Positions 1 through 64,000 of a DNA stretch of 64,000 nucleotides are shown piece by piece; position 1 is the first letter of the stretch; every line of letters begins with the position of its first letter. This DNA comes from Catajapyx aquilonaris (Eukaryota), in the NCBI GenBank assembly GCA_000934665.2, contig JYFJ02000087.1, positions 1 through 64,000 of the forward strand. Direction: 5' to 3'. The notes beneath the pieces are model-generated. The model did not search any database and had not been told where the DNA came from. It saw only the letters and a list, made by a program, of their open reading frames with translations. Both the position numbers and the translations under genes were made by a program.

Positions 1-96
1 GGTCAAAGTAACTTGTAACTGTAGCTAGTTACTTTTTTGGACTGAATAACTGTAACTGTAACCAGTTACATTTCAAAAGTAACTTACCCAACTCTG
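1..96. mobile_element. Terminus of a non-autonomous DNA transposon, possibly hAT-type, cut by the window edge
   Basis: Reiterated gtaact/agttac subterminal motifs ending in ...gtaacttacccaactctg (reverse complement CAGAGTTGGGTAAGTTAC). A related degenerate copy lies at about 15613-15790. The family assignment is inference. Confidence 0.55.
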
Positions 97-145
97 GAAA
101 TACCACCAAACAGGACGAAGAAAGACTAGAGCTGGTAACAAACGT

Positions 146-172
146 TTTATTCTGATTAACTCTTTGTTTATT
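146..172 (-). terminator. Candidate polyadenylation signals (two AATAAA)
   Basis: Minus-strand AATAAA at 172-167 and 151-146, followed by a U/GU-rich tract (gtctttcttcgtcctgtttggtggt). This implies a 3' UTR of about 1.6 kb. Confidence 0.55.
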
Positions 173-528
173 ATAGTAACCACAGTGGTATACATTACAC
201 CAATAACTTAGTTTTGGAATTGTTCGTCCTTTTGATGAGCAGTGAAGAGGGTAGAAAGGAGAGATGTCATCTTTTGAATAATATCACCAAACTGTACAAT
301 AGTTCTCTTTGAAAGTACTCTTCAGTGGGTCTATTAGCACTCAAGTCCAACAATTCCACCCTCCTGGGCTCCTCTTGTTTTAAGTCATTGTTGGGAATTC
401 ACTTACACAATGTTCACTTTGCATAAGGTCTCTAGGTGGATATGTAATGTAGTTATGCTGTTCAAACCAAAACAGGAGCAATTTTTGCTTCTCACCGTAA
501 GGTTATGGTGACATTACAAAAGCATCAA

Positions 529-891
529 CCCATTTATGCCTAGCATATCACACATGGATGAGTCACCGGGAGAAATACTTTTTACAATTTGGAATGACTA
601 GGAAGCACAGGCTCACATTCTATCCTATCAGTAGTATAATCATGATGAAGCAAAAACAGGAAGATCTTAATCGACTACGTAATTTTATTAGTTGATTTAG
701 TTGCCCAAGTATGGTATAGGAGATTACTGCAGCATGTAAATTTTGTGTGTCAAGTAAACAATTCCGTGAAATTTTTGAGTTCTCTGCAATCGACTCGGTT
801 GACTATGATGTCAATTCCTGTTTTTGTGTCATCAAAATTGCACTGCTTATGAGCTTCCTAAATGACACAACTTGGCTGCGGCATAAATGGG
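529..891. mobile_element. piggyBac-type fold-back MITE (about 363 bp)
   Basis: TIRs CCCATTTATGCC (529-540) and GGCATAAATGGG (880-891), flanked by tcaa and ttaa (TTAA target duplication, one side mutated). The inner arms also pair: caaaaacaggaa at about 651 with ttcctgtttttg at about 815, and taggaagc with gcttccta. Confidence 0.75.
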
Positions 892-1725
892 TTAACCTTT
901 GACTGAACTGCCATTCTAACTCAAGCACCCAATGCTTCTGCAACAACTCTGCCTGAAACTTGCATTAACTACATCCCTAGGAATGTAAGTGCAACCCAGT
1001 ATTTACTTTAATGATGAAAAGGGGGTGAAAGTTAATCTACTTTATGTGATTGCATCGATTTGGGTCATTTCATCCAGCCGTCCGTCTCAATACAATCCGA
1101 ACTGTCATGAGATGCAACTGACTAGCGCATTATCATGTCCAGGGGAGGGCGATTAAGGAGTAACCAGTACGTAATCTATCCTAGTTTCATTGCAGACATC
1201 CCATGCGTGTGACCAGTTTAATAATTTTTTAACAAGGTATTTTTTTTAAACATGCAACATTTTTAAAGAGCAGTTCTGTATGTGACACTTTGGTTCACTT
1301 AATTGACAATCCCGCAAACAGCACAGGCGTTTTTCATCAATCACAGCCTTTTCTCTCTCGTTTCTTAAGCTTCTCTCACCGTATGAACTGTCATGTTTAT
1401 GTCATGTTTTCACTCAACATGTTGCTCACTTTCTTGTCACATTTCTCTAGGTGACTAGGAGGAGACGGGCCACCAACGTGTGCTAAATCCGTAAAAGAAG
1501 GAAACGCAACGAGTGTGTGTCAGGTTTTTTTCATGGAGGATTGGTCCCTCAACCGAAATTAACATAATGAGGTTGATAATAATTCTGCATAGTTCAAGTT
1601 ATTCCTCTAAATGCATGCACTCAACCGTAATCTTAGGATTTGTAAGCAACACGTTTGGTGCCTGACGTCCCCCTCATCACAATTTGGGAGTCCTCACCTC
1701 ACTGGTAGCACCCTTTTCTGCGCAA

Positions 1726-1935
1726 CTACACGTTAAGGTCAGCCATCATCTTCCTGAAGTCAGCCAACGTGTTGTAGTCGGGATCAGAGTCAATGTCTGC
1801 AAAATCCCGGCTGGTGTCTGTCTTTGCAAAATTAGGGTTGTAACGGCTCAGCGAGAGTGGGCAGGGGAGGAGCTCAGGCATCACGGAATGATGTGTTATC
1901 AGTGCTGTCAAGGTGCAGAATTCCTTTGTGAAGCC
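1726..1935 (-). CDS. EGFRAP: Terminal coding exon, end of SH2 and C-terminal tail (GFTKEF...DPDYNTLADFRKMMADLNV*)
   Basis: Follows a 65-nt intron. Acceptor tttcctttccag|GGC. 210 nt ending in TAG at 1728-1726. Confidence 0.95.
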   Translation of the reverse strand, partial: GFTKEFCTLTALITHHSVMPELLPCPLSLSRYNPNFAKTDTSRDFADIDSDPDYNTLADFRKMMADLNV

Positions 1936-4900
1936 CTGGAAAGGAAATATCCGCAAGGTTGCACAGTGACTATTGCATTTCACATCTATTTTACACCCAC
2001 CTTAATTTTGTATCCCTTGGCAGTCCTCATGATGAGGTAGTGTGCTATTCCAGATGGCTGGAAATCCCTGGGTACCCTGAGGGAGAGCGCAAAGCACCCT
2101 GGCTTGCTGGTGCTCTCCCTCACCATGAAGGCCCCTACTGGCTCCTGTCCCAACACTTCCAGGGCTATCTCCCGGGGTATCCCAGCCTGGAACCAAGGAG
2201 CGGCTCTGAGCTCGCTCTCTTCTCCAGCCTTGCCGAGCAGGTGGAGGCTGTCACTCCGCTCTGGAGGATGGGGAGGGGTTGGGGAGAGGGCAGGGGGTGG
2301 CGGAGGAAGTGGAGGGGGCGGCGGGGGAGGTGGAGGGGGTGGGGAGGGAGACGGAGAGCCGTCGCTGTTGGGTTCGATGATGGTGGTGTCCGTGGCAGTG
2401 GTTGGCTCCTCAGCAATGCTGTCGGTGACTGTCGAGTTCTGTGTGCTGGTGCTGAGTTGGGATATGCGCTTTGACTTGCAATCATCACTGCTCGGAGTTG
2501 TGCTTTCACAGGATCTGCAGGGAGCAAGGAATTTGGTGAATACAACATCACTTTGAGAAGAAATATGGAAATCATAATATATGCACAGTACATGACAGAC
2601 ACTTGACAAAAACCAAATATTTGAATTATTTTCAGACTAGACTTTGAAAGGGTAAAGTTCAAAAGTCTAAGTGGTCAATGTTTTTCTCTGTGTATTTCGA
2701 GAATCATTAGTGTCAGTGCAATGGGCTCTTATGTGGAGCTGCATCCACTTCATCTGATAGCATCATAAAATATGTATGGATTATGAACCTGCCATTAACC
2801 AATTCTGTTTACAAGCTTATCATATTGTTCCACAGAGTGTTTAGCAAAATATGGCTCACAAACTGTCAAAATATGCTTGATTATCATAATTAGGTTGCGT
2901 TGTCAACAACCATAATAATTTCTGGACCGGTGACCGACATGGAATAATTCTGTTTAGAATAATGGCAATGACTGTACCAGTGTACATGTTTTCTCGACGT
3001 TGATAATTATATGCCAGTAATCAAATTATCATCATTTTGTACATTTCGGTTGGCACTGCTAGACCTTTGAATCACAAAGTTTATTGAGATAATATACAGG
3101 GTGATCCAACAAGGAATAACCACTGCTTCTTTAGCTTTTTTTCCAATGAGCAAATGTACTTGAGGTAGGGAGTGCTAGTGTGCTCCTCTTCAGCCTCAGG
3201 TTGCCTGAGATTGATGAACTCATCGTAAAATATTTTGCCACACAATAAATAAAAAGCAGGCAAAACAAGTGTAGCAATACTTTTGGTGCTACAAGTAATC
3301 CTGATACTTTGTTAGTGATTATTATAAAAAGGCTAAGTAAGCCAAAATAATTTCTATAAGCAGTGTTTCTTGCTTGTCTGATGCCCACCCTGTATACTGT
3401 AGTAACATCTACCAAACTCTTCTATTAATGCAAGCCATCCAACACAGACTTGATTGACAGCTAACCTTTTGGCATCCACGTCAACAATGTCCCTGTTGTC
3501 CAAGTGCCTGGAGTCCTTTTCAATGGCATCCGAGTTGACAGCCTGGTTCACATAGCCGAGGGAAGTCAGGGCCAGCCTGGAGCAGTTGGAAGTGGCAGTG
3601 GCAGCTGGCGAAGTGCTGACTAGTGGGCAGAGGTCCTCCTCCCCGAAGCCCATGGTGAACCTCTTGATCAGGGGTGGCTTGTCCACCAGCCTCTTGTACG
3701 AGTTCAACTCTGTCGGGGAGTTGCTCTCTTCACTGCAAGGCGTCAGCTGGTCCACATTGTTGTTGTCGTTGTGCTTGTTGTTGCCTCCAGATGCCAGGAA
3801 GCCGCTAGCTCCTAGTCCTGACTTATTGCTGGTGGCTCCCAGAAGTCCGGGGATTGAAGTGGGCTTGGGAGGCTGAGGACCACAGCAGGATTAGTTATTG
3901 CAAATGATTAGTAATAAGGAGAGTCTCACCTTGATGGGAGACATTGGGACGTTGAGCCTGTGCTGCGGAGGTCCCAATGTGAGATGGTGGTTATGCTGGT
4001 TGTTGAGCTGGTGGTAGAAGTGCTGCTGCTGGTTCTGGTGCTGGTGCGGATGGTGGTGATGGAGGTTGTGGTGGTGGTGGTTGTCGAGTGTGGCTCTACT
4101 GGCGCCGTTCAGCACCACTCCTTGCTTCCCAAACTGGTGCGGGGCCGAAAGGGCATTCATGGCATCGAAACGACCCACCAGCGGGTCCTTATGCTTGGAT
4201 TTGGCAGCCACTTGCTTCGCCTTTCCAGAAAATTAGGAAATTTTTATACACATTTGACTCACACACCAGCAAACATATCGGTCGACCAATCAACCGCACT
4301 TATTTGCACTTGCCACACACACGCGTCGCCAAAGGTCCATGCGATAATTAACCCCAGTGTTTGCCCACATCCGACTCCATCAGATCATACGTTTAATCCC
4401 CAAAACACGGCTAGTCCCTTGAGAGACTTGAGGCTGACTTTAGCCCAACACCAGTTGCAGGTTTTAAAAACCCCAAGTCCCCGTGGCCCGAAGGTGGACT
4501 TGCATGCATTCTCCCACGAGCTAATCGCGTTGAGACTTTCCAACGGAAGCCCACCTAATTGGATTACTCTGCCCATTAACTCTGGACTTGTCGAGCACTC
4601 AAGCGAGGATCCACCTTCTCCTTTCGCCCTCCCCTTGATTTATCGCCTCCTCACCTGCCGACCCCTTACCTCCAGGTCATCAAATGGGACCAAGATTTCA
4701 AATACGGTAGTGTATTTGAATATAATAATAAAAGGAAAATGGAAGTGGGAGCAGTAGCCCCATTCACAGCCAATCACGGCCAATTACGTCACAGCACCAA
4801 TCGCTGGGCACTATAAACCCATGAATATCGATATGCATTTATGTAGGGTTTATCGATATCCATACATGCATATCGATATCCATACATGCATATCGATATC

Positions 4901-7900
4901 CATACATGCATATCTATATTCATAAATGCATATCGATATTCATAAATGCATATCGATATTCATACATGCATATCGATGTGTATCGATACATCGTGATACG
5001 TACCCAGAGCTTGGCATGCGAATCCTCAGCGTTTTTCGAGTTGTTCCTAGCCTCGGTGTCGGTGCTGGTCTTGGGCGCGGGCAAGGTGGTGCAGGTGACT
5101 ATGGAGGCGGCGGCAGGGGCGGCCCCTAGAGGCGTAGAAGCAGTGGGCGAGACGGGCGAAGAGGCGTCCAATACCTTCACGGAGCTGTAGGATCTGGTCT
5201 GCAGCTGGGCAGCATAGGCCATGCGAAAGGCATTGCCCACGATGCTGTTCAACTCTTCCGCCTGCGCAAACAACAAAACCAGACACGGGATCGGTCACTA
5301 ACACACGCAATCCATTTGATCACCTGCTAACGGGCCTGTCATTCTCTAGGAAACGAGGGGGGGAAGGTCCAATCATGTAAGAATATAGACTATACCCACA
5401 GGTTCGTTATTTTAGCGATTTTTTTTACTGTTAACGAGATCCTATTATGGGGTTTATCGCAACAGGAAAAAAAAAAGTAGGCTGGAACATTGCCATTTTT
5501 TAAAAACTTTTTTAATAGGACGCGGAGAGTAAAAAGTTGCGCTCTGTTGTTTTTCATAGTTAGAAACTTTTAGCCTTTTATAAATCGTGCGTGTAATGAG
5601 GGTTTGCGGTGGTGGAAGCTACGATAGGATCATACCTAGTCACAATCAGAGCAGGTGACCATGCAATTTTTGTTGTTGTTGGAAAACATGTTTTTCGCGT
5701 CAGGTACTCCCAACAAGCTTGGTAATAGTGAGGGCAAAGAGGATAGTCGAGGGCTGGAGTTATGAGACTGTCAACCACTCGATTACAAGCGCTCCGATGT
5801 GACAGCCAACATCTTTCCACTCGTTAATCTGGGATAATGCGAGCTCATGGATCACTCTTACCAGCTAAATCCTAACATACGACTTTTATCGGCCGGCAAT
5901 CACTCAGACTTATTCCCTCCCACGTTTTTTCCTCATCTTATCTATCAGGAAGGGCAAGTGTTTGCAGGTTGGGCTCCAGGGGGATGGGGGTCCTATCACT
6001 GGTTAATTTATGTCGCACGTGACTAAAGAAGCAGTTATGTGGCTAGCACTAAATAAATCATAAATCGGAATAATTCATTGCTCGGTACATCAGATTTCGG
6101 TGATGACATATAACGAGAGTTGGTTTTTATTTCCCGACTATGCCCCCCTGAATGGCTCTTTATATTCGGCACTAAAATCCGCTCGTCTGCAATAAAGGCG
6201 TCGCAAAAAGCAAGACCATTATCAAGGGCGCCGAGGGTCCCCTACCTCCCATCAGGTCACACCTGAGGAAACAGCAAAAACTCGTCATCCAGAAGAAAGG
6301 ACAATAGAAACTGCAATAGAATCCTGACCCCTCGGCAGGTGAGAGGCCAAAGCACCGCACATAGGAAAAGTACCCCCCCCCCCCNCCCCCCCCCCCTCTC
6401 ACCAACTCATTTTGGGGACACGTGGGAGGCCCAGACACTTATGAGCTAGGATTTATAATTCGGGTGGCTCGGAATGAGACCGAGCTTACAAAGGAACCGC
6501 TGAGGTATTTTCATGTACACGTTCACCGTGGTTAATAAAACAAATTCCGAATTCCATCGCCAGCTACCTTTCCTTCTCTGCCCTTGGCACAGGTGACATT
6601 CCAGTCACGTTTTTTATATACCGTATATTCCTTGCGCTCTCCTAATCTCCTCCCATTTCTACGCTCTATACTGCATCCATCTTGGTTCCCTACCTTTAAA
6701 AATGGCATTAAATAGGAGGGCATGCCAATAAAAATGGCTACCCTTAGGTCGATTCCGATATTATTTCATGTTTTAAGACCATTTGCGACATAGGATGATA
6801 TGTAGCCATCCTATAGCGTACAGCCATGTGCTGTACTCAGATCAGCATAAGAAAACACTCTGCACGAGTTACACACGAGAATGTGCGCTGAAATGTGCGA
6901 AACCACGCAGCGTAAATCAAGGTGAATTCCCGGTGAACTGCAAGAGCATCCATTTGGGCCAAGGGAGAGGTCCGCCCCCNCCCCCCCCCACTTTTTTTTC
7001 TAACAGACCCCACCCGTATATATAATATCAGATCCATTTTTCATGAAGTTATGGAACCGGGCCAGACTATAAAATGGCCAGCTCCGATCGGATTTTCAGA
7101 GGTTGAGCCACGTGCGCCAAAGTCCGAAGAAAACTTGCAGCTCATGACCTTTTATGACGTCTTTCCCCCCCAAAATGCAAATAGCACGTATTTTTCTTCA
7201 GCAAAGTCACAATTGTGCGGAATGGTTGAACGTGTGGGAGCGAGGAAAGACGAAATTTTGGGGGGTTCCCCCTTCCTTCTGCCTCATTTGGAACAGAAGC
7301 AAAAGTAATTGTGGCGCCAGGATGAACTTGGCTGCAGCGCTAAATCCCCCAATCTGCTTCTCGGCACCTCCTTAGTATGATCCCGGTATCGTCTTTCCCC
7401 CACCCAACCCTCCACCCACCCCCTGCCGTACCAAACTCGGTGGGGCGCAGATTGCTCCTGTAATTTCTGGCCACCCGAGCATTATCGGAACCCAGATGAC
7501 AGCTTTGAAATGGGAAACCGAGCGGCTCCATGCGCCGCAATTAAGGCGGCACGGAGCCTATAATTGTATGCACAACTTTATATACACCCATCCTAAGCTC
7601 TCTAGCACCAGTATGAATCAGAAGACTGACCCTTACCTCTTTCCTATATATGCAGGAGGGTTCCGACTTACGCAGACCTGGACACACGTAAAAAATTGGT
7701 TACAAAAATACCAACAAATGCATCCGGGTGGTTTCGGAATGTATGGTACCGAGTTACGTATGCATATCCGGACATACGTAACAACGCTCCAGTGTCCGGC
7801 TCCGAGTTACGTACACTTGACTTATGTAAGTCGGGGGTAGAGCAACTAGAGCCTTTCCTTAACCCTTTTCATGAACATAAATGGTTAAAGAGTGGTGGTG

Positions 7901-10900
7901 TCATTGTGGCGGAGTAAATACTCGATCAGGATATTATAAATCGGCTCCTAACGGGTCTAAATAACAGGCTGGAGATTGGAATTGCCCATCAAAATGTATT
8001 CTGGTGCCCTGCAGCGGTTTTGAGGATGACCACGAGGGTGAGGAAATGGGAGGGGTGGGTGGAATAGATATATGCGTTAAAAAAACTGGCATTCTTTGTA
8101 ATTGATACGAAACCTGATTGTCCAGGTCATTCGCGGGGCATGAGAAGACCAAGGGCGGAGAGTCACACTTGGCGTCTTTAAATTTTTGTACATTTCACCC
8201 ATGTGATGATGAGGTTATTTGAGACGGAACATGCTTAACTGTGGGTAACTGCTTATCACGCCTCTAATTTTCACATTGTTCACATTGGCAACCGGTACTA
8301 ACAAGGTTTTGTGCACAATTTCACGAGCTTACTTCCTTTAAGCCCTTTTAAGTAATTTTCTTCACATATAAAAGCGAAAATTCCAGTGTCCGGCCAAACT
8401 ATTCCGATGGCCAGTATCCTGCAGGACCGCATCGTCCGAGTGATTAAGAGTCCAGCCTGACTTGTGAGAGATGGGGGTCAATTTGTTTCCCAAGTGGCGG
8501 TCATTTTTCCGTCAGGCCCTAGCCTCCAACCTCATCAGTTTCGTCCGTGGGGTCAGCAGGCAGGCCAAAACCCTTAGATTTTCTACCAAACACCCCCTCC
8601 AGCAGCGAATCCTTGAGGGAAGAAGACCTGTCAGATGCGCCAGGCTCCAAAATTGCATTGTAATTCTTCCGCTCCAAAGTGCGTGTGGAGAACACGAAGC
8701 ATTCGCACGCAGTATAATGCAAACTAATGATGGCCCTACACCAAATTGAACTGTCAGCAAGCGCGATTTACTACGATAAGTCGTCAGGCACGCGGCAACA
8801 TATACAGAGGATTGTTAATAATACTTCTGGTGATCCGAGGTAATCCGCACTTTTGGTGATCCAGTGTACACTTTTGTGAGGAATGACTACCCCTTTGTAT
8901 AACCATAGAAATCAGCAACTTGGTGCGTCGAGAAAACGAGGAAAATGTCCTACCTATTTTTTGATGATCCTTCGAAGGATATATTTGATCGGCTCTCCAC
9001 CAGAGCGCTCCGGATTCCAATGTCCGGAGGCTGTTATAGGTGACATATGGCGAGTGCGAACAATATCCTTGGCACCCGCGTTCGGTCCCAGTTCTCATCA
9101 AGCATGATAAATGACGTCCATCTTTCCGCCGGTTGAAATTACGCTTTGATTCGCACGTTATAGCTCACTATATATATTCAGAAGGCGGTGGCAGCTGACG
9201 TGTATTACTTTTCGGCCATAACGCCAGGGGGATTATATTTTTTTTGCGGAGAAGCCTCTAGGCACAATGGCTGCCCATGCACGGTGTCACCTCGCGATTT
9301 ATGTCCACGGATATACCCTCCACGAGACGACACGACTGCAACAAAAGTATGCAACACGTTCCTGAAGATCGGCATGCTCGCAGGGTGTCGTCTATACCCG
9401 CGAATAGCAAAAAAAGACAATGGACAACGTACCATGGTTGAGCCGGCACGTCCTGCGAGTTCTCTGCGACTGGTACTTTAGACTTGGACTCTTTAGCTCC
9501 GGCAGCCGGAAAACAAAAAGTTTTCCCACTCGAAACAAGCTGGAGGGGATGTTATCCAGTAGCGGATGGAAGAACACACTGGCGTGACGGGACTTCTTTA
9601 CGTGATTCACACGATGGTTCTGAGACCGACCTACGTACGTTTTAATTACAGGACTGTGTCAGCGTCTATTGCAAAGGTTGACTGCCGATGTACAATAGGT
9701 GCACATACAGCAGGGTTGGTTAGAGCTCCGGTATCCCGAGGTCTTTGCTAATATTTCTGCTGGCAACCGTGCAGAAAAAAATATGAAATATCAAACAATA
9801 CAACCTGGAGGAAAGATGAAGTCTGCGTCATGGTCCGGCGGGCCCGGCCACATATCCACATCCACGTCTTCCTTTGGGCTCGAGAGGCCCATCTCACCAG
9901 GCCGCATTCCTCGCGTGGAGATCCTTCTCTTTTTCCACGCCCACCTCCCCACACACACACTCACACTGCATACACCTTCTCCTCTCTCTTGGCCTTTTTC
10001 AGGCTTGTCCTCGGGCCAGTTTTAAGTCTGGTTTCACAATCTGGTTTTCTATTCGGTTTTACCCCCCATTTTCCGCCTGCTGGCATCACAAATCCGGAGT
10101 GTACACGCAAATCCTCAATTCTTCACTAATTCCAGTTAACCCACATAAATCCAGCACACCTAATTAAGAAGTTTGCAAAAAAAACTTTTCCCACTCGCTT
10201 TTGCATTCTGCCCAATTTTTTTTTTGCTTCCCTGGCAAAAAATTACATCAAGCGGCGAATAAAAAAAAAAGATGAAAAATGTGGGCAAGGTGGTAGCTTC
10301 AACTGCGCCCTGTTAATTCCCAATTAATTTAGGCAAGGTGGAGACGCAAAGCCGGCATTATCCACCTGTATTATCCCGCTGAGCGTGCACCGCTTCCATC
10401 CATTAACCCCATCGGCAGCACCCCCTAATTAGTTTTCCGGTAGCACACACACCTGCTAAATGACTTATTAGTTCGACAAGACAGGTGTAAAAAAAGATGA
10501 GACCCTGACTGGACCATGTCAGAATTTATTTGTCAAATAATTCAGATGACAAAAAAATTCTGGCAAAATTTTACATACAGTATCTATAGCTTCTAGCAAG
10601 ACTTCATCTGAGGCTTCAAGCAATAATTTGTGACCAAATTTTGTCCAGACAATTTTGTGGCTTCACCCAAACAATATCTGGCCATACTACGCCGAATAAG
10701 TTTTTTTTCAATATTATTTGTCATTTTTGCCACATAAATATCTAGCAATATTTAATTCACGCAATTTGTGCAATATTTTGCCTAATAAATTTTTTCCAGT
10801 TTTGCCCAATAAACTTCTAGCAATATTAAATTCACACAATTTTTGCAAATTTTTTTAATCATTTTTGCTAAATTTCTGGCGATATTTCATTCTGGCAATT

Positions 10901-13900
10901 TTGGGCAAATTTTCATTCTAGATGCAAAATTGAACAGATTCTCATATGCAAAATTCGCAACTGGGGTGGTCCCGCCCGTAGCACTATCTCGCCTGTGTAT
11001 ACGTTTCGGTTCGTTACTTTTCAGGGCGGAGTGATGCACCGAGCTACTGTTTTATGGGATGCATGGCCTGGGATAAGGTCAGTGGCGTCTATTTATTATG
11101 GCGGTTTTGTGTTTGGAAGGGGCCAATTAACGGCATGCCACCCTGGAGGAGATGGGGCGGGCTGCATTGGTGGCCGGATTCGCCCCTGGTTCGCCTGTCA
11201 CTCCGAAGCGTTTTGGAAAAAAAAAAACTGCTTGTATGAGTGAGGCCGGAAAATTATTCTGTGTCATGATAACCGGACGTGAACTCACGTTTTTGAGGCT
11301 CGATATTCACGAATTGCGATCCTGCCATAATCATCAGGGAAAGGTTTTTTTTGTAAAAAAATTGGGAGAATATGTGAAAGTTTTTAACGCGCTGCATTTA
11401 ATGAGATGGGAGGTGAAAAAAAAGTTCGGTGTTTTTTGATTGCGTTATCATAGTTCATCACGGACCGTCTGGTTGTTGAGCGATGTGTTTCGGCAATTAT
11501 GTAAAAATGCATCGCATGCAAATACAGCCGAGTCATAAGTGGCGTCATTAAATTGCTTCCAACCCAAAACAACATCAGGGAACTCATTTTCAAAACATCG
11601 ATCAGCCATAATGATAAGAATTTTGCGATGCATTGCCCCAAAAAATGATGTACATGCTCATGCGATTGTATTTTTTGTTAAACTGCTTGAAAGCAGGATG
11701 AAGCGAGGTTATTGCACCTAACAGTCTAAGTTATTACTTTTCTTTCCAGGTCATACGATTACCGCTCCTGACTTTTAGACTCCCCTCAGGATACGAAAGG
11801 CATCTACATCCTTTTGATCTTTAGGATACACTATATTGAATCACCGGATACCATTTGCTGACAGCACAATACAAACCTTATTTTCTCAAATATTAAGGAA
11901 CCCTGGGAGCTGTTTAGCTAAATAACGGCCTATATACGGAAACAATTCTTAAAAGAACTGCCCCTCTCCGTCTCCCCCCAACCAATACGTACTCCTGACA
12001 AATGCTCCTCATAAAAGTAATGGCAGTCGTAATCGCAGCTGCGTTCTGAAGATGGAAGCAAACCGAGCTCCGGTGATATATGAAACAGACGTAAAAGGAT
12101 AAACGTTTACCAGGGGGGTGCAGCCCTAAGGGACAGCACTCTGGACGCGTCCCCGGTGGGCTAATGAAATCACTAACTTCATCCCTACACTGTGCTAATG
12201 ACGTCACGCGCACACTTTTCACTCCAGCCACGTAATCTACTAATCCAGAGGTCTGGACCGTACACGGGGAAGGCCCGGCCCAAACAAATTGGGACCTGGA
12301 TTTTAACAGCCGGATTAGCTTCAGGGGGGCCTGCTGGTTAAACCCTCGGGGGCACGCTCCTTTTTAATGTTTGCCTTCAAAAGAGGCCTAAATGAAATCA
12401 GGTGTTTTCATTATAATCTCGTTTCAAAAACACGGAAGCTATGAATGGGGGTTGTGCACGGAAAATTGGGGCGCTTCTCAAAGAGCGCGATTCAAACGTC
12501 CTAGAAATAGGAAAATATGATATTGGGAGGCACTAATTGCGTTACTTACTGGCCAAAACAGGGAGTAATTTTTAATGGAAGACAAAGCCAATGCTCGTTC
12601 GATATTCCGCTTTATTAGCGGAGCTGAGTTGGCGCATGAGATGGCATATTGCTCACTAACAAGATGCTGCAGCCTTGTCTGGCCCACATCAAGCTGCAGG
12701 TCAGTACAGGTCACGGAAACCCCCACGATTTTCTAACCCATTCATTCAATCACAAGTAACCCTGAAGCATCCTGTACAAAACAGAACGCCATTAATTTCC
12801 TCAAGGCGACAAATCCTTTAAGAGAAAGCCCAACTCCACCCATCACATACTTGGAATCAAACCAAAATGACGCCTAACCACAACGCGATGGTGGAATTGA
12901 ACGTCCTACGCACACAAAAGACACACTGAAACCACATGTGGGCGTCGGAAATGACATTCCGTCACAGGACACCCCCAGGATAAAAGGAGCTTGGTGTAAA
13001 AAGGAGTCGTATGTCCCGTTTTCCTTCGGCACGCTCGGCTTGCTTCAGGCCTAGGGACCACATAAAATGGCCATCCCCCAACAGCAACAGATGTAGTCAA
13101 GTCTCTTACGGCTCTTTCTTTCACCCCACTGCTCCGACCGGAAAGAGGACTCCATTCAAAAAGGCGCCTTTCACCGTTTTATGAAGTTAGCACGCTCTGG
13201 AAGGCCCCGAAAAGAATCCGGCTTTTGGGGAGCCCCCCCACCATTCACGAGGAAACCCGAGAATCGGATTTAATTTCTACCACATTGCAGGGTTCAGCTG
13301 GCTCCCAATTTTGTGGGCACCAGCAAGAGGTCACCTTTCCACCTCCCGAAGAAGGAAGGCGCCATCCTGCTCCATTTCCCGCTTCCAACTTGACCTCCAT
13401 AACAATCAGCCAATTATGCTAAACCATCCCTACCTTCAGTTTTTGCGTGTGTCCACACTGGCAACAACAGTACGAGATGTAGTCAGGCAACTTGGGAAGA
13501 ATCTGCAGGTAATCTTTGTCCAAAAGTTTCCGATACTTCACTGCGAAGAATGGATTTCCACTGCCACTCCAGTACTTCAGCCGGCCCATTACTCTTCGTG
13601 ATGGAGTGATGTGGTCAACAATTGTGTCTATCGCTTGCCATATGTTATGGCCTGTACCATCTGCGTCACGAATAAGTTTTTAAATTTTAATATGATGGTT
13701 CAACGAACTTGTACCAATAGTACCTTCACGTGCCTTCCTCAAGTATGATATAATTTCACCAGGGCTTCTCACTTTTGCAATACACGCGCACACACTCTAG
13801 CTATAGTAGACACGTGAGAGAGGTCCACTTGAAGTAATCCACTAGAATCGAAGAGAGCGTGAAGACTGAGGCCGCTCAGAGGCCCATCCAGCCAGGAATG

Positions 13901-16900
13901 TGAAGGAGAAGGGCTAGGGGGGAGGCCCTGTTTGCCTTTTTCCCATGCAACTTTTGGTTGGGAGGCTCTCCACTAGCACACCACTCTTCTCTCCAACCAA
14001 CAACCATCCAGTTCTGCCCCTCTACTGGGAACTCAGATAAACTTTTCAAGTGGACCCCCGGCTCATTCCCACCTCCATTCATCGGACCACATACAACGCT
14101 GGGGTCTATTTTTGCAGGAAATTCAATTCCAGGAAAATGGAGGGGGGAAAAAAAAGGTCGAGTGGGTTATCGAGTGGTTTATTTACATAGCCTGAAAGTG
14201 GAGCCGGTTCGGACATGGTCAACAATGTGCTAGGTGCACTATTTTTATAACTTGTAAAATCAATGGCGTCATTGTTGAGAGTGACGAAACATTCCTGAGG
14301 AGGTCAATGAACATGACCCCCTTTTTTCTGGTCATCAAATCAGGCTGATCTTACCTAAATACCTCAAGTTCCACAAAGTGTAGGAAGAAGAGTGTGGGGG
14401 ATGTTGAGTGGGGGGGGGGGGGTTGTCCGGGGTGGGTTGAAGGGACTAAGAATGCCAGGAATCTCACGTCCAGCAGGTTCCTGGCTGTCGGCCACCCCCA
14501 GGCCACCCCCACATCTTTCCCCCATGAAATTTTCCAGGCATTGCTCCACCTGGTGCTGGAACGGCTTAAAACGCAGTGTTGCCATCCAACAGCAGGTGGC
14601 CGCACATGCATCATAATTTGAATAATATCATATGTCTGACAGTGTTGTGACACTGCATGTAACCAATTGTTGACATTGTGTATAAGTAATAAGAGAGTCT
14701 TGTGAAAGTAACCCCCTGTCGCCACTTACTTTGTCGGCTTCCATCGTCTCTGGGGGGAAAAAAAACTTATTGGAACGTTCCAGCCTGGAAAATATCTCCT
14801 TTTTTTTTCCAGGTTCGCGTTTCTAAGACTTGAGGCAAGCCCCTTTGGCCACTCCACAAAAAGAAGGGCTGGAATTTCATTCCTTGGAATCTCGAGGCTT
14901 TAGTTTTCCTGTACTTCACTTCCAGGCTCGAATTCATCTCTTTGGGATACCGGACCTGGACCAGGCTCGTTACCGAAGCAATTCTGTGGACCAGATTGGG
15001 CCGCAACCGAATTTCCAAAGGACTTAAGGATTAACCGCACCTGCCACTGGACACTTTGAGCCTGGGTAAAATAACAGGTTGGGGTTGGTGCTGAAACGCA
15101 CTTATAAGTAACCTCCAAGGAAGAGATTTTGGATTGGGAAAATATGTCAATTGGCTCGGAGTAAATTGTGCGGTTTGGGTCACGGACTGTTCGCGTGTCA
15201 GTGAGGACTCTTTTTACTCCCCGCCTTTGTCCCTTCTTTATGATGACCATTTACCTCGAAAATTGTACAAGCCGGATCGGAATGTAGTTTTGGCACGCAC
15301 AGGCGAAGATCGCAATACTTTCATGCACGAATTCCGTGCAAATTGTTTCGAATATTGAATTGACCAGGTCTTCACATTCAATGTTGCATATCGTAATTGT
15401 TGTGTACATTATCTGGCCATTGTATGTTGTGTGATGATGTCAAAAGCTATTAGATAATTGAAGTAGTTATTAGCAGTATATTGTGAGCTGTATAGTATTT
15501 GTGCAATTTGCTGGAGTCACCAATGAACAGTCCATCCTAGCGTATGGACACAGGCATTTAATTTCAATTGACGCTATCACCTGTTGCTTTCGGTTCTGTA
15601 TCGATTGCGGGCTAGTGTTGGAAATGTAGCTCATCAAATGCAGTTACCTGCAGTTACAGTTAGTGCGTGGAAAAGCAATCGTCGGGACCTAATTTATTAC
15701 TGTGTAGTTACCAGGCTGCTTGGGGAAAAAAATTAGCCCAGTCAAACTACAGTTACAGGCACAAGTTACAGTTACTAATTAAAGTTAACTCGAATAATAT
15801 TGGACTGTTTTTCTCCATTTGCACGCAACCTTTGCATCACCTTTGAGTAACCAAATGTCTCCTCCAAATTCACAAACTGATCCTGCATATCCTCAAATAT
15901 GGAACTTCTCAGCAAATCGTAATCCTTTAGAAGCCTCACTGGGCACCGACTTGAAAATGGTCAATATTGGAAGAAGAAAAAAACTGTTGAAATCCGAAGA
16001 AAAGAGTTGGTGGAACGAAAGACGTGGTGTGCTGCCTGATTACATGGGCCACATTCCCAAAGGCCAAGGTGGGAAGTGGCGTGCCGAGGGTCCAATCACG
16101 CATCCTCCTTCGTCCTCTCATTATCCCCAAAAACCTCCGCCTCTCCTTCTTCTCTCCCCTACTCGTCTAATCCCCCTTAATCCTGACCCCTATGAGTTAC
16201 TGGGTATGGAATTTCCGGAATGTGTTGCGTCCGGGTCTGTTTCTTCACGCATGATTCCCAGAAAATCACGATCAAAATGCCTCGCATAGCATAGACTCAA
16301 ATGGAAAAAAAGAAATATAATTCAACACTGTTGTAATAATTAATTGGCAACAATTGCGCAGTGCCATTTGCAACACCAACCCTGAAGCCGAATCAATTAA
16401 CAAGGCATCGGCTCACCCAGCTGGAAACTCATCTCACCAACACCCCCCCAGCTTGATTGATGAACTACCCAATTGTTGAGTGCGTATCTGGTTAGCTTGC
16501 AAGCCCCATCGTTTTATGAGCTAAAGGTGCGAGTGCATTTTGGGATCCTATCCGGAAGGCTTTTCCCTCCAAGCCAAGCTTTTACGAGGCGCTTTGAACC
16601 CCGGCGGACGACTATTTCCAAACACATTCTACCATCTTTTATATGCAAATCTCCTTACAGTGGGGCAAGCTTGATGACCCCTACTCTGAAGCTATGAATT
16701 GTTGACAAAGTAATATGCCCCATTTTTATCCCCTTAAATTAATTCCGGTTGAGAGCAATGACCCAAACAATTTTGGGTGGAGTTAGGTGACAATCCCTGC
16801 GTGAAAAATGATTTGGAAAAAAAAAAGGCGGCTTCTTTTTCATCGACAGATCCGTCCTAGAAAATTAATCCCAGAGGCGAGACTTCCTCCGACGCTGTCA

Positions 16901-19900
16901 GGACCTAGAGTGAATTAAGCCTGCCAAAGTCGGACGTGGCCCACCTTTTTTGTTCGCAAAACCCCCTAAAAAAAGTTCAGTAACCGCTCACAAAAAATAT
17001 GCAGATTTTTTTTTTTGCACCGTCCCACGCGAGCCTTATTTGCACTAGATTTTATCCCTACCTGTGTACAGTCCATTACAAGGCAACAAGAGAAAGCACT
17101 TGTTAGTTAATTAGGAAGAATGCATTATTCATCGAGTTTCGCAGGGGCCGTAAAGAGCCAGGTGGAACCCCCCCCCCCCCCATACAACGTTGCCAATTTT
17201 TTCCCCCAACCATTATTTCGCAGAGTGTGGACAATATTTTACGGATCATATTGGAGGAAGTGACGGAAACAGCAGGACCCTTTGCCCCGTTGCTTACTTT
17301 CAACAGGACAGGAAAATGACACAAGTTCGCACAGCCGGAGTCTCTCCGTATAACTTTGCCAAGTTCCAGCATCCGGGGGCTGGGAAACTAGTTGAGGAAA
17401 TACGGACCCCGGAAAGCTCCCTGTGATGCATTTCTCTCGCCGTTTGCTGTCACATTACTCTGCCGAGTGCTGGACCCGCGGCTCCCAGCCCCCGCTTCAC
17501 TCTCCTTTATGAAGGCTCTACTACAGGCACATTCTCCATGTTTGACTTACTTTCGCCCTCACTTACAACCACTTTACCTCATTTTCGCCTCCTTTTACCC
17601 CCCCCCCCCCCCCCNCCTTTCCCCCCCCCCCCCCCTGCCTTACTATTGCAATTCAACTGAGCTGACTCGACGGCCTTTTACTTTTATGTAATTTTGCGCG
17701 TGGTAGAGCATCAGCTGATAGGCTACACAAAATGCAGCGATAATTCACTCAAGTCGCAATTAAAAGCTTGAATCAAGCCTGAGTCGTCTACTTTGTAATT
17801 ACTGGCAGAAATCCCGTCATTTTTTAAAATATGATCGTCCTGCAGAGAGCACCACTTGGCCGACCAACAAAGCATATATGCTTCCAAAAATATCAAATCA
17901 CATTAATAGCTCTCACAAATAATTGTAATTATTATAACACCACTTCACACAATATTACATTAATTAATATAATTTCTGGCGGATTTAAATTAATTAACAC
18001 CCCCCCCCCCCTGTAGCTACCTGAAACTCCCTACATCTATTCATACATATAGTACTTCTGATTTCCAATATAACGCTAAATGAGCCCTTTAAATAATCAA
18101 AACTATAAATATTGGATTATGATAAATTCGATTGCGGATATTCGTCATTTACAAACCTATTGACGCCAAATATTGAGGTTCTACCATCCAAACCTATTCA
18201 GCGACCTGTACACACGGTCAGTTCAAATGTCAATAGATGCAGGTTAATTACAACGCGTTGCAAAATAATGGTACTTGCATCACAATTTGCGCCATCTCTT
18301 ATTGCGAACCTAACCTGATGCTAACCACTCCACGACAATAGGCAACTGCGCCTATATACGCCTGATGCCCTAAAAAGAGGAGGGCAGGGTCCAGTGTTGT
18401 ATGACGTCAAAAAACCCCTAACGTACTCCCCCCACGGCGACCCTAAGTCACATTAAGCTCCGTCGGCAAAGCTGACGGTCCGAAATGAGATCTCCCGGTT
18501 TCTCGACCCCGGATGATAATTTATGACATAATAAGTCGAGGAAACCCCCGAGTGGACTTGCTTTGCCTCCATGCTAACTCGCAATTACCATCGCCGAGGT
18601 CACTATTATAACCGATGGGGACACACAACCAAAGGGACTCTCTTTATAGCATGGTTTTTTTCCCGTCTTATCCTGAGACGCACGCAACCAACCGTGAGGC
18701 GGCCTAACCCTCAGGATGCACTTAGCACATTAAAACTGCTTATCTCTGCCGCCATTATTCCAATTGTCTTCTGCCCCAAGGGTTTGGGCGGTTCTGACTC
18801 TACGGACCAGAAAAACGAGCTGTGCTGGCGCCTTGTAAATCCGCCTAATATTCCTGAATATTTATCAAAGGAAGCCATGCAGGCAGCAGGACCCCCCGAT
18901 TTCCATCCCATTTTTATAGACGTCGGGAGCGTAAAGGCGTATAAAACGTTGTATAGCCTTCCTTTTCCCCCCCTCACTAAATGGCCTCGAAGGAATGTCG
19001 CAAAACGCTTCGGGAGGCCAGCGATGACTTATGGGTAATTGACGTGAGCATCCCTCCCCCCTTCCATGGTCTCCAGGGGAGGATTTTCATGGCCATCTGA
19101 CTCGGAAATGGGCTCAGGAGGGTTGTCCAAAGACGCCATTGCTGTGGTCTCCCTTGGATCAATTCCGCTATCGTGCCTACAAGCAGTTGTTGACTCATTT
19201 CGTAGCGTTCCTGGCAAGATAATGCCCGCAGATATTGGCCAATAAATATGAGGATTACGCGTGTAACTCATGTGCCAGACGACGTGAGAAGCAAATAAAC
19301 ATTCAACTTGGGGACGTTTTGATTGTAATTGTGGTTACAGAAAGTGACTACACTGCAGCATGTAGGACACAAATCCGGTGAGAAGAGCTTGCCGGGAAAC
19401 ACAGGGAAACAACATTGTCATAATGCGGTATGGTTTCCACCCCAAATCCGGCTCTGGTATAGAATTAACCTCCAAAACACGGCCAGGTCTAATTTGTCTA
19501 GCAATTTAGGCGTGATAGCCCCAAAGGGAATCGAGGGCCTGTTATCCAAACGTCTGGCACGGGATGCAATGCCTAATTCCTTGGGACAGTTTCTAATCCG
19601 TCGTTTATGCCACGACCGGCTCAGGTGCAAACCTGGCAACGGGATTAAAACGGGCACGGTTTTGACTGACTTGTTATAAATTTTGTGTGCAACTTGAGGA
19701 AATGTCCCATATTTTTGTCCAAAAGGGTACCGAACCTCCCTAGAGAGTACCTAGCAAATAATTAATTCAATTTCCCTTCTGCCTAGATTACGGGCTCGGT
19801 GAGCGTGATTTGCACAAATTAAGTCCCCCAACATCTGCATCTATAAGTACAAACTCCGTTGGGTTTCCTCAGCAGACAAGGAAAACGCGAGTGAAAACAA

Positions 19901-22900
19901 GACAGTCATGCTCGTCTCTTCTCTTCCTGGCGCTGATAGTCGAGCCGGAATAATCACCGCGTGATGTGCATAGTGCGGCCTCATTAACCATTTTACCCCC
20001 ACCCGGATTATCATGCCTCTGCTAATCCCGGAAACACCCAATTTTTGTCGCGCCCAAAAAATCGGCATTCATGCAAGCATGTTATTGGTTCCCTCCCTTT
20101 GTGCACACCAGGGTCGTAATCTCCATCAGCGATGAGGAACCGCTCCCTAGATCACTATTGTTATGTTCATGATTATTGCCATGCCCTCAGACTCCTTGAC
20201 GGACGTTTTCAAAAGCTGAACCGTTGGGGGGGATATTACGACGGGGGTTTAATGTCAGTGGAAATGGGCTGAGATAAATTTTCTCTAAACGCTCGTGGGG
20301 GATTTCATCTGAGATTTCCAACCCAAGGATGTCCAAACAGCGTAGGAAAAAAAATTGGATCTGTTTATATGAACTTAGCTGTTTTTGGTGAGGGAAACAT
20401 GAGCAGTAATATGCCATTACAGCCGACGCTTATAGACGATTCATTTGCGTTAGCAGCGCAAGCTGTGTGGAAGGGTGGATATAATTGCAAGCCGTAATCA
20501 AAGAGCATGAGAATCCAATGAATCAAGCTAGCGGCATTTAATCTTGTTTTCAGCTGGCTGCAACATTATTAATCACACGCATGACAAATGATACCAGAAC
20601 AAAGTTGAATATTCCGGATCCCTCCCCAAAAAGGGATCATTTTCCAGGCGACTTGTGCGTCGGAAGCTGGCTCATAACCGGGTTCCCACTGGCACGGTGG
20701 TTAAACTCTACTTTAGTGATCGATGATGGTAATTAAGATAATGAAGCACACGTTTCGATTGAGATGGGAAGGGGATGGAGAACACTGAGTTCAGCTCGGG
20801 ATGAGAAATCAGGGCTGATGCCAGTTTTTTTGGGGGGGCCAAAGCGGAAATTAATCAAACTCATCTTTCCCACAAAGCAAACAACCCCTGAAGTTATGAG
20901 ATTGCTGCAATTATACGACAAATAATCACGCCATTCAGTCACTGTCTTCAAATCTAAAAATGACGCACCAGATGACACTATTTTTTTCTACCATCTACAA
21001 AATTATGTTGCAAAAATCCTCACTTCATTTTTAATGGCCAACTGCCCCCGACAAACCTTCCCCATCGACAAATTCCAATTTGCGGGCTCGCGACGCAGTT
21101 GACTAATTGAGATAACTCATGGGGCCCTGGCTGGGTCACTCGATAAAGCGCGACATATTTTCCCCGGCGCGATGATATGAATCCGGTAACAAAGTGCTCG
21201 CAGTTACGCCCAAAGTTAATTAATTGTGATTACTCTGGCGGGAAGTGCATGCAGGGATGTTATTGGATGGATGTCCCACGCATGACCTCCGGAGGTCATC
21301 TGCGCAATGGAACACTGCGACGACGAGGTCAGAATAATGAGCAATGGTCGCCGTTTGGTTGGGGTCCAATAGTAAAATTCGTTGTTAAAACAATAAATTC
21401 GGATCCGTCCAATAAACAACACCCCGGGAGAACGGGGATTCCCCGCATTGCCCAAATTCCGGCTTATTCGCGAATCCGCTGATCTCCTTCTTCCCCAGAC
21501 TAAGACCACGTACAGTACGTGTAAGGCTCCGTACACGCCCATGCAGAAGAGAATGGCGGCGATGGTAGTCAGCAAGGAGATTGCAGAAACTCCGTCCTAG
21601 AGAGTTTCTGCCCCTCTCTCATGGGTCTTGTTGGGAAATGAACGAGCAACTGGAACCATAAATAAATTTGTGTGGGCTCATTCGTAGGGGGGAAAGGCAG
21701 CGGCCTGCCTCTTGGCCTCAGCCTAATGCCTGAAGCTTTCCTAATGAAATCCCTCTGCAAATGGGAGTACCCATATTTACACCCAACTAGTACGAAGGTA
21801 CCGGAGTGGTTCAGACAGAGAAAAAAAAGTGAGCTGAAAAAATCCTAGGGGAAAAGTGATCCCTGAGGGTTTGATGGGTTGAGAGGAAGAAGAATCTGTG
21901 CATGCTTTTAGCGCGATTAAAACTTTTCGCGGTTGGTGCGAGAGAGTAGAGGACATAACCCGAGTGACATTGACGGACGGGCACGATTGCAGACGGAAGA
22001 CCGACCGATACTCCAGCCCATTCCTGATAGGCACTGATTTAGCGCCTTGAAAAACTATCAGAGTTATAGCGAGAGGGAAAAATGGCGAGGGCATCAGTCA
22101 GCAAAGACGCCCGTATATTTTTCAATGCTTCGTTTTGAACTCGGAAAAAAAACAAGTCTACAGGCTGTCGATGATGTATGCCACTCTCTCTTCCTATGCA
22201 ATCTTTCTTCTCGTTCAATTTGTAAGGATTTAATGTCTCTCCGGACTCCGGCGCTCCTAGCATCAAATGAAAACTCCGTTTTTTGGGGGGAGAATTTTTA
22301 CTGCCTCTCTCCGTCTCCGCTTTCTCCCCACTTTATACTACCCCCATCGTACTGGACGCATTTAATTTTCCAAAAAATTAAGCCGTCGTCTGGATGGAAA
22401 ATAAAAGCAAGAGCTGCATTAATCCCGGGAGTGCTGCCAAGGGAGATAAGGGGATTGATGGAAAGGGAAAAGAGTCCTCCATCAAATGAACAGGGTGCTG
22501 TTTATACAGGGTGAGTCAGATTCACTTACCTGCTCAGCGTTTTTGGTGAGGAACGTGTGGCAATACTGGAGGCTGAAGTGTCCCCTGGGTTCTCTGGCAA
22601 GGAAGCTGAACTGTAGATGTGCCGGATCACAGGTTGCGTAGGAAATACGCCGCAACGCGTGGGCCATATACACGCTCTGAAACGAGGTAAAATTTCCTTC
22701 CTTAAGAGTTAAGAGCGTGAATAAAGAAACACTGGGGTTGTTATGAACCGGGGGAGGCGTCAATTAGATCAAGGAGGCAATTTGGAGGAGCGTAAAGCTG
22801 CCACGTGAAACGCGGTGCTCGTGACGGAATGAGTGGCTCCAAATGTGTTTGCTGGAATAAGAAACAGCTGTAGGGTGAATTTAAGCGAGTCCTTTTGCCA

Positions 22901-25900
22901 TTGATTAGTCTCGAGGCTCAATCAGGAAGCAAAAGGGGTGGGGCGCAGGCGCTAATAAGCCCAAGCGCTAATTACGATACTTGGGGATTGCAATTTCGCC
23001 CAGGAAGTCCTCTGAAAGGAGGGGTGTGGAGGAAGATGCGTTTTCGCTTGATTGGATAGCCCCGGTCGCGACTCCGGTTCTCCTTGTCCGTCGTACAATC
23101 TACATGGGCGTTCTAATGTTGCGATTCTTCCAAGTGCACATCTTGCCGGAGCTTGTGTGCTTTTGCCCTCATTGAAATGCTGGTGTGACACTCTTTGTGG
23201 AGTCATTTGAATAAGCTTGCATTTCGGGCGAGATATCCCAGTCTCCTACTTTCGCGGATTCAAGACGTGAATGACAAAAGTTTGCGCCGGCGTCTGTGAC
23301 TAGACTTGGTCGTACTGCACATTGGAGTACATTTCATGAATTTTGACTCACCCTGTACAGAAATGTGAGTATGGACATTTTGTCGAGCCAGGAAGCCAGA
23401 GCAGGATGTCCTAAGCCAATTAGACTGATTGGCAAGTGTGCGGTGAGTTGACCTGAAGTTGATGTGACAAAGTGCTGTCGCCCTTCTCATTCTCGCGGGG
23501 ATTCGCCTAATTGATTTCCGACTCTCCTGCAACGCATGCTCTACATTTCCGAGCTGGGATTTCCCAACAGGGACTCCCTTGGAGTATAATATAACTGCAT
23601 TACGGCCATTACCAGTCTGCAGTACCGAGCAACAACCCTACATTCTCTAGATGTAATGCGCATTTCGAGTAGTGTATATACTCGATTCATGCACATGACT
23701 CGGGAGCACTTATCAATTCCCCTGGTGAGTTTGCTTGTTTTCAAGTTTCAATATGCAGTGCAAATATTCTGTACCTGAGTGGATTTCAATTTTTTTTCAG
23801 TGTACATGAAGCACGGCTCCCTTAAATCAACAGGTTCTTTTCATAAGGCTTCAATCTTACAAATGGGCCCTGCTTGCCTCGTGTGCTTGGTCGCGCGGCC
23901 GGAATAGAAGATCGGCCTTAATGGTAGATAAAAGCCCACATACTGACGTTTATGATGAAGGATAAGACGGGACTGGCGCAATTTCCGTCGCCCAAAAACC
24001 CCCCCACAACCGCCGGTGCCAGGGATTTCGCACACCCTATTGTTACGTCCCTGGCTCCCAAAAAAATATATAAATGAGTGCGCGCGGTAACCCCATCTGT
24101 GGCGGAAAGGGCTGGCAAAATCAGCTTTCTCCTCCAGCTTCTAAAACGCCATCAAAGAAGAGACCTCTTTCATGCAGTAGGTGTCATCTGTGCATGATTG
24201 ATCGCCACTTCCCTTTAACCAGGAAAGAAATATTCCGACCCAGAAGTGTCAGTTCGCCGCAGCCATCAGGCTTTCCACAGAAAGTATTCTCAGAAGTGCT
24301 TCTCCAGCAGCTCGGTTGGTTGCTCCCCAGTCCAGGATAACTGCATGCATCGGTGTGCGGTATGCATCCGAACAAGCTGACACCTCCGAAGGGGGAAGAT
24401 GCGTGACAGCGCTAAAACCCCCCTCGATTGGATGCAGCAACACATACAGACCACAAATCAAAAGCTCTGGCGACGTCTGCGGAATGAAAGTCGTAAATAT
24501 TGCACCGGTTCCTTCCTATAGCTCTATAGCTGCAGCAGCTTTTGGCACGCCTCCTATCTATCTACCTATCTATTGCCCAAAGGCCCCTTCCTCTTCTTCC
24601 TCTTCCTCCCCGGAGGCCTTTGAGCGGACCAAACAATGCTCCCCCACATAATGATGGATGGGGATAATTGGTCATTCCAGTGAGAAACTGCAAATTGGAC
24701 TCCTTTCCGGAGGCCGCTTGGGCTTTTGTGCTCCGTCGGGTAGGTCGCCCAAAGGCCTTTTCTCTACAGCAAGCCACCCCCCTTCCATACACACCCCTCC
24801 CCCTCCCCCCTTCAAATTTCCTCAAGTACGTCAAACAAATTTGGCGCCAGGCCAGGCAGCCCACTAACGCTTTTCAACTATCTCTGGTTCGTATCGACAA
24901 AATGATTAATTTCCGATCTCTTCGAGAGGAAAAAATGCTGGCCGAAAAGATTTTTCGGAACCCCATATTTGCTGGGTCAACATCAGGAAAGGATAAAAGA
25001 GTTCATGATACGTACTCGGTACAAAGCAAAACAAGGACACTGTTTTTTTTAAAAAAGGTTCCCTAGTATACGAACAAACAGAACCGGACCATGTTCCGAC
25101 TTTTACGAGTGCTTTGAAGCAGATGTGCTGTGTAAACTTCCGTAATAACCAAAGCTGCTTGAAAAGCCCAACATTCACTAAATCATAAGGTGCGCAAGCT
25201 TCTTCGGGGAGTAACATAACTCCATGCATTATTCAAGTTGTTCAAGAGCAGTTCGCACTTTCGCAACTTTCCGTAATCGCGACAAAAGGACAAGAGGGCG
25301 TGTACCACTCTTCAGGGGGAAGCCTCCTCTCATGTGCACGAGCATTAAAGAAGTGGTCTTATTGTAACCAGCAGCAGTCTGCCACAAAGGTGCACTTGCA
25401 AAAGGCATAATCCACTTGCTGTCGCCAGAGAAGATATGAAAACAGGCTTGCATCGCAGAACTCGAAAGCTTGCAGGGTAGCACAAGCATCAAGGCTTTTA
25501 TTGACAAAGGGACGAGGTCATGCTGATGGCTTCCAAGCAGAAGGAAGCGAACAAAGCCTAGGGCTGGACGTAGCAGGCCTCAGGGGTCCACTTGCACCTT
25601 GTCCTACATCTCTCCAAACTGTAGAGAAACTCTGCAGGCTTCTGCAGGACGTTAAAGTGGGAGGCTCTCGAGGCCTGGATCCTAAACTCTCCGGAAAATG
25701 TTTATCCCGCCACTTGGCAACAACTCTCTGATGGGCAAGTTTTGCGTCTGGCGACACTGGGTTTGTGTCACGCCGCGTCCAAAATGGCGTCGCTTGCACA
25801 CGTATGGTCTCACCTCGCAACTTATGGGCCGCGAAATTTGTCCTGCTGCAAAAGTCGACTTGGGTTGGAGTGCTCGTTGGGGCCATGGGGCTTGGCAGAG

Positions 25901-28900
25901 TGCGGTCCTATTGTCCCGAGTGTTCATTACGACTATAACAGGCTAACAGTAATGCCGCAGAATAATGCTGGGCGGAATAAATGAGGCTGCCAAAAAAACA
26001 CAAGGGAAAGAAAAACTGGGCCAGTGTTGAGGCTGGAATTCTCTTTCGAGTGGCATTGGCGATGGTGAGAGGCTTCTTTATCTTCAGACTTGAAAAAAAG
26101 GGGGGGAACGTCTTGGCCAGACGACAGGAGACTCTTTCTCATTCGCCATTGTCCTCGTCTCATTAGGTTTTTGCCTTCCACTGTGAGATGGTTCACGCCA
26201 GTATTGACGGTAGTTCCGAGAAACCATGCAATTGTCGCAATCTGATAAAATAATGTAAACCTACAAATAAACTTAATGCATGCCAGCACGAATACAATTT
26301 CCTCCACATTCTGCTCATATTGATGTGTCGCATGAAAAGCCAGCAGCTCTTTTCGGGCCTTTCCTCGCTGTATTGGTCCTGAACACGCATCGTATTCATC
26401 CTGGCGTTGGTCTACATTCTATTTCCCTGTACTTCTCACTGGGACCGATGCAATGCGATAGGTGCAAATAGTTTTTCTGCACGCATATCATGCGGCCCGG
26501 GCTGTACTACAATTTTCAATTAGAAATTATAAATCCAAACATTACATTCGTAATGACAGAAATTTGTTAGTACATCAATGTACAATTCTAAGCCTCGCCT
26601 TATTCGTAATTATTAATTAGTAGTGGTGATCAAACCCTCTTAGCTTTTGGCACACAGAAGGAACGTTACTGCTGGAAAGGGGGGAAATGGGCGGCAGTCT
26701 CGCCCAGCTGACTCTGATTCTGATATTGTTCAGACTCATTTCACCTCTTGACAGCCATTTTATTAGCCTTTGCCAGGAGGGTCGATTTTTAAAAATAATT
26801 TCATTTCACCACTGCTTTCGTAATATTGCAAGAATCCACGTCGGAAACAGATTCGCAACCCATTGTCCTCTTTGGTTTTGGAGTCAACAACATGGTTTGA
26901 AACGATCACAGATGGATATACAAACACACAAACACGATATTAATTCACATTTGTGTCATGACACATCCTGTCAACCTGAATTGACCTAACAAGTAATGTC
27001 CATTGCGCACATAAGTCCACTAGCGCCGTCTCGGTCAGCTCGTTCTCTTTTGGGTTCCAGACCCCCGGAACTGAAAGAGGTTCATTAGCAATCGGATGGA
27101 AGGCGCGCGCGAAAAAAAAAAGTCAATTTGACCCACCCAAAAAGTCCAAGCGAACGAAAGGACCCGATTAGCTTCGTCAGAGACAAATTAGAAGAAAAGT
27201 GTGTCCCCTCCATTTGGTTGCCAGCGAGATTGGACACCATCCAACTCCTGATTGGCCCGCCTCATGCCCCCCACAGAAAGAGACGCCAACTATATACTAT
27301 ACGGTGGTCCAGCAATAATTTCATCTTCTCCATCCGTAACTTTGAGCGTTTCCATCACCTTCTTTCTGGAACTACCCTTGGCAGTTAAACGGCTTCAGCT
27401 ATTCTTTCCCTCCCCAGTCCCCCCACCCAAAGCTTCCTTCCTTTTTGGTTCCTCCGGATTCCCCCGGATTCTCCCAGGAGCTGCGGGCCAACGGAGGATG
27501 AATCTCCCCAACTGACATCATCTTCGTCTCCCAGCTCCTCCCATTCGGGCCAAATGTGGCGTGAGTTACCGACTCGGAGGCCCCCGCACCCTCACAATGT
27601 ATAGATAGATAGGGAAAAAAGGTTCTTCTTTGCGCTTCCTCGCTCCCTGATGCCTTTTGTGTGACTCTACTTACTAAGCCGCATCAACTCCTCTTTCTTC
27701 TCTCTATTTTTACATCTTCGCTTCCGGGCCATCTATCCGCTTCGATTCATGTTGACTATGACTTTCATTGACAGTCTGACTCACTCAGCCAATACGTTCT
27801 GGTAGAGGAGGTTCAGATGGGTCAGAAAACTAGCATTAGTCCCAGATTGAGCACTGTGCAAAAAAGAAGATATCAAGTGGAGCATAGTTTTAGTGCAAAT
27901 TAGCACTGTGAAAAATCTGTCCGACATTTGAACCCATTTTTATAAAAACGAAGTTGCAAAAAACTGATGCTTCCTACCTTATTAATGCATGAGCGACTAA
28001 ATTTAGGTGCAATGGGTTTTCAATGAGCTTCCCGCAAATAGGTAACTTGCAGCGTATTATTACTCTGACCTACTTCGCCAGCGGTGGAATTGGGGCATGG
28101 AAATTACTTTTTTTCCCCCTTACAATAGTACTTCTTTGCATCCCACCCCGATCTAGCCATTGGTCCGCTCCAGTTCCTGTCGACTGCTGCTACTTTCAGA
28201 GTCACACTCTGGAACTTGTCCGGGAACCGATACTTTTTACAGTAGCCTATACCTGGAGGACACACATAAAAAGGATCAAAAACGTGTCGAGAAAAATAAC
28301 ATTAGTAGGCTCCCTCTATTTTTGTGAGCACAATATCCCCGCGTAACATCCCCGCTTATGACGTCTCTTTCATCCCTTTTGAAAGTGCAAAATTGGAGAG
28401 TAAAAAAGCGCAATTAGTACACCGCACATGGCGCTCACTATAAAACCAACCCCGCAGCATAGAGAGAACCTGAAGCATCATGCTTCAGGGAAGACAACGT
28501 ATATATACACAGGGGGTTAACCCAACAACCTCCTGGACCGCCCCAAATTGTACAAAACTAACCCGGCCATAACTCCTCTATAAGCTTGGAAATACGCTTC
28601 CAATTACATACATATGCACATACCCCACGCATCTCAATTACAGACCAAGCGAGCTTGTTGTCCCCTAGATTAAAATGAAGAGAGCCGACTTGCAAAAAAA
28701 AATCCAGGACCGAACTAGTGTGTTATACTAACACACCATCCCCTTTCCACCCACCAAAAAAAAACTCTGCATTCACATGAGGAGGTGTACAGTACGTCCC
28801 ACTGGCTTCTATGCTTTTAGTGAAATTGGCGTACTAGTTAGCTGTTTTTGCTGCTCTTACTGGCTGCAAGTGGATTAGTCAATGTATAGGGGGGGTCCCC

Positions 28901-31900
28901 CCCAAAAAAGTCGTGGAAGCTTTCACACATTTTTATCCGAAAAAAGCTGGGAAACTATTAAAGTTTTCCAAGTGCTGTTTATGACATCACCGATTTTCAC
29001 CCCCCTCTAAAAAAAGGCAGTAATCCAACATAAAATTTGTCTCGCCAGAATAAACCCCCACACACCCTCTGAACTGTATGCAATTCAGGCCCACTTTAGG
29101 CCGCTCGGTTTAACCCGTTATGATTCGATTTTGGATCTCCAAGCAAACGCCCGAGACCCATGGCAGCATGGGGTTCCCCCAAAAAAATCTTCGGAAAAAA
29201 AAAATCCTCCACTTCGATCCTTGGAATCGGAAATGCAAGTCCTGATCCCAAAGCCCACAGCCTAGATCGGCAAGATAGAGAAAAAAAAGAACGTGACGTC
29301 AGGCTTGGAAGGTCCCGCCAAATGCCTTCCTTTTGCGAAGGCAAGTCTGCAGTAACTCTTCAACCATCACGTGCAAGGTTTAGTCAAGCGGCAAGTCGAC
29401 TTTGCCGTTTTTTAAAGGAATTTCTTTTTTCTCGAGTATGCGACGAAAAGAACGCCAGCATGGTGCAATAGGCAAATATTTTTGCATCCACATGTTCAAC
29501 CACACTCGTGTATGACAAAGTATGGGTTGGTCCCGTAAATTGCGCTTAGGCCGCCTGCATTTGAATAAAATCTCATATAGCTTTTTTCCTAAGTCGATAC
29601 AGTGACATAAATCGTGTGCACTATCACTGGTCTTTTTCCACACACAAAAAAATTCTTCCTCGCGCACCATCCGAAATGAATCGCTCCATTTAACATCCCC
29701 AACCGATTCGATATCCTGGGAAAAGCCTCCATTTCTGAAAATCCGGATCATCTCACTTATACCACCAAAATAAAAAGGAAGACTAAAAAAAGGACGCCAC
29801 TTTTTCATTACAACCTGAATTGTACCGAACAATGACACTATACGATGTACTTCTAGTAAACAACTTGGCTAAACTCCACTTTTAAGAAAATTAGCTGCAA
29901 TTTACGTCATTAGGTGGTGCTGAAGGAGTCTGAGGGCACCGGTACCTTCCCTCAAAACTTTTTAGAACTCAATTTGCATGGACTCGAGAAAACTGGAGAT
30001 TGGCGGACAATGCAATTTCAATTTATGCAGAAACTTGGGAGTGTCACAGCCACGCGAATGTCTCTTCGGGGTTCGGCTTGGGGAGGGAAACAGCTCCGGA
30101 TTTTTTTCCCCCCCGACTTTTATTTTTTGCGAACCTAGTAGGGTGTGGCCTTCTACTGAGGTCTTTTACTGTTGCGTTCGCATGCTGAAGAATCGGAATT
30201 TGCCACGCCAGTAATGGGCGGGGTCTTAAAGTTAGCCCACGCGATAGTTTTAAAAAACCCCTTCCCATTTTAATTTCCACGTTGAAACAACTCAAATTAA
30301 CTCTAACTCGTCACTTTGTTCCGGAAATGTACTCTTGAAAATTTATGTTGTAACTCCCTGCTTCTGGCTTTTAAGAAAGTGCGTTGCTCCTTGAGTTGGA
30401 AATTAATTTCGCTTCCTCGTATCCAACGGGAATAAAATAATAATCTCGTCTTGGGGAAACGTACTTTGAGCCAAATTCTCGCCCCGGAGATCCGCCAGTT
30501 TTGGGGAAATGAGCTCCAGTCAATGGGTTTCAAATTAGTGGACGTGGCCTTTTCCTTCTCTTCTTCTTCTTCTTCTTCTTCTTCTTTTTTTCTTATTTCA
30601 GTTCTCGAAGCGGGTGTGACGGGAACTAAAAAAAACAGGACGCGGTTCCATTCGGAATTTAATCCCTTCCAACATCCCCTTCCCGGAGGCTGGTTTATCA
30701 TCAGGATTCCAAAAAGCACCCAGAAGTTCATCTTGAACCCAATAGAAACCCACCCCCTCGCTTTCCATTTTTTCCTTGCATGCCAAATCAGCTCATCTTT
30801 TTCATGCTTTTTCTTCTTCTTCTTCACGACGTATGCATCTAAAACAAAGCATATGCTACTAGTTGAAAAGTAGTGAAAAAGCAGTAGAGGTTAAGTGGAG
30901 CACAATAACAGTAGGCCCCATATTGACTTGGACGTTTCCAGCCAATGCACACAATTGGAGGCAGATTAAGGTCAGTCCAGCCTTTGCCTCGTTTACATTA
31001 CTTGTCGAGCGGAATCCCTACCCGAAAAATAACACGTGCCACAAAGAAGCCCATGGGTACAGACCACACGGATAATTTCCAGGGGGAGACCCCCATATGC
31101 GTAGTAGTTACATCCACCCGCGGTTATGCATGCCAGAGGGGAACTCATTATGCAAAACAAGCTTACATTGCATTGTAGCAAAATATCACTTGGATGGAGT
31201 GTGTCACATGATCCGGATTTCACTTGGATGGAAAACATCAAAAACGCAATGTGATACATAGTGGCCCGAAGACCAAATTAAAATATAGTAAATTAAATTG
31301 TAATTAACTTACTTTGCCATCGGGACTGCATACTTTGATGCCTGCCAGGGAGATTACCAATGACACAGGCTTCTTTCTGGCAGCTCCCTGAAAAGAAAAA
31401 AAAAGATGTCGATGTTCATATTGGCATCATGTCAGAGGAGTTGAAACGCCGGCTTCTCTATATTGGAGATCCAGCGGATATCGAACTACATTGTGACCAA
31501 TACCTTCCAATATTACAAGGCGCTTCCAAATTGGCCGGACAAAGATAAGGAGGGGCAGAGGAGAGCATCATCCTAGAGGGAAAATGCTGCGGAAATTAAC
31601 GTTCCCTTAGGGAGGGCACATCGTCTTTTCCCAAGCAGTCTTGGGTTATATTATGACAGGGGAGGCTTGTAGGAGAGGTCTGGGACGAGTTTGAACGGGA
31701 ACTGGGTCCATTGGCAGCCGGGCAAAGTGCAGGAGGAGAGCAGCACAGAAGGCATAAATGGGAGTGGTAAGGCGGTGCGGCAAGTGGGATGGAAAATCCT
31801 TTATGGTTTGGCGGCGGGTGAGGCCGTTTGCCAAGCGCTGGGAGGTCGAGGGACCCTGCAATTCTCCCAATCGCCATAATATTCCTTTATGGACTAAGTA

Positions 31901-34900
31901 AAAAAAGAGCTCGAGAGCATTTTCCATCAGCGGGTCATCCGGATCCAGATGGGATTTTCAGATTCGCAACGCCTTTCCCACCCCCCTTCCAAAAACTAGA
32001 TCCGCGGTCGCCAGGGAGTATATGTGGAGCTCACCTATATATACGTGTATATACTGTAACCATCGAGTGGGGCCAATGCACGAAGGCTACATCGATATGG
32101 CAACACACAAAAAATTGCCAAGGGTACATGAAAACACTGTTAAAATGTACATGGGCGTGGCCGTATTAAATGAATCAGGCGATTGCATCGAGTTTCAATG
32201 CATAAAATACTGGCTCCCACTATTTTGAATATTACTGAGCTGTGTGCAATATTGTTATGCCTGGTAGCACGAGGCCACACTAAGAGAAATATTTAATTTT
32301 ACATTGCATTGTATCCATATAGCCCAGCCCCTTTCCCAGACCCAGAAGTAAACAAAATACACCTTCTTTCTCTGCACTACAGCAGCAGGCCTATAACACA
32401 CCGGTTGCAAAATCCGTGTCCCGACAACATTTGATGTATAAGCATATAAGCACATAAAGCTGCCACAACAGCAGTTATCACAGCCAATCCCTGTCCTTTG
32501 AAAATGGCTGAACATACGCAACATTTTCCAAGCAAAGGAACCTATCCCCAGCCCTGCAAATGGATGAAAGGAAGTTTGGGTCAAAGGTGGGGCGTCGATA
32601 GTTGATATACACGACGCAACAAACTGGAGAGCAACATACGCCCCCTTCCCCGTTAAAAGTTTCGTTTGTGTCAATATTGGTCTCCATAGAGACAGGAGAT
32701 AAACATGCTTCTACCATCTTCAGATTTGCGAGAAGAATGGGAAGAATCGATTGAGAGGTGCGATCCCCCCCCCCCCTCCTCACTCTGTCTCTCCTTCACA
32801 TCTAATGCGCTCAAGCTGAGGACGAAATTGGACAGAAAGAAGGGGGGACTTTGCTGGACGATCCCAGAGTTGTTTTCTTCTATCCGGGACTGGCCACTAA
32901 CCGAATTTCCCCTTGCCACAAGTGGATCATCGCAAGATCCACCTGCACTTTTGCTAGGATTGTTTTTCTCCTGCCTGCATCCCACAGGCACGTCCACCAC
33001 AAGGTCCCTGATCGCCATCAGTGTGGGTAATACTTCTTATATCCGGACACCAAAGTGTTTCGACCTCTAAAATTCCGTCTGTCAGATGCGATACTCTTGC
33101 CAAGAGCAGGCCTGGAAGGACCTGCCATCAAGTGAGTTGTTGAGTTTCTCTAATGCAGTTCTCCTGTCCTCTTTATCTGGTGTCGATACGTGAGAAATTC
33201 TGGAGCTGGGGCAGGCTCTATACCTGATGTGACGCGCGTCTTTCCGAAGGAAACAAGGCGAGAGAGGCAACACTCAGTCCCCTAAAATACTATATGCAAA
33301 GTAGTAGCCTTACCCCAAGAGGTACAAGGTGTGGTTTGGAATCCCTAGATGAAAAGTGGGATTGATTAGTGGGGAGCAGGAGGATGTGACTCGGATGCAG
33401 ATCGGCTTAGTTTAGGCTAAGGGAAGCTATATTTCATTCTAGAAACGGACCAAAAGTGTTATTCCACCACCGGACCCGTAAAATATTTATGGAATACAAT
33501 AGCCTGACCCCAAACCCAGAGTGTCCAGGCCGCAACCAGTCCAATCCATCATCTGCCACCGATCATCACGTCATGATCTGAACGCACAGAAGGAACCAAT
33601 CATTCCCTGACACACGCCAATTGGAAGAATCAACACTGCACTATCGGTCCTAAAAGTTTCGGCTGTATCCTGCCGCTACGCAACCACCCTCACGAATGTC
33701 TTGACAATTTTGTGTGTTTAAAAAATAGAGAGATTAGGTCCGGATTTTCACACGTCATGTGACAATTAATTCCGCTAATAACTCAGTGAATCGCCGTGAA
33801 AGGAACATGCCTTTCAAGCCAGCTCACAAGTCTTGGCGACGACCTGCACACGACAGTTGAGACCACCTCCCTTTCCTACTCCCCCTATCCTTTTTCCATC
33901 ACAAGCCTAATTAAACTCTCTAATTAAACTTCGCCGGCAGCCCTCCTCTATTCGCTACCACATCGATGTACGCTCTCATGTCGTTTTTAATGCCTCTTTT
34001 GTTCCGAAACGCGCAGAACCTCCTCCCATATCAGATTTTCATTTTTTTTTGTAATAAAAGTCTGCGCATATTTGGGTCTCCTTGGCATCTTTTCAAGCCA
34101 CTTCACTTGTGGAAAATGCAGAGAAAACTTTTTCTTCCTTCACGAATAATCCGTAATTTCAAATTCGGCAGGTGGCATTACGACAGAAAAGTCTCCGTCT
34201 CTCTGGAGGCTTGTGCCACTCTGTCTTAAGAACCGACGGAGAAGGCAAAATCTGTAATGCAGCGCTACACAGAAAATAAGCCTACTCTCTTCTCCCCTGA
34301 TTTATTTATAACCAAAAGTGGTCTGTGACAGAAATTCCCCAGCCATGTTTAACCCTCAGGCCTAACAGATGTCGCATGGTCCTCCGCATTAAATCAAATG
34401 TCCAGCCAATTCCAACCCCACACTTGAAAATTTCCACAACAACAAATCAGGAGCCATATCTCTCGAAGAGGTTCTCCATCCACTTTGGACCAGGGTCCAT
34501 TCAGCGTGTGTGCATGTAGTGGCAGTTGTAGTGGTAGGGGGGTGAAAGCCGTGGGGCATGAAATGGTGGTCGAGAGATAGGAAGGAAAGGGGGGGGGGGN
34601 TGGAGTAGAAAGAAGGGGGGGGGGGCTTTTGTAAACCATGAGGTTGATGAGGTGGGCTGCCCTGGCCAACCCGCACTTTCTGCCAACAGCCATCTCATCT
34701 CGAGCTCTTCTCTTACCCAGGCCTCCCCGATGCAACTGGGCGAAATCCACAGTAAAAGCTAATTCGCCTTCTTGGAGAACAACCGGCTGTTACTAGCTGA
34801 CCTCTGGGCCTTAATCACCGTTTCCTTTAATGGGTCCTTCCCCGGACTATGTGTAGAAAAAAAAGGTCTATCGGATGAGGCCTGAATTGTATGGACCGAG

Positions 34901-37900
34901 GAACCGCGGTATACGACGTATTTAGTTGGGTCCACGTACCTAAAGGACCTGTGCCGTATTGGAAGAGGGTTGTTGGAAGGAAGCGAGATGACTTGGTGCT
35001 AGATGGGGCAGAGAGAGAGAGAGTGGAAAAAAGGACAAAAAGGAAGGGACTTGGGTTGCCCTGAAGAGCTCTTTTCCTTCAGACTGGAAAACTCTCATCT
35101 CAGGGTCCACTTCCATTCCACTCTGATTTCCAGGTACACAGAAAAACGTCGCTTTCAATCAATACGTCCGCCTGCTTTCGTCTCAAATGCTAATGATTTC
35201 CCCTCATTTCATTTCCTCAAAAAAAAAATAACAATAATAACAAATCAACACCAAAGGTATTAAAGGCTGATCAACACATATGAGAGTACATACAAAAACA
35301 ACTTAATAACTAGTTAGCAACCCTTTGATAAGGACCATGTTGTTTGTCCTTTGCCACCAATTATGCAGCCTCCGCCCCTAGTAATGGTAGTAATATTACG
35401 GGTCACGTCCGTGTTTGGGTCATGATTTGGCCTTAACTCGAATGTTTTTTTCCCCGCCTAGAAATGCGCCGCAGTGCAGTGTGCAGTCGAGTCCTGCTGC
35501 GAAGTCGACGTAACAAATGGCAGAAAGGTGTAGCTGAAGGGACGGTGTGTAAATGTTCGGTTGGCACGGACATGCGGATTCTGCCCAAACCTAATGCGGG
35601 GGCTGGGTCATTTGGACGCAGTTACGCTCACTTTATCACTGGAAATGACGCAACCGGCTGATATCACCTGGCGAAAGGCCAATACCTTCTACTTTCCCAC
35701 CCTTAAAAAAAGCTAGAAAGCACTATCCCCCCTACCAAACTTTATAGACTTGCAATATGAACGGAGCTAATGAAAATGACGCCACCAAAACCTGTTGTCT
35801 GCAATTTGAAGCCGTAATGTAATTAGAGCCAAGTGGGCCCCCAACATTAAGATGTCATTTGGAGCTCTTCGTGGGTTGCCGGGAGGGATGGAGGGTTCCC
35901 CCAGAAAATAAAAAAAGAAGAAGACGGAAGAAGCCCAGGGATGTTGTGGTAATTGGAGACATTAAATCCACCTAACTTTTCTGCCCAGGGAAAGTGTTGC
36001 CGACTCATCCTAATGACGCCCCAATTTGTCTTAATGGAATAAGTTGGTAATTGTGATGTAAAGGGATAGGCAAAATGGTCTAAATCACAGTTTTCTACGC
36101 AAAACAGCATCGGAACACCCATACAAAGTTGGCCAGCCGGTTTCTAAAATAAAACAATGAGCCTTACCCCGCAATTTGCATGATTCCATTATGCAATGGT
36201 ATAAAGTGTACTTTACCTGATGCATAGTACATGTATTTAGTTGGCGATTCCACGCCTAAACCCTCGGAAACTTGGCCTCAAGTCGCCCCCCTAATTTAAT
36301 ATAAACACGGCTTTTGCATTTAAGGCCACCATCATAATTTCATTTTCCATTAAGTTTGGGTTTATTAATGGGTTAACCCCTCGGTTTCCTCGCTTCCTTC
36401 CTCACCAACTAACGAGATTGTCGGTGGGTGGGTGGGTGGGAGGGTGGAGATGAGAGGATGGTAGAGGGCAAGGGGAGGAAAGGAGGTGGCATCCGGAATA
36501 TTGGAATTTTATGCTGCTTCTCTTCTGGGGATTTTGTTAATTAACGCTCACTTGCATTCCAAACGGATTCTTTTGGTCGGAGCTAGAGACGAGTTAAGTG
36601 GGGCATTTTTGGGATGCCTTTGAAGTGCACGAAAGGCTTGTTAGCGCACCTTAATAACGCTTGCCTGCCACATACCCAACCTACCCACACAGATTTGCAA
36701 TCTCTGTTAAGGAACTCGCCTCCTTCTATTGGAAAAGGCGGCAGACTTCATCCTTTTTGGTATTGCTGAAAAACCTGATACCTCACGCCTATCAACTCCG
36801 ATCCACTGTATCAATCACTGTCCGTATTAATTTCCCAGGGTTTAGCTGGGTATGCTATCTGACGTTTCTGTTTCGCTTGGCCTACTTATATGAAGACTTT
36901 TTTATGGGCGTGGTTACGAGTCCGGAACAGAAAGATCAAGTGCTGAAATGATAGCCTTGGAATCATCTCCACAATGACCTTACCACCAGACTTTTATAGC
37001 ATTTTGAGTTGTTTCCTTACATTTATCACTTTCCGGCCAAAACACAGACCCACTCATAAAAAGGGATTTTATAAAAAACTGCTGGCTACTACGTACCGTA
37101 TTATATGAAGAAATGTATGCCATTTCTTGCACATTAATTATTTATTTATTCATTTTAAAAACGGAGTCATCCACTTCGTCAAACAATAACAAACCAATTT
37201 TTCAGTCAGATTGGAAAGCAACTCTTAAGCGGGGGATATCAAAAATTAGCCCCAAATTTGCCATCCCATTGACCCCAAATGAGGTCCGTCCAAAAACCAA
37301 CCAGTGACCGAAATGGCTCCATCCTTCTGGGAGACTGCTTAAAAATTAACTGAGCGAACGATGACGGGACTTTTTTCGTCGTCGTTCCACCGCCTAAACT
37401 TTTTCCTCTGGCCCTGCAACCTCCGATGCAAGCCAAAATTGATCCTGCGGGGAGGGTTTGGGTTGAAAAGAGAAGAGACAAAAGGGCGGACCACAAAATG
37501 AAGCTGACGACTTTCTTTTTTCGCCCCCTCCCGAGACTTTTGGGGGCCTTCCACTTGCAATTTGCCCCCTTCCATTTTAATGAGCGCCCATCAGGATGAA
37601 ATTCGTCCCATGAGCGGAAAGGAGAGCTGTGTACACAACTTGAGGTGTAAAGACTTCCCTTTTTTCTTTTCCAGCAAGTGCATGCGTGACGTCCGAAAGT
37701 GTTTCCTTTTCGTCTCCGGCCTTCATAACCAAGCCGGCGCCCATTAAGGCCCATTTGTATTCATTGAGGTCCCTGAATGGCGCCAAAAAAGGGTCATGTT
37801 CCCTCCCAAACAACTGTCGCCAATAAGAGTTGCGAAGTTCCACTTTTCGTAGCCTCATAAACTTCATCTTAAATATGTGCGTCGAGAATTGCATCAAGGA

Positions 37901-40900
37901 GCCGCACTTGAATTCTATTTACTTATGTGATGAGTTTTTGTATATAGCACGGCCAACAGTTCACTGTATGCAATTTTGAAATTACATTACATAAAGAAAA
38001 ATGTGCTTCATTTTAAAATTTTCTAATTGTTAAAAAAAACTAGGCAATCACTATCATGCTGTAGCATTAAGAGGATTGGCTCCCAGAAATTTTCACGTGA
38101 ATCAAGCCAATCTGGAGATACTCAATGGCATCGTCATCTTTCTTTACGATTCGGCACGTAAAAGAAACCGATCGTCTCGCAGCCCGAGTATTGAACCATT
38201 AAAACACGGCAATTCCTCGCAAAGATTGCGGATAATGTTATTACCCCCTTCTGAATAATTCATCTCGAGTCTCTTTCAGCGCCACCATTTAGACCATCTC
38301 ATCAGCCAGTTTCGATAAGCAAATGTGTATGGCCCGGTCCAATTCGCAAAATTGTGGCCCCTGCTTTGGTAAAAAAAAAATGAAGCAACTTCGCCGCCAT
38401 ATCAAATAAAAAGCAAACTTTTTTCCCTCCAAAATATGCCACGACACCCATCGACATTATGCAAAACTGGTCATGACTGCAGACTGTAGGGAACAGTGTT
38501 ACGCGCAGTTGTAAGTGGTAGCTAGAAGGGAAAAAAAGTGGTGGGGCATGTGGTCGAAGTGGAAGCGACAGGGCGTGGTGAGAAGCGGCTTTTGTGGTCT
38601 GGCGAAAAGTGTCATCCAGGAGGGCAAATTAGGTTTGCAGCGTGCTCAAGCTCCTCTCATCTATCGACTGTCTTTCGCTCCTTCAACACTACCAGAAACA
38701 GCAGCGTCTTTCAACTTTCAAGTAAAAAATTTCAATTCAAAAAAAGCCATCTTAGAATCACCATACTTTCTGAACACTACACTTGATAAAGTCAGCGCTA
38801 TCTTTGAGCCCAAACATGTAAAGCGTATGATAATAGCTATCCTCCCAGCCGAAAAAAAAACACACGAAACGGCGCAATAAACCGGGCTGAAAAGAAAAGC
38901 CAAAGGAGCCTTCTTTAATCTCTTTTCAATCTTGTTTGCGTCCTCAATAGCTCCCCCCAAAAGAGCTTTGCCGTTGGACTCAAATGGTCCATGAAGGATT
39001 CCCAGGCCTGATTCGTATACACGTAGAGGGCCATCCGTTAAAATAGCCCTCTTCACCTCAGGGTTTTGATCAGTTCGTCTATCACCAAAAAGTTTTGGCC
39101 CTTGTTTTCTCTAATGGCTGGCTCAGAACAATCAACCCTGCAAGCACCAACCTTTTCGACATTTGGCTCTTTTTCTTGGAAAGCGCCAAAATTGTTCCGA
39201 AACTCAGGCTGGAGCTTGACTTATTTATGAGTCCAGGAATAAGGAGGCGAGAAAGGTAATGGCTGAGAGCTGGTATTATTGTTATTATTCCAGCTCCGTA
39301 ATGGGCAACTTGAGAAGAGGGAGGGGCCAAGAGGCTTTTGGGATGGGGCTCCGGAGGCTGTGCTTTGGGCTCCGGGGAGCTCCGGAAATGAAACGGTAAA
39401 CGGTCGTGTGCGGAGGGAAAATTCACTTAGGAGCTAGTTGGGAAAATTCCATCCGAGAAAGTGTTGCTCGGTTTGTTTTTGTTCAGGCAACGGTCCAGTT
39501 ACAAACAGTTGCTCTACAAGTGTATCACCGAAAAAAAAATGTAGCGTGCATAAATTATACATGCTGCAGCACAAAGTGTTGAAATGATGCTCCATCATGG
39601 CCTGTGCTATTATTGCGGCCGTCCATTTTTCCCGTAGTGGAATGGGCGTCTTTGAATTATCCATTGCGGCGGCGCTGATATTTACTGAGCCATAAGCGGC
39701 CCGGTCCCCTGCCGGAAAATCCGTTTAAAAAGTCCTCCACAAATGTCATTCGTTTGCATCTTGCGTCTCTTGAAAGAAGGCTCCCGAGGCTTTTTCCTGA
39801 GAGGGAAGATTTTCTTTTTCACATGTTTGCGTCTTTTCCCTTCCTAACCAAGAAAAGTTTTTTTTTGGGGGGGGGACCAATTTATGGCGCTAGCAGCGCC
39901 TTCTGGACTAATGATTCAGCTCAAAAGTTGCTTCAAGACGCTTATCAATCATGTTGCAGCAAGGCACAAAAAGGTTTATCAAACATGCAGCACCACAAAG
40001 TTTATGCAGAGTGTTGGAAGAAGAAGAAGAAAAAAAAAAATGCAGGTCTGAAGATTCGTATCGAACGTGTTGGCTGCAAGAATCTGTGTCATCTGAGTCA
40101 CGGAATAAAATGAATAGGGTTAACTTTCTGGAGAGTATTAGGCTGTTCCTGAGATCTATATCTGATCGTGACAAAATTCCTACGTCAGTTAAAACCAACA
40201 TTTTTCAACTTAATCTTCGTGAATGATTCTACTCAAGAGCCTTTCGATCATAATGCGTATTTATGAAGCCATGTATAATATTCACATTTAAGAATTTTCC
40301 AGTCGCTTCATCAACCACAGAATGTCAAATTCTGAGCTAGCATGTTTACGTCATGTTTCCGTGGCAACAGCACGTTGGGTATTAATAGGATTTAATTGAA
40401 GTGCGGTACAGTACCTCCGACCCTTGGGTTGTGCATAGATAAATCAGGTTCGGTTAATAATAGGAATAATAGCCTGTACATTCTTCGGATAAAAGTTGGC
40501 AAATCCGTCAGAGAATTAAATAATAAGATAGGTTCTTAATATGCAAAACAAAATCTAATTCAAGCTGATAGAGTATATGATGCGGAGACCCAAACTCGGG
40601 GTATAAGCAGCACACTTGACTTAACATTCCCTCAGTTTGATTTCCCATGTGAACAGGAGGTATAGCCCGGGTGGATATGCACACAGGTATAGTAAAACCA
40701 CAGTTTTTGCCTGAATGCCCACTTGCTGCAGAGACCACGGAAAAAAAACTTGTTACAAATCACTCCATATAAGCACGAGTTTATATGTGATGAATGATGC
40801 AGCTTATACTGTGTATACTATTATAGATGAACGAAAGGCTGTAGACAAAAGCTCCCTCTCATCAACCCCATGCACTGGTTGCGGTAAAGTAGATCACGCA

Positions 40901-43900
40901 CAACAGGGTCGCCTACCCAGATCCGTTCATATCCAATATCCGATATTCCTCATTAAAAGGGCTTATAATCGGCAGTAATGGAATAATTAGCCGCACAAAA
41001 GGCAGCATTTTTCCAAGGCGACTTGCATGACGAGCAGGTGATTCAATTAGCACGTGTTATCGCACGAACCGCGACGCTGCGGTACGTCCCTGTCCAATGA
41101 CGCAGAATGTAGTGTATACATGCTCCATACAAAATCCGCAATGACTTTTCTTTGCACTCTGCATTTGAAGCACGCCTCAGCCGCTGGGAAAGCAGCACGA
41201 AATGAAAATGCCACCGTGTAACATTTCCATTCTTGGGCGTACGTGGACCACGCCATCCTGGACACCATTTACGAAGGCGAAATGAAATGTCAAAGAGGCG
41301 ACGAGGAGGCGACCTCTCCGACTAAATGAGCCTCCCCAATGTGCAAAATTAATTCTGGGAGCCCACCATTCGCGACAACAAAATTGCACGCCCACCACCT
41401 CTTTTGGAAGTCACTTTGCACCCTTGACGCATACTGAAAACTCATATATTCCGGTTCTTAGAGATGGGCTCATACATGGCTACCTCCGCCTCTCCAAAAA
41501 AAGAGACTCTAGAGGTAACCTGAGTCAAAAAAGGAAAAGAGGTGGAGCTGCTGGGATCTCTGTTATCCACCGTTAAAGCAGGGTGTTCCCTTGTGAAGGA
41601 AGGCCGGGCCGCTGCCAAGTCTTTTGTTATGTAAAAGCGGAAACCCTATATCTTTTTGCGGAGAAACTGCGCTACCTACCGAGCTCCCAAGAATGGAGGA
41701 AAAGTACAGTGCCCTGAACATGCAATCAGGCTTGACAGTTTTCCTTTTCAGAGCTCACGCAAGGTATGAAGATGATTTCAAGCTCGTGCGGGTACCGTCG
41801 CCGCTAATTTAAAATAAATCCACATAATCCTGTCGTACCACACACACACACCTACCACCTACACCTACACACACAGACACCACAGGGCAGATTCGCCGAG
41901 GTGTGAAGGAGACAGGAATGTGGCTGCGGTTGGCTTTTGTGCTGCCAGGGACAAAAGGAAGCCGCTCAATTCCGACACCAATTTTCCGGCCGGTTATATA
42001 GAGCCCACTAACTAATTCGGGATAAGATCTGGAGCAGCTGACCACACGGGGGCAAGTCACCCGGCTGACCGCTCCACTGATTCATGGTACAAACAGAAAC
42101 CCGGTTCAAAGCAGGAGTCATTACGGCTAATGAAGTTAATTCCAACTTCAAATAAACTATTTTCCGCGACGCTGTATTTCTACAGGGATGATGATGCCGA
42201 CAAACATTTTAAAATACAGAGGTGTCGATTACTTTACAACATTATTGCCAGTCTGTAGATTCCTCGGAATATTGGAAAATGCAGCGGTTACTGAATATCC
42301 CTAATGTGATTAACCCAGCATCCAGGCAAAAACATGAGTGCAATATCCGATACATAAGTTAACATAATATTTCCCTTTTCAACACCACCGTACAGTGCAA
42401 ATTATAGTTTTGCATAACGCACCTGCACCAAAACACTACCAATTTCAAGGCCAGAAACGTTAGGCAAAAAAAAAAGCAGGCGTCCATAGCGTATCCATGC
42501 AAATGGGTGCCAGGGAGAGGAGAGCCAAAGTAAAACAAAAACAGTGAGAAAAAAAAAGAGGACCTGGCGGCAACAATGACAGATAGGCGCGAATGGCTGC
42601 ATATTCGGTGTCTGCGGAATAATGGAGGCTTATAATGGGCGGCGGGGGCTAAATCCCCGTTGGTCCCGGCCTGGTTATTTGGGGAAAGGGCATCGGGGGC
42701 CTGCCTCGGGGCTCGTTATCTACTGTGGTGGGGGGGGGGGGGGNCAACCGGGTCACCGCTTTTCTCCATTCAATTGCCACTACCACTACTCTTGCGGGCT
42801 ATTTTCTTCCCCCCCCCCCCTCCTCCGACCTATACCCTCCGATTAGGAATGACTAACAAGCGAACTCGTATATCGGACACACGGTACCAATAGATTTCGA
42901 GTGGGGGACCATTCCTGCCAATTTGCCTGGTACTGTACGGTCCTCAGGGATAGAAAAAAACTTCAGTGAAACATAGGTCGGACGATTGAAATTTTTTTTT
43001 ATCGAGATGGATCAGGTTTTAGTTAATAAGGGCACGTCCGCAGATACGCGGGGGTGTAAACACAATTTTCTGGAGGCGACGGTGGAACGGATGTCGCCAT
43101 TTCATAAGGCTTCTTGGGGGCCATGTTTACAGGCCGACAAAATTGGTCGCCTTCAGTACACACTGCCGACGAGAAGGACTAGAAAACACATTTCGGACTT
43201 ACGAAGACGACGACGACGAAGAAGAAACCAGGACTCTTCTTTTTTTCCCCCTTCCTTGGCACTCGGAAGGAAACGGATAGAAGAAGAAGAAAAAAAAATT
43301 ACAGGTAAAATCCGGCCTGGAAATTTCAATCGCACTGGAGTGTCGATGGTGGGAAAATTCACAGTCCAAGATCTATCGACCGAGATGGGATTTTTTTTCC
43401 CCTCTTCTCTTTGGTCGATACCCTTTTTACACCCGGTGTAAAAGGGGGGGCAGGTGTTGGGACCATCCTGCCGTGTCGCAAAGCTCGCAAATTAATGTTC
43501 CAACAGACATGACCCAACACGTGAAAATCCAAGCTCCCTACGATTCGTGAATAAACCAAAGCTCACAGAAGCCATTTGAAATCCTTTACCAAAACTGTAA
43601 AAAGTAAATGGTGTAAGCAGTCACTATCCCATGGGAACACTACATAATGTGATTATTAATAAGTCATAAGAATACTGTAGAGTATTATTAGACTCACGAG
43701 GTCATTTTGCTGTTCGTTTCAGTAACACTTGGAAAGATCCTGTTAATTATTGCACAAGTTGTACTGTAAATGCCTCAAAATATTTTTCTTGAAACATGAT
43801 GTGTCCGACATGTAGGAGGCTAGGCTGGGTTAAAGCCACGACTTCTATTTCCAAATGACATTTCAGTAAGACGTCTTCTCTACATGAAAATTAGCGGGTG

Positions 43901-46900
43901 TGTGTCAGACGCGTCCAAATTACCGTCCTCCTAAATTTGCCCTCAGGTTAGGGGAGGACTTGAGCGCTGAACTTCCTCGTCATTTCCTATGGGATGTAGC
44001 AAACTACCGCCTTGACGACTTATTACAAGTGACGGGTTTCGGACAGCGGAGACTTTTGCTGCGGCTTGCGGCTCTTCATGTCGCACGCTCCGAGGATTGC
44101 CCTGAATTACTTTAATTAAGGGGGATGTACTTTGGAGCAAACCGACGCCAAGCATTTGACCTGACCCTACCTTGGTATCAAAAGGACACCTCACATTCTA
44201 GATGCGAACTCCATTTCTTTTGTTGGAATCCACCCCTTTCCTCCTTTTTTCTGGAAAGAAGTTAGACCCCTTTTAATAAATTTACTGCGCCCTCGGGCAG
44301 CCCCCCAGCAGACACCCTACCAAATTAACGCTTCCAGTGTAGAGGCGGCCCCGCTTTAATATACTACATGTACTTGGGGAGAGCCTTTTGGCAATTGAGA
44401 AAGAGAACTTGTGGCGGACCCAATTGTCGTCCTTCTTCTTGCGGTGAGGGAGGATGTAAGGGCCAATTGCACTAATGCGCTGAGAGACTAATCGAGTAGA
44501 TCTCTGGGGCGGAAACACTCTGGGTTTAAGTCCGATTCTTCGTCATTTTTCCTGACGCCACTTCATTTCAAAATGGAGCATCTCGTTAACTAATAGCTTG
44601 CTCAACTCGAAATGGGCATATTCCGCAAAATTTTGCACTAAAATATATGTAATAAAAGAACTAATCTTCCAAATGTACCTGCATATCGAAGCAGAATTTT
44701 TGGCAACAATTGATTAGCACGTTTCAAAAAAATAGCAGATTTCACATTAACTAATGTGAGTTGCCCAGCTGGATGCTTCCGTTTAAATCGTGCGAAAAAT
44801 CGCAGATTTTATTACGCAAAATTTCCCTGCCTAAAACGTGCATGCCACGTGCCAAGTAGGTGGAAATACCGACCTTTTATCCCAAGAATGACCCGCCGTG
44901 TCAGTCGGCGATGTTGCCTGGGGGTCACCCCCGGCTAGTGACCTGACTCTACAGTCCGGGCAAAGACAAACCTCCGTCCCTTATATTCGGGCCCGTCCGA
45001 ACCGTATAAGCGCCACGGTCCCACTGGCTCGAGCGCCAAAACTGCCCGCCAGCTTCCGTCTCCCTAAACTGCCAGACCTGGAAATAACTCGCTCACCTAA
45101 AACCCAACCCCTAATAGTACCCAGGATTCCTCGCATTACTGCATGCGCACTGACAGGTTTTAGCAAGAGCGCAAGTTGGGAGGGTGCACAAATATTAGTA
45201 ATAGCACTAAGGCGTTGCTTACATTGATTACTCTGTACTGTAGCATTTCCACCTCGAAGCGGAATTTCTCCGGTGGTAAAACTTTGTCTGCGGGTGGTGT
45301 TCTGGAGGATGGTGAAAATAAATCCGGGCCTAATGCAGGGTGCTGGTTGGAAAAAGAATGTTCTTGATACGGCAAGAAGTAGTGGTGCTAGTTTTAGAGT
45401 GATCCATTTATCTCTTCGCATTGTGGGTCCAGCTTTTTGGAAGGTGGCGACAGCAAGAGAGATGGTGGGAGGAAAAAAAGCTCAAGGCCTGGAATTAATG
45501 AGCTTTCACTGTGACTCCGTCCATTTTTAGTGGTTCTGTCACCTCAAATAGGACGCTTGGACATATAACTAGATGGGAGTTGACCAAAAAAAAAACAACG
45601 CGACCGCAATTGTTAAAATCAATTTGGCGCCGCAAGTTTGGAAATGTAATAATAATTGTACTAGACAGACCAATTTGACTCTTTTTTTTCCACACCCACT
45701 GTCCCACGGGTGCTGTATTGGTTTTCCGTGTCGTGCATTAGTGTCCACACGTTTTTTCCCCGTCCCCACAAAACATCAACGGGATTAAAGTCAACAATCG
45801 CTGATTGTCGTAATTGCCGCGATTACACCACCACCATAGCTATTACCACCTTCCCCCCCAGAAATTTACCGGAGCATTATCGACACAACTCGGCCTTCTG
45901 CATTTTTAATAAATTACCCAATGCGACGCTAGCGAAAAGCAAAAAAAAAAAAAAAATCGCAAATTCCGCAAGTTTCCTTGGCGACTGCGGCATCCCACAC
46001 GGCCCGGGTATAATAAGAGAGAAAAGGGAGCTTGCTGGGTTGGGATGCTGGGAGGGATCCTTTTAATTAAAGCAGTGGAAAGATGAGGAGCAAGCAGGTG
46101 GCCACTCTTTATTTATTCCTTCTCTTTCCCAGAATCCCCCCCTAGTTTGATTAAGGCTCGCGTCACGTCTCGACAATATTTCCCATTTGACGCCAATCGG
46201 CAAGCGCGCTCCAGCTGGATTATACTGCAGTGTTAGCCCGTACCCTACCTGAATCCCCAAATATCTTAAAGTGATATAAATACCTGATTTAAATTATATA
46301 ACACTTAAAGGTGGATGGGCCGAATTTCGAAAATTTCTGGTATGATTAAATGAATTGTGAGCCAAAGTTGGGAAACATGTCAAAATGCAGTGCGCCTAGA
46401 GTGCTCGCAACACAGCCGCACAAGAGAGCCGCATGGGTTACCCGCACGTCAGGATGAGTCGACAGGGTGAGGAAATGAGTGTGCTTGCCAGAGAGGCATG
46501 TCAAGAGAGCATGAGTCACCCCTTGGTAAGACATATTACCAGTCGGAAACAGCTGGTACTGATGGGGGATCCATATCAGGTCCACCCAAGTAAGAATCGG
46601 CCCTTGGAAGTTCGATTTTTTTTAAAAACATCCTATTGTGAAATGGAGTTGGGCCACAAATGCCCCCAAGGTGGGCCTTAGTTCGGGAGAGGCCAATTTG
46701 AATCCGTGCCCGGTAATGAAGCGGCCGAGTGGAGTTCTATCTCCGATAGGTGCCGGGGCTAACGGCTTCTTCCGGCTAATAAGACCGATGCGGGCCCTGC
46801 CTTATAATCACCTGACGACCCATAAATTCCGTCCTCTAACCGACCCCTGTCCAAACATTATGCTTCCGTAATAGGGCATTTCACCTCGTCTCGTCCTGAC

Positions 46901-49031
46901 GAATGGCGCGTCTGGGCACATATAAATCCATATTCCTACCTTCCCCTCTACTTCAACTCTTTTTATCGTTTCATGAAATGAGGCCTTCAGGGAACATAGT
47001 AGGAAACCATATTGCGGATATTACCTGAGCCATTTTGAGTGGCAAGTATTTCAAGAGTGGCATATACCTCATACAGTGCTGCAAGTGTATTAGCAACAAA
47101 CTTACATGTTAAAACTATGGGGAAAATACTGGACAATCAGTTGGCAGAATCAGCACGATTCGCCAGTTAACCCCTGGTAAGAAAAACAAACAATAACTTT
47201 TATGGAACTTGGCCCAACAACAGTGGTCATATTGACAGATCATGCTAGTATTGCATTATTCCTGTTCCTCTTTGCTTCATAGCATTTTTATTAGTCGCCA
47301 CTCGAGAGTGGTCGCACACACAGTCCACACAAAATTGAGTTAATTAAGTCCAGTATTTGCGCAGGGAAATATCCTGCCACTTTCCCCATGTCAAATCATT
47401 TTAACTTTTGAATGTGGCAACAGAAAGCGGCCAAATATTTTCAGAGCAGGCGCATCACAATCATGAGGTTAATTTATGATCTCTATATTGCCTATATCAT
47501 CACATTTCCTTGTGCATGAGATAGACAGCGTAAGTTAAATCACAAATCTGAAACAAGCTAAATCTGGAAAATCACTACTTTGTGCTGATTACTGGGAATA
47601 ATTATACGCTTCTGTAAAGTAGACATCGCCTGATGCGTCTTGGATAGACGGAAATGAATCCCAAATTTGTTGGGAATTTTGACTCCTCCGAGAATTTCCG
47701 AAATATCAAGGATGAATGTGACGTTTCCGCGGAAAATTGCGGAATTCCCATTAGAACTTGGTGTCCCGGGTACATATCTGCAAGATTTCCTTGTAGTGTG
47801 GCGCACTTCCCCCACTTCCTCCCCCCGATGACTTCCAGAGGCCTTATATCATCTCATAGACAAGCCAACATAATAATGGCCCTTTTGGGGATTAAGAATC
47901 TTCCGTGAGCCGCAATCCCGCCGAGAATATTCCTTGGCAGAGGGCTTATCAGTAGCTTCACAGGCCACTGCTTTTCGCCACGGGAGACTCCCTCCAAAAG
48001 TTTTTACCCTGCCAGCCCAAAACTTTTTGATTCAGAAGGGATGGAAACTGGAGCAGCATATTTCTTTAAGAAACTTGCCGAAATAACCCCGATGGAAAAT
48101 ATTCTTTATCGTAATAAACCATCTCGCAATTTTTCATAATTTCACCGTCAAGTGCTCGAGTGCATTAATTTAAATTAGTCTGAGTGGAGGTCCTAATTAT
48201 AGGAGTTCATCCTATAGTTGGCCTGAATCGACACCCTGCAGCTATAGAACAACAAGTACAAAAAAAACGCATGCACTACAGCAATGTAATGGATCAGCGG
48301 ACAATGTTTCTGCCAAGCGGAACTCATTTTGTCCGCCTCTGACAAATGCACCCCCTCTGGGTGACTTATCTGAGGTCTGAACTCGGATTCGATATTGCGT
48401 CTCACTTTTATTTTTCTGAGGGTAGGTCCTCTCTCTGCGGAGCTTTGCCAATAATTCTCATCTACGACTACAAGTGTTTTGGGAGGAGGAGACGCTCTAT
48501 TTTTTGTCCTATTTTTTCTTACATGTAACCGACATTATTTTTTTCGACCTGTCGTTAAGATGGCCACTGTGGAATACCCAAATTGCAGATCGAACTCGTT
48601 AATTTTTTTTTGCGACCTGAGCTGGGTGGTGGGAGAGAAGCGGCACTCGGTTCATTTCCTGAATGCCCCTCATCATTTCCAACGGAGGAAATTGCTCGCC
48701 TGTGTCAATATGAAGCCTCTAATTTCTCATGGAACGTGGTCCACCTTCGCAACCTTCCCCCGCCCGCCGGTGATAAAATGTGGGAAATTCGTAGAGGCTA
48801 ATAAAATGTAGTGCTCGGGGAAAGTTAATCATTTTTTTTTTGTGGGATATAGGAAGGACTCGACTGGATCGAGTTATAATTCGGCTGCACGAAAGGCGAT
48901 TGTTGCAGTGTGTGACGTGAGCAGCGTGTGCGATGAGAGATTGACAGTACCTTTATTTGATGGAGCTTGACCCGCACGAACTCTGCCCTGCTGGCCTGGT
49001 CGGATCCAACCACAGGAAACGACCCCACATA
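1726..49031 (-). CDS. EGFRAP: Spliced gene (5'-partial): PTB + SH2 adaptor, SH2D5/EGFRAP family; join(49031-48951,31387-31313,22676-22530,5261-5004,4220-3930,3872-3466,2514-2001,1935-1726)
   Basis: The exons join into one 660-aa open frame with GT-AG introns (phases 0,0,0,0,0,2,0). The N-part, YVGSFPV...VISLAGIKVCSPDGKSVYMAHALRRISYATCDP...QFSFLAREPR...YCHTF...AEELNSIVGNAFRMAY, matches the SH2D5-type PTB as I recall it. The C-part is an SH2 domain (WFQAGIPREIALEVL...GAFMVRES...HHSVMPELLPCPL) typical of EGFRAP/PVRAP/SH2D5. Orthology is recognised from memory, not searched. Confidence 0.9.
2001..2514 (-). CDS. EGFRAP: Coding exon, polyproline tract and N-terminal part of the SH2 domain
   Basis: Acceptor ccttgctccctgcag|A, donor AAG|gtgggt. 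514 nt, phase 2/0. Encodes P11-L-P5 followed by WFQAGIPRE...GAFMVRES (FLVRES-type signature). Confidence 0.93.
3466..3872 (-). CDS. EGFRAP: Coding exon, linker (PPKPTSIPG...SYKRLVDKPPLIKRFTMG...DVDAK)
   Basis: Follows a 57-nt intron (gtgaga...ctaat...cctcag). Donor AG|gttagc. 407 nt, phase 0/2, matching the phase-2 acceptor at 2514. Confidence 0.85.
3930..4220 (-). CDS. EGFRAP: Coding exon, His/Gln-rich low-complexity linker
   Basis: Acceptor cctaattttctggaaag|GCG with a branch-like ctaat, donor AAG|gtgaga. 291 nt, phase 0/0. Overlaps ORF 3891..4211. Confidence 0.82.
4767..4817. promoter_or_regulatory. Cluster of three CCAAT boxes, a CRE-like TTACGTCA and a plus-strand TATAAA
   Basis: CCAAT at 4770, 4780 and 4797 (AGCCAATCA is an optimal NF-Y match), TTACGTCA at 4784-4791, TATAAA at 4812-4817. 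Function is not demonstrated. Confidence 0.4.
4821..4990. repeat. 20-bp minisatellite (TATCGATATYCATAMATGCA) x about 6.5, plus one inverted copy
   Basis: Units start at 4851, 4871, 4891, 4911, 4931, 4951 and 4971 (partial). 4821-4843 is the exact reverse complement of cataaatgcatatcgatattcat. Confidence 0.95.
5004..5261 (-). CDS. EGFRAP: Coding exon, PTB C-terminal helix (AEELNSIVGNAFRMAYAAQLQ) plus Ala/Thr/Ser-rich linker
   Basis: Acceptor ttttgttgtttgcgcag|GCG, donor TGG|gtacgt at 5004 (258 nt, phase 0). An alternative in-frame donor AAG|gtattg lies at 5175. Confidence 0.85.
7653..7846. mobile_element. Degenerate pogo/Tigger-like MITE
   Basis: Left end caggagggttccgacttacg and right end tgtaagtcggggg are imperfectly inverted. 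ccgagttacgta is repeated internally at 7749 and 7802. Confidence 0.55.
10721..10920. repeat. Degenerate AT-rich tandem repeat, unit about 65-75 bp, about 3 copies
   Basis: tctagcaatatttaattcacgcaatt (10741), tctagcaatattaaattcacacaatt (10816) and a weaker tctggcgatatttcattc (about 10875). Confidence 0.6.
13724..13869 (-). promoter_or_regulatory. Candidate internal promoter and non-coding first exon
   Basis: Inr TCAGTC (A+1 = 13867), near-DPE GGATT at exactly +28 to +32, then an ATG-free 144-nt stretch ending at donor AAG|gtacta (13724). Confidence 0.35.
14730..14749 (-). other. Candidate 20-nt alternative microexon carrying an in-frame start (MEADK)
   Basis: gttttttttccccccag|AGACGATGGAAGCCGACAAA|gtaagt. 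Both splice sites are strong. The ATG at 14744 has A at -3 and G at +4 and is in phase with the exon at 5261. Confidence 0.6.
15613..15790. mobile_element. Degenerate remnant related to the element at 1-96 (opposite orientation)
   Basis: Starts tagtgttgg and carries repeated cagttac/agttac motifs resembling the reverse complement of 1-96. Confidence 0.45.
17551..17690 (-). promoter_or_regulatory. Candidate internal TATA-like + Inr promoter with a short first exon
   Basis: CATAAAAG starts at 17688, exactly 30 nt upstream of the A of Inr TCAGTT (17658). Donors GAG|gtaaag (17578), GTT|gtaagt (17567) and AAA|gtaagt (17551) follow. Confidence 0.45.
22530..22676 (-). CDS. EGFRAP: Coding exon, PTB part 3 (SVYMAHALRRISYATCDPAHLQFSFLAREPRGHFSLQYCHTFLTKNAEQ)
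   Basis: Acceptor cctcgtttcag|AGC, donor CAG|gtaagt. 147 nt, phase 0/0. MAHALRRI is a hallmark of SH2D5-type PTB domains. Confidence 0.95.
30556..30590. repeat. (TCT)n microsatellite
   Basis: About eight tct units. It explains the poly-Glu and poly-Ser runs in the spurious overlapping ORFs. Confidence 0.85.
31313..31387 (-). CDS. EGFRAP: Coding exon, PTB part 2 (GAARKKPVSLVISLAGIKVCSPDGK)
   Basis: Not in the ORF track. Acceptor ttttcttttcag|GGA, donor AAA|gtaagt. 75 nt, phase 0/0. It fills the gap between the flanking PTB exons with the expected V-x-L-x-I-S-x-x-G-I-K-V strands. Confidence 0.92.
33314..33344 (-). other. Candidate 31-nt alternative exon
   Basis: actaatcaatcccacttttcatctag|GGATTCCAAACCACACCTTGTACCTCTTGGG|gtaagg: branch-like ctaat, pyrimidine tract and a strong donor. 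Confidence 0.35.
48951..49031 (-). CDS. EGFRAP: Coding exon, PTB part 1 (YVGSFPVVGSDQASRAEFVRVKLHQIK)
   Basis: Acceptor ttttccattgcag|TAT, donor AAG|gtactg. 81 nt, phase 0/0. The YVGSF motif begins the PTB domain. Confidence 0.9.
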
Positions 49032-52000
49032 CTGCAATGGAAAATGTTTATTATTAGAAAACTACCCGCATTTTCATGACTGACGTGTGACACTCGTGGA
49101 ATTTTACATACAATCATCTTTGAAATAAGACCTTGCCAGTTAGTGAGTTGCAGGTGGTACTATGAACGAGCTATCTTTACTTTCAATTAACCTAGTTTGG
49201 CAGACCATGGAAGTATGTAGTACAGTAGGTCTACTGAGCATATCACATCGCCTGCTGTGTTACGCGGATTGATTGCAGTGAAAGTGGTGACACTTGATTG
49301 CAAGGTCATTTTCCAATGGAATATTATCGTTAATTAATACCCTACTGATAACCAAGTAAATACTATAGAATCACAGTTTAACATGGACATTGATAATATG
49401 GAATAATATTACAAGTCATGATGGTTGCATGCCCTGCTGGGAACAAATCTGTTGGGAACATTTTGTTGTCAGTATCGCGTGGCATAATTCCTCATTTACT
49501 TTGATGACGAGGTACGCTCATTGCTCAGTTCACATATACATCCGTGTATACCGCACGTCAAGCATGATGGCAGTGAGTTACATACATTGTCAGAAAAGTC
49601 ATTAAATGTTCCAACAACATGTATAATTTCATGACAGTAGCGCGAGTCCGCGAATTTCAGCTGTACTGTACGAGGAGAAGCGTGGGTATCGTACCAGCAG
49701 TGTGAGCCAAATGTTGAAACATGCTGCATATTATACAGCAACTTTTCCTTTCTCTATTGGCATGAAATATTTTTGCAATGTTGTCAACAACATCAACAAA
49801 TGCCATCAAACTCCGAGCCGCCCCTCTAATGTAAGTATGTCATTATTTTTATGCAATTTGGGTGCTATTCTACACTACACTGTCGCGAAGGAAAAATGCG
49901 CTCATAAATCGCAGTTAGTGTAATTCCACGATTACTTTCTCCACTGGGCTCACACTCTTGGCGCCGAAATGGATGAGCACATCATTATCACCGTAAATGC
50001 CCAAAGCCTTACAAAGACGATATTAGAGTGGAACCAGGATTATTCCACCAGCATGTGCAGCAGGCGGAATTACCGCCACCTCACTTTCCCTGTTCCCCGA
50101 TGCACGCATCAGCTGGCAGCAAGGTGTTGGTTCAAACTTTTTTTTAAAAAAAGAGACTCATGTAATTATTCAGATTGATTACTCCAAGTACTCGGAGCAA
50201 GAATAACCATCACGAATTCATGCTAAGCCGAACTCATTATCCTCAGGTCATAGGAGGTACATGTAGACTCCAAAAATTTTCTCAAACATTCTCCGGCAGC
50301 ACTCAGAACTCTTAATTTGCCGTCACTCAAAAGCACATCTTTCCTCCAGCCGTTTAGTTCACCTCTCAAATACTATTAGCAGAAGTTAAACATAATGATG
50401 AGCTTATTCTTCCCCCACAAACTTCATCAACATATACCGAGCATAAATCCTTCCTCAACCATTGGCTCCTGACTACCCCTCTCCACAACCCTTGCCTTGA
50501 AAAGCATGGCCTGAAAAGTTAAGACCAACTTGCGTTAATCGCTTTTAGGGAGGGAATGAAATAACCCTTCGCAGTCTTAGTCTTCCAACGTAGGGTCTAC
50601 AGGAAACTATATGAGAAAGGCCAACACTAATCATGCCTGACACCATCTATGGTCGACCTCTTTTGCATAACTGCGGCAGGAAATTAAGTGCGAATCCGCC
50701 CAAGTTTTCGCGACAAAAGGGGGGTCTCGGGCAGTTTTTGCCAAAGCTCAGGGATTTTCCAGAGGATAAAAAAGAACTGATAATCAATAGGGCAAAGGAG
50801 TTTCTACCCATAAGTTGGGGCCGTTGGGCAGGTGCAACCAACGCCGAAATCTTTAGCGATTCGCAATGAGTTGCAGCCAGTGCAATTCAGACAAATTGTT
50901 TTGCTGTTTCGTGCTGGAAGCTGTTAAACCAGAGGATGATAAATTCTCAGGTGCGAAAATAACCAACAGTTAGTGTTGCACTTTATACTTCGGACCTTGC
51001 CTTTTATTTGTAGCAATAGCTACGCTTTAAATTATAACACATGCATATCTAGGTGACCTCCTTCCTTGATCATCATTTGTTGAAATATAGTGTCGTATCC
51101 TTTCAAATAATATTAGAAACATCAGTTTCATATCACAAATGTAAATTAAAATCAACAATGTGCCACTTAAAATTTGTGCCTCGTCTATACCATAACAATA
51201 AAAATAGACTCAATATCTGCATTTTCCCATTGCTTCCTTCTGCAGTTATGAAACGGCTCAACGGAATTGAAAAGTAGTAAACATTTCTCTTTTGCAATTG
51301 TATATTTGCTTCCTACAGAGACCTACAGTATGATGTACTTTCTTCCAGCAAAAAATTGTAGCCAAGGCAAAATTTGATTTCTGCAACCTCCCTGCACCTT
51401 ACCTTCAGGCAGATATGCATCATATTTCCTTAATACATATTAAATATCGCGAACCTTGATCAATTTCATACGCAACAAAGGAACCCTATAATGCGAAACT
51501 AAACACGTGGCCTCCTTTACGTGCCCATGAGAAAATATCAAATAATTACAGACCGGTTCAGCTATCAGAAAGATAAGGGCTCTAAAAAAATCAATAGTGT
51601 GTGTTCAGATTGGAACAACTTTGCTCACATATCTACACACATCTTTCCAGTTATTAACTCCCTGTCTCACATGGCAGTTATAAATTCCTACATAAAATAC
51701 CGCAAAAGGTGCAAGATTCGGCCTGGGTCATTCATTTTCACCGGCCAGAAAAACACGCCGTGATCTAATGGCGGGCAAGAAACGGGGCGAGCCTTGTGCC
51801 GTCACACGGATCGGACACGCAATCAATCAAAAGTCCAAAGGAAGTAAGGGTGGGCCCCCAGACGGAGGCAGAAAAGAAACCCCGAGGGTCAGAGAGCAAA
51901 CATCCAACCCCACCAACCCTCTGATTTCACAATCGATGCTCGACTTTCTCTGTACAACATGGACCTTCAGCATCAATTTCAACAATTTAAAGTTTGCGGC

Positions 52001-52867
52001 ACATGACCAATTTCGGTGCACTACACCACCAGGCACAGACTTTGTAACGAAAAGGGGCAAAATCTAATGAAGTTGTAATCAAGTACTGCATTAATCCACC
52101 TTCAGCAATAATGAAATGGAAGCCTCGTCTGTTTCATCCCTCCCAGCAATCTAATAGAAAAGTTAGAATCATCTTGGGGTCCCCTAGCAAGTCCTACCTT
52201 TTTTTTCTTCTTCATTCCTTTCCCTCTCCAAAAGGGCTTCCCATTCCTAATCAAAGCCATTATTTGCGGGGATTCAATTTGCCCACCGGAGATATGGGGC
52301 TGCCCGGATTGAGTTGCTTCCCCCTCCTATTTAGAAGGGAAAAAAATGAGTTCCTAAAAACAACCTTGCTGGTATATTAAATTTGGTGGTTTAATATTAA
52401 TGCCTGCACCATGTAGGCCTATATAGATCTGGTATAGACTAACTGAAATTATGCGTTCGCTGCTCTTGCTGCTTTTTTTTAAATTGCAAATTTCGGTTAT
52501 AAATTCATATTTATATTGTATTATTAATTTGAAATGATCAGTACGGTAGTGAGTAACCGAATAATATATACGGTAAAGCCAGTTCATATCCAACACGCCC
52601 GCCACCTAGTGAGAGAACACCCAAGCCCACAGGATTGATCGGGCTTGGGGAGCGTACGAAGCTGCCATGTTGCGGAAGATTCAGAAAGCATTTTCGCACA
52701 CGTGTTGTAGTCCCGCGAACTTTTATAGGGAACATTATAAAAATTAATCGTGCGCTTTATGGGCTATCTAATTGTCTCCCGAGTTAACTATGGCAGGTGC
52801 TGCGTAATATTAATTACGCTATTAACCTCGTTTCTAGGAGGTGGTAGTCCAACTGTATGTGACAGTA

Positions 52868-52930
52868 TACAGTGTGACCTGTCTGTAACGGAACCTGGAT
52901 TTAGCGGAAATCTGCCCGTTACAGAACAGT
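52868..52930. mobile_element. Isolated Tc1/mariner-pogo-like MITE end
   Basis: ta|cagtgtgacctgtctgtaacggaacctggatttagcggaaatctg has a TA-CAGTG terminus and reiterated cggaa-ctg motifs. No partner TIR was found. Confidence 0.35.
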
Positions 52931-55900
52931 GTATACCGTGGAATGCCTATACAGCTAGAGAAAATGCCCATTATTTACCACTGTCACAAAAATTAAAATT
53001 ATTCCAAGTTCCTAGCACATTCTGTGGCCATTTTAAATGCGAAAAATAGCATACGCAGAGAACAAGATAGGCTATATAAAAACTGAGCTTCTCTTTTCAT
53101 AAAATAATTATAGGAATAACTTAACTAATAGCGTGGTACACCCCCCATCACGGAAGCTGTAATTTGTATACGTCCACTCGCTATTACTCGACTTCACGAA
53201 ACTAATGTCCAATATTACGCGACTCAATTTCCGCAGACTCAGCAATTTTCCATCCGGTATCGCACATCGTGGCACATTAAACCGTTGCATATGCATGAAT
53301 ATACAGTCGAGTAACAGAGGGGGATGCTGGGGATTCTGGTGTAGGACCGCAAAGTTCCGGGCGTGCATGGACACATTGTGGTGTTCTTTGCGAACCTAAT
53401 AACCTGGGAACGTCAGTCGATTTGCGCTCCACAGACCGGCCAAAAGCATCATGCCAACTGAGACCGGGTGTGAAAATCCGCTGACGGATCAAAAAAAGGA
53501 GCCTTTGTTCTGGCCTAAATATGTGTTTGCACAAGTGGAAGGTCGAAGGTGTGTGAACTTGCGGGTACAACACAAAGCAAAGGATTAATTATCAATTAAT
53601 GCCGCCATACTGAGCTCGTTTGACGTCACGTGGCTCCATCAGCTTATAACCATGTAGAAGAAATTCCGTGGCAAATTCTAATATAATAAATATCAATATA
53701 TTTGAAAAAAAAACATCGGCATCATTGTTTTTCAAAATGCCTACACGCATGCTCGTATACATGCAATCATTTAAGGTAAATCGTTAGAAAGTGCAATTTA
53801 ATTTCCGAATTGCTCCCAAGTCGTCCTTTGCAAAACCGTGCAAATGAAATCCCCTGATTTCAATCAGCACGGTCCTGACTCGAAATAGAGCGAAACATAT
53901 AATTCCCTCCGAAACATTCCCAAGAATTCCTGTGGTTCCAGCCGCATTAAGACAGAACAGGATGGCCATAGTTTCGAAACTGGCACAATCCTGGAGTCCT
54001 ATACTGGTTGGGTATATGGAGCAGACACTGTTGTACTGCTGTACCATATATAGGTTCTCATTGATCCCCGGGTCCACAGTCCCGAAATGACCAGCAATGT
54101 TAACCGCAGCTACTCGCGGCCAAATTTCTCTCACTGCGCCCATCAGGACCGGACCTGGCACACTTTTCTTGGTTGAATCTCATACCATTTTAGCATGATG
54201 CCAGGCACGTCGCCAGCTCTCATTGCGAGTCAGGCAATGAAAGGTTGATAATGAGGGAAATTAGCCAGGTTTTTATAGCCGACAGGTGATGCGGGGAAGG
54301 ATGGACACCAGATAAATGTCCCATCGTGACAGACGGATGGATTTGTTGCTCTCCAGCTGTGAGAGACGCGGTGTAAAATATGAGTCGGCCAACTCCACAA
54401 CAGTCTGACAGATAACCCTAGCTGCTGCTTAGCACTCCAGACTAATAATGCCCTTTCCAACAATCACTCACCCGTTTCGCCTCCGACCCCCTATCTTCCA
54501 ATAATGGCACTACTGGCACTGGATCAAGGTTGGCCAAGAAACGGTAATGGAAATAGTGTGTTTGGCAGACATTGCAACTCCAGCTAGCTTCTGGCGAAAA
54601 CAATTTTATAAAATGAAACAGTGCCTCGGGAACAGTCATCTCGTGTATGATTAAGAAGGTAGGCGTGAGCACCGCGCATTTCTCAAAGGCCGCATTAGGC
54701 CAAATGAGAAGCGCTTATAATGTGCTTAAATAGAGGCCCCTCTTTTTCCTACTCAGCTTTTGCACGCTTTTGCCTAGGGAGCACGAATCGTTGAAAGGAC
54801 ACTAGATAATCCGCTAAACGTACGGATATCATCGCCGCATGGCCTCCTATATCAAACGTGAAAACCGCTTGAATTTTGCAGCGGCTCATCCGGTAATGAA
54901 GCGGTGGAGGGTACCAACTTTTAAAGGAAGAATAATTCAGTTTTTTGTAGGAAAGGGCATAGGATCAATATGAGAGGACACCTCCAGCAGCAATGATTTC
55001 CGTTTCATTTCTTTCCATCTTGGAAAAAAGAGGGCATAGTCCTCAGGGACGGAACGAAAATCGGCTTTTCTGCCACGAGGATATGGGATTCGACTTTTTT
55101 TTTCTATAGAGAGAGACCTGCTTCTTTTCCTCTTCATGTACTTTCTGCTGTGGAATGACTCGAAAGTGCAAATGCTTAGGTTCGAATCGGTGGAAATGGG
55201 TGAATATTCATGAGGCGAGGAAGGCAGAGGGCAGCTGCTGGGTTGGAGATGAATCCGGTTCAAATGGTGGAACCTGGGACGTGATCTATGGCCGGACAAC
55301 CAGGATTTATTGCCTCTTGCCGATTCAGGCGGCCCCTGGATTCCTTTGAATTTGCAGATCAATCCAGGGCTTGTCTGCATTGGAGCCGGGGTATAATTAC
55401 GTGCAGATATGCAAAGAGAAAGTGGCGTAGCCTGAGGGAGTTGGGTTGAGTCAACACTGCGCTTCAGTGGCTACTGTACTTCATGACAAGTGTTTACAAT
55501 CCTGTAGTGGAAAACAATCGGAATAACAACTTGAACAAAGTTGAGCAAACAGGTTCGTAGCATTATGAAGGCCACTAAGAGCTACCGTTGATCACTTTTC
55601 ATCTTCAAAACAATGGGGCTGTCCTGGGTTCAAGGGAGGCCTGTTACCAATAAATCCTGCCTCAAAGTGCTCATAATGTGTAACAATATTTACCAGCTGA
55701 AGCGCCTTGTTTACTGCTGATGACATCCATCAAAATTTTTCAATTTCCTGCAGATATCATGAACTCAGTGAATAGTGCCAGCGAAATGTATGTAATGGAC
55801 TTGTCGTTCATTTCCAACTATTCCTACACTGTTTGTAGTACCTTTTCCTTCATCAGCGTTTAAAAAGCATCCGGATCGCATAAACTTCGCAGCCCCGAAC

Positions 55901-58900
55901 TCCTCTATACAAAACTCGTTTCGGGGTCGTACTTTCCCTTTGAACTGATGCCATGAATTCTGGTACAATCGAGAGTGGAGTCATCATGATTGAGCATCTC
56001 GTCTTATAGTCCCCGTCGGCATTGGCCCCACAAGCATAAATCCCACTTGTCAACTGCATGCAGAACAGTAAAGGCGCACAAGGACCGCTGATTTTTTTAT
56101 ATATTATTTTTTTGAAAAGCAAAGAGAGCAGTTTGAGTCTCTTTGGCGAAGACAAATTTTTGGGTCTGGATCGGAGGCGCCGCCACGATTTTCGGAAGAA
56201 GAAGCTGCCGCTTCGATCATGTCCAAAACCGGCAGCATATGAATAGCAAAAGACCAGGGCTGCACGTTTCTCTCTGCTAGTTCTGCGACCCAGCATCGTC
56301 CATAGAATCGGACCTGGAAAAATACCATTGATGTATCGCTGCAGAGGAGTTTGGCGCCTGGCCCCTCTGCGAATGGGCCCCCATTCGCTCCAGACCATTG
56401 TATAAATGCACAGTAAAAGGAGAAAAAAATAATAATAAAAAAGGAGGAGGGTTGGACACTTGTGTGTCCCTCAAGGAAATTCTAGGGCTTGGGAGGATCA
56501 GGGTGCAGTTTTCATAAATTATGAGTTTACTGCATATGAATTTGCCCCTGGGCATGACCCCAATGAGGTGAATTTAGTTGCAAAATAGATTTTACCTGAT
56601 GTCTTTATCGGAATTGAATTGGCACAGTACAGTGCTTATCGACCCTCTCCTGTAACTAGTAGGCCCAAGGTAAATCCAATGACCGATTTTTTTTTTCAAC
56701 AACAGAGGATCGTAATGCCTAGCTGATGTTGCATGTGTAAGTAAATTAGTAAAAAAATTCTTAATCTGTTTGCACAACTTATACAATCAATCTTCTCACA
56801 TGAACAATATTCCCAAGCCCTTAAAATATAACTTGTGGAAAGTACTGAGTTTCCTGCGAGGTTTCCTGCTGATTTTGCTGGCAGAGGGTATACTATATTC
56901 ACGTGTTCCAGATAATTTTCATGCAGAACGCCGACGCTAGCATATGCTAAAATGCGGCGAAATTCAATTACTCGGCTGGAGAAAATGAAATAAAGCAACA
57001 TTATGCATCTGCATTGTATGGACTTATCGTCAAAAGATGAACTTTATTTGTTGTACAAATTCTAAGGCAATGCGCAAGTATGCTTATTACTTATGAGTTA
57101 TGACTAATGTTTCGGATGTAATCTAAATTATTTCAGGCTCTTATTCCGCTGACAATAGGACCACAGTGCTTTTGGATGAACTGTCTCTCAAAGCTGACTC
57201 AATAATGGAATTCTTAGGCCCGGCTGCACAGCCTCCAGGAAAATTTTGCGGCTGGAGAGAAGTTTGTTATTCCTGGTTGACAACGTCATTGACAATAATA
57301 ACAAAACTTTCTGGCTCTTTTTCCAGCAAATAAATTCCTGGAGGCAAAGCAACCGAAATTTGATATCATTTCTGTCGATTTGATTAATTACTTTTAAACT
57401 ATAAAATTGGCAAGAATATTGCCCTATACGTGTCAATAACTTATCAATTAAAAGGAGTATTGAGTCCGAAGGAGTGGGTGCTATCTGCTATGTCAAGTAT
57501 AGGAAGAATGAAACCCAATTAGAAACCCTGCTGTCCGATTGCATTGCCTCCAAATGACATTTTTCATCTGTAAAACCAGAACAACCAATGGACAACAAAC
57601 ATTTTTCCTGCTTGAAAATGTTTCCTGAAGGTGGTGCAACCAGACCTTAGAAAGTGCATGGTGATAGACCGACCATTCTAAAGATGTTATTGATTGTTTA
57701 CCTCAGAAACCACCCTCAAGAGAACAACCACCAGAAGTCAAATATAACGGCACTTGCCTTGATAGTTGCTTCTATGTAAACTGATTTATGGAACAAAATA
57801 ATATTCCATAAATCCTGTACCTGCTCCCCTCTTGAACTATAGGGGCTGGGCTGTGCACCCACTCTGCTTAATGAAAAGCCTTTATCTATAATATGGAGGT
57901 ATCAAATAAGTTAGTTACACCAAGTTTACTGAATAGGACAAAAGCGCTTTTAGCACATTCAGAAAAGGCACATTAAATATGAACCCCACATCTCTAATAT
58001 CAAACTAATACAAACCTTTCAGGCACTGTGCTCATCATAAGGTGCACCTTCCAGAATTGATTATTACAGCAGCGTCCACTATACAAAAGCAGTGTGTTGA
58101 TGTTAGATGTAGGCGACTGTATTGTTGGAACCGGAACTAAACTGGTAATAAATTCATAAGGAAGCGGGAAAATGTGCAAGGGATGCTGCGCTGACTGAAC
58201 TATATAACAAGGCCGTGTAACTTGCAATCTTAAGTTAATTATAACCTCCTTCTATACCCCCGGGACGTACCATACGTACAATATACGACCTTACAGATGC
58301 ACTACTATGCACTGTATACAGTAAAGAATAAAGTACAGACGTACAGACATGAACAGCTGTAAAAGCACGATTCACGTTATGCTGAGATGTATTGTTACAG
58401 GCCAGGTGAATATTTATGAGGCATGCTTATAATTGCCTCGCGTAAATTATTATTAAAATCAGTATTGCTTCTTTCAACAGAACTGTACAATTCATCATAT
58501 GCAATTTGCAATTGTACATTATTTTCATTTTCACTCGAATTAATGCTTTCAGGCTGTAAAATACGAGCCACCTCAATGAACACACCACCAGGCCGTTTAT
58601 TTGCTGAAAAGTGGACTGACAACAACGCACACATTGGCCACAAGCTCTCCTACCTCCTTCAATTAAAGCACCGCCAGCCAACTGTGTATAGCAAATGTAC
58701 CAAGTTTGTATGCAGTGCATTAAACATGGAGTAGTGCCCTAAAACTGTGTGCTGCATAACCTTTAGAAACTGTCGCGATTTAAAGCCTTGAGGTTCACCC
58801 AGTTTCATAACTCTTGAAAAGGCTGCAGGCCTACATGTGAAGCACGTACGAAAAGTTCATCCCGTACTTCTCCTTACATGTACTTAATACAGGCCTAAAA

Positions 58901-61900
58901 AAATTACATGTGACACAATGCATCAAACACACGCCATAAAAAGTCTAATTATGCACCATTCACTTCGATGTGATTACGCGTAAGCATACTTAAAGACCTG
59001 CATCGACTCAGTGACGGCAAGAAATATTTACATTCTAGTCGAGTGACTTAAATTGTTTTATATCGCAGAGATAAGACCATTTACATGGCTCGTCGTGGCC
59101 CTTAAAGTGACAGCACGCGGAGGCAGACAAATTCAAACGACAAGATTGAAAAATTCCCGTCCCTCTTTTGTGGTCGTTTGTCTTCAGTGCAAGTCTCAAA
59201 GGTGCAGAAAATTTTATCGTCGCGCTTTTTGAGCCACGGTGCTCATCATTTCTCGCATAAAAATTTCGCACGAACTGGGAACCATCGTTGATCCAAACTT
59301 TGCAAAACTCGTCCTAGAAGTGTTCCCCTAGGCAAATTTATTCTCCAAATGATTTTCCGTGTAAAGTGCAGCCATCCCCCCCGAAGAATGGAACTTGCAA
59401 GTAGTAGTAGACTCGGTGCTGTTCTCTCCAAACCAGCCAGCCGCCAAAACAAGTGTGCGAAATAATTTTGTGCAAATTTGCGCCGACACCCTAGGCCCCA
59501 CGGCGGGAAATATTTTCTACACCCCGAAACTTTCCCCAAGAATCGTCTGGCTTTCTCTTGCGGCGCAACTTGGGCTTGTACGTTATTTTGATTATTATTT
59601 TTTGTGGTCTCCACATAACTGCACCCGTAAAACTTACGAGGAGCGAGCCGTCCGGGACACCCATATATTCTCGGATCTTTGTTCCGTACGCTCGGACAAA
59701 AATCCCGAAGTGCTTTTAAAACTAAGCGCGCAATTTCACTTCCTATGCATACCAACGTAGTTCGCTCGCAAAAAAAAAAAAAAAAAATCTGCGCTCTCCC
59801 TGAATTTTCAAGCGTGAAATATTGACAGCGCTCTATGCCCATTTGCCCTAAAAGTTTGTCACAAGTGCACGTAAGTAGCTGCAGCGCAAGATGTCAAGCG
59901 CTCGTAATATTGCATTTGCATATTTGGCACCAAATGTGCTCTCCGTCCTGAATAGGACCCATTGTTTGCAAAAAGGTCCCTGGAATATATTTTTTTGTTG
60001 CCACGGGCAGAAAAGGGAAAGAGGAGTTGATTCCGGTAACAAAGTTGGTTTAGAGGCATTGACATGCTCGAGGGCTGCCATAGCAATCCAATTGTGACAA
60101 TGTCGCGAGACGGGAGCCGCATACTCTGGTTGGGTTGGGGAGATGGGGGGTACACTTGCCAGACAACCAGGCGACCTTGTCTTACAGGACGACAAGCCAG
60201 ACAAACACTTTCCACAGATTTCTCTCTGTCTTGCTTCCTGGAAGCTGGTATGTCAGATCTGCCTTCCTTTAACCCCGTCTCTTTTCCCTCCACCCTTCAA
60301 CCGAGTCATCCCAACACTGCTTGGCCCCCAAGGAAGGAATTCTATTCCGACTCCTAGAGCTATACTATATACTACTATACATTCCAACGTGCTCCGTATA
60401 ATTTAGGTAGACATACACAGTGTGCATGCCACGACTGGAATGCTTGATACACCCCCTCCAAAATTCAATTACGGCTTGGACAAAATTGGCGAATAAATTA
60501 TTTGGTCGTAGTGCAACTACACTTGCACTTTCGCAAGTGCCCACAAATTGTTGAACTGTAGATTTTCGGGCGACAGTTTTCAATTCGATGCCCGTATTTA
60601 GTAAAATACCTTCAGCACATTGGCCACATTCCAAATGTCCCAGAATAACTCACGTCAATTGTAAGAGGTGTAATGTAACGTCGAATGGTAACATATAATC
60701 TGTGGGGAAAAAAAGTCCATCTCCATTGAATCGATGAAAGCCTGTCACTTTCGCCGCTGCAATTTGCAACTGGTCACACTTGCAAAATTTGCAAGTTATA
60801 CACTAATGCAAAATTTACACCCTTAATTTATGGAGGACCACGTGTCACCAACAATAAGCACAGCATTTTTTCCCGCTGCTATGTTACAACCTGACGCCCC
60901 TCCCTTAAAAAACCAATCTCTGACGCGCTTTTTTTATCCCTTCTATCGACATTTACCGGGACGCTGCGAATATCAAATAGCCACTACCCATCTCTCTTGA
61001 ACCAACCTTTTTTTTCTCTCTTAAGAACTCTTCTTCTTCCATCCAGTGGGCTCAATCGGGGAGGAAAAATGTTCGCTTATTTGAGAGGATAAAGGGAGAA
61101 GGCAATAGGAAGGGATTCCGTGCATGAAGCTAACGGAGATTGTCTTTATGCACAGGATCCAATATACTCCTTTTTTTCTACCCAAAATAAATCCCTCTTC
61201 ACATTTTCATTTTCAGAGGACAGTCCTTTCAACACGTACCAGTACAGTGGAGAATACCTTTTTGTCTCCATGTCCTATATCTAAAAAGCGGCAGGTCTTG
61301 GGATAAACATGAAGAGCCTTTTTTGTAGTAGAAAACTTTGACCCAAGTTGAAATCCAACAGTTCTGTTCAACTGGGCCCATGGTGAAACAAAAAAAAAAG
61401 TCATTTCAAATCGCAACTTCTTGTCGTCGAAACCCAGACACATGGCTGCACTCAAACAGTGAACTGCAGTTTCGAGAGAGAGCCCCTCTCTTTTCAGCAA
61501 AAACAAAAAATTTCGGTATCAACTTTTTGCCCTCTTTTGAAACGTATACACTGTATCAAGGAGACGATACTTTCGTAGCATCGAAATTGGCCAAAATGAC
61601 GCACTTTAGCTGCTCAGTAAGTGCGACCACTCATTTGAATAATTGCTTGCTATGTCCCTCTCACAGCAGGTTGGAGCGTTCCTTTACAACCCAGGCAATG
61701 TATAGCAATGAGTATGGAGCATACCACTCAATTTTCATCTGCCAAAATCATTCCCACAAAATTTACTTTCGGTGTTCACAAACTAACCGCGCTAGGCCAT
61801 AATAGTTGCTCTACTTTATCTATTTTTTTTCTATCTCAATCCAGAGGCAGCCGCTCTGAAGCCAAGAGTTTCCTATTAATCGCCGACAGAAGTTCAACTT

Positions 61901-64000
61901 TCCGGAACCGTAAAAGCACTTTAGCGCATTTGTAGAAACATATTGATTTTGAAACACCCCGTCCGTTTTAGCCCCCCCACCAATATGATAACGAGTTCAG
62001 AAATCAGTATAATTTCCATCCACACAAAGCATCACTGTAGGAGAAAATTTGAAAATTTCCCAAAACCAACAACCGAGGTTGATGATTCGCATCGGTCCGA
62101 CCAGAGAGACCTGGTATAATTTTAGTCCCCCCATTTTTGCATATACACAGCATCCACCGTATGTGTAATATCTGGACCCCCCTCTAAACCACGGGGACGA
62201 GAAAACACTGCGACCGCAGGATAAAATTTCCCTCGGGTGCAATCGATACTGAAGGGTTCAAAGGGCCGATAACCGTCCCAATATTTGCTCCTATTAATGA
62301 ATTCGCCCCAGCAGCACGTGCCAAGGCGGGAATCGCCCTCTAGGTATGTATACAAATCCCCAACATTTTATTCAGCACCCAAACCACACCCAACACTGAT
62401 TATTGACACAGTCCCCCTGGTATATCAAATTCTTCGTCCCAAGTGACACATCTGGATATTACCACGGGTCAATAATCACAAGCGGGCATCAAATGTGCCG
62501 CGTATGGGTTCAGGGTATATAATGCATTTAGGTCCATATTCGCATGCGCCGCTAACGACAATAACACCTGTCAGGTCAGGACGATGCGCCGACGGTATTT
62601 TCTTGTCAGATTCAGTGCGTCAGGTACGTGGCGTGAATACTTTCAAAGAGTAGGGGGGAAATTTATTTATCATTGCGCGGATAACAGCAATTACGCCATT
62701 ACGTATTCTGTATGCGAATATTCAAACTGGAAATCGACGCAAATGTGCGGAATTCCAAAAGATTTTTTTAAAGGCTGGAATTCCACATTCATCAGGTTCC
62801 TATTCATTTTTAAAATATAATAATTATATTTAGCATCCTCGTTATCCGCTGGTACCCCAGTTTTTTGGGGAAAAAGCTGTGATGAATATGATGATGATGA
62901 TTATACAACCTGTACACATATGGTAATCTCATTACTTTCGTATACAGTACATAATTTGCTTGTTGTCCGCGACTTTTCGCTACGCCTCTTCCCGCAACGG
63001 CGTTGCCAGTTATTCGCTAAGCATGATTCGAACAGTACAAATAGTTGCTAATAGTTTACCCAGGCATTTAGGGGTTCGCACAAATGACTGCTAATGATTA
63101 ATTTATGCAACCGCGACATAACCCTAGTAATAATTATCCAGTGGCACCAACTAAATGGCGCGAATGATTATTGTAATACGGCCAACTAAACTACGAGCCG
63201 CATCATCCGAATTACCTCTCGGATCGACTAACAGCCTACCAAATGAACATACGGATCAATATACAAATAAATACCACGCTTTCCGGATCGTATGTCGTTC
63301 AAAACCAGTTCACATTAGCTCGACACACATTACGTAACCTTTTGCTCTGCACGAACTCTTTTTTTGTGTGTACTGAAGATATGTATATAAGAACGGGTCT
63401 GGAAGATCGAGAGGTAAACAGCTGATGGTTTTCTGAGAGGGCGATGAGGTCAACGTACTGGTACCAAAGGGGTGTACCTTGCCTGCAAAAAGAGCCAGCA
63501 GTTTTTTTTTATCCACCTTCCGCGCTGCAAAACTCGGTTGCTTGGTATTCGGCGCGATCATGTCGCCACCAAGATTTATGTCCCGACAATGAGCACCTGA
63601 TTTATCGCTCCATTCTGACTGTCCAATTGCCCATTAGGACCATTCCCCCCGAATTTTTTTTAAACGCTATTTGCCAGCCCGCCCCTCTCGTTTTCTTGCA
63701 AACTCCCGTTTACAAACCCCTTGTCTCCATTAAGCCCTTCTGGAGTAATCCCTCATTGTGAATTGGGATGCTTCATAGATCAATACGAATGTGGACGGTC
63801 CGTTAAAATTTTTGCACCACAATAACTGGAGGTACAGCAATAATGCATGATGACAAGGCAGGGGGAGCTTCCTAACCGATATACAATGCAAACCTGTTAT
63901 GAATATTGAAGGAAATATTGCATGCAGATGACGTAAAAATTAACCGCGATGAAAGCCCCTTTTGTCAGCGGCATCGTTTTTGGGTCACCGATTCGATACG

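What the first reader, a model, noticed from the sequence alone, without database searches (positions are those of the whole stretch)
14730..14749. Dual-function 20-nt microexon: start for an SH2-only isoform, poison for the full-length one
The splice sites are near-ideal. From an internal promoter the exon supplies a strong-context ATG reading MEADK|AEELNSIVGNAFRMAY..., an adaptor without a foldable PTB. Included after the 22530 exon, it shifts the frame to RRWKPTKRKS-TGA early in the next exon and makes an NMD target. One tiny exon could thus switch the locus between PTB+SH2 and SH2-only products. This is the best candidate for an undescribed regulatory system in the window.
Basis: partly seen in the sequence, partly recalled or inferred. 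Interest (0 to 1): 0.7.

Follow-up and report, generated by a model that had tools for sequence, protein, structure and literature searches.

The report
Unproven start microexon beside conserved exon
In an arthropod signalling-adaptor gene, a 20-base stretch looks like a tiny start exon for a shortened protein but is unproven, whereas an old cysteine-rich alternative exon nearby, shared by insects and krill, is the well-supported route to the version lacking the PTB domain.

Summary
The sequence is as described: AG, 20 nt, GTAAGT at 14749-14730 (minus strand); ATG 14744 is in frame with exon 5261; inclusion after 22530 gives a stop at 5251. The gene is an EGFRAP/SH2D5-like PTB+SH2 adaptor. Sites this strong are uncommon (1-4 per 1.2 Mb), and an Inr/E-box/double-donor leader at 17658-17551 could feed the exon. 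Use is not shown, and none of 306 homologous proteins starts MEADK-like, although some annotated relatives have other 1-8-residue starts at this junction. The poison frame is uninformative: 72% of random short intronic inserts give a stop.

Promoter and first-exon choice, not this microexon, most likely sets PTB+SH2 versus SH2-only.

Odds for the 20-mer: minor start exon 0.42, pseudo-exon 0.35, 5'UTR/uORF exon 0.13, regulated dual switch 0.10.

The parts
14730..14749 (-). Candidate 20-nt exon; ATG at 14744-14742 gives MEADK, in frame with exon 5261 (predicted 564-aa PTB-less protein)
   Evidence: Sequence; use not shown
14750..14765 (-). T8C6 pyrimidine tract and AG acceptor; a further AG at -18; no UGC within 40 nt, no CUAAY within 100 nt
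14724..14729 (-). GTAAGT donor of the candidate exon
17551..17658 (-). Putative non-coding leader exon of an internal promoter: Inr TCAGTT (+1 = 17658), donors after 17578, 17567, 17551; holds one ATG (2-codon uORF with the two GTAAGT donors)
   Evidence: 0 of 606 background Inr sites have two GTAAGT donors in the same span; motif-based only
17710..17719 (-). E-box with CAGCTG core, 52-61 nt upstream of the Inr
   Evidence: the 10-mer occurs 4 times in 1.2 M strand-bases; noticed after inspection (post hoc)
13434..13589 (-). Conserved alternative coding exon, 52 codons, MGRL...Y-x-KL...CxxCG...K, phase-0 donor; spliced to 5261 it gives a 611-aa PTB-less isoform
   Evidence: tblastn of homologues E to 8e-15; 47 representatives at E<=0.001, 37 of 46 parsed read on into V at the donor and 2 are spliced to the helix; krill protein P0231; no Pfam match
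13590..13867 (-). Possible 5' part of that exon: Inr TCAGTC at 13867 with a one-mismatch DPE at +28, or entry by the acceptor at 13841; two short uORFs
   Evidence: motif-based only, DPE consensus recalled
5004..5261 (-). Shared exon: PTB C-terminal helix plus linker; in-frame Met at 5222; stop of the shifted frame at 5251-5249
   Evidence: a contig of run X1 covers 5003-5237 and joins to the exon at 4220
22530..22676 (-). Third PTB exon (phase 0 donor)
31313..31387 (-). Second PTB exon
48951..49031 (-). First PTB exon (an earlier coding exon lies outside the window, L003:4753-4854)
3930..4220 (-). His/Gln-rich linker exon
3466..3872 (-). Linker exon with the conserved SPTELNSYKR/KPPLIKR block
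2001..2514 (-). Pro-rich region and most of the SH2 domain
   Evidence: Pfam SH2 E 1.1e-10
1726..1935 (-). Last coding exon, end of SH2 and C-terminal tail, TAG at 1728-1726

Best explanation
The gene is a single-copy EGFRAP/SH2D5-like adaptor whose long PTB3-to-helix intron holds internal starts. PTB+SH2 versus SH2-only is set by where transcription starts and which exon is spliced to 5261. The main PTB-less form uses the conserved MGRL/CxxCG exon at 13589-13434 (shown by homology; about 0.95). The 20-nt element is most likely a lineage-specific small start exon: a transcript from the putative promoter at 17658 splices its leader to 14749, then 14730 to 5261, and translation starts at 14744 to give a minor MEADK form that keeps only the PTB C-terminal helix (all inferred). 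Any inclusion in full-length transcripts would be an NMD-cleared by-product, not a regulated switch (inferred).
For: Strong splice pair, 1-4 per 1.2 Mb of background. In-frame ATG in strong context, 2% of random 20-mers. Upstream Inr + E-box + two GTAAGT donors: 0 of 606 background Inr sites have two such donors, 1 of 606 has CAGCTG plus one; TCAGTY and CAGCTG are fly promoter motifs (PMC1779564 passages). Precedent at the same junction in RefSeq models: Diabrotica MP| in two species and MFSRHSKW|, Cotesia MEIN|, Belonocnema M|. Fly EGFRAP has a short isoform from an internal start at exon 3 (PMC8407591 passage). Conserved alternative exon.
Against: No MEADK-like start in 306 homologous proteins. 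No close relative's genome was available, so splice-site conservation is untested. Short AG..GT pairs are not enriched over control distances in the background, so chance copies exist genome-wide. The pyrimidine tract is two homopolymer runs, and 84 of 385 background strong acceptors are of that kind. The leader could equally splice to 13841 or straight to 5261 and needs no microexon. The E-box was noticed post hoc. I did not see the exon structure or RNA support of the relatives' short-start models; most of the other 16 short starts are unspliced or hypothetical predictions.
Confidence: 0.42

Rival explanations
1. Pseudo-exon: a chance pairing of a homopolymer pyrimidine tract, AG and GTAAGT in a 17-kb intron, never used at a meaningful level. 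The leader at 17658, if real, splices to the MGRL exon or straight to 5261.
For: 0.05-0.21 such pairs per 64-kb strand, no enrichment over control distances, and 2 of 4 background hits also carry a phase-0 ATG. No homologous N-terminus among 306 proteins. None of the fly neural-microexon cis features.
Against: Joint chance within this one intron is about 0.001-0.006, and the element lies on the sense strand 2.8 kb downstream of a promoter-like leader.
Confidence: 0.35
2. 5'UTR cassette of the conserved MGRL transcript: leader > 20-nt exon > acceptor 13841 (or 13660). The ATG then opens a 19-codon (or 15-codon) uORF that dampens translation of the MGRL isoform.
For: 13841 is a strong acceptor only 0.9 kb downstream; the join gives a closed uORF ahead of the MGRL ATG. 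Several relatives list 2-3 RefSeq accessions for one MGRL protein, which suggests variable 5'UTRs (inference).
Against: An Inr with near-DPE at 13867 suggests the MGRL exon has its own start. The ATG's frame match with 5261 would be coincidence.
Confidence: 0.13
3. One reading: one regulated exon that is the start codon for an SH2-only isoform and a poison exon for the full-length mRNA, acting as a switch.
For: Both reading frames are as stated. The stop lies 1,460 nt before the last junction and 1,667 nt before the normal stop, so it would meet both the junction-based and the 3'UTR-length NMD models (PMC2689934 passages).
Against: A stop follows from 72% of random short inserts, so the poison frame is the default. 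SH2-only output already has a conserved exon and an in-exon Met. Strong constitutive-type sites without the described regulatory motifs give no sign of regulated inclusion.
Confidence: 0.1

Closest known systems
Drosophila EGFRAP (CG33993) and PVRAP, SH2 adaptors that restrain EGFR/Ras signalling (PMC8407591, PMC10379045; passages read)
   Same: Homologues of the window's SH2 exon are named EGFR adapter protein, SH2 domain-containing protein 5 or tensin-like. EGFRAP has a long and a short isoform, the short one starting at exon 3.
   Different: PMC8407591 has 0 occurrences of 'PTB'; PMC10379045 uses it once, for the fly tensin. This gene has a PTB, is single-copy in its genome and has a Cys-rich alternative exon that neither paper's searched passages mention. 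No fly sequence was among my hits, so orthology rests on database names.
RefSeq PTB-less isoforms of insect EGFRAP-like genes (e.g. Tribolium XP_008201398.1, Cryptotermes XP_023718557.1, Diabrotica XP_028141538.1 and XP_072380230.1, Cotesia XP_044598759.1)
   Same: The same junction is used by an MGRL/CxxCG exon and by very short starts.
   Different: None begins MEADK; whether their short starts come from internal microexons or first exons was not visible to me.
eMIC/Srrm234-dependent neural microexons of Drosophila (bioRxiv 10.1101/2021.02.24.432780; passages read)
   Same: Very short cassette candidate in a long intron.
   Different: Those have weak 3' and 5' sites, long AG exclusion zones, UGC near the acceptor, UCUC tracts and CUAAY; this element has strong sites, an AG at -18 and none of the motifs.
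Poison exons coupled to NMD, and alternative first exons making N-terminal proteoforms (PMC13082882 passages, including Sxl; hybrid first/internal exons, 10.1101/2021.05.27.446076, listing and abstract start only)
   Same: Frameshifting cassette; promoter choice changing the N-terminus.
   Different: Known poison exons are defined by observed NMD-sensitive inclusion, which is not shown here.

Membership tests
EGFRAP/SH2D5-like PTB+SH2 adaptor | N-terminal PTB followed by C-terminal SH2 | tested here: met
   SH2 E 1.1e-10; PTB3 exon PID E 0.035 alone, below cut-off; three PTB exons and the helix exon map by tblastn to PID-bearing homologues
EGFRAP/SH2D5-like PTB+SH2 adaptor | SH2 closest to this family | tested here: met
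   78-93% identity to family members in nearly all of the 120 listed hits
EGFRAP/SH2D5-like PTB+SH2 adaptor | Binds and restrains EGFR/PVR signalling | not testable with these tools
   Shown only for the fly genes (PMC8407591 passages)
Real (spliced) microexon | Canonical AG and GT sites, 30 nt or less | tested here: met
Real (spliced) microexon | Junction reads on both sides | tested here: inconclusive
   The one available run does not reach this region (see Tried and rejected)
Real (spliced) microexon | Conserved sites or peptide in relatives | tested here: inconclusive
   0 of 306 proteins MEADK-like; no close genome available
eMIC/Srrm234-dependent microexon | UGC close to the acceptor, long AG exclusion zone, CUAAY, UCUC tract, weak splice sites | tested here: not met
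   Nearest UGC at -88, AG at -18, no CUAAY or UCUC in 100 nt
Poison exon (AS-NMD) | Inclusion creates a premature stop far from the 3' end | tested here: met
   TGA 5251-5249, 1,667 nt before the normal stop; true of 72% of random inserts
Poison exon (AS-NMD) | Inclusion after the upstream coding exon, stabilised when NMD is blocked | not testable with these tools
   Needs RNA with NMD inhibited
Alternative start exon from an internal promoter (MGRL exon 13589-13434) | Conserved ATG-started ORF with a conserved phase-0 donor spliced to the shared exon | tested here: met
   50 of 185 helix-bearing homologues; 37 of 46 parsed representatives read into V at the donor; insects and krill
Alternative start exon from an internal promoter (MGRL exon 13589-13434) | Mapped transcription start in this species | not testable with these tools
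   Only Inr/DPE/E-box motifs

The most novel reading that the evidence does not exclude
One intron carries a three-way start module: a leader at 17658, a 20-nt ATG exon and the ancient MGRL/CxxCG exon. The 20-nt exon would act according to its partners: start codon when joined leader>5261, uORF brake when joined to 13841, NMD trigger when joined after 22530. The MGRL exon would replace the PTB sandwich with a CxxC hairpin in front of the retained PTB helix, forming a small undescribed pancrustacean module (a metal half-site or a lipidated membrane anchor) that re-targets the SH2.
Probability: 0.08. Interest if true: 0.7.

Novelty: new variant of a known kind. Interest (0 to 1): 0.3.

Why it matters
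If the 20-nt exon is used in both contexts, it would be a compact case of one exon acting as start codon or poison depending on the promoter, in a regulator of receptor tyrosine kinase signalling. The firmer result is smaller but real. Insects and krill keep a Cys-rich alternative N-terminus, without a Pfam family, that swaps out the PTB of the EGFRAP/SH2D5-like adaptor. It is annotated as an isoform in databases, but I did not find it discussed in the papers returned, and it gives a testable handle on how long and short forms of this adaptor differ.

Tried and rejected
RNA: no RNA holder listed. The one run listed, X1 (kind not on record, Logan contigs), gave one 882-nt contig covering 5003-5237, 24 nt short of the acceptor, and no cover of 14730-14749 or 13434-13589; this is no evidence either way.
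Relatives' DNA: none for this genome. The metagenome scan with the MGRL exon gave 1 locus from 362 pattern matches, a 17-residue match that I set aside.
Word-indexed homologue search with the MGRL exon alone: 0 of 2 candidates; the unindexed search found 47.
Repeat origin of the 20-nt region: one match each, itself, for 201 and 1,001 bases (filtered search). Paralogue to compare with: none, next SH2 hits 42-45%.
MGRL exon as a duplicate of the PTB3 exon: profile comparison probability 0.1%, rejected. ESM Atlas on residues 1-56 of P0095: best 0.84, several PTB clusters, under the 0.9 mark, a lead only.
AlphaFold2 on 35 MGRL isoforms: mean pLDDT 48.5, pTM 0.25; only residues 41-70 reach 74-77 (hairpin 41-45/52-56, helix 57-77). 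Foldseek listed SH2-containing structures only, from a low-confidence model. Homodimer plus zinc prediction: no verdict.
Other leader candidates: the 15255 donor has no Inr-type motif between it and 15878 in my scan; Inr 15878 with donor 15648 carries two uORFs.
Literature searches for a start-plus-poison microexon showed no such case in the listings; I read passages of only two of those papers. I opened no supplements; bioRxiv supplements are closed, and exon tables there could hold similar cases.

Full report
Verdict. The 20-nt element is in the sequence exactly as described, but nothing I could reach shows that it is spliced. It may be a minor start exon.

The gene. The window holds most of a minus-strand adaptor gene. 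Its SH2 exon hits Pfam SH2 at E 1.1e-10 and is mostly 78-93% identical to arthropod proteins named EGFR adapter protein, SH2 domain-containing protein 5 or tensin-like. Homologues map PTB exons at 49031-48951, 31387-31313 and 22676-22530, then a shared exon at 5261-5004 that carries the PTB C-terminal helix. Four more exons run to a TAG at 1728-1726 in one open frame. An earlier coding exon lies outside the window. The gene appears single-copy. A contig of run X1 joins 5004 to 4220, so that junction exists in spliced form.

The observation. 14749-14730 is flanked by a T8C6 tract with AG and by GTAAGT. The ATG at 14744 has A at -3 and G at +4 and is in frame with 5261, giving a 564-aa product. 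After 22530 the exon shifts the frame to RRWKPTKRKS and a TGA at 5251-5249.

How unusual it is. It is the only pair of this strength on the window's sense strand. In 1.2 M strand-bases from 60 other stretches of the genome there were 1 (GTAAGT) or 4 (GTRAGT) such pairs, the same as at control distances. That is 0.014-0.058 per intron of this size. An in-frame ATG occurs in 9.5% of 20,000 random 20-mers of the intron, 2.0% in strong context. The combination is rare for one intron (about 0.001-0.006), but a scan of more than a thousand windows of this genome (1,289 noted) should meet several by chance (inference).

The poison arm. Of 20,000 random 3-30-nt intronic inserts placed between 22530 and 5261, 72% gave a stop. 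If included, the stop would be 1,460 nt before the last junction and 1,667 nt before the normal stop, enough for either NMD model (PMC2689934, passages). This shows only that inclusion would be cleared, not that it happens or is regulated. The element also lacks the marks of fly neural microexons (weak sites, long AG exclusion zone, UGC, UCUC, CUAAY; bioRxiv 10.1101/2021.02.24.432780, passages): it has an AG at -18, UGC only at -88, and no CUAAY or UCUC in 100 nt.

The start arm. This needs an upstream promoter, and there is a good candidate. An Inr (TCAGTT, +1 at 17658) has an E-box at -61 to -52 and donors after 17578, 17567 and 17551, two of them GTAAGT. Of 606 background Inr sites, 0 had two GTAAGT donors in that span, 6 had two GTRAGT, 27 had CAGCTG upstream, and 1 had CAGCTG plus one GTAAGT. 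TCAGTY and CAGCTG are described fly promoter motifs (PMC1779564, passages); the 10-base E-box and DPE consensus I used are recalled, and I noticed the E-box after looking. Leader > 20-nt exon > 5261 would put MEADK as the first long frame behind a 2-codon uORF.

What relatives show. Of 306 stored proteins, 185 show the start of the helix exon and 121 do not (fragments, other parts, or divergent). Upstream of it, 93 have the PTB3 exon, 50 an MGRL/CxxC exon, 5 skip PTB3, 21 have 12 residues or fewer, and 16 are other. None is MEADK-like, and 9 entries start at the Met inside the helix exon. Five of the short starts are RefSeq models: MP in two Diabrotica species, MFSRHSKW, MEIN in Cotesia and M in Belonocnema. 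Short lineage-specific starts at this junction therefore have precedent, though I did not see their exon structures. Many of the other short starts end in Q and look like read-in from the intron (inference).

The exon that was missed. At 13589-13434, 1.1 kb downstream of the 20-nt element, is a 52-codon ATG-started exon with a phase-0 donor. Homologous N-termini match it to E 8e-15. An unindexed search found 47 representatives; of 46 parsed, 37 read on into V where the donor lies, 2 are spliced to the helix and 7 are other. Named carriers span mayfly, termite, cockroach, orthopterans, hemipterans, louse, beetles, wasps and ants, and the krill Meganyctiphanes. Among 72 aligned copies Y19, K21, L22 and Q49 are 98-100% conserved; the CxxCG was part of my selection pattern there. 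It has no Pfam match and is not a detectable copy of PTB3. A low-confidence model places a hairpin with the CxxC at its turn before the retained helix, the only N-terminal part above pLDDT 70. It may start at an Inr at 13867 or be entered at the acceptor 13841.

How it most likely works. Shown by sequence and homology: a PTB+SH2 form, and a conserved PTB-less form through 13589-13434. Inferred: an internal promoter at 17658 whose leader can be spliced onward, and the 20-nt element as a small, lineage-specific start exon for a minor PTB-less form (0.42). Rivals: pseudo-exon (0.35); 5'UTR cassette that adds a 19-codon uORF to the MGRL message (0.13); regulated start/poison switch (0.10). In the first three, promoter and first-exon choice decide the domain content.

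What is known. Fly EGFRAP has a long and a short isoform, the latter from an internal start, and restrains EGFR/Ras with PVRAP (PMC8407591, passages; PMC10379045, passages). Alternative first exons and poison exons are common (PMC13082882, passages). Searches for EGFRAP, for SH2D5+PTB+isoform and for the fly gene names returned no title or read passage on the Cys-rich exon. Three searches for a start-plus-poison microexon listed no such case, with passages of two papers read. Most subscription papers are outside this library. The scan's own index had no note on this locus or sequence; two loosely related notes from this genome did not change my reading.

Scores. Novelty: new variant of a known kind. 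Interest 0.3: the headline mechanism is unsupported, the start exon is an even bet, and the conserved alternative exon is solid but already present in database annotation.

Noticed in passing
window 13434-13589 (-): Conserved Cys-rich alternative coding exon (MGRL...CxxCG) shared by insects and krill, no Pfam family; function of the CxxC unknown.
   Followed up: yes
window 17551-17719 (-): Promoter-like cluster: E-box, Inr, G-rich leader and three donors within 27 nt; one N lies inside the G run.
   Followed up: partly
window about 27965 (-): A second Inr followed by two GTRAGT donors, in the PTB2-PTB3 intron. It could drive the MAHALRR-start isoforms annotated in several relatives (e.g. P0006, P0139, P0142, P0152, P0260).
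   Followed up: no
window 4831-5010: 20-nt minisatellite (about 7-9 copies, self-complementary, with TATCGATA cores resembling the recalled DRE motif) directly behind the donor at 5004.
   Followed up: no
window 4220 and 3465 (-): Weak constitutive sites: the 4220 acceptor is a purine-ended AAG, yet a contig of X1 uses it; the donor after 3466 is GTTAGC.
   Followed up: partly
window 14770-15030 (-): Cluster of CCTGG/CCAGG/TTCCAG words with small palindromes just upstream of the candidate exon; single-copy in the genome search.
   Followed up: partly
L003:4753-4854 (- strand; outside the window): Upstream coding exon of the full-length isoform (LPDGSCFRR block), E 2e-8.
   Followed up: partly
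homologues P0011, P0069, P0101, P0141, P0200: Five annotated relatives skip the PTB3 exon in frame (PTB2 joined to the helix exon), another route to a broken PTB that the phase-0 introns here would also allow.
   Followed up: no
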